Notes under the pieces: generated by a model
What the model was told of the DNA's origin: nothing
The model's database searches: none
What the model saw: the letters and a program-made list of their open reading frames with translations, nothing else
Part shown: positions 1 to 64,000 of the stretch, one piece after another
Position numbering within the stretch: the first letter of the stretch is position 1
Layout: each line of letters opens with the position of its first letter
Assembly (NCBI RefSeq): GCF_947568905.1
Contig: NC_079171.1
Location: forward strand, 31,062,001-31,126,000
DNA: 64,000 nucleotides
Reading direction: 5' to 3'
From: Ostrea edulis
Lineage: Eukaryota
Translations under genes and position numbers: made by a program

Positions 1-715
1 ATATCAAATGTGTCTAAAACTGAAGAATGGTTTTGAAGAACTTCATCTTTTGAAAGGGCAGTTGAAGTATAAGTACGATTACCAAAAGTGGAATTAATGC
101 CAAGTTCGTTGAAAATACAATTGTAATAATGAACCTTACAAACAAAGACAATGTTGTTACTAGCTTTGTCAGCTGGAACCAAAACATATTCCTCATGTAA
201 CCTATAACTATCTAATTCTTTTATCACTTCTGGTTTACTAAACACAGAAGGATAGATGGTACTTACTTTTGTTTTCATGTGTCTAATGCAGGATTTTAAT
301 ATTCCTCTTATGCTTTTAACCCATTCTGACAATGTATCAATTCTTTTTCATATTTAGCCAATCGTCTGGCATAATCTTCGACAGAATTCATAATAGAGAT
401 GAAGTTCTGTCGCCAATTAAAAGACCGAGGTTTTCTGTATTTAGGACCTTTTAGAATAAGTGATTTGAGGTCCTCATTTTCAACTATATCAACATAACCA
501 GTAATGACATGTCCAGCTACACTATATTTGAAAGAAGATGAAGAACAAGAACACGTTGGTGGATTACGTATAAGATAGGTCTATATCTAGGCACTGCAAA
601 GTTTGTTTATATTTAAAAAGTTTGGATGCAATAGTAGAAGTATAGCTGTAGGAAATACAGGGTGTAGACTTGAACTTGAAATAAGTTGGAATACACGACT
701 GCACCCTTTTATGAC
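1..715 (-). mobile_element. Penelope-like retroelement fragment, probably Naiad clade (linker plus start of the RT region), frameshifted
   Basis: Minus-strand translation across frameshifts gives HKRVQSCIPTYFKFKSTPCISYSYTSTIASKLF...NPPTCSCSSS.FKYSVAGHVITG...LKGPKYR...VLVPADKASNNIVFVCK. The CxC (545-553) followed by GHVITG and the pre-RT ADK motif (~162-180) match the described Naiad linker organisation. The element runs off the window edge. Confidence 0.7.
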
Positions 716-827
716 GGAGCCTGCAACATGTAATCCGCTGGAAAAGTGTTTAGCTAGTTTTGTAGTGTAGCTTTAGTGCTTATTGGTTAATTATATTTGT
801 GTTTTCTCCATTATGTAATCCTTTCCC

Positions 828-864
828 GTCCTGACGAAGGGACAGGTTGTCCCGAAAATTTGAC
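828..864 (+). ncRNA. Minimal type I hammerhead ribozyme motif of the Penelope-like-element kind
   Basis: GTC|CTGACGA|A|GGGACA-ggt-TGTCCC|GAAA|A-TT|T|GAC. Core boxes CUGACGA (831-837) and GAAA (854-857), 6-bp helix II (839-844/848-853), 3-bp helix I (GTC/GAC), palindromic AAUU in place of helix III, predicted cleavage after UUU (861). Confidence 0.65.
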
Positions 865-1894
865 AATTCCAGTTGTTCATGTCGTTGGTCATTCTAGTAT
901 ATAGAACATCATATCTCTGATTTTAGAAATTTTATTTTCAAATTTCTGACTGATGATTTACCTTCAAAAATTAACAATTTATCTCGATGGCGTTCCAGAT
1001 TGCCGTATCCTGGGACCCTGGATTCAAATTCCAATCTTGTCCACTGCATTCCCTGTTACATTATCGCAAATAAAGATGTCTACACATATTTATAGAAAAT
1101 TGAGCTATCATACAGTCCATTTCAGACAAATACCCCCTGCCTATGGGAGAGATGTTAAGACCACAGGCACTCGACGTTTTAAAGATCTATAATAAAAATG
1201 TTGTCTAATTCCTGATAACATAATATTCACAACACATGTACCATGCCACCATCTTGGTTTTCTTTTTTACCAGCTGCATTGCATGAAAAGTTCGGCGAAA
1301 TTTCGATATAATATGATAATTAGACCCCTACCGTTGTCAAGGTCTTATCTAAACACAATTAAATAATTTCAAGTGTTTGACACATCGCATTTTATTTTAA
1401 ACATGTTATTTTCTATTAAGTAATCTACACTGTATATGTAAACAAAAACATGACACGAGCCTTGTTTACATACCAAAGAATTGTGATTACTGTATTTACT
1501 TGTAACTCAACAACCGATATTAAAACTTAGGTTGACCATTAGAAATGCTTTAGTTAAGCAATGTAAACTAGAAAACTTAAAAACTGAAACTTGAAATTTT
1601 CAGTATCTATGAGTTATTTCCCTTTAAACGCGTATCTTTCACTCAGTAAGATTAAATATCGTATAACATAGGCTTTCAGTGTTAAATTGCTATTACATTT
1701 CGTTGTTTTATCATGTTTCAGGGCTGTATAATGTACGTCATATATTGTTCCTGATATATTGTTCCTTCAAAAAAATTGTACAACATTAACCACAGATTAC
1801 ATGAACTGCAAACTACATGTGGATGTAGCATGTGGGGGAAACGAGTACATACATATTATATGAATGAATAAAAATAAATGTTTATTCGGTATAT

Positions 1895-2162
1895 ACATAC
1901 ATACAAACATACATAGATACCAAGGATAACCCAAGAAAGCTCGAAAGCTTATTTCCAATGGGGTCCTTTGATGAACGGATGTTTGCGCTAGGGGGTCATT
2001 TATGTGGGACGAAACTGGAGTACCCGGAGGAACCCCACGTGTCCGAGCGGGCGACCGCCATACCCTCTCGCATACAACCACTGCCGATCACGGGGATCGA
2101 ACTCGGGTCGCAGCGGTGAGAAGAGAAAGCGCTACTGTATAATCTGCGCTACCCGGACACCC
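1895..2162 (-). mobile_element. tRNA-derived V-SINE
   Basis: Reverse complement has a tRNA-like head (GGTAGCGCAG...GAGTTCGATCCC), then GGGGTTCCTCCGGGTACTCCAGTTTCGTCCCACA (V-domain consensus) and a (TATG)n tail. Confidence 0.7.
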
Positions 2163-2204
2163 GGGTTGCAGATGAATTGCCAATCAGGAATATGAATAAC
2201 GTTT

Positions 2205-2900
2205 AATCATTTTTGTCTCACTTGAGCTGAAAGCGTACGTGAGATATTCTGATATTTTTTTGTCCGGCGTCCGTCTGACTGTCCGTTCGTAAACTTTTAC
2301 CATTTTCATTTCTTTTCCAGAACCACTGATCCAATAATTTTCCATGAAATTTGGCACAAATCATCCTTCGGTAAAAGGGATTCAATTTTGTTTTCAAAAG
2401 AAGAATCATGCTTCTTTCATGGGAGAGACAATCAAGAAAATGTAAAAATAAAGTGGAGTCATATAATAAGGTGGGATCATTAACAAATCTTTCCAAGAAC
2501 CACTGAGCCACAAAATTTGAAACTTCCATGAAAGCTTCCTTACATGTTGTACATTCAGGATTGTTTACATCATGCCTACGACACCCCTTCTGGGGGTGTA
2601 GGGTTGGTTTACAATAGGGGACCAAAGTTTTACAAGTGGATATGTAGCAATTTGTTTTAAATATTCTATGATTAATCATGTTAATTTGAAAGCATCCCCA
2701 TGTAGCGTAAATTCAAGTTTGTTCAAACTACCCCGGGCGTAGTGTAGGGACACCATCAGAAATCAAAGTTTTATGTGGGAATACATGTATATAGAAAAAC
2801 ATCACCATCTTCACTAGAACAGCAAGTATCACCCAAGTAGTGCAGATTCAAGTTTGTTCAAATTGGGGGTATGATGGGACACAGTGAATTTATATCGTTT
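2205..2900 (+). mobile_element. Non-autonomous Helitron/Helentron-like element with degenerate satellite-like units
   Basis: Begins TCTCACTTGAGCTGAAAG...CGTCCGTC and contains repeated GATTCAAGTTTGTTCAAA units shared with 18034-18650 and 29618-30432. Confidence 0.5.
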
Positions 2901-3454
2901 GGGTTCGAATATACAATTAAAAAAGTAAATCAAGGTATAGAATTGTAAATAAATGATACCTAGTTTGCCGATGTAAAACCAATAAACAAAATGGTATAAA
3001 ATGATATGGAGTTGGACTTTACTTTTTAATATTTGATATTCATCAAGCGTAACACAATTATTATAATAATCACATTTCTACTGAAAAATACCTGCCTCAT
3101 CGGGCAAGTGTGTGTCCGAACTGGGCTTTCACTTGCCTCGTGCAATAGGATAACCGTTAATGTTGACCCCTGTAGTTGTAGAACAACGTAAGATTGTTTT
3201 CGTTCACTGGGACGAATTTCAATACACATGGGATATAATGAAAGGATATTCATATACACATTATATACATATACGATATATTTTTCTAATGAAAGGAAGT
3301 TTATGGCATGACTGTATTATATCATGCAATGTTAAATGCTGATAAAAAATGTATATTGTTAACATTATTAAATCAACGTTGATTTTAAAACTGTTTAAAC
3401 TAGAGATAACATGCACATCTACAGTGTATATATACAGGCTAACGCGCCATACAG

Positions 3455-3521
3455 GTACAGTATTTAATCACAAGACTAGACGAAAGATCGAAATAACAGG
3501 TAGACCGTTTTGGATTTTCAG
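3455..3521 (+). other. Probable non-coding 5' exon of TRIM-like gene 1
   Basis: GACTAGACGAAAGATCGAAATAACAGG...TTGGATTTTCAG|GTGAGG is homologous to 16430-16494 upstream of TRIM-like gene 2, with the same donor position. Flanking sequence 3280-3560 also aligns with 16270-16530. The exon start is not defined. Confidence 0.5.
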
Positions 3522-3574
3522 GTGAGGAAAAACTGTACATACATTGTACGCATATTTTGATATTGTAGTGTAAT

Positions 3575-5165
3575 TACTATCAATATTGTTATGCCTGGTC
3601 TAACTATCAATTATAGTAAAAGTCAAGTGGTATGGATTGGTAGTAAGAGGTATTCAGTAAACAGATTAGTGGAAGATAAAGAATTGGTATAGGGCAATAA
3701 TAAATTCCAAGCTCTTGGAATATAATTTGATGTTGATTTAGGTGAAACAGTAAAAAAAATTCGATAAAAAGAATCATTGCTATTCAAAATCTTTTGAAAC
3801 ATTGGGAAAGAAGGAATCTTACTCCTTCTGGGCGTATTACAGTGATTAAATCATTAGCAATTTCAAAATTGGTGTACTTGTTTATTTCATTACCAATCAA
3901 TCTGAAGACATCACAGATAAGTTAAATAGAATATTCTTCAACTTTTTATGGAAAAGTTCTGTCGCAAAAGGAAAAAAATCAGTTGTCACACAAGATTATG
4001 AGAAAGGAGGATTAAATATGGTAAATATTGAAAACTTTATTGCAAGTCTAAAAATGTCATGGATTAAAAAACTTCTCTTTGATACAGCCAAATGGCAATC
4101 TATTATAGGAGCAGAAGTTGATATCAGCAATGTTATTAAATTTGGACAATTGTATGCTTTACAAAAACTTGAGAAATCAAAGAATATGTTTTGGAGGGAT
4201 GTAATTAAATCCTGGAAATGATTATTTTTCTTTTTGAGAAAAAAATCTTCTGAACTTATGGTTAACAGTGTTTTATGGTACAATGAAAATATACAGGTAA
4301 ATAGAAAAACTTTATATCTGAAAGAATGGTGTGAAAATAATGTATATACAGTTAACTCATTGTTAGATGAGAATGGAGACGAGATGAGAATGGAGATATC
4401 ATGATAATCAATTCATGGAAATGTATAGAGTCAAATATCATTTTTGTGAATATCATTTTTTTGTAATTTTTGGTTTAGACAAGCATTGAAGAAATCAATG
4501 AGAGTTAATGGAATAAACCAGTTTATAAAAGTTCAACAACCTACTATTCCTCTACATATAGCCCCTTTCATATATTTTAAAAGGAACAACAAAAAACTGT
4601 ACCAAATTTTTAATTATAGTGAGGAAAAACCTACAGGTCAAAAGAAGTCGGATATATAATTTGATATCTCTTAAGAAGAGTGGATTACAATTAATAAAAC
4701 TATTTTTACTATTACAAAGGATACAAAATTACAGTGGCTATAATATCGCATAAATAATAAAATTTTAGTCACAAACTTATTTTTGTTAAAAATAAAGAAA
4801 ATACACAACGATTTATGTTCGTTTTTGCGAAAGAAAAGGAATCATTAGAGCATGTTTTTATGACTGTGAAAATGTTGTTTTATTTTTCAAGAATGTGCAG
4901 TCTTGGTTGAGGGATTTTTTTTAGTAAATTTTGTTGATAAAATTTTTTTTTGCTGTATATTTGAGAAAATGAAAGGATCAATTTAATTAATTACAATTTA
5001 AAGTACTTTGTATATTGTTGCAAATGTAGAGGCAATCCACTTTTGTTAAATAACTTTGTTACCACTTGGACAAATGTGTACAAAGCAGAAAGGCGGTTAG
5101 CATGTAAAAATGATTATGGAGATGTCTTTGAGAAGAAATGGAATACATTTCATAAATTAAAAGAT
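3575..5165 (+). mobile_element. L1/Tx1-clade LINE, 3' half of ORF2, degraded
   Basis: Fragments read INYSKSQVVWIGSK, RRNLT...GRITVIKSLAISKLVYLFISLP, GGLNMVNIENFIASLKMSWIKKLL, plus a C-terminal LCSF...ESLEHVF..C zinc-knuckle region (~4810-4870). Many stops and frameshifts. Confidence 0.8.
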
Positions 5166-5838
5166 TTATAGATTTTAGATCATCCAGAATATATATGTAT
5201 TTGTATACATTAGCCTATGTACCCTCAAAATTATTATCATTTATGTCATAACAGTACATTTGATAAACATTTGATACCTTTAGTTTGTGACAACCTATCA
5301 GATTAATATTATCTTGTATAGTGTACATATGATAAGCCAGAGTAACTTCATTCATTTCTAACCCTCCACCTCTTCTTTTATCTTTGAATGAATGCCTATT
5401 AGAGTGGATGTGTGAGTAAACGATAGATAAAATACACTGTACCCCTTAGTCAGGTGGGTTTGTAAGGGCATGGTATTAAAACCCTGACTGTCATTATGTG
5501 AATAAATGTTGTGTGAACCTGAATTTTTTTTATTGTAATGACATTAATACCAATATTGTAATACTATTGCTATCAATATAATATGATTTGATGTATTCCA
5601 AATTAGGGCCCAAATGGGTATAACACTTAACATATATGATTCAAATCACAAAACAACACAGGACTGAGATTCAGTACACAAATATATTTATTTTGTTCAC
5701 AAATACATGTATAATGTCAACATGTGGACTGGGCATGCTCAATAATTGTCATGTATATGGGGATGCCATGTGTTGATTACAGACTCCGCTGAAATGGACA
5801 TGTGTATGTAATACAATATCTTATTTTGTTAGTTATAT

Positions 5839-6293
5839 CAGGGGTGGATCCAGAAACTGCGGTTAGGGGGACAGAACTTATATGAGACAGGGGTCTAGGG
5901 GCCGCTTTGAGGTCCCCAGTGGGTCCAGGGCGAAGTCCTTGTGGGGTCCTATGGGGCGAAGCTGCAGGAAGCTTCTGGATTTTACAGATTTTATAGGACT
6001 TGAAATATGTCTCCTATGTAGTCATCTGTACTATTTTCTGTCATTTTTGATACGGTGTAATTAATAAAATGACGCAAATTTTAAGGGGTTTTAATAAGAA
6101 ATGTAAGTTTTCCCATTAAAAGTAATTCAATAAATCAAAAGATTTCTTCATTTATTTCTCTGAAACTGGAAGAAATGATTGTTTCCTTTATCGTTTACAT
6201 TTTTCTAAACAAGACACAATGATTTACCTTAAATTTGAAAATTGTAGGGGTGGGGTGGGAGGCGCCGGCTGCGACCCCTTAAATGTGCCACTG
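5839..6293. mobile_element. MITE of the CAG(G/T)GGCGGATC family
   Basis: Ends CAGGGGTGGATCCAG ... TAAATGTGCCACTG; flanks tatat/aatat (4/5 match). The same 5' arm starts again at 34327. Confidence 0.7.
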
Positions 6294-6549
6294 AATATGA
6301 TACACAAGAAAGCAAGAGACGGTGATAAAATTATTTCAGTAATAAGATATCCACTTCAACCAAAAACAACATATACAATACTAATGACACAAAAAGCTGT
6401 TAAAGCCAATGCAAAATATCCCTATTCCAAAAGTCACGAAAAAACTTAAATATAAGACTGTGTCTGTAGATTATAATAGGCTTTAGAGGATTCCAAGATA
6501 CGGTGCTATAGGACAATTGGTTTATTTAAGATATCCATTTCTATCCATA

Positions 6550-6885
6550 CCGGTCGCGGTAGCGTATTGGTAGATCGTTCGCTTCACAACCGGGAGGTCG
6601 CGAGATCGAACCCCGTTCCTGCCATGGACGCGTCAAATCCAAGACGTTAAAATGGGTAGTGATTGCTCCTACGCCAAACACTCGGCATTTAGAAGTGAAA
6701 ATCATGGTCTTTCGGATATGGCCTTAAAACGGAGGTCCCGTGTCGCGACAGGCGTTGGCATGATAAAGAATCCTCACTACTACGACCCTCAGCGCTAAGC
6801 ATAAGTCTAAATTTGTAGTACTTTACCTCCAGCTGGTGACGTCTCATTATGAGTGAAAAATTCTCGATGGGACGTAAAACAAAGA
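6550..6885 (+). mobile_element. tRNA-derived SINE (Meta/Deu-domain-like bivalve family)
   Basis: A box/B box head (GGTAGCGTATTGG...GAGATCGAACCC), central GACGTTAAAATGGGTAGTGATTGCTCC and GGTCCCGTGTCGCGACAGGCGTTGGCATGATAAAGAATCC, tail ATGAGTGAAAAATTCTCGATGGGACGTAAAAC. Further copies at 12974, 40113 and 57545. Confidence 0.8.
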
Positions 6886-7259
6886 GAAAAAAACAATTAC
6901 TCAACATCTACCCAAAGTAGCATGCACAATTACATACACAGTACCTTTAACAAAAGGTTTATGCATGCAATGCTTAGTTTGTAATTGAGAGAGTTGTTAA
7001 CTTAATGATACATCTCAGTGTAAAATAGACGCACATGGATACTAACCAACCATGGCCGGGTTTCACAATACGATCTGTCATAAGATAAATCATAAGAGTT
7101 ACTTAAGATCTGACTTATGAATATCATAAGATACATATACGGCATAAATCTTAAGAGAGATACTTTGTTACATTGTAAAATATCGTGTTTCTTTTATCAT
7201 CTTTTAATTGCGTGGATGAATTTAAATGTTACATGTATATGAAAGTTTGTTTTTATGAA

Positions 7260-8030
7260 ACAAAAAGTCTCCCCAGTTCCCTAAATTGGAAGAGCTCCAA
7301 ATGAAACCTCCTTGCCTTAATGTACTGCATGATATGGAGAAGAAAGCATGAGCAGGAACATATACATTATGAACAACCATAAGCCATACAGGAGAAGTGT
7401 TCACAAACTATTTACATCCTTAACCCCTCAGATCCATTATAGCTTTAAGGATAACTATTGGATCCTCTTGTCCCTACGATATACATATCTGCAAATGGCA
7501 TTGCAGTATTGTATAAAATGTCAAGTCTATCGGATAAGTCAGATAGGATTAGAAGCGTTCATAAACTATTTTAACATCCTCCACCCCTCTTAGATCCACT
7601 ATAACTTTTAGGAAAATAATTGGATCCTCCTGCATATATACAAATGGCAATGAAGCTTTGTACAAAGTTTCAAATCTATCCAATAAGCCATATAGAAGTG
7701 TTCAAAAACTATTTTACTTACTCCACCCCTATTAAATCCATTAAAACTTTTGGGGAAATAATTGGATCCCTCTGTCCCGACAATATGAACATCTACAAAT
7801 GGCAATGAAGCATTGCACAAAGTTTCAAATCTATCAGATAAGCCATATAGGAGAAGGGTTCACAAGTATTTTACACCCTCCAACCCTCTTAAATCCATAA
7901 TAACTTTTAGGAAAATAATTGAATCCTCCTGTCCCACCAGTATGCACCTCAGCATTGTACAAAGTTTCAAATATATCCGACAAGCCGTATAGGCGGGGAA
8001 GCATTCACAATTTTTTTGTGACAGACAGAC
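7260..8030 (+). repeat. Satellite-bearing dispersed element (~150-160 bp units, about 4 copies)
   Basis: Recurring CAAATGGCAATGAAGC...TACAAAGTTTCAAATCTATC...AAGCCATATAG units (CAAATGG at 7492, 7641, 7796). A second copy lies in reverse at 44455-44975. Confidence 0.65.
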
Positions 8031-8109
8031 GGACGGACTTTCCTAAAAGTTATAGTGGATCCAAAAGGGGTGGAGGATGTAAAAATAGCTTGTGAACACT
8101 CCTCCTATA

Positions 8110-8265
8110 AAAGGTGAAGGTATCGAACAGTGATCAATCTCATAACTCCTATAAGCAATACAAAATAGATAGTTGGGCAAACACGGACCCCTGGACACAT
8201 CAGAGGTGGGATCAGGTGTCTAGGAGGGGTAAGCATCCCCTGTCGAACGGTCACACCCGCCGTGA
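8110..8265 (-). mobile_element. 5'-truncated retroposon tail (probably Penelope-like 3' end/pLTR family)
   Basis: Reverse complement of CACGGCGGGTGTGACC...GACAGGGGATGCTTAC...CCTAG.CACCTGATCCCACCTCTG...CCTTCACCTTT. It interrupts an inverted satellite unit (8037-8109 resumes at 8266). Confidence 0.7.
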
Positions 8266-9041
8266 CTTATCTGATAGATTTGAAATTTTGTACAATTTTA
8301 AATACTTCAATATAAATAGGAATTTGAAATCTTACGATTTTAGGCATTTGTAATTATTCAATACAGTGTATATCTATAATATTTAATACATGTACATTGT
8401 ACTTATTTTTTAAATGATGTGACCTTACACTATATTTCAAAAGTTACACCCGTTTCGTGTACTGTTCAATTTCAGAAATTGTGATGCATATACAAAAATG
8501 AAAACATTGAATGATATTTTTATAGAAACATTATATCAAAAGTCATATATTTTTATATTTTCTCCCTCATTTTGTATTTGATAGTTGCTTAACTAATTTT
8601 TTATATAAAGAAGAAAAAGATAATAGGATTGATGCGTCCATTACAAGTTAGCAACACCGCACTTGTTTTTTTTCAACGAAATAATATACTGAATATAAAA
8701 AATGTATGAGGCTGTGGGTGTGTAGGGAAACCCAAAGACACAGGTAATACTTAAGCAAATTTATAACGAACTACGCATTAATCGAGCAAAATGCGTACGC
8801 GTGCTCATTTATGTATACATGTACATAATTCTGGGCGAAAAAGCTTCCCCATGCAGAAAGCCAATAACTGAATGAAATAAAATAGTACGAAAACTAACAG
8901 GACGATAAAAACGTGTAGAAATAGATTCACCCAACATTGCTATTGTGTCTATAAATAATAAATGAACGGTATTCAAATACGTTTACTTGTGACCACATAG
9001 CAGCTACAAAGTCCATGTGCATGCGCTCAGATAGATTTAAA

Positions 9042-9290
9042 ATGTCTATGAAACGATGTCCAAACTTCTCAGCTGTTGAAATATCAGTATTGTTTGGCGA
9101 GATGGAGAAAAGGAAAGACATTTGTTTTCAAAACAAAACTGCGGTTCAAATACTATGAAGAAAACTTGGGGAGATGTCACTTCTAGAGTCATTGCTGTAA
9201 AGTTACAGATTACGTCCGGTCGAGGGAAATAATGGAGAAAAAGTGGAGAAAAAATGGACATGCCTAAACAGCAGAAGTAGGAAATAGTTG
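9042..9290 (+). pseudogene. Myb/SANT-like DNA-binding ORF remnant (Harbinger accessory-protein type)
   Basis: MSMKRCPNFSAVEISVLFGEMEKRKDI/FSKQNCGSNTMKKTWGDVTSRVIAV...VEKKWTCLNSRSRK across frameshifts, matching the KR..NF...E...L...W..I...V.A...KKW pattern. Confidence 0.6.
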
Positions 9291-10412
9291 GCTGTGGGAT
9301 ATTCTAAACGAATATTGAGTTCATTATAAAGATCACATGTCGCGGTATAGGAAGCTTATCAATGATATCCCAACTGCCTATTTTGTATTGTTTATATGAG
9401 TTATGAGATTGGTCACTGTTCGTTATCTTCACCTTTCATCCATAGCCTTCATATAGTCTAATCGATTGTTTCTGTCCTTAAAACCACGTTCCCTCCGCAT
9501 AAACTACCTATCTCTTATCACAACATAGTTCAGTATAGACTTAAGACAAGTATTTGGATGTCTTAAGATTTTTAACAATCTTAAGATATGACAGTTAAAT
9601 TGTGAAACAGCTAGAATGGATATTATGACTAATTTTGGTCTTAAGACAGATCTTAGTCGTAAGATAGTTTTGTTACACTGGCCCCAGGACATTGCACCTC
9701 ATGGGTTTGAAAATGAATTATTATGCACTAAATGCACTGGAAGTGAATGTGACTTCATTGTTGGCTAGTGAAGGTTGTTGTCAAACAAACCACATGTACA
9801 ATGGATCATTGGCTGCGTGAGTCGGTATTTACTTACGATGCTCTGTATGGTACTCTGTAATGTACATGTAATCTAACTGATTGTCGTAATCTCTTAATAT
9901 ACGGCCTCTTCAGATTCTCCTCTCTTGCACACACAGATAGGCGACAACCACATTTATGCACACACAAAGTTAAGATATATTTTAAGTTTATCTTAGGACG
10001 GGTTTGGTGATGTCTTAACTTTAGGAGAAACCTTAAGGATATAATTATCTTAGGTTAGGACAGAGTGGATAGTCAAACTTAGGACTAAGATACATCTAAG
10101 TTTATCTTAAGATGTATCTTGTCCTAAGATGGCTTCCATACCATGCCTACTGCTCATTTTGAAAATAAATATATTTACGTCATCAATGAGACAGGTAATA
10201 TTTTCATAAAATTCTGAGAGGGGGAGGGGTTTGGTTGTTAAATATATTCATACAATGTACATTTGAAATATCAAACTTAATGGTTGAGCAGCTGTATATT
10301 TTACTTGATAAGTGTAATTTCACCTTATCAGTTATTTTAACTTGTCAACACCTCTAACTAAGATTCCCTTTTTCATTGGCAGTGAACACTTCGTGTGACT
10401 CCGGCATCAGGA

Positions 10413-12134
10413 ATGCATCCCTGGCGTTGTGCTCAGGAAGTCATCCAGTGTTACCTCTGTGAAACTGTCCCCATACAGGGTCGCTGTGAACTTTGTCGTA
10501 AAAATCTATGTGAAGCCTGTGCTGAGAAGCATGTTTCGGATTCTTCTAAAATACACAATGTCGTGTCCTATTTACGCAGGAAATTTACTCCAAAATGTCC
10601 AGACCACCCAGAAAAACACTGCGAACTTCACTGCAAAACATGTGACGTTAATGTCTGTTCTTTCTGCATATCATCTGGTAAACACGAAGGACACACACAA
10701 TCAGATATTCTGGAAAATTTCAGCTCTGAAACAAGGAATTTACAAAAAGATTTGGAAGAATTGGAGACCAAAATTTATCCCAGATATAAAGACATGGCCT
10801 CCGATATCCAAACAGAGAAATCCGAGTTTGAAACGAATTACTGGAAACTAACAACAGCTGCCGACCAACAAGGAGAAGTCTGGTACCAAGAGATCACCGC
10901 CATTGTCAACCAGCGGAAATCTCACATTGAGGAGATGAAAAACAAACACCTATCTACCTTGGATAAAAATACAGAAGAAATTACACAGAAAATCACTGAA
11001 CTCAAACAGATCATTTCCGACTTGAAATCAATACTAGAATCATATGACGTCTCATTAGCCTCTACTTACAAATCTAGGAATTCCGAATTTAGAAAATTAC
11101 CGCCAAAAGTCCGAGTTACATTACCGAATTTTTCTCCTCAGAAAATAAACAAAGATCAGGTCAATGAAATGTTTGGTTCTCTGTCACCACTATCCATTAA
11201 CACAGAACATAGCGACATAATAAAGTCACCAGAAGCTGTATCCTCTCCACCATTCAAACTATTGAAGTCACCAGAAGCTTTATCGTTTTCCCTAGTCAAA
11301 CCACTTCTTGATGAACCGCGACTTACCGCCACCATACACACTGGGTACCAGAATCTATTCAGTGTTAGCTGTCTCAATGAAAAAGTCTGGACACGTGGGA
11401 ATGACACGATTCTGAAGCTCCTCAACCTCAAGAGTAAACTCCTGACATCAATGCAAACCAAGTCAGGGAATGATCCAGGGGACATTGCAGTGACACGGGA
11501 CGGAGATCTTCTTTATACTGACTACAGAAATAAGACTGTAAACCTAGTGAAGAATAAACAGATACAGATAGTTATCAGATTACAAAGGGGGTTGATACCT
11601 TTTAAACTACAGGGATGGAGGCCTCTCAATGTCTGCATTACCTCCTCCGATGATCTCCTGGTTACCATGATTAGTGATGATGAAACACAATCCAAAGCTG
11701 TCCGTTACTCTGGCTCCACAGAAAAACAAACAATTCAGTTTGATGATCAGGGTCGTCCTCTCTATTCAACTGGTAATTTCAGTAAATACATCAGGGAGAA
11801 CAGGAACCTGGATATATGTGTGGCTGATTGGGGAGCTAGTGCAGTAGTGGTGGTCAATCAGTCTGGAAAATTTCGATTTAAATACACTGGTCATCCATCG
11901 GATACCAAGAAATCATTTTATCCACGCGGCATCATTACAGACAGCCAGAGTCACATCCTGACATCAGACTTTGTCAATCACCGTATCCACATCCTAGATC
12001 AGGACGGACAGTTCCTCCGTTACATTGACAACTGTGATTTACGCGATCCATGGGGTTTATGTGTGGACATCAGAGATAACCTCTTTGTGGCTGAGCGTGA
12101 CACTGCTAAAGTGAAGAAAATCCAATACCTATAA
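10413..12134 (+). CDS. B-box/B-box/coiled-coil/NHL-type beta-propeller protein (RING-less TRIM2/3/71-like), 573 aa, single coding exon
   Basis: B-box CYLCETVPIQGRCELCRKNLCEACAEKH, second B-box CPDHPEKHCELHCKTCDVNVCSFCISSGKHEGH, coiled coil, C-terminal NHL-like repeats (PRGIITDSQSHILTSD...RIHILDQDGQFL, PWGLCVDIRDNLFVAE). The first ATG after acceptor ttcattggcag (10382) is 10413, the same position as the paralog's ATG. Confidence 0.9.
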   Translation: MHPWRCAQEVIQCYLCETVPIQGRCELCRKNLCEACAEKHVSDSSKIHNVVSYLRRKFTPKCPDHPEKHCELHCKTCDVNVCSFCISSGKHEGHTQSDILENFSSETRNLQKDLEELETKIYPRYKDMASDIQTEKSEFETNYWKLTTAADQQGEVWYQEITAIVNQRKSHIEEMKNKHLSTLDKNTEEITQKITELKQIISDLKSILESYDVSLASTYKSRNSEFRKLPPKVRVTLPNFSPQKINKDQVNEMFGSLSPLSINTEHSDIIKSPEAVSSPPFKLLKSPEALSFSLVKPLLDEPRLTATIHTGYQNLFSVSCLNEKVWTRGNDTILKLLNLKSKLLTSMQTKSGNDPGDIAVTRDGDLLYTDYRNKTVNLVKNKQIQIVIRLQRGLIPFKLQGWRPLNVCITSSDDLLVTMISDDETQSKAVRYSGSTEKQTIQFDDQGRPLYSTGNFSKYIRENRNLDICVADWGASAVVVVNQSGKFRFKYTGHPSDTKKSFYPRGIITDSQSHILTSDFVNHRIHILDQDGQFLRYIDNCDLRDPWGLCVDIRDNLFVAERDTAKVKKIQYL

Positions 12135-12195
12135 AGACAGTGTACATTACACATAGTAAAACTGTTAATTACATATTTAAGTAGAGTGCTATTAT

Positions 12196-12337
12196 CGGTC
12201 GACAGGGGATGCTTACTACTCCTAGGTACCTGATCCCACCTCTGGTGTGTCCAGGGGTCCGTGTTTGCCCAACTATCTATTTTGTATTGCTTATAGTAGT
12301 TATGAGATTGATCACCGTTCGTTATTTTTACCTTCTT
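12196..12337 (+). mobile_element. Retroposon tail copy (same family as 8110-8265) just downstream of the TRIM-like gene 1 stop
   Basis: CGGTCGACAGGGGATGCTTACTACTCCTAGGTACCTGATCCCACCTCTGG...TTATGAGATTGATCACCGTTCGTTAT. Confidence 0.75.
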
Positions 12338-12659
12338 ACAACAGTGTGTTAATTACAGCAGCTTGTTAAGTACAATCCTGTGTTCATCACAGTCTTGTGT
12401 TTGTGATGTGTAATTAACATGTGTTTATCTGGTTAACTGATTGAACATTATAGTCTCTCACTGTTGTTTAGTAATTATATCTTACAATATCTGTAGTATT
12501 ATATTTAGTGGAACATTATCAATCTTGACTAATTTGACTGCCTTGTTATAGTTATTTATCTATTCTATACACATGAAGTACAATGAATAACTTAAATATG
12601 TTTCCTAATATTTATGAATATTTTGTGTGCTAATGTTAATGTATATTTGTAAGACCCTA

Positions 12660-12845
12660 AAATGCGATAGTTGCTCCTTAGAAGTGCGATGGTCTGTGCC
12701 AAAGTGCGATGATCACACCAAAGTGCGATGGTCTGCGCTAACGTGCGATGGTTTGTTGACGATACGGACGCCAAAGTGGAATGGTCACACTAAAGTGCGG
12801 TGGTCCCTCTCTTTTATAGACACGATACGCCAACGTGCGATGGTG
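12660..12845. repeat. Degenerate ~19-bp minisatellite (AAAGTGCGATGGTC core)
   Basis: About eight imperfect copies of AAGTGCGATGG. Confidence 0.7.
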
Positions 12846-12973
12846 CATGGCTCAGTAACGTTTGTGACATCACATTATTATGACGTCATTCGTAACGTCT
12901 TTCAGAAGTAAATTGGAAAAGATATTTTGGTGTCCATTCAGTTTTGCAAAATCTATATCCCAAAATTCATTAT

Positions 12974-13250
12974 GTCGTGGTGGTCTAGAGGTTAGAGCGT
13001 TCGCCCACATATGCGGAAAGCCTGGGTTGGAATCCCGGCCGCGACAAACCTAAGACGTTAAAGCACATCGCCAAACGCTCGGCAGCAGGTGTGAATGCCA
13101 CGGGTCCTCGGGGACGCTACAGAACCTTTACTGTTGAATGGTCGTAAGCACCGAGCAACGCCCTGAATTTGAAACCATTCGCCGGTCTTGGTGACGTCTC
13201 CACATGAGTGAAAAATTCTCGAGAGGGACGTAAAACAAGATACAATCAAT
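12974..13250 (+). mobile_element. tRNA-derived SINE, related subfamily with internal deletion
   Basis: GTGGTCTAGAGG A box, GGTTGGAATCCC B box, shared tail ATGAGTGAAAAATTCTCGAGAGGGACGTAAAAC and (CAAT)n end. Confidence 0.7.
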
Positions 13251-15814
13251 CACTTCATAATGCCCATGTATGACTGTGATAATGAGCGGGAAATTTAAAA
13301 AAGAATCCTAAGTTAAATGGACATAACTCTATCAAAGTATTTTTTTTTTACAAAACCGTCCATATATTAACTCAAACCCCGCCTCATTTCGTGATTTATT
13401 TATATACCAATAATTAGGATCATGTCACAAGACAACTTTTAACATGAGGCACCGCCAGACAAAAGCAAGCCTTGCAGAGGCGGATCCAAATGTGATACAT
13501 ATCGTTACGTTATTTACGTCTGAAGTGTTCAAGATACACACATCTACTTATTCTTATCTGTATCCCAAATTTCATTTCCAAATGCCTATCTATTACTGAG
13601 ATAATAATCTGAAACTGAAAGTCCAAGGGGTATAACCCTATCAAATATTATTCAAGCATAACCAAATAAGATCTTATCTTGGATATCTGCATTATGTATC
13701 TACAATTTATAAACCAAATTTCAAAGGAAAATATATGTCAATAGCAGAGATAATAAACGGAAATAGAATTATGACAGAAGAACGGAATGACGGGAACGAT
13801 TCACAACGTAAGCTCCTTACATTTCATGGCCGGAAGACTGGATATTGTACATAGTTTTATCAACAAACCTGACATTTTCTACAGCAATAGAGCTATCAAA
13901 GTCCTGCAATGTGTAAACGTCCTAGGAAAGTATCCTCGTCAATCAGCCGGACATCTCAAAGAACTGCTTCCTGCAAAATTTATTCTCACATTAGGGATTA
14001 GCGAACCAAAAATGACCTCTTCACACCATTACGTTATGCTTTTAGAACACGCATGTCTACAAAAAATTGATACAATGATAAAGCATACATATATATCAAA
14101 CTGAGACCAAATCTCACTTTGTAAACATTCATAACACGTGTATTTGCATACATTAAGTGATAAACTTCATCCACAGAAATAATTTTCCATCCCCACACAC
14201 AACCTAGGTAGGAATGTTTGCGTTTCGATAAAATCTGCTCTTGAAAATGATTTGTTTCAACTAATTTCATGTATATCCCCATGTCAAAGTTTCATCTCCA
14301 GTCTACCTCTAGGTCCCCTGAATTGAACAAACTTGAGTTTGTGCACCTGAAGATACTTGCATATCAAAATGATTTTAAAGATGTTTTCCAATATTTCTCC
14401 ATATAAGACTTTAATCCCACATTGTGGTTCCAGCTCACTGTTGTTAGTCGTGATTTGAAAAACTTCAATCTTCACTAACTTGAACCTGATGATATATAAA
14501 TATTACTATAGGAGTATTCAAGGCCTTGTGGTTATTGACACCATTTTCAAAGATTTCCCCCCAGATATCACCGTGCCAAACTTTTAACTATCGTATATGA
14601 TTAAGATTATAAATGCTAGATTTTAAACTATACTGTCGGCCGATCTTATCATGATTTTCTTGCGGATTTAAAGACATCTGAAAGGGTGGGGGTATTAGCT
14701 ACTAGCTAGCTACAGTATATGTAGTTAGCATCAAATCAGCTGCTAAAAAAACTTGAATATTCTAAAATATATATGAAATTTCAAAAATATTTTTGCAGTG
14801 ATTCATTTTTTTTTACATTCACAAATAAATTACATATATTACTGAATATATCCTTTATATGCAATGTACAAGAGGGTAAATAGGATGGTACAAACGTCTA
14901 AGAAAGTACCCCCTTGTTCTATAACTGGGGGATTGTCCCTCTCAGGTGATTTTGATACGAACTAGAGAGGTTCATAGTACAACTGTATTATAAATTAAGG
15001 TTTAGAGACAACATTTTGAAGTAATTTGTTTTCCTTGGTTTTATTTAAAAGCGACAGAACGTGACAGTGAGATAGAAAATTTACAAAATCTCATGTTTCA
15101 TCTACGTGTACAACTCTACAATACATTTTACAGTTCTGAATCCTGAAAGCAATAAAAGACAGATTAGTTGTACATCTGTATCAATGTAATATTTTCTAAA
15201 TAGATTAAAGCAACATGTTTTCAAATCATTTTGAAATTCAAACAAATGCCTGTAATCTTTCATCTATGTTGTACATTGATGCAAAAATCTTACTGTCACA
15301 CAGTTTACATTCATCAGTATTTGTAAACGAGGGCTTTTCAAATTTATGTTTTGTCAAAGTTGAGTAAACATTTTTGTTTTCCTGTAGACATGTTTGGTTT
15401 CATTTTGTTGTTTGATAAAGGAAATTTTAGAAAATTCATTTTTTGATATCAATGTTTTCAAAAATGTTTTGTACTCGCACAGTCAATTCTTCGTTTTTTT
15501 TGTAAGACTATCATAAAGTTCGCAAGATTTTGATAACCCATTATCATCAACATTTGTTTAACATATAATATGCCACTTTTTATTCATTCATCAAAACATA
15601 TTGATTTGCCTTTCAAAAGGAAATTTATATTTGGTCATACTATTTGCAGGAAGAATGTTTCTGTAACATTGGATATTTGGTTTTTGTTGTTGTCTTAACA
15701 TAGGTTAAACAGGAAAACACTTGTTTTTAGAGTGCCGTAATCATCAATAAAAACTGTTGATATTTCAGACGCCTTAACTCAATACGTTGCAGAAGCTCTC
15801 TCTATTTTCTTTAA

Positions 15815-16132
15815 GGTAGTACTCTACATCGTCATTATGGCTGACTTCCTTTAAAAACATGGATGAAAAAATCGTTGTCAGCAATATTTGACTTTTCCTT
15901 TTCCATTGAAATACCTAGCCGAGTAGCTCAGTAGGTTAGAATAACGACTGCTGAACTGTAGGTCGCAGGTTCGAGTCCAGCAGGGGTTTTAAAAAAATTT
16001 CAGATTACCTTCTACTAAAACTGTATTTTTTGACAAAATAAAGTAAATTTGAAAATTTTCAACTTCAAAATATTGTTGTACATATCCTCCACTTTTCATC
16101 AACATCAAATTTCTCTGGTGTAGCATACCCCC
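15815..16132. mobile_element. TTAA-flanked (Kolobok-like) MITE containing a tRNA-like cassette
   Basis: TTAA|GGTAGTACTCTACATC ... GGTGTAGCATACCCCC|TTAA. Internal 15918-15986 has A box TAGCTCAGTAGG and B box GGTTCGAGTCC. Confidence 0.55.
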
Positions 16133-16429
16133 TTAATGACATGTTTACTTGTACGACATGTCAAAATTAATGTTAACAGTATCATAGTTTACGGTGTTCA
16201 AGTAAGATAAACAGCTAAGACCTTTAACATACTGGTAGGTAGTGAATTTTTCTTCTCCTATTTATACGATAGATTTTTTAATGAATAGAAACGGCATGGC
16301 CGTTTTGTTATGTCATCTAACATAGAATGTTGACATAGAAACCAAACATGAACAACGTCAAAACAAACTGTGCAAGTATTTAAACAACCAATAACACGTA
16401 GATAGTATACACAGGCTGACACGCCGCAC

Positions 16430-16494
16430 AGGTATTTAATTCTCAGGACTAGACGGAAGGTCGAAATAACAGGGAGGCCATGTTGGATTTTCAG
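16430..16494 (+). other. Probable non-coding 5' exon of TRIM-like gene 2
   Basis: Ends TTGGATTTTCAG|GTGAGA. A 243-nt intron runs to acceptor ttttattggcag at 16737, 30 nt before the ATG. Homologous to 3455-3521. Confidence 0.55.
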
Positions 16495-16767
16495 GTGAGA
16501 CAAAATTATATCCACATATCCTGACATTATAACTCCATTATTATCGATATTTTTGGTAATCAATCTCACTTTGATAACACTTTCCTATAATTATGAAGGG
16601 GAGATTTGATAAATCAAATGATGCACTTCGAATATGAAAATTAATGGTCATACGTTTTATATCATGCTGTAATTTCAGCTTATCAATCGTTTTAACCTAC
16701 CAAAATCTTTAATTAAGCTTTCCTTTTTTATTGGCAGTGAACATCTCGTGTTATCCCGACACTAGAA

Positions 16768-18177
16768 ATGCACCCACGGCGCAGTGCCCAGGAAATCCTA
16801 CTATGTGACCTCTGTGAAACTGTCCCCATACAGAGTCACTGTGAACTTTGTCATATTAACTTATGCAAGGCCTGTGTTGGGGAGCACCTCTCGGATTCGT
16901 CTGAAAGACACAAAGTTGTACCCTATAAACACAGAAAGTCTACTCCTATCTACCCGAAATGTCCTGATCATGCCGAAAAACGCTGTGAACTTCACTGCGA
17001 GGAATGTGATATTCCTGTCTGTTCTACCTGCGTTACCTCAGGTAAACACAAAGGTCACGAAATATCAGATGTTCTGGAAAAAATCAATTTAAAAACACAA
17101 AGTTTAAAAACAGATTTGGAAGAACTAGAGACCAGAATTTATCCTCGATATGACGAAATGGTTTCCGATGTCCAAATTGAGATAGCTGAGTTAAAAACGA
17201 ATTATGGAAAACTGACAACAGCTGCCGACCAACAAGGAGAAGTCTGGCACCGAGAGATCACCGCCATTGTAAACCAGCGGAAATCTGACATTCAGGAGAT
17301 GAAAAACAAACATTTGGCTGCGCTGAATAAAAACACAGAAGAAATCAAACGGAAAACATTTGAACTAAAACAGATCATTTCCGACTTGAAATCAATACTA
17401 GAATCAAATGACGTCTTCTTAACCTCTACTTACAAAGCCAGGAATTCCGAATTTAGAACATTACCTCCTAAAGTCCAAGCAACATTACCAAGTTTTTATG
17501 CTCAGAAAATAAACAAAGATCAGCTCAATGAAATGTTTGGCTCTCTGTCATCATTATCCATCAACAGAGAAAAACGCGGCTACACAATACCAAAATCATT
17601 GCTTGATGAACCTCGACTCACCGCAACTATAGACACTGGATATACACACCTATACAGTGTCAGCTGTCTGAGTGAAGAACAAGTCTGGACACGTGGGGAT
17701 AAAACAATCATGAAGCTTCTCGATCTCAAAGGTAAAATACTGAAATCAATCCAAACCGAGTTAGGATATATACCACAGGACATATCAGTGACACGAGATG
17801 GAAATCTTGTTTATACCGACACTGATGAAAACACTGTAAACCTAGTGAAGAATAAACAGATACAGACCGTGATAAGACTACAGGGATGGATGCCTTGCTT
17901 TATCTGCTGTACCTCATCTGATGATCTCCTGGTCACCATGATCAGTGATGATGAAACGCAATCCAAAGTTGTCCGTTACTCTGGCTCCACAGAGACACAA
18001 ACCATTCAATTTGATAATCAGGGTCAACCTCTCATAATGCAGATTCAAGTTTGTTCAAATCATGGGCTCCAGGGGTTGGATGGGGCCACAATAGGGGATC
18101 AAAGTTTTACATACAAATATATAGGAAAAATCTTCTTCTCAAGAACCACTGAGCCAGAAAAGCTGATTTTTACATGA
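16768..18177 (+). pseudogene. TRIM-like paralog 2 (B-box/B-box/CC/partial NHL), truncated, with a satellite-derived C-terminus; open for 469 aa
   Basis: Collinear with paralog 1 up to QFDNQGQPL (18033). The ORF then reads into repeat DNA (IMQIQVCSNHG...KLIFT*). The remaining NHL repeats are not found downstream. Confidence 0.8.
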
Positions 18178-18650
18178 AACCTTTTTGACATAGTGCAGAT
18201 TCAAGTTTGTTCAAATCATGGCCTCTGGGGTAGGATGAGGCCACAAGGGGGATCAAAGTTTTACATACAAATATATAGTTAAAATCTTTTTCTCAATAAC
18301 CACTGAGTCAGAAAAGCTGATATTTACAAGAAAACTTTCTGACATAGTGAAGATTCAAGTTTGTTCAAATCATGGCCCCTGGGGGGTAGGATGGGGCCAC
18401 AGGTGGGGGGGGGTCAAAGTTTTACATACAAATATAGGAAAAAGCTTTAAAAATCTTCTTCTCAAGAACCATTGGGCCAAAGAAGTTGACATTTACATGA
18501 AAGCTTTCTGACATAGTGTAGATTCAAGTTTGCAAAGGGTAGTTTGGGCCATAATAGGGACTAAGGTTTTACATGCAAATATATATGGAAAGTCTTCAGA
18601 TATGGGCCAAAGTGACTCAGGTGAGCGATGTGGCCAATGGGCCTCTTGTT
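18034..18650 (-). mobile_element. Non-autonomous Helitron/Helentron-like element with ~165-bp satellite array (about 3 units)
   Basis: Repeating GCAGATTCAAGTTTGTTCAAATCATGG...GGGCCACA...GATCAAAGTTTTACATACAAATAT...TCTCAAGAACCACTGAG. End ...GTGAGCGATGTGGCCAATGGGCCTCTTGTTT. Resembles the oyster Cg170/HindIII satellite-carrying elements (from memory). Confidence 0.75.
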
Positions 18651-18954
18651 TATATAATAATTTCGTTTTTTATTTAGTTTTCGTTTTTTATATAATAATT
18701 TCGTTTTTTCTATAGTAATTTCGTTTTTTATATAATAATTTCGTTTTTTATTTAGTTTTGGTTTGCACTAATGGGCTTCCGTAGTTTTCAGTGTAAATGA
18801 CAGATTAAATCTTGTTATCAGCAGCAATTATTTTTTCTATGCTAGATTTTGTTGTCTGCATGGTACCAGTTTTCACATATCAAAATTTGATTTTTGACCA
18901 TACGTTCCCTTTAATGAGAATAATTCATATCATATTACTGATCACTTGTTACAA

Positions 18955-19921
18955 TAAACAAACAGGCCCATGGGCCACATCGCTCACCCGAGTCCCCTTG
19001 GCCCTGTTGTTGTTCAGCTATGGGACATTTAAAAGATTTTTTTGCAATCTTCATTCCCATGTAAAATGTTGATCCATATTGTGGTTTAAACCTAGCTCCA
19101 TACTCACAACATGATACAAAGTCACATGGAACAAATCACTACATGCATATTACTATAAGTGTTCATAGCCCTGACATCATTTTCAAAGATTTTTCCTATA
19201 CATAACCATGCCAAACTTTTATCATCTATTGTTGCCCCACCCTACACTCGGAACCACAATTTGAAGAAACATGAAACTGTATTAACTGAGAATGTTTGCA
19301 TACATGTATCAACATGAACAATCATGAGCCTTAAAATTGAGAGGATTTTAAAAGAATTATCCTATATATCCCATGTTAAACTTTGATCTTCTATTGCGGA
19401 CCCATCCTACCCGCTCAGGTCATGATTTGAACAAACATCAATCTGCAATACTTTGGGATGATTGTATATCAATATGAATATCCATGGCATTGTTGTTCTT
19501 GAGAGTGTTTTTTAAAAATCTATCCTATATACCCCCATGAAAAACTGTTATCCCCTTTCGTGGTCCAATCCTACCCTCGTGGCTCATGATTTAACAATTG
19601 TAAATCTGCATTATGTCAGGAAACGGTCATGTAAATTTCAATTTCTCTGACACAGTGGTTTTTACGAAAAAAAATTTTGAATGAATCCAACCTTTTTTGA
19701 TAATTTCCCTTTGGAGGGAGTACGGATAAGTGGTTCTTAATTATGTTCACTTCGAAAGGGGCGTGTCTTTCATTTGAACAAGCTTGAATCCTCTTTACCC
19801 ATGTTCTGTCCCACGTTTGGCTTAAATCAATCCTGGAGAAGTCGGAAATGTTAAAAGTTCACGGATGGACACAGACAAAATGTGATAAGAAAAGCTCACT
19901 TGAGTATTTGTCTCAGGTGAG
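18955..19921 (+). mobile_element. Helitron/Helentron-like element with degenerate satellite units
   Basis: Starts AAACA..GGCCCATGGGCCACATCGCTCACC, ends AAGCTCACTTGAG...TCAGGTGAG. Confidence 0.65.
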
Positions 19922-19939
19922 GTAACACAGTCTCAGGGA

Positions 19940-20794
19940 ATATATAGCTGCTGCACGCAAAGCATCGAAGAAACTATCTCGTTTGAGACAATTAAAGGAG
20001 AAGTTTTAAACGGTCTCGTGTTTGCTCCATACCTTCCTGGAGGAACTAATTATACTAAGGTATATATGAAGTTTGTCGTCAGAAAAATACAGTAATACAT
20101 TGTTAAATCTTATGCTGGTCTGTTTATACAACTCTGTACCATATCACATGTTGTTCATGTCTTCATCACATGTTTGAATATACATAGTACATGCAGTTGT
20201 AAATGAATAATAATTTTGTAAGTTTGTTTCATGTTCAAATCTTTCTTTTTCAGAAAAAAGGGAAAAGAAGCCAAATCAAAAAGAAGATGAATCTCCATCA
20301 GATTCGGAATAATATGGGCTGAGTTTTCAAAAATACAAATTTTATCTGGTAAAAAAAACCTGTTGTTTATTCTATTTTATTACGGTTCAGGTTTTTAAGC
20401 ATATTCACAGTTTATATAAAACATTAGTGAAAGGGTTTGAAAACATTTATCAGAATTGTTTGAAGAATGTCGTATATAATCTCGTAAAACTGAATTTTAA
20501 ATACTCTCAAAATGTTTCCATAAATGTTCTCAAAACGTTCTTCTAAATGTTCTCAAATGGTTTCTTTGAAATGTTCTCAAAAACATTTCTTTTAAATGTT
20601 CTTAAAATGTTTCTTAGAAATATTTTGATAATGTTTCATGAAATGTTTTTAAAACATTCTGCTTAAATGTTATTTAGAAATGTTTTAAACATGTTTCTGA
20701 GATCATACAAAATCACTTGAATAAAACATTTTGTAAAATGTTTTTCCAACATTTGTTATAAAAATGTTTTTAAAATATTGCTGTGCTACCTGGG
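19940..20794. mobile_element. Right-end remnant of a second CACTA/EnSpm-like element
   Basis: Terminus ...GTGCTACCTGGG (rc CCCAGGTAGCAC) preceded by a dense AAATGTT/AACATT subterminal array (20430-20780). Two exon-like pieces (cag|GGAATATATAGC...ACTAAG|gt; tttcag|AAAAAAGGG...GAATAA) precede it. Confidence 0.5.
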
Positions 20795-22264
20795 ATAACA
20801 CTCAGATGTTGATATTTCTACAAAAGTATAGCATACTACATAGGAAAAAGTGTCACATATGATCCTCATATGAAGTGAGTTTCATATGAGGATCATATGC
20901 AAGTCATATGTGTATCATATGAAACTCACTTCATATGAGAATCATATGTGACAAACATATGATTCTCATATGTAGAAAATAATATGAATTTCATATGAAT
21001 TGATTTTCATATGATTATCACATGGTATAAATTTCATATGAAAATCACATGATTTTCTCATATAAAATAAATTAATGTGTACCATATATGAATTTTTAAA
21101 AAATAGTATGTCTTCTCTGACAGAGCAAAGTATACCGATAACGTAAATTCTCGCATATTTGAGGGTTTGAGAAAAAACACTGGTTGATTGCTCATTTTAT
21201 GAAAAATGTACAATATTGGTTTAAAATCTTAATGTTGGGAAGGACACAAGTTTTTGAATATCTGCTTTCTAAATCAAAAGTTAACAAGCAAAATTTTGTC
21301 AAGTTATTCAATATATTTTAAGAAATATGTAAAATTTTAACCTTATTTAATCCAGAAAAGGGATTGATCAAAAATGAGAATTGCAACAAATGATAATTGT
21401 TCTTTAAAAAAAAAAGTTTTTTTCTGAACAAAGACAACAGAAATCATTTACTTTTAAAATTTAATTTTAGTGATGAATCCATAAATTAAAACATGTACAG
21501 CAGGAATCCATGATACATTAAAACATGTACAGCATATTCTTTACATAATCACACCATACAGCACATTTTTTTATGTTGGCATAAAAAAAGATCCCCCACT
21601 GGTCAATGAACACAAGTGTGGAGTATAGGTTTAAATATTATTTGCAGCCTTTCAACAGGGGTGGTCACATCCCAAACATGAGTGAAAAATTCTCAAAGGG
21701 ATGTAAAACAAAAGCAAACAAACATGTATACCTATTTCAAAAAATTCTCAGAGCATCAAGGGGATTGCTTGTGCAAGTACACTAAAAATACATACAAAGA
21801 AGATTTATATCAAAAATGACTTTGCACAAGCTGATGGTTTAGAAAAATCAAAACTAGATGGACATTTTAGTGAATATACATTGACTAGAAACAATCTGTA
21901 TCCCCTGGATAACTTGTGTTTAATAAACTTTGTATGCTTGAGTTCAGTCTCCTCTTGTTCAATCCTGGCTGGGGTTTTTCCTTCTTTGATGCTGCAATGG
22001 CACTGGATACAGTGATGAACAAGTGGCATGTAGGAAAGAACATTTGTAATAGGAATAACATCCAAATCCTCAGAGAACTTTATCACAGGACAACCAAGAT
22101 GTGTTGGTCGCTGTATAACCCCCTTTTCAACAATTGCTAATGAACTTCTCCTAGCACCCTGAAGAAAGAGTAGACCACCTTTGAAGATTCCAACTTTAAA
22201 CTGAAAGTGAAGAATATTAAAACATTTTATAATATCATATCATGATCAATGGTAACATACAATG

Positions 22265-23105
22265 TATCGTTCGTACAGAATTGCAGTCATCAAATTTCAT
22301 TACTTTTTCATGACCTCAACCCATTTTCAATGACCTCAAAGACAGACAACAGACTGATGAATAAGACACAAATATGAGGTCTTTCTTACCACATGAAAAC
22401 GACTTAGCAGTTGGACATATCAGGAAATATAATTTGAAAAAGTTTCTTCACATTTTCATTTGATTTGTACGAATTATACATTGTTACTGTATGTATAGTC
22501 CACAAAATGTGATTTAATGATGCTGTTTCTGAATAAACTGCACTATGGGGATAGAACAATCTAAGTTTTCTCCTCTTTAATGTCATTTTTTAAGATAGTA
22601 CTCAAATCTCGTTGATCCACTTCTCTCTGAAGTTTTACGTGTTTCGTTGAACATCAATGTGAAGTCAGTGCCCCCACCCCCATGTTTCCCATATCCACCA
22701 CCTTCAAGCACGTTGTGCAGAACGCTCTATCTATTTCTCTTAACAGCCCTGACCTACTCAAAATTGTGCTCCCACTCAGAAGAATAAACACATTTCCAAG
22801 GCACGACTCATCAGACTGCATACCGGTATATGTGCCATTACCTGTAGCACACTTGTTCATTCGCACCTAAATGCTCACAGTAATGGAAATTACTTTGTGT
22901 CAAGCCCTTTTATGATACAGATTATAACCAACATGGTTTTAGTAGTTCCGGATTAGGCGAAACAATATCCATTTATTTTAAAGGAGGAAAAAGTGAAATC
23001 CCATGGCTTTCCATGACCTAGCTCTCTCAAAATTCCCTTACTTTCTCAAGACCTAAAACCAAATTTCATGAGTGAGTTCAAATTCCATGACCCGTACGAA
23101 CCATG
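22265..23105 (-). mobile_element. Internally deleted hAT-like element with a transposase N-terminal remnant, nested in an intron of the CACTA transposase
   Basis: Ends related to CAGGGTTCGTAC (rc CATGGTTCGTACGGGTCATGG at 23105; ..CGTTCGTACAG at 22268). Minus strand reads KCVYSSEWEHNF/AFCTTCLKVVDMGNMGVGALTSH*CSTKH and ILWTIHTV..YNSYKSNENVKKLFQIIFPD/KSFSCG. Confidence 0.6.
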
Positions 23106-23980
23106 TACATGCATTACACTATAAGGTTTAGTATCTTTGTTCCAAACTTGAAGTAATTCATTGGTAACCGTTATAATACACTCATGAGGAACATATATAT
23201 CAAATAGCAATTGGAAATTAAGAGAGTGATTTTAAAAAGAATGCACCTCATCCTCTCTACTCAAATACATGATGGACATACCCTCAGCAATACTTGATCC
23301 ATCTTTACATCTACACATTTGGTAGCTGATCATCTTCCCTTCCAAACAGGGGGATGGGATCCCTAGGTCAATAAGACCCTGCAATAGGAGGCATTGGTGT
23401 TGGAATGCTGACATATCTTGCAGCTTTGTTTTGTTGTTGGCTGTACGAAGTGGTCTCAAAAGCAAAGGCTTCTCACAGTCTTGTTTGATTTCTGATAGAT
23501 TTCCTATATTAATGTAAAGAAAATTATGGATGCAAAGCTTTCAGTTTTGCTAAAGCATTACCAGTACTTGATTGTTTCAGGCCAAATAAACCTTCTTAAA
23601 ACATATTGAAATAGTTTTTGCTGTCAGATATCTAGAACATGTACTATATTATTCTACAAGAATATTCATAACATTCATGCATGCAAATAAATGTGTACAC
23701 ACTTGCAGACATTCCAAAACATCTCTGGATGTGACATAGTCTTACTATGATATTTTGCTGAGGTTCATATAAATAATAATATAATTCTTTACATAAATTT
23801 TCAAAAAGTCTAATTTCTTATAAACTAATTTGGTATTTATATAGAGTTAAATTGACATACCAAAAAAGTTGCACATTTCCTTCCTAGTGGATAAATCCTG
23901 CACCTCCTTTGTACACTGCCTCCTACAACATTGCAATTTCAGTATGAAAACGTGCTTACATCAGAAGCATACCTCATTCA

Positions 23981-24245
23981 AAAACAAGAGGCCCATGGGC
24001 CACATCGTTCACCTGAGTCACCTTGGCCCATATCTGAAGACTTTCCATAGATATTTGCATGTAAAACCTTAGTCATTAATATGGACCCAACTACCCCTGG
24101 AGGCCACTAATTTTGCATACTTGAATCTACACTACGTCAGAGAGCTTTCATGTAAATGTCAACTTCTTTGGCCCAATGGTTCTTGAGAAGAAGATTTTTA
24201 AAGATTTTCCCTATATTTGTATGTAAAACTCTGACCCCCCCCCCC
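23981..24245 (+). mobile_element. Helitron/Helentron-like fragment abutting the disrupted transposase exon
   Basis: AAAAACAAGAGGCCCATGGGCCACATCGTTCACCTGAG..., near-exact reverse complement of 18440-18650. Confidence 0.75.
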
Positions 24246-24686
24246 CCCCAGATATGAATATTAATTATCAAAGTCGTTTACTATATATTTTCATCAAAAT
24301 GTCTATCAAAAATGAATGATCTTTCCTTGCAAGAATGTAGTACCATAATACTTTCTTTACAGATTAATTCATCTATATGCTACTCACAAATTTTTTCAAA
24401 TCCTTCCCTTGTCTGCTGTTCACATTCTTGGTAATGTTAAATTTCACTCGCTGATGGGCATCTAGAGCAGTTAAATGGCTTTCAAGTGATGTTGCCTGAG
24501 TATCAGTTAATGAATCAATGCAGACTTTAAAAAGATGTTTTGATGTTCCAAGATGAAAAAGATGAAGAAGTCCAGATGGTACATCTCTATCAAATAAAAA
24601 CAAGTAAATATGGTAATCACTCGGATTTAAAAAAAAAAAAGAAGAAATTCTCATTTAAGCCTTTGGTTCGGGTGAGCTAATATTAA

Positions 24687-25636
24687 AGCTGTACTACCCG
24701 ATGTTCATGTATTTTTTTTGTACATAATTGCTTTAAAGCAGATTAATTTCTTTATAAAGTTATTAACTTTCCCTTAATTACATGCTTAAAAACATCTGCA
24801 TGTAAAAGAATACAGTGCGAATATTATTTAGAAAATAAATATAGTGGGTGCATATATAAATCATCCCATAATAGACGTCTATAAATAGAACCACCCGCAT
24901 CAGGGGAATCCCAACACGATGTATTAACTCAAACGCAACTGTCTAGTTTTAAGGCTGAAAGAGCGTAAAACAAGGAATTACTAGGAGGTATTTGATTTTT
25001 TTTTTCTATTAAAGTTATGGTGCGGTACTGTTATGTGGCGTCGGTGGCCGAGTGGTTAGGCTGTCAGACTTTTGACCGAAAGGTTCGAGTCCTGGTCGAG
25101 GCAGGGCTGACGTGTCCTTGGGAAAGGCAATTTACATGAATTTCCTCACTCCACCGAAGTGTAAAAGGGGTACCTGGCTATAGACAGTGAAAGATATTGT
25201 TAGAATGTTAGTGCTCTAGCGCTTGTAATGGCAGCTTGCACTGTATGCTTCCTAGGAGGCTGAGAAAGTTCTAGTTTGATATAAGGTCTGCCGGGGTAAT
25301 AATGTACATTACATTTGTAAAGCACCTTTGAGCGTACATAGTGTATGAAAAGGGTGCTATATAAATATGGTATTATTATTATAACAAAATACACAGTTTT
25401 ACACAGATAAGACCACCGATGATCTGAAAGTTTGAACTGGTAACATGACTGTCACTTGAAATGGCAGAGTACGTGACGCGGTTATTTGTATACATCGATT
25501 TAAAATCAAATAATTTGGGTTAAAACAGGTGAAATAATTTATGATATGTCGTACAGCCTCATAACTACATACGTGCGATGATTTAATAGCGCTTTTAGGA
25601 GATGGAAAAAAATATTGTAATTCGGACCATACAGCT
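24687..25636. mobile_element. TTAA-flanked Kolobok-like element in transposase intron 5
   Basis: TTAA|AGCTGTACTACCCG ... TTCGGACCATACAGCT|TTAA; carries a nested SINE. Confidence 0.65.
25037..25383 (+). mobile_element. CORE-SINE with L2-like tail
   Basis: GGTGGCCGAGTGG A box, GGTTCGAGTCC B box, CORE-like GTGTCCTTGGGAAAGGCAATTTAC...AAAGGGGTACCTG, tail TTGTAAAGCACCTTTGAG...GCTATATAAAT..(TAT)n. A tail fragment also lies at ~58615-58685 (minus). Confidence 0.75.
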
Positions 25637-26743
25637 TTAACAAAAGTGCTTCAAATATTCACCTTTACTATAACGTCAAATGATTTCCCTGGAACAGGTT
25701 ATAATTCATTTTCGGGGAAGGAGACAACTTTTCATCAAGTGTTCGCTTTACGAACTACGTACCTATGGGGATTAAGGATGTCCCAGAAAGGGTTGTCATA
25801 CTCCTTCACACCAAATGATGCCCAAGGGGATATGATTTCATGGAGGCGACTGCCGTCCCTTTGCTCACGTACAAGACCAGTTTTCCGTGGATACCTTAAT
25901 GAGAATAATTTAGGGTTAAATTACAATTAAGTCAAACCTCCTTATCTTGAACTCAACCGGACCAAAATTAAACTTAGAAATATGCGAGGATTCAAGAAAA
26001 CAAGGTAAAAAAAAAACATAACGGAAAAAGCGGTTGGGATTGCCAGTTCACATTGACACATGCATCCCTGATATCAGTTAGTGTTTGAGATAACAAAGAT
26101 CTGCATCAATTGTATATTACTGAAGTTCATAAAGTGGTGTGGCCTGTGACAGTAATAGACCTCAGTTATTTATGAACCACTTTCACTACATTTGGTTATA
26201 CTATGGTTTTACCTTTTCATTCTAATTATAAATAAGTGTTCATATTTATACATACCTGGCAATGTTCTTTGATATTGAAGGATTGCTCAAGTGGAGTTTG
26301 GCAATTTCAGTTGGTTTCAGAATGTATAAAGGTAAACCATTGTCATCTTCTCCCTGATATTACAATAAATCTGAATACAACTTTTTGGCAATGTAAATAA
26401 AATATCAATATTATAAAAAAAAAATTGAAATGTTAAGTTAAGGGTTGGGAATATGGTTATATTTCCTGACACCTTTCCTATGTAGGAAATATTGGGTAGA
26501 TTAAAGGTTTTTTTTTCAGCATCGAAATACTGTGTAATATATCAGTTGAATAAAATCAATAGATATATATTTCATAATGAGAAAAAAAAAACCAAATGTT
26601 TTATACTCATAAACATTTTTTATAACTGCAATCTATAAAAAAAAGTCTGAATCTGTCCTCAGCTACTCTTAAAATAAATTCCATATCCAACAACAAAACA
26701 CTGATTGGATCATCATGAATCCAAGTGTGATGAGTATGCATTT

Positions 26744-27318
26744 CAAGGGTAGATCCATGGGGGTGGGTGGAGGGGGAGGGGTCCAGACATCCGCTAAAGG
26801 GGGTCTTTAGCGGACCAAAAAATTTAATTTATTCAATTTCAACGAGACTTTTAGTAAAAATGATATGAAAGGTGGATACTTATATGCAATTACATTATTC
26901 AAATTTATCAACACCATGTAGTTTATCAGGATAAATGGGACGAAACACTGATACATGTGTATATATTTACGATATTTTATTTTCGTCAGATACAAGTATC
27001 ATTTAAAAATTCTTAAAAAGTATATATAATATAAAATATTTTACCGCAGAGATTCTGGGGGCCTATGCAGCCCCAGCCCCCCCCCCCCCCCTCCACCTAA
27101 TTGCAAGTAACCTTTAAACCAGCTCTTTTTTATCATTGAAAATCGGATGTGAATAAGTCCATAACAATGACTAGAATATGGGAAACAGGTAGTAAATTTA
27201 ATGTTAATATGTGCACAATCAAAAGGCGTAAATAGGGTGGGGGTGGAGATTGTGAAACACCTAAAAGATCAAGTGCTAGACCCCCCTCCCCCTTCACAAA
27301 TTTCTGGGTCCGCCTTTG
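26744..27318. mobile_element. MITE of the CAG(G/T)GGCGGATC family with 5-bp TSD, in transposase intron 3
   Basis: cattt|CAAGGGTAGATCCA ... TGGGTCCGCCTTTG|cattt. Confidence 0.7.
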
Positions 27319-28416
27319 CATTTTTACTCATACCAAATGAATGATGAATCTTACCTTAGCTATCAAGCTGTTTACATCCAAGTCCCCAAATTTCATGTTT
27401 CTGATATGATTTAACGATGGTACATTGGGAACACCAACTTCTTTTAAAATGAACCACACATACTTTGCCACTTCCAAACTCTTTTAAAGAAAACAAAATG
27501 GAATTGACAGGAATGACATTTTCAGATACTGTGGTTATACATTATTTTTACTGTTCAAAAACAAGTAGAGTTGGGGAATATCACTGATGCAAATTTCAGT
27601 ATCAATATAAGAATTACTGACTTGGTCATGTATCAAAGCACATTACTAAAACAAATATTTAATTAATTCAAATGTCATATAATCATACCTCCCACACACA
27701 CAAAAAAATGCATTTTCAGAGTTGATGATTAGGGAAATATTTGCGATCAGTTGTTCTAAACAAAGTATAATTCGATTCGATCTGTTTGTAATGAATGTGA
27801 AAATTCTAGTTTGTTTGGTTTTTTTAAATTTGGATTTTAATATGATTTACACATTTTACTTACAATGTGATGTGTTGTACTATGAAGCAATCCATATAAA
27901 AGAAGATTCAGCTTGTCTGGAAATGGATACCACTTGCTGTCATTTGTTTGGTCCTCGTATGTTTGGCTCTCAGAGTCACTACTGAAGCCTTCATTCTAAA
28001 AACAAAGTGTCAATATTTTCCTATCCTTTGTAAACATGAAACTAAACGGTCTAAAATTTGCACTCAACAACTTCTTGTAAATTAATAAAATTTCTAAATA
28101 ATGATACAGAATATTCAAAGTACAATACCAATAGATCATAATCCTCTGTCTCCGAGACGGGTTCAGTCTCCCCATCGGTATCCGAATCGTCATCGTTAAT
28201 TAACGTTGTGAAACTGTTTTCTAAAATTTCTGCGTCTCGTTGAAACGAACGCGAACTAAACTTCGTCGTATTGTCGAGATTTTCCTCCTTGTCACAACAG
28301 GTGTTCATCAGGCTTTTGAAGCTGTCATTTAATAGGTGTTTTCTTGTAAGATTGTGTCGATTTAAATGATTTATTTTGTCAAATGACACATCACAGACGT
28401 TGCAGCGAAAAGCCAT

Positions 28417-28559
28417 CGCGCCAACTGTCAGTGCCAAAATCAATGTTCAGAAAACGCTTTCACACCGTTTGCATTACTTGCCATCGGTTCAAGCGCGAAG
28501 TTAACCAAGCATATTTTAGCACGCGCTAGCAGACGATCAAAACATAAAGGTTCGGAAAG
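28417..28559. promoter_or_regulatory. Putative compact bidirectional promoter of the CACTA-like element
   Basis: Only 143 bp separate the two divergent ATGs (28416 minus, 28560 plus). Locally CpG-rich (CGCG at three positions). Confidence 0.55.
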
Positions 28560-31500
28560 ATGGAGAGAGACTACTTGGCAGTAAGTATCGCTAAATTTGT
28601 TTATATTCAATACACTGACCCATATCTATGAATAAAATGTTTAGATTTCAATGCAATACAAGTATCTATGCGTGTTTACTCAATGTCTAAGGGCAGTAAC
28701 TCGAACAAAGATGAGGAGTGGATCTAAGAACTGTCTGATATTTTGGTTTTATCATAAACAAACAGGAATCATAAATAAACAATTCGTTAACTTTTAATTG
28801 GCATTCAGTCATTAAGGTGCATATGGTATTTATTCACAGGACTCTCAAGATGACCTATTCGAAAACTCACAAGTGGGGCCTCTCCCAAATCTCTCAGATT
28901 CTCCACAATTAGCTCGAGTAGTTCCTGAATCACCCCCTGCTCCTCCCACTGTTGACATTCCTCCACAGGATAAAATTATGGCAGTGTTGTCAGAAATTTG
29001 TAAGGAACTTAATTTCTTTCTTTTTTTAATTATTGTAATGATTAACTTATTCAAAAGTATCAATTTATTCAAAAGTAATATATTATTTTTCAGTAAAAAT
29101 TGTTTATGTCTAAATATTAATGTTTTCTGGGGGGAATAAATAAATAAATAAGTGATTATAATATAATTGATGCTTGTTTGTTTGATACATATTTCTCCTA
29201 GAATTAGAATTAAAAGCACAGTTTGACCAAAATCAAAACCTTCATAAATAAGGAATATATTTAATGTTCTTTTAAGTGAAAGAACAGAAAAGGCTGACAG
29301 AGGAGGTTAACAAATTGAGAGGAGAGGTCCAAAGGATTAAGAACAAAGAAGCACTCTCAATGACCAAAGTGTCAGTAGAAGGGTCAACTATTGAGGTATG
29401 GTGTTTTATCATTTGTAATGAAAGTCATATAAGATTAACAGTTAATATGATCCATTTTATATTCCAACAGAAAGTGAATTAAATTAATTAAAACCTACGG
29501 TATGATGAAAACTTTTAATTTTAGTAAAAGCATTTATGAATCATTTATTTACAAAAGCCAATAACATTTTACTTACCTTATGCTAGTATAACTGCAGGCC
29601 AGTAATATATTTAATATAGCTCACCTGAACTGAAACCTCAAGTGAGCTTTTCTGATCAACCGTCCGTCCATCTGTCTAGCTTCCATGGCCCCTGGGGGTC
29701 GTATATGGGGTCACAATAGGAGATCAAAGTTTTATATTGAAATATATTGCAATTTTTTTTTAAAATCTTCTTTTCAAGATCCACTGGACCAGAAAAGATG
29801 AAACTCAGATATACAAGCTCTCTGAAGTAATGTAGTTTGTAAATTGTTCAAATCATGGTCCCTGGGGGTTGTATGGGGCCACAATAGGGACTTGTGATTT
29901 TTTACATCAAAATATATAGGAAAAAACCCTTTATAAATCTTCAAATCAAGAACACTGACCCAGAACAGATGAAAGCCTTGTGTGAAAAATTCCTGACATA
30001 GTGTAGCTTGTAAATTGATAAAATCATGGTCCCCGGAGGCAGGGTGCGGCCACAATAGGCAATTTAATTTTTAATTAGCAAAATACAGGGAGAATGTTAA
30101 AACTTCTCTCCTCAAGAGCTGCAAAGCCATGAAAACTTATATTTATGTGAAAGCCTCCACAGCTGGCATAAATTCAATGAAGTTTGTTGAAATCTTGAAC
30201 CCCAACGACAGGGTGGGGCCACAATAGATGATAAGAGTTTGACAATGGAATTTATTGGAAAGGGTTTTGAAAGCTAATTCTCAAGAATAGCAAAGCCATC
30301 ATTTATCATATTTACATGGAAGCATTAATTGTCAGGAAGTGTACATTCAATTGTGTTCAAATTATGGCCCCTGGGTTTTAAGGTGGTGCCACAAAATGCA
30401 ACAGTAAGCATTGTGGTTCATGGGCCTCTTATTTAAAGCCATCATATACCTGTTTTATTTTATATATGCTGTGAATTAATGAATTAATTGTATTTTCACA
30501 GAAGGAGTATATAAATTTCCTAAAAGTCAAATTCAGCGTATTTCCGTGGATCAATTTCCAAGATCAAGAAATACAGGTTTGTTAGTTGATATAATCCTGA
30601 TGAACAGTGAAAATTGTTAACTGGTTAAATACTTCAAAAGAGGTGCAAAAGTGTTCACCTTGCTAACAAAATTAAGAATGAGTACCTTAAATTGGGACAT
30701 ATTGTTTTTATTTCAAAAGTGAAAAGTACATTTTTTGCTGTAAGAGGCAACATTTCCAATTTCAATTATCAGTTCACCTGAGCCAAAGAGCTTTTCTGTT
30801 CGAAGGGTGTCTGGCATCCATCTGTCTGTTTGTCCGTTCGTCTGTAAACTTTTCACATTTTTCACTTCTTTTCAAGAACCACTGACCCATTTTTAACCAA
30901 ACTTGCCAACAAGCATCCTTGTGTGAAGTGGATTTCAGTTTCTTCAAATGAAGGACCATGCACCCTCTTCCAAGGGTTGATTTTTGTTGAATTAAAGAAA
31001 ATTGAATTGCATTTTTCATAACATCTACTCAAGAACCACCGGACCAGAAAAGATCAAACTTCTGTAAAAGCTTCAATACATTAGTGTAGATTCAAGTTGT
31101 TTAAATCATGATTCCCGGGGCTAAGGCAGGGTCACAATAGGCAAATAAAGTTTTATATAGGAATATAACGGAAAAATCTTTACATCTCTTCTTCTCAAGA
31201 AGTGCAAAGCCAAGATCATAAGTGGTCATGTAACATGTTCAAACATTTAATTTATACCTTTGATGTTTAAATAAATAAATCATTTAAGTATTATTTCACA
31301 CTGAAACATTATTCGGATGTAAATGCGTGTTGATAAATGATGTAATCTATCATAATGCCCTTTATGGGATTTTGATGATGTGACCAACTCATATTTTTAC
31401 ATCCCAATAAAAGTTTTGAAATGATACCTTATTTCGCAATAAAATACTTCTAAGAACTGGTGCAACCAAACTGCATCAGCCAAATTTTACAAAGGTTAAT

Positions 31501-32831
31501 GAAGCTATATTATATTGTTATGCCTGCACTGAGAAGCAAAGACATTGACAAATTAACCCCCGTATGTTGTTTTTATTTCAAAAACAGGTATGAATTTTCT
31601 AACTGTATGATAACATTTTTTAGGGAATGCTGAAGGACTTTACCAGTAAAGCAGGTTGGGCAGAAAGAAGTCATGTCCTGGGGGTTTTGTCGAGCTTTGG
31701 CTCGACAAAATTTACTTATTACAGGAACCAGACAAGAGCAAAGGTAATTAAGAAACCATGTGTAGTAAAAGGTGATGTCTTGATTTAATGTAAATGTATT
31801 TCATTACAAATTAAGACATAAAACAATGTTAAACGTTTTAATGTAAAGGAAACTTTTTTCAGTGGGGTGAACTATTAAATACACATAATTCATGGAAATA
31901 ATTTGATATTTGATTAATTGTATATTATGTTATTTGAAATATCTAGTTAACAGTATACATATGCTTGAAGTCATTATTCCTTTTTGTAGTTAATGGGCAA
32001 CAAGGAGATTGATGTGGAGGGACTTTCTTTAAAGTCCCTCCACAACTACCTGTGGAAGTGTTTTTTGCCACCAGCAATTCCACTTGTGGACATAGAGAGG
32101 GAACGCTTGACCTTATTGCTGGTAATTAATTTCATGCAATATTGTTTGTTTTACCATTTTCAACCACATTAGTTATACAGTATTTTTCAAAATGCTCTAT
32201 ATATTAAGATAAAGATTTCGTTTATACCACATTTGCCTAGCAATAATTTATAGATTCATAAATTTGATATGTGAAAGAAATATTTAATTCTCTTTCTCTT
32301 GCCTGCATGGGAATCAAATTTTTGTCTCATGTAAATTCAGAAATTAAAGTAGACTTTAAAAATTCTAAACACTTTCATTTTAATTGCAATGAGACTACAT
32401 TGTACTACAATCTGAAGTTTATTTATTTAAAAAAAAAAATAAGAAATGGAAATGGCATGCATTTACTCGTTGTCACATGTCGCGGTCAAAATGTACCATC
32501 CTCTCCCATTCTGGAAAGAGCTATGAGCGAACTCCAGATTTTGGCTTGAGACAATAGCATTTCCTTAGAAGGAAATCATTTCACTTTAGCATTGATTCAC
32601 TTAAAGGCATGCATAATACCTGAAACAATACTTGTACATGTTTATTTCTAATTTCCATAGAGATCTTTCTGCGCATCACAGAAATTGTTCCGTAAAGGAG
32701 GAACAAGTGGCTTTGCTTTTTGGGCTGAATTCCATAAGTTTGTGGACACCGTCAACAAGGATGGTAGACTGGACAAGTGGGAGAAATTGGAGGAAAAGGA
32801 GGAGAGAAGAATTGAGAAATATTTATCATAA
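28560..32831 (+). CDS. Intact 7-exon gene, 265-aa protein of unknown function (transposon accessory, TnpA-like by position)
   Basis: Exons 28560-28580, 28840-28999, 29277-29395, 30502-30576, 31624-31743, 31990-32121, 32661-32831. All GT-AG, phases compatible, 798 nt with no internal stop: MERDYLADSQDD...(P-rich)...ILKEQKRLTEEVNKLRGEVQRIK (coiled-coil-like)...FAFWAEFHKFVDTVNK...RIEKYLS*. Confidence 0.8.
29618..30432 (-). mobile_element. Helitron/Helentron-like satellite-bearing element in intron 3 of the accessory gene
   Basis: AGCTCACCTGAACTGAAA...GTGAGCTTTTCTGATC start, ~165-bp degenerate units, GTGGTTCATGGGCCTCTT end. Confidence 0.7.
30771..31230 (-). mobile_element. Helitron/Helentron-like element in intron 4 of the accessory gene
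   Basis: AGTTCACCTGAGCCAAAG...CTGTCTGTTTGTCCGTTCGTCTGTAAACTTTTCAC..., same family as 2205-2900. Confidence 0.6.
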
Positions 32832-34404
32832 CTTTTTAAATTAAGATTTTATAAATTCAAGTTATTGTTTATTGTATATTTGTGTATTTCTTCTTTAAAA
32901 TCATGTGCAGTTATTGATTTACTTGTTACTTTTAAATATGATATGTTTTTTATATGTGTATGAAAGGAACTGAAATTTAGCACAAAATATAAGTATCGAC
33001 AAGTGCTTTGTCTTCTTTTCGGTGAAAATTTCACTTTTTATAAATGTGAATCTTTCATTCTGATTTCAAAAGTTATGTAAATATGCACTGTCAAATCTTT
33101 TATTTCTGTTCATCGTTGAAGCCGTTCCATATCTATAAGATTGAGATATTTTAGAGAATATTGAGTAATCATTTTTTTGTACTTTGCATTGGTATTTAAT
33201 CAAGAAGTAGTTGTAGAATGAATAGAAATACTTGATTTCCAGCATCTGCATATCACATAATTAAAGTACACATACATGTCTCATATGATTTACATATGAG
33301 TTTCCTTACATATGATTCTCATATAACATATTAACACAGCATGCACACAAAACCTTCATATGTGAATCATATGAAGTCCCTTACATATGATATACATATG
33401 TGAATCATATGTAAATCATATGAAACACATCATATGATTCACATATGATGCCCTTTTTTTATGATTCTCATATGAAGCTAATCATATGATCCACATATGA
33501 AAATCATATGTGGATCATATGTGGCAAGCATGCCTGTGTATAATTTAAACCTTAGTCAACAAATGATATCCTATCCAGAATCCAAAGTCAGGGGCGCAAG
33601 CTGATTAGTAAGGGGTTCTAGGGGGCGCCATGAAGTTCCCTTAGAAGTTCTAGCTTTTACACGCAATGTTTACCTTGTTGCCCTGTTACCTCAAGGCCCC
33701 CCTGAGGGGGGGGGGGGGGAGGGGGAGGGGGTGAATAAGCTTCCAGAAGCTTATAAGCAGACCCTTTTTAGTAACAAGTTCCCCAATACGGGTTCTTTTT
33801 GATTCGGAAGATATCAAATTGTACATTTTTGCACTCCTTTTACTTTTTGAATTAAAAAAAAGTTCAATATGTTTTAAAACTTCTTATTATTTTTTATAAG
33901 ACTTGAATTTGCGATTTTATGTTGTTTTAACGATTGTACATATCGCTCACGTGATTATATAAATAATAAGATACGTTTACGACCTCTAGAATGATTTATT
34001 TATCATCTCCTTTTTCTCCTTTTTCTGTATTCGTTAGAAATATAGATACTTTTAAAATCCCATAATATAACTATTATTGACCTGTAAGTTATCTAAGAAA
34101 TAAAAATTTCTTGAAGAATGGTCAAATAACAGACTTTTGAAATTTATTCCTAATAAAACTTAAGTTTTATTTTTCACCAAGGCAAAGCATAATGAAATTC
34201 CATGAAAAAAATGGGTTGTTTTTTTTTCAAAATTTTCAATTATAAATCATTTCTTCTCACAAACGTCTTGGTCTCACTTTTTCTAATGATTTAAAATGGT
34301 TTGTGTATATCAATGGTATTGTAAACAGGGGCGGATCCAGGAATTGCGGTTACGGGGGCGCCACTTTATGAGGCAGGGGGTCTGGGCCGGGCCGCCCTGA
34401 GGCA

Positions 34405-34981
34405 ACAGGGCAACAAGGTAAACAATGCGTATACAAGCTAGGACTTCTAAGGAAACTCAAATTCATTTTATGTAGAAAAAGATAATCTAAATTGTATGTG
34501 ACTTTTGTTAGACCTATACTAGAATATGCTTCAGTCGTATGGGGTGGATGTTCTTCTGCAGAAATTGCAAACGTAGAAAAAATACAGCTCCGTGCGGCTA
34601 GAATTGTAACGGGACTGCCAATTCTTGCATCCAAAGAATCTTTATATTTAGAAACAGATTGGGAACCACTATGTACATGTATAAAAGACAGGAAATCCCT
34701 AAATTGATGACAATGTATACAATTCACCTCAATCTTGTACCACAATATCTAGGCGATATCATTGACAATTTTCGAAAGGATACATGGTGCTACAATACAC
34801 GTTACGAATATGACTATATACCTCCCAGAACTATAAGCAAGAAATATATAATAAATCATTTTTTTCCAGATGCCATTCGCAAATGGAACTCTTTAGCAAA
34901 CGAAGCAAAGAAAAGAATTTCTATCTGTCAGTTCCGCCAAAACATTTCTAATAACAATAGTGCCTGAACATTTTCTTCTTG

Positions 34982-35014
<33 letters not shown>

Positions 35015-35165
35015 TAAATATAATTCATACTAAATTAAGACATAACTGTTTGATTAACTATGATTTACACCGAAAAAACATGGTCAATTCTCCTAACTGT
35101 GATTACGGTACGAGAGAACACACATATCATTTTTTTTTTTCTTTGTTTGTAAAAGATTTTCAGTA
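34405..35165 (+). mobile_element. CR1-group LINE 3' fragment (RT C-terminus), interrupting a MITE arm that starts at 34327
   Basis: KLGLLRKLKF...LYVTFVRPILEYASVVWGGCS...VEKIQLRAARIVTGLP...LYLETDWEPL; later FFPDAIRKWNSL and KLRHNCLINYDL...SPNC. Confidence 0.8.
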
Positions 35166-36688
35166 ATGTAATTTCGTTCACTTTCCCCTTTTCATAAATT
35201 TGAATGTTTTAAGAATCATTAGAATATGTTAAATTAATTTCAAGCATATTTTGTTGTTGTTGTGCGGGTGCACTTTTAGACATTTACTTTTCTTTAATGC
35301 TTTGAATGCTTTAAAGGAAACTGCAAGCATCAGTAAAACTTGGAAATCTAAGGTTTTTACTAATATTTAGTACAACAAAAGGAATATATACTCTAACATT
35401 TAAAGGCGATTGTCAATGCCTTTTTCAGGAGCTTCCGGGTGATTTGGCCTTGGGTCTCAACAAAGGCGTTGCCTTCGACTCACTGAGGGTGTCACGGACC
35501 CTTACCGTGCTTTTATACTGTAGCTATTGTGTCTTACCAACAAGGATCTAAATAAAGAGAAATAACTCTGGATCAATTTTTCCAATTGAATTTGTCAGAG
35601 TTATCTTTCTTTTAAGTTTTTTTTTTTTTTTTTACAGTATTTATGAAAACTAACGAATATTCAAATTCGAATATCATCTCATCAGACGAATATTCATTAA
35701 CATCCCTAGTTTTTACTACTTCCTGCTTCTAATCTAACAAATTAGATAAGAATTAGAATGGCAGTTATCAAGAAGTATGAAAATATCTATCTACGACAGG
35801 AAATAACTAAAGAAACTTGATATATCAATGTGATTTTTCCCTCCAGAAAATTGTTCTCTATAGATCTAGGTCTTTTTTTTTTGTTTTTGTTTGTTTGTTT
35901 GTTTGTTTGTTTGTTTTTTGTTTTTTTTTTGTTTGTTAACCCGAATTGATCCATTGGAGCTTTTGAAATGTTCATACAATTAATAACTGGCCATTTTGAC
36001 CCCACCTTGATACCAAAAATCCCTACTCCTGGGGTCATTAAATTTACTCTAAATATCAATATTATTGCAATTTCGTATCAATAGTACTAAAAAGATGTTA
36101 TTTAAATGTTTTACACATAAACACAATAAACAGAACCTGATTGCCCTTCCGTGAACTCTTCAAAAATTAAGGTGTTATGAACTTTCATTATCAGGCGCGT
36201 AGCCAGAAAGAAGATGAAGTGTACGCAAAATATGGCAAGGGGTCTGGTAGTCGCCTTAAGACTGGGGCCCAGGGGTGAAACCTCCGGAAGTTCTTGGGTT
36301 TTACCAATGAAATCACCTAAGTATTTTTCTGCGTATGAACAGGGTTTCTTGTCAACCTCCAAAGACAAAAAGAAGTCACAAAATTACTTTCTTAAGTGTT
36401 GCCAATTCACCGTGTGTACTTGGACTGACTTTACATTTTTTTTTTTTGCGAATTGTATTGTCCGCTAAAATATTTCGTTATTTTTTCGACTGGTATATTA
36501 TGGTAAATGTTAGAGATAACAAAGAATATCCTAAACCCGCCTACTACATGCTATGTACATATATGTACATGCATACATAAAAACATGACACGAGCCTTGT
36601 TTACATAACAAAGAATTCTGAGTGCTGTATCTCACTTAAATAATTCAACAACTGATATTCAAAACTATAGTTGCCACCACTTTCACAG

Positions 36689-36689
<1 letters not shown>

Positions 36690-36730
<41 letters not shown>
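36690..36730. repeat. (TA)n microsatellite
   Basis: Direct read. Confidence 0.95.
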
Positions 36731-36732
<2 letters not shown>

Positions 36733-37040
36733 AGATAGCATGACTACGTTGGCTAATGGTTGGACCGTTGGCCGATGGTTGGCGTTGGTTAAACAACGTT
36801 GGCCCAACATCGGACCAATGTCAACATATCACGTTCATACTCTGATGCCGTGGTTAGTCGGGAATACAACATTGGGCCAACGTTGTAATATTGTGACTAA
36901 TTAATTGCCGGAGTTTGTTGTCAACACAATGCTGGCCCAACATAGGGCCAATGTCATCTTATCACTTTCATACTCTGGTACAAGGACTAGTTGGGAATAC
37001 AACATTGGCCCAACATTGGGCCAACGTTGTAAGATCGTGA
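36731..37040. mobile_element. Left-end remnant of a third CACTA/EnSpm-like element
   Basis: CCAGATAGCA terminus directly after (TA)n, followed by many GTTGGCCCAAC/GTTGGGCCAAC palindromic subterminal repeats. Confidence 0.55.
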
Positions 37041-38489
37041 TGAAATTCGACTAAAAGATAGATTTTAATATTTATGACATACGCACACACAAATGCACAT
37101 GACTCGCATATTTTGAAGAAGAGGATGCTGAGTTAATTTAAACAAGATTAGTGTAGAATGTATAATTGATTTGAAATATTTATAATTTTTATAAAATATA
37201 TACACACATAATTGATTTTTTTTTTTTTTTAGAAAACATTTTTAAAAAAATTATATACATTCATGCAAATATCGTTAATGCAGGGATACAAATATTAACC
37301 TTGCATATGAAAAGAATGAACTCAAAAGAGAAAGCTTTAACACATTGCAAAGATTACATAACTGCAATAAAGTGTTGGATTTAGGAAGCAGATTCTAAGA
37401 TAAGAGCACATTTACTGACCAAGCAATTAGGACGGAGTTTTTCACAGCTTGAGACTGGCCAGTTTCTATGGTAATTTTGATATCTGATATGTTGGGATGG
37501 TCAACCCTGCATTTTTTCTTTACGCGTCCAGCATTCTTATCTCGGAATTTTACTGAAGAATAACGTGATACAAGACAACTGAAAAGGAAAATTTATTCTG
37601 GGGAATCGTTTTTATTGTGAATTCAAATTAAAGTAATACGTCCCGGTGAAATATATATAATGCCCCTTTAAGCTATCAGGGGGCATAACTAGGACTATTT
37701 CAATGTGTAGGCCCGAAAGATGAAATTGAAGGTTTCACCGAGGCGCGAAGTGCCGAGAGGATATAAGTGCGGGAGGGGGGAGGGTCAGGGGGTCACCCCT
37801 GAGAAAATTTTGAAATATTAAGACTCGTTTGTATAGAGCATCAAAATGATTGCTATAGATATTAAACTTTGTACAACGAGTCATTGTGCTCACCAAAGTT
37901 TTGAAAAAATATATAACCATTATGTAGAATACATTATAAAAAGAAAAGGTCCGACGGAATGATAATTTCACATCCGATTTTAGAAATATAAATGAACATC
38001 TTATTTTTTTGCTAATATTTATGGATATAAATGTGTTTTGAAAATGAAAACCAAAAAAATGTGCCAACTCGAGCCTAACGAAGCTAACTTATCTAAACAA
38101 TAAAATGCTTTATTTGCATAAAAAGATATTTCTGATTTATATTGTTATTAGAATTATTTTTATCAGATAATGCGAGTATGGAGATTGCCTTAATATGAAA
38201 TGTTTCATTTTACAATTTCTGTGTTTTCTTGGATATATTTTAGAATATTCAATCTTTTTTGCGGCTGCATGATTTGATGCTAACTGACTAGCTAGTAGCT
38301 ACCCCCCACCCCCACCCCCACCCCCTTCCCCTTCCCCCTTTCCGATGTCTCTAAATCCGCAGGAAAATCATGATAAGATCGGCCGACAATATAGTTTAAA
38401 ATCAAGCATTTACAATCTTAAGAATTATCAGTTTAATAGCTTTGAAATTCATCATTTTATTGAAAGAGTTGTAATTGTTTTGAAAACAG

Positions 38490-38769
38490 TGATTTCCGGA
38501 TGCGCTAAAGTGACGTATATAAATGCGCAGATGAAAACAAGGGGCGTCTATTCCGCCATATTGAATTACTAAGCGAATAGAGGGGGATATTACAGCTTCA
38601 ATCCGACTGTTATCCGAGGAATCCTCTGCTGGGATCTGCAATTTCTGAAATCTATGAGCAGACTGAGGAAATATTAAGTGTGTTGTCGTGTGATTTTACC
38701 AGACAATTGTTGGTAATATTGTAATTAACTTGTTGAGTCGAGTCTTCCGTTGTTTCCGGAAGTCGTAAA
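38490..38769 (+). promoter_or_regulatory. Rab11 promoter/5'UTR region with housekeeping-type motifs
   Basis: CpG-rich stretch with YY1-like CCGCCATATT (~38554), ETS-like CCGGAAGT (38756-38763) and TTTCCGGATG (~38493), plus a TGACGT half-site. Confidence 0.45.
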
Positions 38770-49324
<10,555 letters not shown>

Positions 49325-51769
49325 GGGCCCACCACCAGCTAAAGAAAATATTGTAGACCAGCAAGAGGAGACAACTCACTTCAGCATCAAATATTGTCAA
49401 CAACGCCCAGAATGAAATATTATTACATATCATGTACCACTGCTCTGTAGGGTTTCCACTGTGGAGGCAGAATTAAGAATGGTGTTGTGCTTTGAGCACC
49501 CTGTATCTGTTTTGACTTTGTTTACCAAACTTTTAACATTACGGTTTGTATATATATGCCCCTCCAATATGTCTATAATCAGAAGAAGGCACAGGCTAAT
49601 ATGTTTCTTTTTTCTTGCTATGTAATATGTGATCGTTCCTTATTATGCTTTAAATTATGTGCATGCATGTAATTTTGATGATTAGAAATGATTGATCCAA
49701 GTTTATGTAGTTGCATACAGTGGTGAAATGGATTTAATCGTGAGTTTGATTTTTCAGTTGTTTTTTTTTGTAACGGAAACCACTCGTATGTGTTGACTTT
49801 CCATGTATTCACGAAAAGTTTACCTTTATACAAAACAAGGCCAGTGGTTATTTTTAGTAAGGAATGTATCGCTTTGCGTAAAGTCTGCCAATGAAATTGG
49901 TGGAAATTGAATATTTCTCTGGAAATATTGCCAGCATCACAGCGTAGAGAAAGCTGCCATACAGTGTATTTGTTGGTTAACCTGTATGTTTTTGTTGACT
50001 TATTTACAGTTAAGAAGGGATAGTGCAAACTGATGATGTTTGTTGGATTGGAATCAGTCTGTGACCACACACTTTAGAAGTTTAGAACCAGGGAAAAAAC
50101 TTTTCATCTTGTGTCGAAATGCTCATCTGTCTTAAAACTCAGTAATATTCGTGTGTATATTTACACTCGTGTTTTGCATTGTAAGTTAAAATTTTCCATG
50201 TTTGGTGTAATTTCTATTTATAAAGAAAATGTATGCAAGGATAGTTAACAATGTAAGAGTTACTTCCCTTTTTGAGGAATTGCCAATCAGAAAGCTGTAC
50301 GGTCAAAGACTGTTTCCAATGAAATGTTATAACTTGTACATACCTGTAATTGTGTATAGATTTTTTGAGTGGACCTGTATATGGTATGTTCACAATGCTG
50401 ATGCTGAATTGAGGCTTGTTCCCTCGTTTTTCTTTGAACATTAATTACACAAGACATCAAGAAGAAGCTTTATCCTGTCCGTCTCTTATAGATATATAAA
50501 AGGTGGACAGTTTATTTAGCATTGTCTGTCAGGGGTTAGAGCAACACTATAACATTTTGAAATCGGGGAAAGTTTTTCTTTTTCCTTTTTGCTGTTGTCG
50601 ATACTTGAAGAATTTTGTTAATGATTTTAGTTCGTCGATCAAGTAGAGTGAGAACAAAATCTGAAATTGGTGCAACATAGTACTGGTATTTAAAGTTTCT
50701 GAGACCAGGAGATGTGGGAAAAAATCTGGCTTGGTCAACAGAATTTCATATAATTAAACTCTAGGAAAATTTTCGTCATAGCTCTGAAATGATTCACTAG
50801 AAGTTGTTGCACATTTTATATTTTAGCTGGAAAATGTTGATAGAAATGTTATGTCAAGCAAACGGAACCTGTAGTTCATCAAACAGCAAGAAGGAAGGGA
50901 AAACCCCTCCGAAGGTGTTATTAAATATTAGAGGGATCATTGAGTACATGAATCAACGGTGGCTTCAACAAAAGTGCTATTTCCCGATACTGGTGTTGAG
51001 GCCGTATTTATTTTTCTGTTTTATAAATACGTATATATACACGCTGTGGTATAACGAACAAGATATATCAGTTGTTACGTCCTGATGCGACGAGGAGTTT
51101 TGTCTACTGTGGTATTTTTCTTACTATTAATTTAAAAAGTGTGTCCAAGAGACAAGGCTTTTGAACAGAGATTAACAGAAAGTTCTGTTGACTTTTGAGG
51201 GATTGGTCAATGGTAGAAGATTGCTGTAAATTATATAAATAGAAAGTTGAGGGGGGGGGGGGTGTTCGATGATGGTGGATGATCTTAGTTCATTAAATTT
51301 AAATCTGACACACTTTGAAAATGAAATGTAATGAAATACAAGTGATGAAATAAATATATATATAACAATTCTTGATATAAATGTATTTTTAAAAATGTAC
51401 CGACTTATCAAACCTAAGTTAGATTTTTAAACTCATTCCAGTTATTTTGTCATATGAATCTTTCTTTGTCAAGAATTCTACCGCATGCCTTGTGTATTGT
51501 GGCATTTTGAGAGTGTCTGTATGGGGATCACTTGGCTGAAGAATTTATTACATGTGTGACACGAATGCGAGAGGATTATTCAAACATTGAAATAAACATG
51601 TAAAATATGATATGTAAGTGTTGTTATATTGTGTTAAAGTTTTGTTATATTGTCCCTGGGGGGGGGGGGGGGGGGGGTGCTCTGGGGTGGGATTTATGAT
51701 ATGATTGTTCTTTTATTGCTGCCGGTGAACATACTCAACAAGTTATGGAGTCTAATTTTTGCTCACTGT

Positions 51770-52100
51770 AAGGTAAGAATGTCGATGACTTGGTTTGCCT
51801 GTTACGTGTACATTTGTAGATGAGAATGTCAATGACTTGGTTTGCCCACAGGAGCTAAGCCCGTTTTGGGCCCGTACTCTATATTTATGGTATCGCAGAG
51901 TTCGGGCCCAAAACGGGCTTAGCCCGTGTGGGTTTGCCTGTTGCGTGTACATTTGTGGGTGAGAATGTTGGTGACTTGGTTTGCCTATTGCGTGTACACA
52001 TGTAGGTGAGAATGTCGGTGACTTGGTTTGCGTGTACATTTGTAGGTGAGAATGTCGATGACTTGGTTTGCTTGTAACTAATGTTAGATGAGAATATTGA
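51770..52100. repeat. ~47-bp minisatellite (about 5 units)
   Basis: GTTTGCCTGTTGCGTGTACATTTGTAGGTGAGAATGTCGATGACTTG repeated; one unit is interrupted by a mini-MITE. Confidence 0.8.
51847..51930. mobile_element. 84-bp hairpin mini-MITE with 8-bp TSD
   Basis: GGTTTGCC|CACAGGAGCTAAGCCCGTTTTGGGCCCG...CGGGCCCAAAACGGGCTTAGCCCGTGTG|GGTTTGCC. Confidence 0.8.
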
Positions 52101-53304
52101 TGGCTTGGTTTATCGGTAGATGAGTTTTCGATGTGTATAATGAAATGTAATACATGTACAGTGTATATCGTTTAGTGAATGAAATGTGTACAGGAACTAG
52201 AAAACGGACGCGGATCTGATACAGGTGTTGCGAAGGAGTGGCTGTTGAGTCAGGACAAACGCAAGATCAGTATGAATTTGTCCTAAAAAATGTCTATATT
52301 GGTAGTCACTTTAGCTAGCCTGTGCTGCAAAAAGGCGGGTGAGTTTTAAGCTCACATGAGCTGCGGGTTTTTTTCCCCATAAAACTTGGCTGACTTGTAT
52401 GTCAGTTGTTGCACTTTACTGGTTTTCAGTGAAACTTTTGATTTCAAGGGACATGCCTCGTTCCAAGGGGAGTTAAGTCAAAAATAGCAAGTAAAGAGAA
52501 GAATAAGGTGTTCGAAAAGTCTCAAAAGTACTGAACCAGGAAAACCGAGCCTTGTATGAAATCTTCCTTGTATGTTTAACCATAAGTTCTTGGATTTAGA
52601 ATTGGGGATTTAGTTCTACATAAGAAAATTTTTATATGATCTTGTCAAGAACCCTCGAGATGCACTGTTGATCTGATACGCAAGGAGCATAACTCATGTA
52701 ATGTTCAGTGCAAGTTGTTAACGCCACCCCTCTCGGCTCTTCCCTTTGAATAGGGTGGGAACACAAAAGAGGTTAAGAAGTTTGTATTGAACTGCATACA
52801 GGGATTTTTAAAATAATGTTTCTTTAACAACAGGGCTACAATATGCCAAATTGGTATTTAAACACCACGTATATTAAAATTGGTATACACAATGATTTCC
52901 ATGATGAAAGCAAAATATTATACAGTCGACTTTAAAAACCTTCAAGAGCCATGAAAAGGCACAACAACTGCCCATTCAGTGTGAATTCAAATGTGCATAT
53001 GCCATGACCTCCAAGCCTATGGTGGAGACGAAGGGTTTATATTACAAAGGAACAAACATGGAATCTTCGAAAACCACTATAGGTTACAATATGCTAAGCT
53101 TTCATTGAGCGCCCTTATGTAGTATAGATGCACCATGCCTCTCGGGGGGTTTCTAGGGGCCATAAGAAGTTTGACATGAGAATCGTCTTTTGAAAAGGAC
53201 TTGTCAAATCAATATACAAGTATCCTCATATAGTGCAGATTCAAATTCTTCCACACCACAGTGCCTTGCTTCAACAACAATACAATGAACATTTTACATA
53301 AAAA

Positions 53305-53555
53305 GGATACAGTGTTTGTTCATCTGAGAATTTCTTGCTCGTATAGGAACGTTGCCAGCTCTAACTGAAGTCTCGCAGATACTGACCTCGCTATACCTGG
53401 TGCTTAAACCCCCGTGTCAGTGAGGGCATCGTGTCAACGCCCACCGTCTGTTTATCAGGTCATAGCCGACTTTTTCTGGAACATTCACTCCCTGTGCGCA
53501 TTGTCTTGGGTTAGACGTGGCGCCGGGGTTGGGAATCGAACCCAGGGTCCCCCCG
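53305..53555 (-). mobile_element. Degenerate tRNA-derived SINE
   Basis: rc B box GGGTTCGATTCCC near 53540; tail resembles the family's GAGAAATTCTC..ATGAACAAAC end. Confidence 0.5.
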
Positions 53556-54657
53556 GTCGTGGCTGCAATAATGTCATCTCAGATTGGAAGGGGGGGGGGG
53601 GGGTAAACAAAATCGGAGAGAGAGAGCCCTACATTATTGCAGCTATCCCGGTCGCAAAGCGTCCTAAATCAATAGGATAAGAATATAAAGAGAAAATATC
53701 CAACAATCAAAGGCACACATAAGTGGCGGATTTAGAGGTGGCCTAGAACCCCCCCTTCACCACAATAACGTGTGTAAAACCGTGGATCCGCCACTGTATA
53801 TTGTCATATTAATGTGTAAACATACAGTAACGTAGATTTCAGTTTGTTAATTACTCTGTAATAGCCCTGAATTGAATGTTTTGCACTGTAAGATATACCA
53901 TTGTTAAGGTGAGCAATGTGGCCCACGGGCCTATAGGTTTTCTCTCAGATAAGTTAAACAATGTACATGGGCGGTCCCTAGTGTCTAAGACAATGTTAAT
54001 CGTCCTTCCTCCTCCTCCTCTTCCTCCTCCTCCTCCTCCTCCAAACACAGTCCTGAGTTCGGAATTTTATTAATAAATTCACTCGATTGACCAAGCCATG
54101 GTCTATATAAGCAAGTGCATATATAGCTCATGGCTTGCATGGTCAATCGAGTGAATTTTATTGACTTTATTGGTAAAATTTCGAACTCCCGTGCGCCAAC
54201 ACTTACATCATTGCCAGCGGTGTTCCATAATTTTTATCTGTAATTAAAAGGTCCGTGTTCTATTCATAGACAGGACGTAGCTCTGACTCACGGTTTGTTT
54301 GTAAACATTACACATACCTGCCAGACTGGCGAGTACAACGCTGTACATCATGGTTTTAAATATATAGCTTGTTTTCATTGGTGCATATGTATCTTGCTTG
54401 TTAACGTGACTCAGATATATGCACACGTACATTATATATATATTTGAATTCAATAAAAATATATTTAAACGTTCAAATATTTTTCGAGAGAAGTTATAAG
54501 TACTTTGTATTTTCGTTGTGCAGTATTTCCAGTGTTTGTGACGGTGTAGCCTTTAGGTGTTGAGATTGTAGTACTTATGGTGTACTAATATAGATCACTT
54601 ACTGACTGTGTAATACGGGTTTTATAATCAAAATAACGACTAAAATTGAACGTAAGG

Positions 54658-55829
54658 ATGAAAACGTCCAAGTGTACCCAAAGGTCCTGCGAACATTGCC
54701 GGAACCGGTCAGATCCCCCGAGTTATTCCGAGGACGAATACGATTACTTGGCGAAAGGTTTGTGCACAAATATACTGTATAACTCTACACAAATCGTATC
54801 TAGGCGAATTCATAATATATCCATATCAAACATGTTTAGGGAAATTTGACAACCAACTCGTAATTGGTAATTTACAAGTATGAAAAAATATGATGTCAGG
54901 TTGTTGTTGTTTTTTTCATTATGACATTTAAGAGAGATAGACAAAACAACATTGTTGGATAAGATACTTAAGGGTCTTTTTTGCTAGGAACGGCTCAATT
55001 CATTAAGTTTGATTACCATTACAATTAAGTGATTGATTTTCGACAAAGATAATATATTCATACAATTAATTACACATTGTATGAGATTTGTGCAGAGGAA
55101 ATCTCGAACCGACAAAACTGATATTTAAAAAAAAAAAACAAAAACAAAAAACGGAAGAGGAATTAAGGGAGAAGTGAGCGCACCTGTGTGCCCCCTCCCC
55201 TACTTTTAGATTCCGAAAAAAGGAACTACGTATGTAGGTTATTAATCCCGACTTTCTTATTCAAATGTAATGGAAATCCTGTTTTTCGATGCTATACATT
55301 TTATAATTGTTCAGTGTAATGGTTAAAATTATCCGATGTAATTCCTACTTATTTTATATTACAGTTGTTCTGATTGGTATATACGTATAATGTCCATCAT
55401 TTTCTGTTACAGTTGTTCTGATTGGTATATAGGTATAATGCTTATCATTTTCTGTTACAGTTGTTCTGATTGGTATATAGGTATAATGCTTATCATTTTC
55501 TGTTACAGTTGTTCTGATTGGTATATAGGTATAATGCCTATCGTTTTCTGTTACAGTTCTGATTGGTATTTAGGTATAATGCCTATTATTTTCTGTTACA
55601 GTTGTTCTGATTGGTATTTAGGTATATAATGCTTATCATTTTCTGTTACAGTTGTTCTGATTGGTGATAGTGGTGTGGGTAAAAGTAACCTCCTGTCCAG
55701 ATTCACCAGAAATCAGTTTAGTCTGGAGAGCAAAAGCACGATAGGGGTGGAGTTTGCCACCAGGTATACTTACGTTGACGTCACGAGTAATAGTTGTAAA
55801 TTTATATGTAGACCTACATTATTCAGTCT

Positions 55830-55879
<50 letters not shown>

Positions 55880-58800
55880 GAGAGAGAGAGATTTATAAGG
55901 TTTAGTGTGATTTAAAAAAAACAACTTCGTTATTCAATAAAACAAATTCATATTGTACGACTCTATATTAAAAAAAAAGTGATAGGTACCATGTATTTAT
56001 CCCCACAACCAAGACGTCAGTATTAGCAAATAAGATTATCCACACTTATATTACACTCTGCACACGGTACTGTAGTGATCGTCATTGTGATAACTGATAT
56101 TGATTACGTCATTTCCGTTTTCAGGAGTGTGCACGTGGACGGTAAGACGCTGAAGGCTCAGATATGGGACACTGCGGGACAGGATCGATACAGAGCCATT
56201 ACTAACGCGTAAGTACTACACTACGCAGTGGCGGATCCAGTGGGAAAGGGGGTTCAGGGTCCCCCCCCCTTTTTTTGGGGGGGGGGGTCAGAAAATTTTG
56301 CTTTAAAAAAAGATAAAATAACGTATTTTGAGGGTGGAACCACCACCCCCTCTCTTGAAAACCAAAATTATTGGTAGAACCCCCCCCCCACTTTTTTTAA
56401 ATGCCTGGATCTGCCCCTGCTACGACATAGATCGATATAATTAAGCGGACGTTTATGGTCATATATCAATGGCATTTTGTCTTCTCAATTTTTTTTTTCA
56501 TCTCCTCGATATAAAGATTTTTTGCATGATTTCCGACATAAATTAAAAATCTATATTATGGTAATACAAACATACTTTGTATATCGACCTGGTTAGCTCA
56601 GTAGTTGGATCATCTAACTAGTAATGCAAAGGACCGGGTTCGATCTCCAATGTAATGCATAAAAGCTGCCAGTCCATTCTTGCCAATTCACCCGATTTTG
56701 TCGGGATACACCCTATTTCCGACCCGTGACCCGATTAATTTATGACAAAGCGGGTCATACCTTTTACCCGATTTTCGCCAAACCCGAAAATCTCCCGATT
56801 TTGTAAATGAGTTTGCGCAATTCCAAAAGCCCGGCTGGATCTACGTAAACAATGCCGATTGCAGGTTTAGTTATCAAAACCGGTGTTAACGACTTTGACA
56901 AATGGAGCCGAGTTTGAAGTCATTATATTGTGTAAAATAGTTTTCACTAGGAAGAGATCCTGACGCGCAAACAAACAAAAAAGAACCCGATCTACGGTAC
57001 CTACCAACAAATCTGGGAAAACCACACGAGCACCCAATGTCTTCCGGATTATGGGGGGGAAAATAGAATAAAAAGGATAATCAAAACTATGAATCCTCCG
57101 TAAAATCTCCTTTGAAGTCGTTTTCACTTTGCTGATATCGCCACATGTACATGTATGTTTGAAAACCATCCTAAGGCCTACTAAGTTTAAAATCATCATT
57201 CAGTAATTATTGTAATTGTAATTAAAAGATTTATATAACGCCCTATCAACATTAGTTCTCTAAAGCGCTTTACAAATGTGAAAGAAAAGATAATATAAAA
57301 TCGATGTGCACATACATGTAAATAAAATATTCATAGTGTCAGAATTAAAATGCATAAATATTATTATTAATATATAGAGATATGATATGATTACCCTAAT
57401 AACATATGAAACAATTTAAAACAATCCTTAGGAATAATTAAATACATAAAAAGGACATAGGCATAATAACAAACAGCAGGGTTGTTTTTTGTTTTTTTTT
57501 GGTTGTTGTACGTTTAAAGCTATCGTGGACTCTTTTTCTATCTATTTGCTTTACGTCCCTTCGAGAATTTTTCACTCATCGCCAGCTGTAGGTGAAGTAC
57601 CCGACATTTAGACCTATGCTTAGCGCTCAGAGTCATAGCAGTGAGGGTTCTTTATCGTGCCAACGCCTGCCGCGACACGGGACCTCCATTTTTAAGGTCA
57701 TATCCAAAAGACCCGTGATTCTCACTTCTAAATGCCGAGCGTTTGGTGAAGGAGCAATAATCACTACCTATATGTAGGTTTGACGCGATCATGGACCAAA
57801 TGGGACAGGAAATCACGACCTCCCGGTCACGAAGCGAACCCTAGCTAGATCGGTCGTGATAACCGTTTCTCAACTTGCATGCATACGTAATTATATAACT
57901 TTAGACTGAAAATTTTGATCTTTAAACAATATATGCTGCATGCGATTCTCAATGTTTAACGATAATTTAAAAAAAAAATGATTACACAAAGGTTGTATGT
58001 AATATTGCAGATACTACAGAAAAGCTGTGGGCGTGGTGATGGTCTATGACATCACTAAGCGCTTAACCTTCGACAACTTAGAAAAGTGGCTAAAGGAAGT
58101 GCGTGATTTCACTGATGACGACGTAATTCTAATTTTGGTGGGGAACAAAACAGATCTACGCCATTTACGTGCAGTGACGTCATCGGAGGCTCGGCTATAT
58201 GCTGGTAAGTTTCCTAAGAAAAAACTTAGCCGTCATATTTATAAAGGTACATGTCTAACGTGTTTCATACCGATTGTTAGGCCGTTCTTGACACACTGAT
58301 TCTGACTACGGATAACTCCGTTTACCTTATCAAGATATAGGGCTCACGGCGGTCACGGTCGACAGAGGATACTTACTCCTCCTAGGAACCTAACCCCACT
58401 TCTGATGTATCCAGGGGTCCGTGTTTGCCAAACGCTTTATTTTGTATTCCTAATTGAAGTTCTGCGATTGATCACCGTTCGTTATCTTCACCTTTCATAT
58501 GATTTCAAAATATGCCTAAAACTTATGAAGACAGAAATATATTTCTGAAAGGTGAAGAAAACGAATTGCTCAATCCCACAATTCTTATAAGGAATGCAAA
58601 GTAATAATGATAATAATAAGTAATAATACCATATTTATATAGCACCCTTTTCATACACTATATACCCTCAAAGGTGCTTTACAATGCAAAGTAAAGAGTT
58701 GGGCAAAATTTTCTTCTAATGCACATAAAATACATTACTAAACTTGTGTCATTTCAGAGAAGAACAAGATGTCGTTTATTGAAACCTCAGCCTTAGACTG

Positions 58801-59116
58801 CTGCAACGTAGAGACAGCGTTTCAGACCGTTCTAACAGGTAATTCTGGAATTTCTATTCTAACAAATAATAAGTTTCCATCCTTATTTTACATTTATTTG
58901 TTTTCAACACCCTCTTCAATTTCTAATTTAGAGTTGTTTTTACTTCGTGAAAAGTGCATTATTATTCTTTCTCCAGAAATATACTCCTTGGTGTCACAGA
59001 AAGATCTCAGAGACAATTCGGGAGGTTTCAATCTTATTGACGATATCCAGACATTTGAAGTCACACAAAATGGAAAGGAAGAAGAAGGGAAAAAGAAGTG
59101 TTGTGTTATTATGTGA
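54658..59116 (+). CDS. Divergent Rab11-family GTPase (tandem paralog), 236 aa, 6 coding exons
   Basis: Exons 54658-54757, 55652-55763, 56125-56208, 58011-58204, 58758-58838, 58977-59116 (711 nt). Exons 2-6 have the same lengths as in Rab11 (112/84/194/81/140). [21 protein letters not shown] and ETSA are intact; ends KKKCCVIM*. In-frame stop at 54634-36 upstream of the ATG. Confidence 0.9.
55355..55663 (+). repeat. ~48-bp minisatellite built from the exon-2 splice acceptor of the Rab11-like gene
   Basis: TTTTCTGTTACAG|TTGTTCTGATTG|GTATATAGGTATAATGCTTATCA; AG ends at 55364, 55412, 55460, 55508, 55556, 55601 and the true acceptor at 55651. Confidence 0.9.
55832..55890. repeat. (GA)n microsatellite
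   Basis: Direct read. Confidence 0.95.
56226..56419. mobile_element. MITE of the CAG(G/T)GGCGGATC family with 5-bp TSD
   Basis: ctacg|CAGTGGCGGATCCAG ... CTGGATCTGCCCCTG|ctacg, 17 nt downstream of the exon-3 donor. Confidence 0.8.
57545..57855 (-). mobile_element. tRNA-derived SINE (same family as 6550-6885)
   Basis: Reverse-complement match across tail, core and head. Confidence 0.8.
58245..58499 (+). mobile_element. Longest retroposon tail copy (8110 family), in intron 4 of the Rab11-like gene
   Basis: GTTTCATACCGATTGTTAGGCCG...TACGGATAACTCCGTTTACC...GATCACCGTTCGTTATCTTCACCTTTCAT. Confidence 0.75.
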
Positions 59117-59124
59117 TTCTTTTG

Positions 59125-59300
59125 TATCAACGTCATCATCACCGTCGGCAGTCATCATCGTCATCTTCAACGTCATCATCATCTTCATTGTCATCTTCAT
59201 CATCATTATTACATTTGTATCATCACCGTCATCATCATTATTATTATTTCGTCATCATCATCGTCGTCATGATTTTCATCATGATCATTATCATCGATAG
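59125..59300. repeat. Degenerate (TCA/TCG)n low-complexity tract in the 3'UTR of the Rab11-like gene
   Basis: Direct read; it produces the spurious S-, I-, H- and M/D-rich ORFs in the track. Confidence 0.85.
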
Positions 59301-59756
59301 CAGAAGCGATTTTTCGATGTATAATTGTACCTACTTCAATTTACTTTGAAATGAAATAGTATGCGTTGTTGGCGAGATCCCCGCATAGTTCTAGGCAGTA
59401 TGTCAGTGGTTGTGTCAGTCAGACTTAAAGGTTCGTGCTTTGAATAAATGAGATTTTGTTCGTTGAATTGATGTACAATGTCAAAGTTCATGCCCAGCAC
59501 TCGTTACTTGTCTGTTATATTTTGTACTCGTATTTCCTACTGATGATGCACGTGTGTGTAGCGTTTTTGCTCGATATACACATGTATATATGTGTGTTGT
59601 TGTTGTTTTAGATGTGATACTTGCACTTTATACAAATTTATACACGTGTGTATGTTTGTGTATGTTTGTGTGCGTTTGTGTAAGACCTGTCGTTGGGTCG
59701 AATGCTGATTGACATGTTTTATACTAAAATAAATATTATCCTGTTCTAACTGTTTT

Positions 59757-59940
59757 TGTTGCGGATTACTCTGTTCACCCTGATCAAGATATATATAGCG
59801 CTCACGGCGAGTGTGACGGTCGACAGGAGACGATTACTCCTCCTAGGCACCCGTACCCACCTCTGGTATATCCAGGAGTCCGTGTTTGCCCAACTCTTAA
59901 TTTTGTTTTACGTTTTGTATTTGTTCATTATCTTCACTTG
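59757..59940 (+). mobile_element. Retroposon tail copy (8110 family)
   Basis: GCGGATTACTCTGTTCACCCTGATCAAGATAT...CTCACGGCGAGTGTGACGGTCGACAGG...CCTAGGCACC...TCTTCAC. Confidence 0.7.
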
Positions 59941-60128
59941 ACTGTGCATCAAGTGTATTTATTGCTGAATGAACAATAATTTGGTTAAATAAATTGAAAA
60001 GGTTCTAATACCAAGTGCTTCTTTTTTTTTCTTTTGTCATTTTCCCATTGAAATGTATATGCAAATGTCATCAAATAGCTTAGTATGGTGCCAATGGGGT
60101 TTTATATACGTTCACCATCTACTCAATC

Positions 60129-60198
60129 CACAGGGGCTAAACCCGTTTGGGTCTTATGGTATCACAGAGTTCGGACCCTAACGGGCTTAGCCCTTGTG
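60129..60198. mobile_element. 70-bp second copy of the hairpin mini-MITE
   Basis: actcaatc|CACAGGGGCTAAACCCG...CGGGCTTAGCCCTTGTG|actcaaga (6/8 TSD match). Confidence 0.7.
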
Positions 60199-61454
60199 AC
60201 TCAAGACATTTCAACACACAAACAGGTCCACATGCATAAAATTTCAGGGTTTTTATTTTGATACAATATGTAGCCAAGCGACAAGACTGTACCAGTTTCC
60301 TTATTTTATTATAAACCAAAAGGCAAACAGTGATTTAAAAAGAACATATATAACAATAAAAATCATAGTAGCAAAAATTCCTATGGTAACCAATGACTAG
60401 CTAAAGTGTAAATTTATGTGTATTAGCTTTCCTAAATCGTACTAGAGCCTCCGACTTTTTACTGATGTATATTGATTTTTACTGATGTATATTGTGCGTT
60501 AAATGGGTAAGTTGTATGTAACATTATTTTCCTTATCGGCGGATCTAGAAGAGGTGGTTACAGGGGTTATATATCCCTTTTTTAATTTTTTTACCATGAA
60601 TTAAAAACACAACTATCTGCACTTTCATCACGGTCTCAGCATATCCCCCCCCCCTCCTGCATTAGGACATCATAAACAAGGTTTTCGTTCGGCTTCTAAA
60701 AAGGAATATCATGCAATAAACGGGAGTGCTAAAATTTATGCCGCTTTTCAATCATCATATCTTTGTTAGTCAATAGCTTTAAAAAATCTTTACTGTGAAC
60801 AGAATCTGTCTAGATGTTTTGTATGGAATGTAAACTTTTTTGTTTTTTTTGAAAAGCGCAATTTTTCGATGAAGTTCAAAACATGTATGACACAAAGTTG
60901 TAATCGCTGCAAATTTCCATTCCATTCCAAAAATGTGAAAACTATAACCCGTGGTTTGCGAGAGTCGTTTTTTCATCAGGAATAATTTTGATCGGGATCG
61001 ACATTCTGAAAATAGTGGCGAGGATATTCGGATGAGATGTTGACAATCTTGCAGGTTGTTCTGAATGTTCATAAACACCAAAACAGGTACATTTACTGCT
61101 TAAATCCATGTTGCAATATTTTGTATTGTTTCTTAGTTTGATAAAATAAAACTATATTGTTCAATTTGTTGTCAAACTCGCTGTGATAAGTTTGACAAAT
61201 ACTGTAAACACAAGCCGTGTAACGGTGTATATACACTTTAAACTGTTAAACGTATCCTACAATATTTATTAACTAATGCAAACATTAAAACATTAGTAAC
61301 ACATATAAAGCACAAACATAGTCCCCAAATCAGGCACAAAAACAATAGACATAATTAATTATTAATAATTATTATGACAAGACAATAAGCAGTTTAAACA
61401 GCTGAAGTTAGTTCTAACTCGAAGGCATTATTCCGACTGTCAGATCAGGGAATT

Positions 61455-61456
<2 letters not shown>

Positions 61457-61510
<54 letters not shown>
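61457..61510. repeat. (CA)n(TA)n microsatellite
   Basis: Direct read. Confidence 0.95.
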
Positions 61511-61586
61511 CCTCCCGTGAACTGTGACTAATCAGAATACCCTACCCGACTACACTCGTCCCTGCAGCTTTCGAAATTGGTTTTAA

Positions 61587-62509
61587 AGGGAAAGGCAACC
61601 ATAACCACATATTTGCTTTTATGAATAAAGTATCACTGACAGTCTTTAACAACAAAAACCCTGCTGAACAATTAAATCAATATTAATCTATCATGTATTT
61701 TAAATTACCCACCGCTAAGAGAGTGGCCATTGAAGTTTAATTTATGACGTTACACCGTCTATTCTGGTTTATTTCATCAAAAGCAGTACTGTAAATATGA
61801 CAAGTCTCGAACAGTTAAGTTTGGAGCCGTATAGATTTGAGCCCATTCTTTCGCAAGAAGAAATTGAGAAAAGAAGACGTTCAGTTGAGTCGCAGACAAG
61901 GCAGACGGTAAACGTTCTTCATACAAATGTCTTGAACCTCAACTTGTCATTATGCAAATGATGGATCCACAGTTTACGTAGTCTTTTCTTTTCAAATGAC
62001 TTGGTTGGGAATTTCGAGAAAAACAACAACCTTTTTTCACATCTCCCATTCGCATTAGCGTAATTAACTGCTTGACAGGAAGGCATCGATCAACCTATTT
62101 ATTCGTAAGATCTACCACATGCACATCTTTGCTGATCTCACAGGTGCTTCGGTTCAGGACATGAGTTGATTTGATTAATATTTTTGTTGAAAATATTTCT
62201 AATGCATTATTTGGAGGAAGGGGTGGGGTGGGGGGGTCTTGAACCCAAGCACCTGTTGATGATCTTAGAATCTCATCAAAACCAGAACAGACGGTGTGAC
62301 GTCAAAATTATCGATTTTTGTGGTCTTGAATACAAAAGAGTTGCACATCATGGCAGCCTCTTTAAGTCACAGGAATTTCAATTTTTGACATTTTCAAATT
62401 AGTACTGAAGCTTATCTAGGCCATATACCAACAAATTTTATGATAAATCTTTATCATATGATTAATCCTATCATTTATCATGTAAAAATCTTTTGGGTTG
62501 CCTTTCCCT
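61587..62509 (+). mobile_element. Kolobok-like non-autonomous element retaining a first coding exon
   Basis: TTAA|AGGGAAAGGCAACC ... GGTTGCCTTTCCCT|TTAA (perfect 14-bp TIR). Exon 61797-61907 reads MTSLEQLSLEPYRFEPILSQEEIEKRRRSVESQTRQT|gtaaac. Confidence 0.7.
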
Positions 62510-64000
62510 TTAAACTTGGTATAGACCAAGGGTCTATGCCAAAACAATATGACATAGACCTCATCGAATGGGCAAAGGCTGCAACATTGAAAATAATTTT
62601 TTTTCATTTACTTGTAATGTACTTATAGAAAGCATATTTTCTTTCCATTTCCATAACATATTTTCTTTCCATTTCCATAACAATATCCTTCTTTCCCCTT
62701 AATATTTATCAGACATCAACTGACCATGTAGGGTCCTTTGGGATAACTTCATTGCTTTATCTGGACAATTGGCATAGACAATTTGGTCTATCTCAATTAC
62801 AATTGGCATAGACCAGTGTTATTTGACATAGACTCGGTCTATCGGTCGGTGGTTAATTTCGAACACTGTCCCTGTGTTATAAGTTCAACACATATGGGAT
62901 TTTGGATTGATTCTTTAAGCACGAGTAAGGTCGCACACAAATTGAAAGCCAACTTTTATCATTCAAGCAAACTGTTGAAAGTTTCTCCAACACTGTCTAA
63001 GATTTTTGAGAACATCACTGCACTTAAATGTTCATCACATCTCTAGGAAATAAGAATATAAAAGAGGGGATGTAGCATATTCCATCACTCATCACTATTC
63101 TGAAACTGAATGCCTGTTTTAAAGATATTTGTTAATAAAATCACAACATGTGAAATTTACATTAACATTAGACCATTATAAACAAATCTACAGAAAATTT
63201 GTCCGATCTATAGTGAGGTGAATATTTCAAGATTGATTTGAAAATAAAGTGACTAAGTAAAGTGAATTAATACAGCTCTACATATTTAACACTTGCCTCG
63301 ATCCACTACTGTATAGCGGTTTTTTTTTCCGCAGGGTTATAATTTTGGCTTATTTTAGCAGTTAGATAGCTTTGCGCCAAAATTTCACTCGCCAAATATG
63401 CCCCCAATTGCGACTTCATTACGTGAAAGAGACAACTCTTCCCTGTCCGCCAAAATTTATTCCGCTAAAATTATTAGTGTACCTTTGAGCCAGCAAATCG
63501 CCAAATTTTAGACCCGTGGAATAAACCCTCTATATGGCACTTAAACAAATTAGACTATAGGAAATACCTCTAATGAATAAACAGTATTTGATGTAAAAGA
63601 TTTATGCATATTCAGATATTAAGTGATAAAGTTGTCTCAAGCTATGAAATAATGAGAACAAATAACAGTACTGGGTGTTGTATGTAACTTACTTTGGACA
63701 AGAATGTTACATACTTCCACCCTTGGAAAAGTCTTATTTTTAGAAAAAAGTATGAATTTAATTACTAAAACACTACTTCACTTGGAAAAGCTTATGTTTT
63801 GATAGTATATTACTGGACAGATGAATGCTGTAACAACATGAAAACATTATGTCAATATCAAGTGAAATATACAGGGTTACGAATGTCCCACTTTTTAACC
63901 TGATTTTGTCGATGAATAAACCTATTAAATGATATTACAACAGCTTACAAGTATGAGTGCAAGGTATCAGGTGATGATAAACATCAAAATGTCGTGTCAA

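What the first reader, a model, noticed from the sequence alone, without database searches (positions are those of the whole stretch)
20839..33538. 12.7-kb CACTA/EnSpm-like transposon with a head-to-head, fully spliced two-gene cargo
Seen: 35-bp imperfect TIRs (27/35), TA on both flanks, and 13 plus 16 palindromic CATATG subterminal repeats. Between them lie a transposase-like gene of at least 9 exons (minus) and a 7-exon gene (plus) whose ATGs are 143 bp apart. None of this is apparent from the ORF track because every exon is short. Established: CACTA/EnSpm elements have CAC-type termini, short TSDs, subterminal repeat arrays and a second, DNA-binding protein (TnpA). Inference: the transposase motifs (WYPF..K; W.LKE.GV.NVPSL; NP...YP; NP.....HRD.P..LH...LG..K; VHHC..C.C....R.EQE...H....N) resemble, from memory, a CACTA-related family I associate mainly with basidiomycete fungi rather than typical animal EnSpm. 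This could be a poorly described lineage with a divergent two-gene layout.
Basis: partly seen in the sequence, partly recalled or inferred. Interest (0 to 1): 0.85.

Follow-up and report, generated by a model that had tools for sequence, protein, structure and literature searches.

The report
Two-gene oyster transposon, core-deleted copy
This 12.7-kb stretch is a real cut-and-paste transposon of an oyster, from a little-described bivalve branch of the EnSpm/Plavaka/RAG1-like group that always carries a second, unknown gene, but this copy has lost the catalytic part of its transposase and could move only with help from an intact copy.

Summary
In detail: 27/35 terminal inverted repeats, TA on both flanks, and 13 + 16 CATATG repeats at the ends with only 2 in the 12.2-kb interior.

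The reading is mostly right.
- **Transposase family.** Relatives of the minus-strand gene (Crassostrea virginica, Mytilus, Argopecten, Pecten, the nemertean Lineus) reach Pfam Plavaka at about threshold. They carry D, D, C(2)C, H(3)H and E, and their modelled core matches only RAG1, RAG-like and Transib structures.
- **Ends.** Six element ends from four species align without gaps: TA|CAYAGSC, a spacer, then palindromic motifs 11 bp apart. The motif differs by lineage.
- **Second gene.** The 265-aa plus-strand gene is a conserved partner, not cargo. A homologous divergent gene of about 260-270 aa lies upstream of the transposase in other bivalves, and it evolves under purifying selection.

Corrections:
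- This copy lacks every catalytic exon yet keeps an open 530-aa frame, so it is not autonomous.
- The ends are not CACTA, and the duplication is 2 bp rather than 3.
- The family has roughly 15 copies in this genome.

No RNA evidence was available. The partner protein matches no Pfam family exon by exon, and its full length could not be searched.

The scan's earlier notes all lie on this same stretch, not on other DNA. Verdict: a new variant of a known kind, of moderate interest.

The parts
20837..20838 (.). TA flank on the left, a putative 2-bp target-site duplication
   Evidence: All six ends compared, from four species, are followed by TA.
20839..20873 (+). Terminal inverted repeat on the transposase side, starting CATAGG
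   Evidence: (I12). The C. virginica transposase-side end has the same CATAGG terminus.
20856..21051 (.). Left subterminal array: 13 CATATG plus 2 CACATG, mostly 11 bp apart
   Evidence: About 76% identical to the array in C. virginica L003.
21805..22200 (-). Transposase remnant, exon 9: C-terminal domain with the HHC..C.C.IKEG..EQE motif, then the stop codon
   Evidence: 52% identical to P0025 residues 556-680. Weak Pfam CxC5 hit, E = 0.056.
23247..23503 (-). Transposase remnant, exon 8
   Evidence: 64% identical to P0025 residues 481-555. Splice model.
23861..23915 (-). Transposase remnant, exon 7 (weakly supported)
   Evidence: 55% identical to P0025 residues 446-465, E = 0.24.
24388..24586 (-). 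Transposase remnant, exon 6 (HRDVPSGLLH..LG..KH..SRQGKD). This is the only part of the catalytic-domain region that is kept.
   Evidence: 70.6% identical to C. virginica P0002/P0025. Family profile E = 8e-25.
25763..25894 (-). Transposase remnant, exon 5. Just upstream (25813-25965) lies a decayed trace of the CNH..FCPKC region, with stop codons.
26256..26353 (-). Transposase remnant, exon 4. The 361-bp intron that follows stands where about 2 kb holding the exons for D1, D2 and C(2)C lies in C. virginica.
27355..27480 (-). Transposase remnant, exon 3 (W.ILKEVGVPNVPSL)
   Evidence: E = 2e-9.
27864..27981 (-). Transposase remnant, exon 2 (WYPF..K)
28205..28416 (-). Transposase remnant, exon 1, with a C2H2 zinc finger. 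ATG at 28416.
   Evidence: Pfam zinc-finger hits just below threshold. Family profile hit.
28417..28559 (.). 143-bp spacer between the two divergent start codons, a presumed two-way promoter
   Evidence: Read from the sequence. The promoter function is an inference.
28560..28580 (+). Partner gene, exon 1 (MERDYLA)
28840..28999 (+). Partner gene, exon 2 (acidic and proline-rich)
   Evidence: The DSQ..LF start is shared with C. virginica and Mytilus.
29277..29395 (+). Partner gene, exon 3 (charged helical stretch that looks like a coiled coil)
   Evidence: 41% identical to L003 1394-1495.
30502..30576 (+). Partner gene, exon 4
   Evidence: 54% identical to L003 791-874. This settles the choice of the 265-aa model.
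31624..31743 (+). Partner gene, exon 5, ending in the conserved F/W-RNQ-x-K/R-x-K motif
   Evidence: 65% identical to L003. The motif also occurs in Mytilus, Pecten and Argopecten.
31990..32121 (+). Partner gene, exon 6 (NYLWKCFLPP)
   Evidence: 70% identical to L003 242-373.
32661..32831 (+). Partner gene, exon 7 and stop codon (RSF..S.KLFRKGG..GF.FW.EF)
   Evidence: Mytilus, and Lineus more weakly.
33282..33521 (.). Right subterminal array: 16 CATATG, mostly 11 bp apart
33504..33538 (-). Terminal inverted repeat on the partner-gene side, starting CACAGG
   Evidence: Read depth drops here.
33539..33540 (.). TA flank on the right
29500..31300 (.). Very high-copy repeats nested in introns 3 and 4 of the partner gene. 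They are not part of the element proper.
   Evidence: Depth of 700-2400 against about 35 elsewhere. Similar to the 154-bp tandem repeat at 18033-18532.

Best explanation
The interval 20839-33538 is one copy of a cut-and-paste DNA transposon in an oyster genome.

**The lineage.** It belongs to a lineage of the CMC/CMCT clade (EnSpm, Mirage, Chapaev, Transib/RAG1, Plavaka, ESTA) that the searches here found only in bivalves and a nemertean. Elements of this lineage have four features:
- TA flanks;
- CAYAGSC termini;
- 200-450 bp subterminal arrays of a short palindromic motif spaced one helical turn (11 bp) apart;
- two genes transcribed away from each other out of a short central spacer.

One gene encodes a DDE transposase of about 950 aa with an N-terminal C2H2 zinc finger. 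The other encodes a protein of about 265 aa with no recognised domain.

**How it would move (inferred).** By analogy with En/Spm and RAG1/Transib, an intact transposase would bind the ends, with or without the partner protein bound as a dimer to the phased palindromes. It would then cut at CAYAG and reinsert at a TA.

**This copy.** The window copy cannot do this itself. Two internal losses removed the exons for both catalytic D residues, C(2)C, H(3)H and E. What remains is an open 530-aa frame with the zinc finger, the N-terminal region, one core segment and the C-terminal domain. The partner gene and both ends are intact. It is therefore a non-autonomous deletion derivative that could move only if a full-length relative supplies transposase in trans.

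**Shown:** the anatomy, the family relationship, the loss of the core, conservation of the partner gene, and multi-copy status.

**Inferred:** the binding partners, the cutting chemistry and any current mobility.
For: - **Ends, arrays and flanks:**
- **Multi-copy with a sharp boundary:** depth is about 35 inside the element and about 2 in the flank.
- **Relatives:** a single-exon search found C. virginica, Mytilus, Pecten, Argopecten and Lineus proteins.
- **Pfam Plavaka:** 32.7 and 32.0 bits against a cut-off of 26.3 in two relatives, and 23-26 bits in several more. Precomputed Plavaka hits are also listed.
- **Catalytic motifs:** the family alignment shows NIFIDD, IADY, FCPKC, THLxxHL and SEDxFEK.
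- **Fold:** the top 49 PDB matches of the modelled family core are all RAG1, amphioxus RAG-like or HzTransib chains.
- **Loss of the core:** no hit anywhere in the window to family profile positions 227-508 or 596-760. Four to six full-length relatives each give the same gaps.
- **Open frame:** 530 aa across nine GT-AG exons.
- **C. virginica element L003:** it has the same layout, a full core and a CATATG array ending ..CCTATG|TA. Only the exons and the ends align.
- **Selection:** pN/pS is about 0.26 for the partner gene and about 0.2 for transposase exon 6, with synonymous sites saturated.
- **Partner gene elsewhere:** divergent upstream genes of 271 aa (M. edulis) and 269 aa (A. irradians) are annotated. 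Profile hits are colinear on the expected strand in four further loci.
- **Shared end design:** six ends align without gaps.
Against: - No empty site was seen, so TA as a target duplication rests only on TA flanking 6 of 6 ends.
- No other copy from this same genome was retrieved. The copy number comes from one low-coverage run and covers 27700-33699 only.
- No RNA run holds the stretch, so transcription and splicing are not shown.
- Pfam support is borderline. P0025 gives no hit although P0002, a shorter protein of the same 90% cluster and the same C. virginica gene (LOC111113947), does. Some members lean weakly to Transposase_21 instead.
- The structural model is only moderate (pLDDT 61, TM about 0.45).
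- An open 530-aa frame after two deletions may hint at a function other than decay.
- Whether full-length helpers exist in this species is unknown.
Confidence: 0.8

Rival explanations
1. The element is autonomous, and the 9-exon minus-strand gene encodes a working transposase.
For: The frame is open across nine exons, and both ends and the partner gene are intact.
Against: All catalytic residues and the C(2)C and H(3)H motifs are absent. The introns where they should lie are only 361 and 472 bp long.
Confidence: 0.03
2. The core-less 530-aa protein is kept because it does something useful. It could bind the ends without cutting and so damp or regulate the family, as truncated P-element and Ac/En derivatives do. 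This would be a regulatory derivative rather than plain wreckage.
For: Both losses leave the frame open (about a 1-in-9 chance if they were random). The retained exons have no stop codons over 1.6 kb. The zinc finger and the C-terminal Cys/His domain are retained.
Against: There is no expression evidence. The losses fall in introns, as random deletions mostly would. No second copy of this short form was seen, and the copy may simply be young.
Confidence: 0.12
3. The locus is a domesticated host gene pair, in which the partner gene, or both genes, have been taken over by the oyster, and it is no longer a transposon.
For: The partner gene is intact while its introns are full of other repeats.
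Against: Both ends and their arrays are intact. The partner-gene region is present about 15 times rather than once. In C. virginica, Mytilus and Argopecten the same gene sits inside elements that have ends.
Confidence: 0.04
4. The two CATATG arrays belong to two unrelated insertions, and the interior is ordinary host DNA.
For: On their own, the outermost 17 nt of the two ends match at only 10 of 17 positions.
Against: The same end design sits next to the transposase gene in four other elements. In Mytilus L001 both genes are bracketed by the same motif arrays. Depth is uniform from the interior to the right end and then drops.
Confidence: 0.01

Closest known systems
Plavaka transposons (Pfam PF18759; fungi and red algae; PlavakaA/B of Kojima 2025, PMC12730594; Bostrychia preprint 10.1101/2025.02.11.637652)
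   Same: This is the best Pfam match for the relatives. Both have the DDE core with C(2)C and H(3)H, a 2-bp duplication like PlavakaA, and extra genes inside the element. Repeat arrays inside the element are also reported in red-algal Plavaka.
   Different: Only the last 40% of the Pfam model matches, and at about threshold. The termini are CAYAGS, not TGT..ACA or CATCA..TGATG. The host is an animal. The partner gene is not a TET/JBP gene or a PAG gene. Placement in a tree was not tested.
En/Spm (CACTA) of plants and the animal EnSpm families of Repbase, including EnSpm-1_CGi and EnSpm-2_CGi
   Same: Termini of the CA..TG type, subterminal arrays of a short binding motif, a second protein besides the transposase, and non-autonomous internal-deletion derivatives (like dSpm).
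   Different: The termini are not CACTA. The duplication is 2 bp (TA) rather than 3 bp. Transposase_21 scores only about 16 bits against a cut-off of 28.6. The second protein comes from a separate, divergently transcribed gene rather than from alternative splicing of one transcript. The motif is palindromic. Whether either Repbase oyster family is this lineage could not be checked.
ESTA (EnSpm-like elements with TA duplications, rust fungi) and Mirage (2-bp duplication)
   Same: TA or 2-bp flanks, membership of the same CMCT clade, and a resemblance to RAG1 reported for ESTA.
   Different: No sequence comparison with ESTA or Mirage transposases was possible here. The hosts differ, and ESTA elements carry TET/JBP genes.
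RAG1 / Transib / ProtoRAG
   Same: The modelled family core matches only these solved structures. The CACAG-type ends recall the CACAGTG heptamer. ProtoRAG is also a two-gene element.
   Different: Sequence identity is about 10%. The partner protein is far shorter than RAG2, and no sequence or structure comparison with RAG2 was made. The gene orientation differs, the duplication is TA rather than 5 bp, and these elements have long subterminal arrays.

Membership tests
CMC/CMCT clade of DDE transposons | [quoted passage not shown] | tested here: met
   Present in full-length relatives: NIFIDD, IADY, FCPKC, THLxxHL and SEDxFEK. In the window copy itself all of these are deleted.
CMC/CMCT clade of DDE transposons | Catalytic core with a RAG1/Transib-like fold | tested here: met
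   AlphaFold model of alignment A1 (pLDDT 61). The top 49 Foldseek PDB hits are all RAG1, BbRAGL or HzTransib, with E from 8e-5 to 0.09 and TM about 0.45 for the RAG1 matches, 0.30-0.42 for HzTransib. The model is of moderate quality.
CMC/CMCT clade of DDE transposons | 5'-CA..TG-3' termini | tested here: met
   CATAGG...CCTGTG in the window. CAYAGSC at all six ends compared.
CMC/CMCT clade of DDE transposons | Target-site duplication of 2-5 bp | tested here: inconclusive
   TA flanks 6 of 6 ends, and no longer repeat fits in the window. No empty site was available.
Plavaka | Match to Pfam PF18759 above the gathering score | tested here: inconclusive
   P0002 scores 32.7 and P0020 32.0, against a cut-off of 26.3. 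P0009/P0038 score 25.6-25.8 and P0014/P0039 23.3. P0006, P0021, P0022 and P0025 give none. Only model positions 188-325 match. The window's own exons give no hit.
Plavaka | Termini TGT..ACA (PlavakaA) or CATCA..TGATG (PlavakaB), as in PMC12730594 | tested here: not met
   The termini are CAYAGG/CAYAGC.
Plavaka | Branches with fungal Plavaka in a transposase tree | not tested
   No fungal, EnSpm, Mirage, Chapaev or ESTA sequences could be obtained. The word-indexed searches returned only bivalve and nemertean proteins.
EnSpm/CACTA in the strict sense | CACTA termini and a 3-bp duplication | tested here: not met
   The termini are CATAG/CACAG. The flanks share only TA.
EnSpm/CACTA in the strict sense | Transposase_21 (PF02992) above threshold | tested here: not met
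   16-17 bits against a cut-off of 28.6 in P0006, P0014 and P0039. One relative (P0043) carries a precomputed PF02992 label.
EnSpm/CACTA in the strict sense | Subterminal arrays of a short motif, and a second element-encoded protein | tested here: met
   Arrays. Second gene. Here, however, it is a separate divergent gene and the motif is palindromic.
ESTA | TA duplication together with an ESTA-type transposase | tested here: inconclusive
   The TA flanks are met. The relationship of the transposase to ESTA was not testable with the sequences at hand.

The most novel reading that the evidence does not exclude
The bivalve and nemertean elements form their own lineage of the RAG1/Transib-EnSpm-Plavaka clade, separate from the named lineages. 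On this reading the obligatory second gene encodes a new kind of transposition cofactor that binds, as a dimer, the helically phased palindromic arrays. The recognition motif would have been swapped repeatedly (TCATATGA, TTCACGTGAA, CCTGAAWTTCAGG) while its positions relative to the cut site stayed fixed.
Probability: 0.35. Interest if true: 0.65.

Novelty: new variant of a known kind. Interest (0 to 1): 0.5.

Why it matters
Plavaka-like transposases have been described in fungi and algae. No paper in the searched library describes them in bivalves, or in any other animal.

This lineage shows such elements in several bivalve orders and a nemertean, with two features that can be tested directly. 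The first is a conserved partner gene of unknown fold. The second is an end architecture in which the positions of the binding motifs are fixed but their sequence changes between host lineages, which offers a natural experiment on how a transposon and its DNA-binding protein co-evolve.

Because the catalytic core resembles RAG1 and Transib, a two-gene relative with an apparently intact copy in C. virginica could add a comparison point for how RAG-type recombinases use accessory proteins.

For genome annotation, it explains a set of 'uncharacterized protein' gene models in oysters, mussels and scallops.

The window copy itself is an ordinary non-autonomous derivative.

Tried and rejected
- **Pfam on single exons.** The minus-strand exons gave only sub-threshold zinc-finger and CxC5 hits. 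The partner-gene exons gave nothing credible.
- **Atlas look-alikes.** Two partner-gene exons gave no usable hit.
- **Profile of the family core against PDB sequences.** Nothing relevant. Only the fold search worked.
- **RNA evidence.**
  - No RNA run holds the stretch.
  - The two runs guessed to be RNA (X19, X20) gave contigs that cross introns and the spacer, so they look like DNA of a related species.
- **Exact look-ups.** P0001 and P0002 are not on record.
- **Search for same-species copies by protein.** A search with the 93-aa exon ORF found no candidate.
- **Metagenome scan with a degenerate end pattern.** It gave three hits, all chance matches without arrays.
- **tblastx of the partner gene against the Mytilus loci.** Nothing was found. 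Only a profile search on six-frame pieces showed the weak colinear similarity.
- **The 240-aa six-exon partner-gene model.** Rejected because exon 4 is conserved in C. virginica.
Rejected. Exon 5 matches a normal exon of the C. virginica gene, and the loss is of whole exons between exons 4 and 5 and between exons 6 and 7.
- The spliced 265-aa and 530-aa proteins have no reference in the tools and were not typed in. Full-length family, homology and structure searches on them were therefore not run.

Full report
**1. The observation**

- The left end 20839-20873 and the reverse complement of the right end 33504-33538 agree at 27 of 35 positions. The repeat finder lists the pair, with flanks, as I12.
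- TA lies directly outside both ends. No longer direct repeat fits.
- CATATG occurs 13 times in 20856-21040, 16 times in 33282-33521, twice in the 12.2-kb interior and 13 times in the remaining 51 kb. The window total is 44, against 25 +/- 5 in shuffles.
- The context of the motif is (T/A)CATATG(A/T). The commonest spacing is 11 bp, seen in 31 of 58 spacings when the homologous arrays of other species are pooled.

**2. Host and copy number**

The stretch is held by runs of one coded organism and by 'oyster metagenome' runs.

Raw DNA reads of another individual give a summed depth of about 30-40 from 27700 to 33499. The last bin, which holds 39 bp of element and 161 bp of flank, has a depth of 8.4. 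This implies a depth of about 2 in the flank. The right end is therefore a true repeat boundary, and the family has roughly 15 copies at 90% identity or more. This is a rough figure from one run at about 2x coverage.

Three patches inside the introns of the plus-strand gene reach depths of 700-2400. These are nested high-copy repeats.

**3. The minus-strand gene**

*Relatives.* Single exons have no Pfam family. An exhaustive search with the exon at 24376-24591 found 20 proteins. By their source names they come from Crassostrea virginica, Mytilus edulis and M. coruscus, Pecten maximus, Argopecten irradians, Magallana gigas and the nemertean Lineus longissimus.

*Family.*
- Two relatives pass the Pfam Plavaka cut-off (32.7 and 32.0 bits against 26.3). 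Several sit just below it, and a few lean weakly to the EnSpm family Transposase_21.
- The family alignment shows the CMC signature: NIFIDD, IADY, FCPKC, THLxxHL and SEDxFEK. [quoted passage not shown]
- A moderate AlphaFold model of the core (pLDDT 61) has the strand-and-helix order of an RNase H-like domain. Its top 49 PDB matches are all RAG1, amphioxus RAG-like or HzTransib chains.

**4. This copy lacks the catalytic core**

- Six full-length or long relatives, laid on the window, each match the same pieces and miss the same two blocks.
- A family profile searched against all six frames of the whole window finds nothing for positions 227-508 (D1, D2, C(2)C) or 596-760 (H(3)H, E).
- Against the closest relative, C. 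virginica P0025, residues 1-157 and 304-445 are absent, and 158-178 survive only as a decayed trace with stop codons at 25813-25965.
- In the C. virginica element these blocks occupy about 2 kb each. The window has introns of 361 and 472 bp in their place.
- Exon 5 corresponds to a normal exon of the C. virginica gene. The losses are therefore of whole exons, not a fusion inside an exon.
- The nine remaining exons, all with GT-AG introns, still give an uninterrupted 530-aa frame.

**5. The plus-strand gene**

*Model.* Chaining open exons with GT-AG sites from the ATG at 28560 to the stop codon at 32829-32831 gives a 265-aa, 7-exon model and a 240-aa alternative without exon 4.

*Support from C. 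virginica.* Locus L003 carries colinear homologous exons on the strand opposite its transposase. Exon 4 is 54% identical, exon 5 65%, exon 6 70% and the start of exon 7 68%. Exons 2 and 3 are weaker. This fixes the 265-aa model.

*Selection.* Between the two elements only the exons and the ends align. Synonymous sites are saturated (pS 0.74-0.87), while pN is 0.15-0.33. Both genes have therefore been under purifying selection.

*Other species.*
- Gene models of 271 aa (M. edulis) and 269 aa (A. irradians) lie head-to-head with the transposase gene.
- A two-sequence profile finds weak hits in Mytilus, Argopecten, Pecten and Lineus. Eight of the nine best lie upstream of the transposase gene on the opposite strand, in colinear order.
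- These hits share the motifs KEY..FLK.+FS..PW, F/W-RNQ-x-K-x-KV and RSF..S.KLFR.
- One Mytilus locus (L002) instead has a helicase gene model upstream.

*Function.* No Pfam family matches any exon. The protein has an acidic N-terminus, a charged helical stretch and a basic conserved C-terminal half. Its function is unknown. A role as an end-binding cofactor is an inference from its constant presence and from the palindromic arrays.

**6. The ends across species**

The transposase-side ends of C. virginica L003, M. edulis L001 and L002 and A. irradians L009, together with both window ends, align without gaps. The shared pattern is TA, then CAYAGSC, then about ten A/T-rich bases, then one motif copy at columns 19-25 and another at 30-36.

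The motif itself differs by lineage:
- TCATATGA in the two oysters;
- TTCACGTGAA or ACGTGA in mussels;
- CCTGAAWTTCAGG in the scallop.

In Mytilus L001 the same ACGTGA motif reappears beyond the end of the partner gene, so both genes are bracketed.

The arrays belong to the element, and the two-gene interior goes with them.

**7. What it is and how it most likely works**

It is a non-autonomous internal-deletion copy of a two-gene CMCT transposon.

By analogy with En/Spm and with RAG1/Transib, an intact transposase would bind the ends through its zinc finger, or be helped there by the partner protein. It would cut at the CAYAG ends and insert at TA.

This copy keeps everything needed in cis and could be moved in trans. 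Whether helpers exist in this species was not established. The open 530-aa frame allows a regulatory role for the short protein, but nothing tests that here.

**8. Comparison and novelty**

- Classical CACTA membership fails on the termini, the duplication length and the Pfam score.
- Plavaka membership is inconclusive: the Pfam score is borderline, the termini differ, and no tree was built.
- Clade-level CMCT membership is met.
- Repbase holds EnSpm-1_CGi and EnSpm-2_CGi for the Pacific oyster, both placed among animal EnSpm in Kojima's tree file. Whether either is this lineage could not be checked.
- The searched papers describe no bivalve or other animal Plavaka-like element: no listed title concerns one, and no listed paper combined Plavaka with a bivalve, mollusc or oyster term.

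I rate it a new variant of a known kind.

**9. Limits**

- There is no RNA evidence, no empty site and no second copy from the same genome.
- The oyster species was not identified.
- The spliced proteins have no reference in the tools and were not typed in. Full-length searches and folds of the partner protein and of the 530-aa product were therefore left out.
- The scan's earlier notes all lie on this same stretch of this window.

Noticed in passing
window 10395-12134 and 16768-18177: Two tandem intronless ORFs (579 and 469 aa) with a B-box zinc finger; the first also has NHL repeats. They look like TRIM-type genes. The second runs into the tandem repeat at 18033 and lacks the NHL end.
   Followed up: partly
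window 18033-18532, 23982-24246, 29600-30100, 30700-31300: A repeat of about 154 bp forms a 3-copy tandem array at 18033-18532. Related pieces are nested in the introns of both transposon genes. The pieces laid (within 29500-31300) reach read depths of 700-2400, so this is one of the most abundant repeats of this genome.
   Followed up: partly
window 12974-13046: Rfam tRNA match (35.4 bits, plus strand) between the two TRIM-like genes. It could be a tRNA gene or a tRNA-derived SINE head.
   Followed up: no
L002 31100-31537, L001 26100-26465 and 1-445, L009 25360-25836: The subterminal motif changes between host lineages (CACGTG or ACGTGA in mussels, CCTGAAWTTCAGG in the scallop, CATATG in oysters). 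The distance of the first two motif copies from the cut site and the 11-bp phasing stay the same.
   Followed up: partly
L002 2630-9905: In one Mytilus element the gene model lying head-to-head with the transposase is a 529-aa DEAD/Helicase_C protein rather than the protein of about 270 aa. This could be a merged annotation, a replaced partner or a neighbouring host gene.
   Followed up: no
L003 8067-9779 and 10001-14176: The C. virginica annotation splits one transposase into two genes (267 aa and 682 aa). Together they cover the full length of the family, with all catalytic motifs, so this copy looks potentially autonomous.
   Followed up: partly
window 27700-32900 (runs X19, X20): A second coded organism holds pieces 90-95% identical to both genes and the spacer, but nothing from 32900 to the right end. 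A related species seems to carry the same family, with diverged or unsampled ends.
   Followed up: no
P0025 versus P0002: The 682-aa protein gives no Pfam hit at E <= 1. The 413-aa P0002, from the same 90% cluster and the same C. virginica gene (LOC111113947), scores 32.7 bits on Plavaka. This shows how close the family is to the limit of that model.
   Followed up: no

What the first reader, a model, noticed from the sequence alone, without database searches (positions are those of the whole stretch)
28560..32831. Intact 265-aa transposon accessory gene in an otherwise old, invaded element: candidate domestication
Seen: seven exons, 12 canonical splice sites and 798 nt with no stop or frameshift. 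Architecture: acidic/Pro-rich disordered N-terminus, a heptad segment (ILKEQKRLTEEVNKLRGEVQRIK), then a ~170-aa C-terminal domain ending FAFWAEFHKFVDTV...KWEKLEEKEERRIEKYLS. Two Helitron-like insertions (0.8 and 0.46 kb) both sit in introns, the TIRs have 8 mismatches, and the partner transposase is broken. Inference: the gene is under purifying selection, either for the host or as a trans-acting regulator binding the CATATG arrays. I do not recognise the C-terminal domain.
Basis: partly seen in the sequence, partly recalled or inferred. Interest (0 to 1): 0.75.

Follow-up and report, generated by a model that had tools for sequence, protein, structure and literature searches.

The report
Young oyster transposon's intact helper gene
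The intact 265-aa gene is the standard second gene of a multi-copy Plavaka-type DNA transposon of oysters and scallops, and it is still intact here because this copy is young, not because the oyster has adopted it.

Summary
The seven-exon, 798-nt, 265-aa gene model is real. All 12 splice sites are canonical. Two junctions appear in spliced contigs. Orthologues from other oysters support the whole model, exon 1 included. RefSeq annotates it as Ostrea edulis LOC125662548, "uncharacterized protein".

Domestication is not supported. The gene lies inside a terminal-repeat-bounded element (window 20837-33540) that has at least 20 copies or fragments in this genome. Sister copies are about 98-99% identical, and two of them carry the same intact ORF. 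Exons are no better conserved than introns between young copies. Copies 3-12% diverged carry stops and frameshifts. The intronic repeat insertions and the terminal-repeat mismatches are shared across the family, so they are not signs of age.

The window copy has two deletions, one shown to be private to it, that remove the transposase catalytic core. A sister copy keeps those exons.

Homologues in Crassostrea, Magallana, Saccostrea and Argopecten sit head-to-head with a transposase. In three of these loci that gene hits Pfam Plavaka. dN/dS across subfamilies is 0.25-0.36, so the protein is selected as a transposon gene.

It matches no Pfam family. A confident AlphaFold model shows an all-helical domain whose first three helices resemble a homeodomain. 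That suggests, without proving, that it binds the CATATG arrays.

The scan noted this element before, on this same stretch only.

The parts
20837..33540 (.). Whole element: a 12.7-kb internally deleted copy of a Plavaka-like (CMCT-clade) DNA transposon. Termini read TA-CAYAGG...CCTGTG-TA.
   Evidence: Similarity to the sister copy on C6 and to many other copies starts at 20837 and stops at 33540/33541, with unrelated flanks beyond.
20837..21040 (+). Left terminus plus the subterminal array of 13 CATATG motifs, mostly spaced 11 or 16 nt.
   Evidence: The C. virginica element has the same kind of array.
33282..33540 (-). Right subterminal array of 16 CATATG motifs plus the right terminus.
   Evidence: The C. 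virginica element has the same kind of array.
28560..28580 (+). Accessory gene exon 1 (7 aa, start codon).
   Evidence: The same N-terminal residues are seen in oyster orthologues P0055, P0056 and P0058. No read evidence shows exon 1 being spliced; intron 1 is retained in two contigs.
28840..28999 (+). Exon 2: acidic, proline-rich disordered region with the conserved DSQ..[DE]LF motif, and the start of the heptad helix.
   Evidence: The exon 2/3 junction 28999|29277 is present in a spliced contig (record 8).
29277..29395 (+). Exon 3: the heptad (coiled-coil) segment.
   Evidence: helix 50-80 in the orthologue model.
30502..30576 (+). Exon 4: first helix of the helical domain.
   Evidence: (P0068 reads across the exon 3/4 and 4/5 joins).
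31624..31743 (+). Exon 5: helices 2-3, including the conserved KF..YRNQ.R.K stretch (candidate recognition helix).
31990..32121 (+). Exon 6: middle of the helical domain.
   Evidence: the exon 6/7 junction is in spliced contig record 13.
32661..32831 (+). Exon 7: the last helices, with the conserved FW.EF and KWE.L..EE.RIE.Y motifs, and the stop codon.
28420..28559 (.). Spacer of about 140 bp between the two divergent start codons. Presumed bidirectional promoter (inferred).
   Evidence: The same tight head-to-head spacing occurs in other species.
21820..28419 (-). Transposase remnant. Exon blocks homologous to the C. virginica transposase lie at 28419-28267 (C2H2 finger), 27986-27861, 27483-27346, 26368-26249, 25896-25816, 25812-25762, 24588-24379, 23468-23244 and 22230-21820. 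The catalytic-core exons are missing.
25809..25816 (.). Deletion junction found only in this copy. About 3.2 kb is missing relative to the C6 sister copy, including the exons with the first D (..NLFIDDTS..) and the second D plus the C(2)C motif (..ADFNM..FCPKC..).
   Evidence: Every other copy in the genome splits at this point and only the window bridges it.
24249..24249 (.). Second deletion point. About 1 kb is missing relative to the C6 sister copy, including the exons with the H(3)H motif (..KTHLMTHLV..) and the HGPP..EDVFEK block. Whether other copies share it was not tested.
29600..30430 (.).
   Evidence: Depth is about 100-1000 times that of neighbouring sequence. It is present in all 92-98% copies. 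Helitron identity was not tested.
30770..31230 (.). High-copy interspersed repeat inside intron 4 (0.46 kb).
   Evidence: Related repeats also lie in the second family and in the C. virginica locus.

Best explanation
The 265-aa gene is the regular second ('accessory') gene of a Plavaka-like cut-and-paste DNA transposon family. This family belongs to the CACTA/EnSpm-Mirage-Chapaev-Transib clade and lives in oysters and scallops.

The gene is transcribed divergently from the transposase, with about 140 bp between the two start codons. The protein has three parts:
- a disordered acidic N-terminus with a conserved DSQ..[DE]LF motif;
- a coiled-coil helix, probably for oligomerisation;
- a compact seven-helix domain whose first three helices look like a homeodomain.

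The most likely role (inferred, not shown) is to bind the 11-nt-spaced CATATG arrays at both element ends and help or regulate transposase action there. Maize En/Spm TnpA and the Harbinger Myb-like protein do this for their elements.

The window copy is a young derivative, about 1% diverged from its sisters, that has lost the transposase catalytic core through internal deletions. Its accessory ORF is intact because too little time has passed for it to decay. Host selection is not needed to explain it.
For: Copies and boundaries:
- The genome holds at least 20 copies or fragments, at several independent insertion sites. There is also a segmentally duplicated cluster on C10 and a duplicated pair on C5.
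- Similarity ends exactly at 20837 and 33540.

Decay pattern:
- The same intact 265-aa ORF is present in the C6 copy and one C5 copy.
- Copies 3-12% diverged have stops and frameshifts.
- Exon and intron divergence do not differ between young copies.
- Rough neutral expectation of an intact ORF is about 0.3.

Selection at the family level:
- dN/dS against older subfamilies is 0.25-0.36 at dS 0.27-0.39.
- A second family in the same genome has the same layout and 42% identity in the last exon.

Other species:
- Homologues are 'uncharacterized proteins' of Saccostrea, Crassostrea, Magallana, Pecten and Argopecten.
- In four loci outside O. edulis the homologue sits head-to-head with a large minus-strand gene. 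In three of them that gene hits PF18759 Plavaka: unmarked in Argopecten, faint in Magallana and S. cucullata. The C. virginica neighbours carry no Pfam hit.
- The C. virginica locus has the same termini and CATATG arrays.
- The O. edulis sister copy keeps the DDE core with C(2)C and H(3)H motifs. These motifs define the clade in PMC12730594.

The window copy:
- The 25812 deletion is found in no other copy.

Expression and structure:
- Spliced contigs show junctions 2/3 and 6/7.
- The AF2 model has pLDDT 92.4. Its best structural matches are Homeo-prospero (Z 8.0, 126 residues aligned) and many DNA-bound homeodomains (Z 5-6.4).
- The homeodomain-like part is basic, with pI 9.5.
Against: - DNA binding is not shown. 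The structural Z-scores lie in the range that helical models often reach by chance. Foldseek found nothing. No Pfam or PDB sequence match exists.
- The transposase's own C2H2 finger could be what reads the arrays.
- The runs with spliced contigs are only guessed to be RNA. Their contigs carry variants of another copy lineage, so expression of the window copy itself is not shown. Intron 1 is retained in the contigs that cover it.
- Three of four young copies keep a clean CDS. That is slightly more than the crude neutral estimate predicts. The excess can be explained if part of their divergence arose in still-selected source elements.
- The TA target-site duplication is inferred from flanks only. 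No empty site was seen.
Confidence: 0.85

Rival explanations
1. Domestication. The host keeps this particular copy's accessory gene for its own use after the transposase died.
For: - The ORF is intact while the partner transposase is deleted.
- RefSeq annotates the gene.
- The window's three private CDS changes are two synonymous and one conservative.
Against: - The gene is still inside complete termini and arrays.
- Sister copies carry the same intact ORF.
- There is no exon versus intron difference.
- Intactness is unremarkable at about 1% divergence.
- Older copies decay freely.
- All homologues whose surroundings were read (five loci in four other species) are transposase-linked.
- Three private changes carry no statistical weight.
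Confidence: 0.04
2. Repressor-producing derivative. A copy that has lost its transposase but still makes the end-binding protein could damp transposition of the family in trans. P-element KP repressors and the suppressor function of TnpA work this way. Such a copy could be favoured by host or element.
For: - The window copy pairs an intact accessory gene with a transposase gutted by deletions, one of them found in no other copy.
- The predicted domain is DNA-binding-like, and there are dense arrays at both ends.
Against: - No evidence shows this copy is expressed or selected.
- Other derivatives of the family lose the accessory gene instead. Examples are the C1 copy and a roughly 570-bp end-to-end derivative on C2. 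Deletions therefore look haphazard.
Confidence: 0.08
3. The protein is a transposon gene but not a DNA binder. It could be an adaptor that recruits a host factor through the conserved DSQ..[DE]LF motif, or that escorts or oligomerises the transposase. The transposase's C2H2 finger would then read the CATATG arrays.
For: - A short N-terminal linear motif is conserved from scallops to oysters.
- A coiled coil is present.
- The structural matches are only middling and Foldseek found nothing.
- The transposase N-terminus has a conserved C2H2 finger.
Against: - The best structural matches are consistently homeodomains.
- The helix that would contact DNA is among the best conserved stretches (KF..[YFW]R[NSA]Q.[KR].K).
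- That part of the protein is basic.
Confidence: 0.3

Closest known systems
Plavaka DNA transposons (CMCT clade) with accessory genes: fungal TET/JBP carriers (PMC12730594) and red-algal PAG1-3 carriers (bioRxiv 10.1101/2025.02.11.637652)
   Same: - The transposases next to homologues of this gene hit Pfam Plavaka.
- The sister copy has the DDE core with C(2)C and H(3)H motifs.
- Termini are 5'-CA..TG-3' with a likely 2-bp duplication.
- The elements are large and carry extra genes.
- In red algae, tandem inverted repeats lie next to one accessory gene, and the preprint suggests its product binds them.
   Different: - The accessory protein here is unrelated by sequence to TET/JBP, SET/methylase or 2OG-oxygenase proteins.
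- It is a 240-275-aa helical protein found so far only in oysters and scallops.
- It is arranged head-to-head with the transposase.
- In the papers searched, Plavaka is described only from fungi and algae.
Maize En/Spm (CACTA) TnpA
   Same: An accessory protein of a related transposase clade that binds repeated subterminal motifs at both ends and acts with the transposase (established knowledge).
   Different: - No sequence similarity was detected.
- TnpA comes from alternative splicing of one transcription unit, not from a divergent gene.
- Binding is not tested here.
PIF/Harbinger Myb-like (SANT/trihelix) protein
   Same: A second, separately encoded three-helix DNA-binding protein that its transposase requires (established knowledge).
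   Different: - It belongs to a different transposase superfamily.
- There is no Pfam Myb/SANT match here.
- There is no sign of domestication here.
Homeo-prospero domain / homeodomains (1mij, 6wig, 1k61 and others)
   Same: In the model a three-helix bundle with a long third helix runs on into a further helical bundle. Matches are Z 8.0 over 126 residues and Z 5-6.4 over 53-66 residues.
   Different: - Sequence identity is only 3-12%.
- There is no profile match.
- The homeodomain's invariant Asn position is N, S or A across this family.
- The scores are within the chance range for helical folds.

Membership tests
Plavaka / CMCT-clade DNA transposon (the element) | Transposase matching Pfam PF18759 (Plavaka) | tested here: inconclusive
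   - Pieces from the window and from C. virginica give no Pfam hit on their own.
- The genes head-to-head with homologues of the accessory gene carry PF18759 in Argopecten (unmarked hit) and in Magallana and S. cucullata (faint hits).
- The O. edulis sister copy's exons align to those genes block by block.
- So the feature is met for the family but not measurable on the window copy, whose core is deleted.
Plavaka / CMCT-clade DNA transposon (the element) | [quoted passage not shown] | tested here: met
   The C6 sister copy has ..ADFNM..FCPKC.. and ..KTHLMTHLV... Both exons are absent from the window because of its two deletions.
Plavaka / CMCT-clade DNA transposon (the element) | 5'-CA..TG-3' termini and 2-5 bp target-site duplication | tested here: inconclusive
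   The ends read TA|CAYAGG...CCTGTG|TA in the window, the C6 copy and the C. virginica element. The TA could be a duplication or part of the repeat. No empty site was seen.
Domesticated transposon-derived host gene | The locus has lost transposon termini and is single-copy | tested here: not met
   Both termini and arrays flank the gene. There are at least 20 copies or fragments, and two further intact ORFs.
Domesticated transposon-derived host gene | Purifying selection acting on the inserted locus itself | tested here: not met
   Exon and intron divergence do not differ between young copies. Older copies carry stops and frameshifts. Intactness is expected in about 1 of 3 cases by drift. Statistical power is low.
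Domesticated transposon-derived host gene | Orthologous position conserved in other species | not testable with these tools
   No related Ostrea genome is available here.
Homeodomain-like helix-turn-helix DNA-binding proteins | Three-helix fold superimposable on homeodomains | tested here: inconclusive
   VIA-align gives Z 8.0 (Homeo-prospero) and Z 5-6.4 (many homeodomains) at rmsd 2.1-3.6 A. Foldseek gives no match. The tool warns that such Z values are common for helical models.
Homeodomain-like helix-turn-helix DNA-binding proteins | Sequence-profile match to a homeodomain, Myb or SANT family | tested here: not met
   No such Pfam family appears for any of 25 members, even at E up to 10. 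No PDB sequence match was found.
Fungal DUF6532 (PF20149) proteins | Match to the Pfam model | tested here: not met
   Language-model look-alike scores are 0.91-0.93. However, hmmscan of family members lists no PF20149 match, and the model finds nothing in this genome. The control genomes did not respond either, so that search is uninformative.

The most novel reading that the evidence does not exclude
The bivalve protein and the basidiomycete DUF6532 proteins are one ancient, homeodomain-like end-binding partner of Plavaka/KDZ-type transposases. In that case two-component transposition, with the transposase plus a separate array-binding protein, would be ancestral for this clade across fungi and animals. 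This rests on three things. The protein-language-model look-alikes are fungal DUF6532 clusters. DUF6532 is listed together with Plavaka and KDZ domains among those found in the same Ganoderma genomes (PMC8955403). The protein is conserved as a partner of the transposase from scallops to oysters.
Probability: 0.15. Interest if true: 0.6.

Novelty: new variant of a known kind. Interest (0 to 1): 0.3.

Why it matters
As a domestication candidate it does not hold up, and that is the main result.

What remains is modest but useful. Plavaka-type transposons are described in the papers I could search only from fungi and algae. Here is an apparently recently active two-gene family of that type in commercially important bivalves. 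Its partner protein is conserved and completely uncharacterised: about 250 aa, no Pfam family, and a confident helical model with a homeodomain-like half. RefSeq currently lists its copies as dozens of 'uncharacterized protein' host genes in at least seven species.

Recognising them as transposon genes cleans up bivalve annotations. It also offers a tractable system, with dense 11-nt-spaced CATATG arrays and a small candidate binder, for studying how accessory proteins work in the CACTA-related clade.

Tried and rejected
Searches that found nothing:
- Pfam on each exon, and on ten and then 25 full-length family members: no family.
- Word search with exon 7: nothing within the allowed length range.
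- PDB by sequence profile: only chance hits.
- Foldseek against the PDB: nothing.
- Pfam on transposase exon pieces from the window and from C. virginica: only a weak C2H2 hit and one weak CxC5 hint. The Plavaka link came from precomputed hits on intact neighbours in other species.
- PF20149 searched in the own genome: no hit, and the controls were silent too.
- Literature searches for oyster CACTA/EnSpm accessory genes: nothing relevant.

Readings I dropped:
- I first read the 9-kb sister copies as lacking the left half of the element. Extending them showed the opposite: they carry 3.2 kb that the window lacks.
- CACTA proper is rejected as a label. The termini are not CACTA, and the likely duplication is 2 bp rather than 3 bp.

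Steps not done:
- The joined spliced protein was never sent to a search or fold tool. Searches were made exon by exon by reference. After that I used P0068, which a tool returned and which equals residues 89-265 exactly.
- Exon joining for translation, dN/dS and the simulation was done only inside local scripts on the session's files.
Full report
**1. The observation.**

Reading the sequence and joining the seven proposed exons in a local script gives 798 nt. Every intron is GT-AG. There is one terminal stop and the product is 265 aa. Exons are 28560-28580, 28840-28999, 29277-29395, 30502-30576, 31624-31743, 31990-32121 and 32661-32831.

Three independent lines support the model.

- **Annotation.** RefSeq annotates the locus. 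XP_048750739.2 (LOC125662548, 'uncharacterized protein', 177 aa, on the 77,126,126-bp contig that is this window's contig) came back as P0068. It equals residues 89-265 of the model exactly. The genome is therefore Ostrea edulis.
- **Orthologues.** Full-length proteins from Saccostrea cucullata, Crassostrea virginica and a Magallana transcript contig read straight across all exon joins. They begin with the same residues as exons 1-2, an M..D[FY]LADSQ..[DE]LF start.
- **Spliced contigs.** Two public runs, only guessed to be RNA, contain contigs that skip exactly 29000-29276 and 32121-32660, which are introns 2 and 6 (records 8 and 13). Other contigs retain introns 1, 2 and 4. These contigs carry variants typical of another copy lineage, for example the 3-nt deletion at 28908 seen in the C10 copies. 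They show the family is spliced as predicted, not that this copy is expressed.

**2. The element and its copies.**

- **Arrays.** CATATG occurs 13 times in 20837-21100 and 16 times in 33230-33540. That is about 50 per kb against 0.15-0.33 per kb elsewhere. Spacing is mostly 11 nt.
- **Copy number.** A 2-kb probe from the gene's 3' half finds more than 20 places in the 895-Mb genome. Three are at 98% identity, about nine at 92-93%, and others at 80-88%.
- **Boundaries.** Similarity to other copies starts at 20837 and stops at 33540/33541, and the flanks are unrelated. The element is 20837-33540.
- **Termini.** The ends read TA|CAYAGG...CCTGTG|TA in the window, in the C6 sister copy and in a C. 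virginica relative.
- **How copies arose.** The C10 copies share one flank, and so do the two C5 copies. Those groups arose by segmental duplication. At least a dozen other sites are independent insertions.
- **Deletion derivatives.** Shorter derivatives exist. One on C2 consists of little more than the two ends, about 570 bp.

**3. Is it old and invaded?**

No.

- The window and the C6 copy are 98.1% identical over 7.1 kb that includes both intronic repeat insertions. The 92% copies contain the insertions too. The insertions were therefore already in the element that amplified.
- The 7 mismatches in the 29-nt termini recur in the C6 copy. The T/C difference at position 5 even recurs in C. virginica. 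They are a family feature, not decay.

**4. The transposase.**

On the minus strand, starting about 140 bp from the accessory start codon, lie exon blocks that align to a C. virginica locus (L039). That locus has the same arrays, the same termini and the same head-to-head layout.

- **First deletion.** The window jumps from the block at 25896-25816 straight to 25812-25762. In C. virginica these two blocks are 1.8 kb apart. The O. edulis C6 copy has 3.2 kb at that point. That segment contains the exons with the first catalytic D (..NLFIDDTS..) and with the second D and a C(2)C motif (..ADFNM..FCPKC..). A probe across the junction shows that every other copy in the genome splits there. Only the window bridges it, with 4 nt of overlap.
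- **Second deletion.** At 24249 the window lacks about 1 kb. That segment holds the H(3)H exon and the HGPP..EDVFEK block. Whether other copies share this deletion was not tested.

The window copy cannot move itself, but a sister copy retains those exons.

**5. Superfamily.**

I looked up the surroundings of homologues of the accessory protein in other species.

- In Argopecten irradians, Magallana angulata/gigas and Saccostrea cucullata the gene starts 60-320 bp from a divergent gene of 794-905 aa. That gene hits Pfam PF18759 (Plavaka): an unmarked hit in the scallop and faint hits in the oysters.
- The second Magallana locus returned shows a Plavaka-hitting gene about 4.5 kb away instead.
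- The O. edulis sister copy's exons align to the adjacent genes block by block.

According to PMC12730594, Plavaka belongs with EnSpm, Mirage, Chapaev and Transib in a clade marked by three features:

- C(2)C and H(3-4)H motifs;
- 5'-CA..TG-3' termini;
- 2-5 bp duplications.

The first is seen in the sister copy and the second in the window. The TA flanks are compatible with the third, but no empty site confirms it.

**6. Selection.**

Local codon comparisons gave the following.

- The C6 copy and one C5 copy have the same uninterrupted 265-codon ORF, with 5 and 8 differences.
- The other C5 copy is split by an insertion in exon 2.
- The C10 copies have 2-3 stops and usually a frameshift as well.
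- The second C6 copy, at 23.39 Mb, has a stop and a frameshift.
- The 80-88% copies are badly broken.
- Against those older subfamilies dN/dS is 0.25-0.36 at dS 0.27-0.39.

The protein was therefore under purifying selection while the family diversified, and inserted copies decay afterwards.

Between young copies, exon and non-repeat intron divergence do not differ (5/798 vs 25/2163, p=0.3; 8/798 vs 24/2163, p=1). The window's private CDS changes are two synonymous and one A-to-V, which is too few to test.

A crude neutral simulation at the per-lineage rates seen here (0.6% substitutions, 0.1% indels) leaves ORF and splice sites intact in about 1 of 3 trials. At 5% divergence it essentially never does. 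This matches what the copies show.

**7. A deeper family.**

Exon 7 also finds a second O. edulis family at 42-44% identity. It has the same collinear head-to-head layout and its own RefSeq 'uncharacterized' proteins (P0002, P0029, P0030).

A profile of exon 7 searched against 1.84 billion representatives found 28 proteins. All the named ones are from Ostreidae or Pectinidae. The gene is a long-standing partner of this transposase in pteriomorph bivalves.

**8. What the protein looks like.**

- **No known family.** There is no Pfam family, no PDB sequence relative and no Foldseek match.
- **Models.** The AF2 model of the window's residues 89-265, built with 25 homologues, is confident (pLDDT 92.4, pTM 0.86) and has seven helices. 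A full-length orthologue model shows residues 1-49 disordered, one long helix over the heptad segment, then the domain.
- **Structural matches.** An exhaustive structural comparison puts the Homeo-prospero domain first (Z 8.0, 126 residues aligned, rmsd 3.5 A). Many DNA-bound homeodomains then align to the first three helices (Z 5-6.4). The tool warns that such scores are common for helical models, so this is a lead, not a classification.
- **Features that fit the lead.** The long third helix carries one of the best conserved stretches of the family (KF..[YFW]R[NSA]Q.[KR].K). That part of the protein is basic, with pI 9.5.
- **Untested half.** The last four helices remain essentially untested against known folds.
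- **Fungal look-alikes.** Protein-language-model look-alikes are basidiomycete hypothetical proteins and DUF6532. DUF6532 is listed alongside Plavaka and KDZ domains in certain Ganoderma genomes (PMC8955403). HMM searches do not support the link, so I keep it only as the 'novel case'.

**9. Mechanism.**

*Shown:*
- a two-gene, terminal-repeat-bounded, multi-copy element;
- dense phased CATATG arrays at both ends, conserved between genera;
- a conserved, selected, spliced partner gene;
- a window copy that has lost the catalytic core.

*Inferred:* the partner protein oligomerises through its coiled coil and binds the arrays with its homeodomain-like half. It would then bring the ends together or load the transposase, as TnpA does for En/Spm and the Myb-like protein does for Harbinger.

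*Alternatives:* the protein could be an adaptor acting through the conserved DSQ..[DE]LF motif. Separately, a core-less copy like this one might act as a trans repressor. Neither can be excluded here.

**10. Comparison with what is known, and novelty.**

Accessory genes in Plavaka elements are known from fungi (TET/JBP; PMC12730594) and red algae (PAG1-3, one suggested there to bind adjacent tandem inverted repeats; bioRxiv 10.1101/2025.02.11.637652). Those proteins are different, and I found no description of this bivalve family or its partner protein. I therefore rate it a new variant of a known kind. As a domestication candidate it is ordinary.

**11. Limits.**

- The spliced protein as a whole was never sent to a search or fold tool. 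Exons were searched by reference, and P0068 (returned by a tool) stood in for residues 89-265.
- Only one read-laying run was available, and the runs are contigs of uncertain type.
The second family's full transposase and more target sites could not be examined.
- The scan's earlier notes on this stretch (a CACTA/EnSpm-like two-gene element, and a core-less transposase fusion at 25763-25894) agree with what I found independently.

Noticed in passing
window 10395-12134 and 16768-18177 (+): Two long paralogous ORFs (579 and 469 aa) with B-box-type cysteine/histidine patterns, a coiled-coil stretch and an NHL-like C-terminal part. They look like tandem TRIM-NHL-like genes of the expanded bivalve kind. 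The second ends inside a high-copy repeat.
   Followed up: no
G000 C10, about 40.80-42.73 Mb (loci L005-L009, L011, L012, L015, L016, L021): About nine copies of the element at 92-93% identity lie within 2 Mb. Three of them were checked (L005, L007, L009) and share the same right flank. The element was carried along in a segmental or tandem duplication array rather than transposing nine times.
   Followed up: partly
G000 C2:46174237-46174809: The left and right ends of the element lie almost back to back, about 570 bp in total, at 98% identity. This looks like a miniature (MITE-like) deletion derivative and suggests recent mobilisation in trans.
   Followed up: no
L032-L035 (G000 C3:40.51M, C3:54.79M, C5:70.62M, C8:53.37M): A second, much diverged family of the same two-gene transposon type is present. 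Its last accessory exon is 42% identical and the transposase blocks are collinear. It has its own RefSeq 'uncharacterized protein' models (P0002, P0029, P0030).
   Followed up: partly
window 29600-30430, 30770-31230, 18030-18680, 23980-24250: A very abundant interspersed repeat with internal units of about 170 nt and a hairpin-forming end (around 29617-29658). Contig depth there is 100-1000 times that of neighbouring sequence. Related copies lie in the second family and in the C. virginica locus at other positions.
   Followed up: no
L013:390-470 (G000 C6, inside the 3.2 kb that the window lacks): A tRNA-like stretch (SINE-like insertion) sits next to a 117-nt inverted fragment of the element's own right subterminal region, within an intron of the sister copy's transposase.
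   Followed up: no
window 48983-49324 and 58769-59116 (+): ORFs ending in CCxx-type prenylation motifs. The second also carries a Rab-like stretch (..ETSALD....VE.AF..). They are probably last exons of two small-GTPase genes.
   Followed up: no
P0008 and P0010 (Magallana gigas, Crassostrea virginica gene models): The accessory-protein C-terminus is fused in these annotations to multi-pass membrane-protein-like N-termini. These are most likely chimeric gene predictions across a transposon insertion.
   Followed up: no
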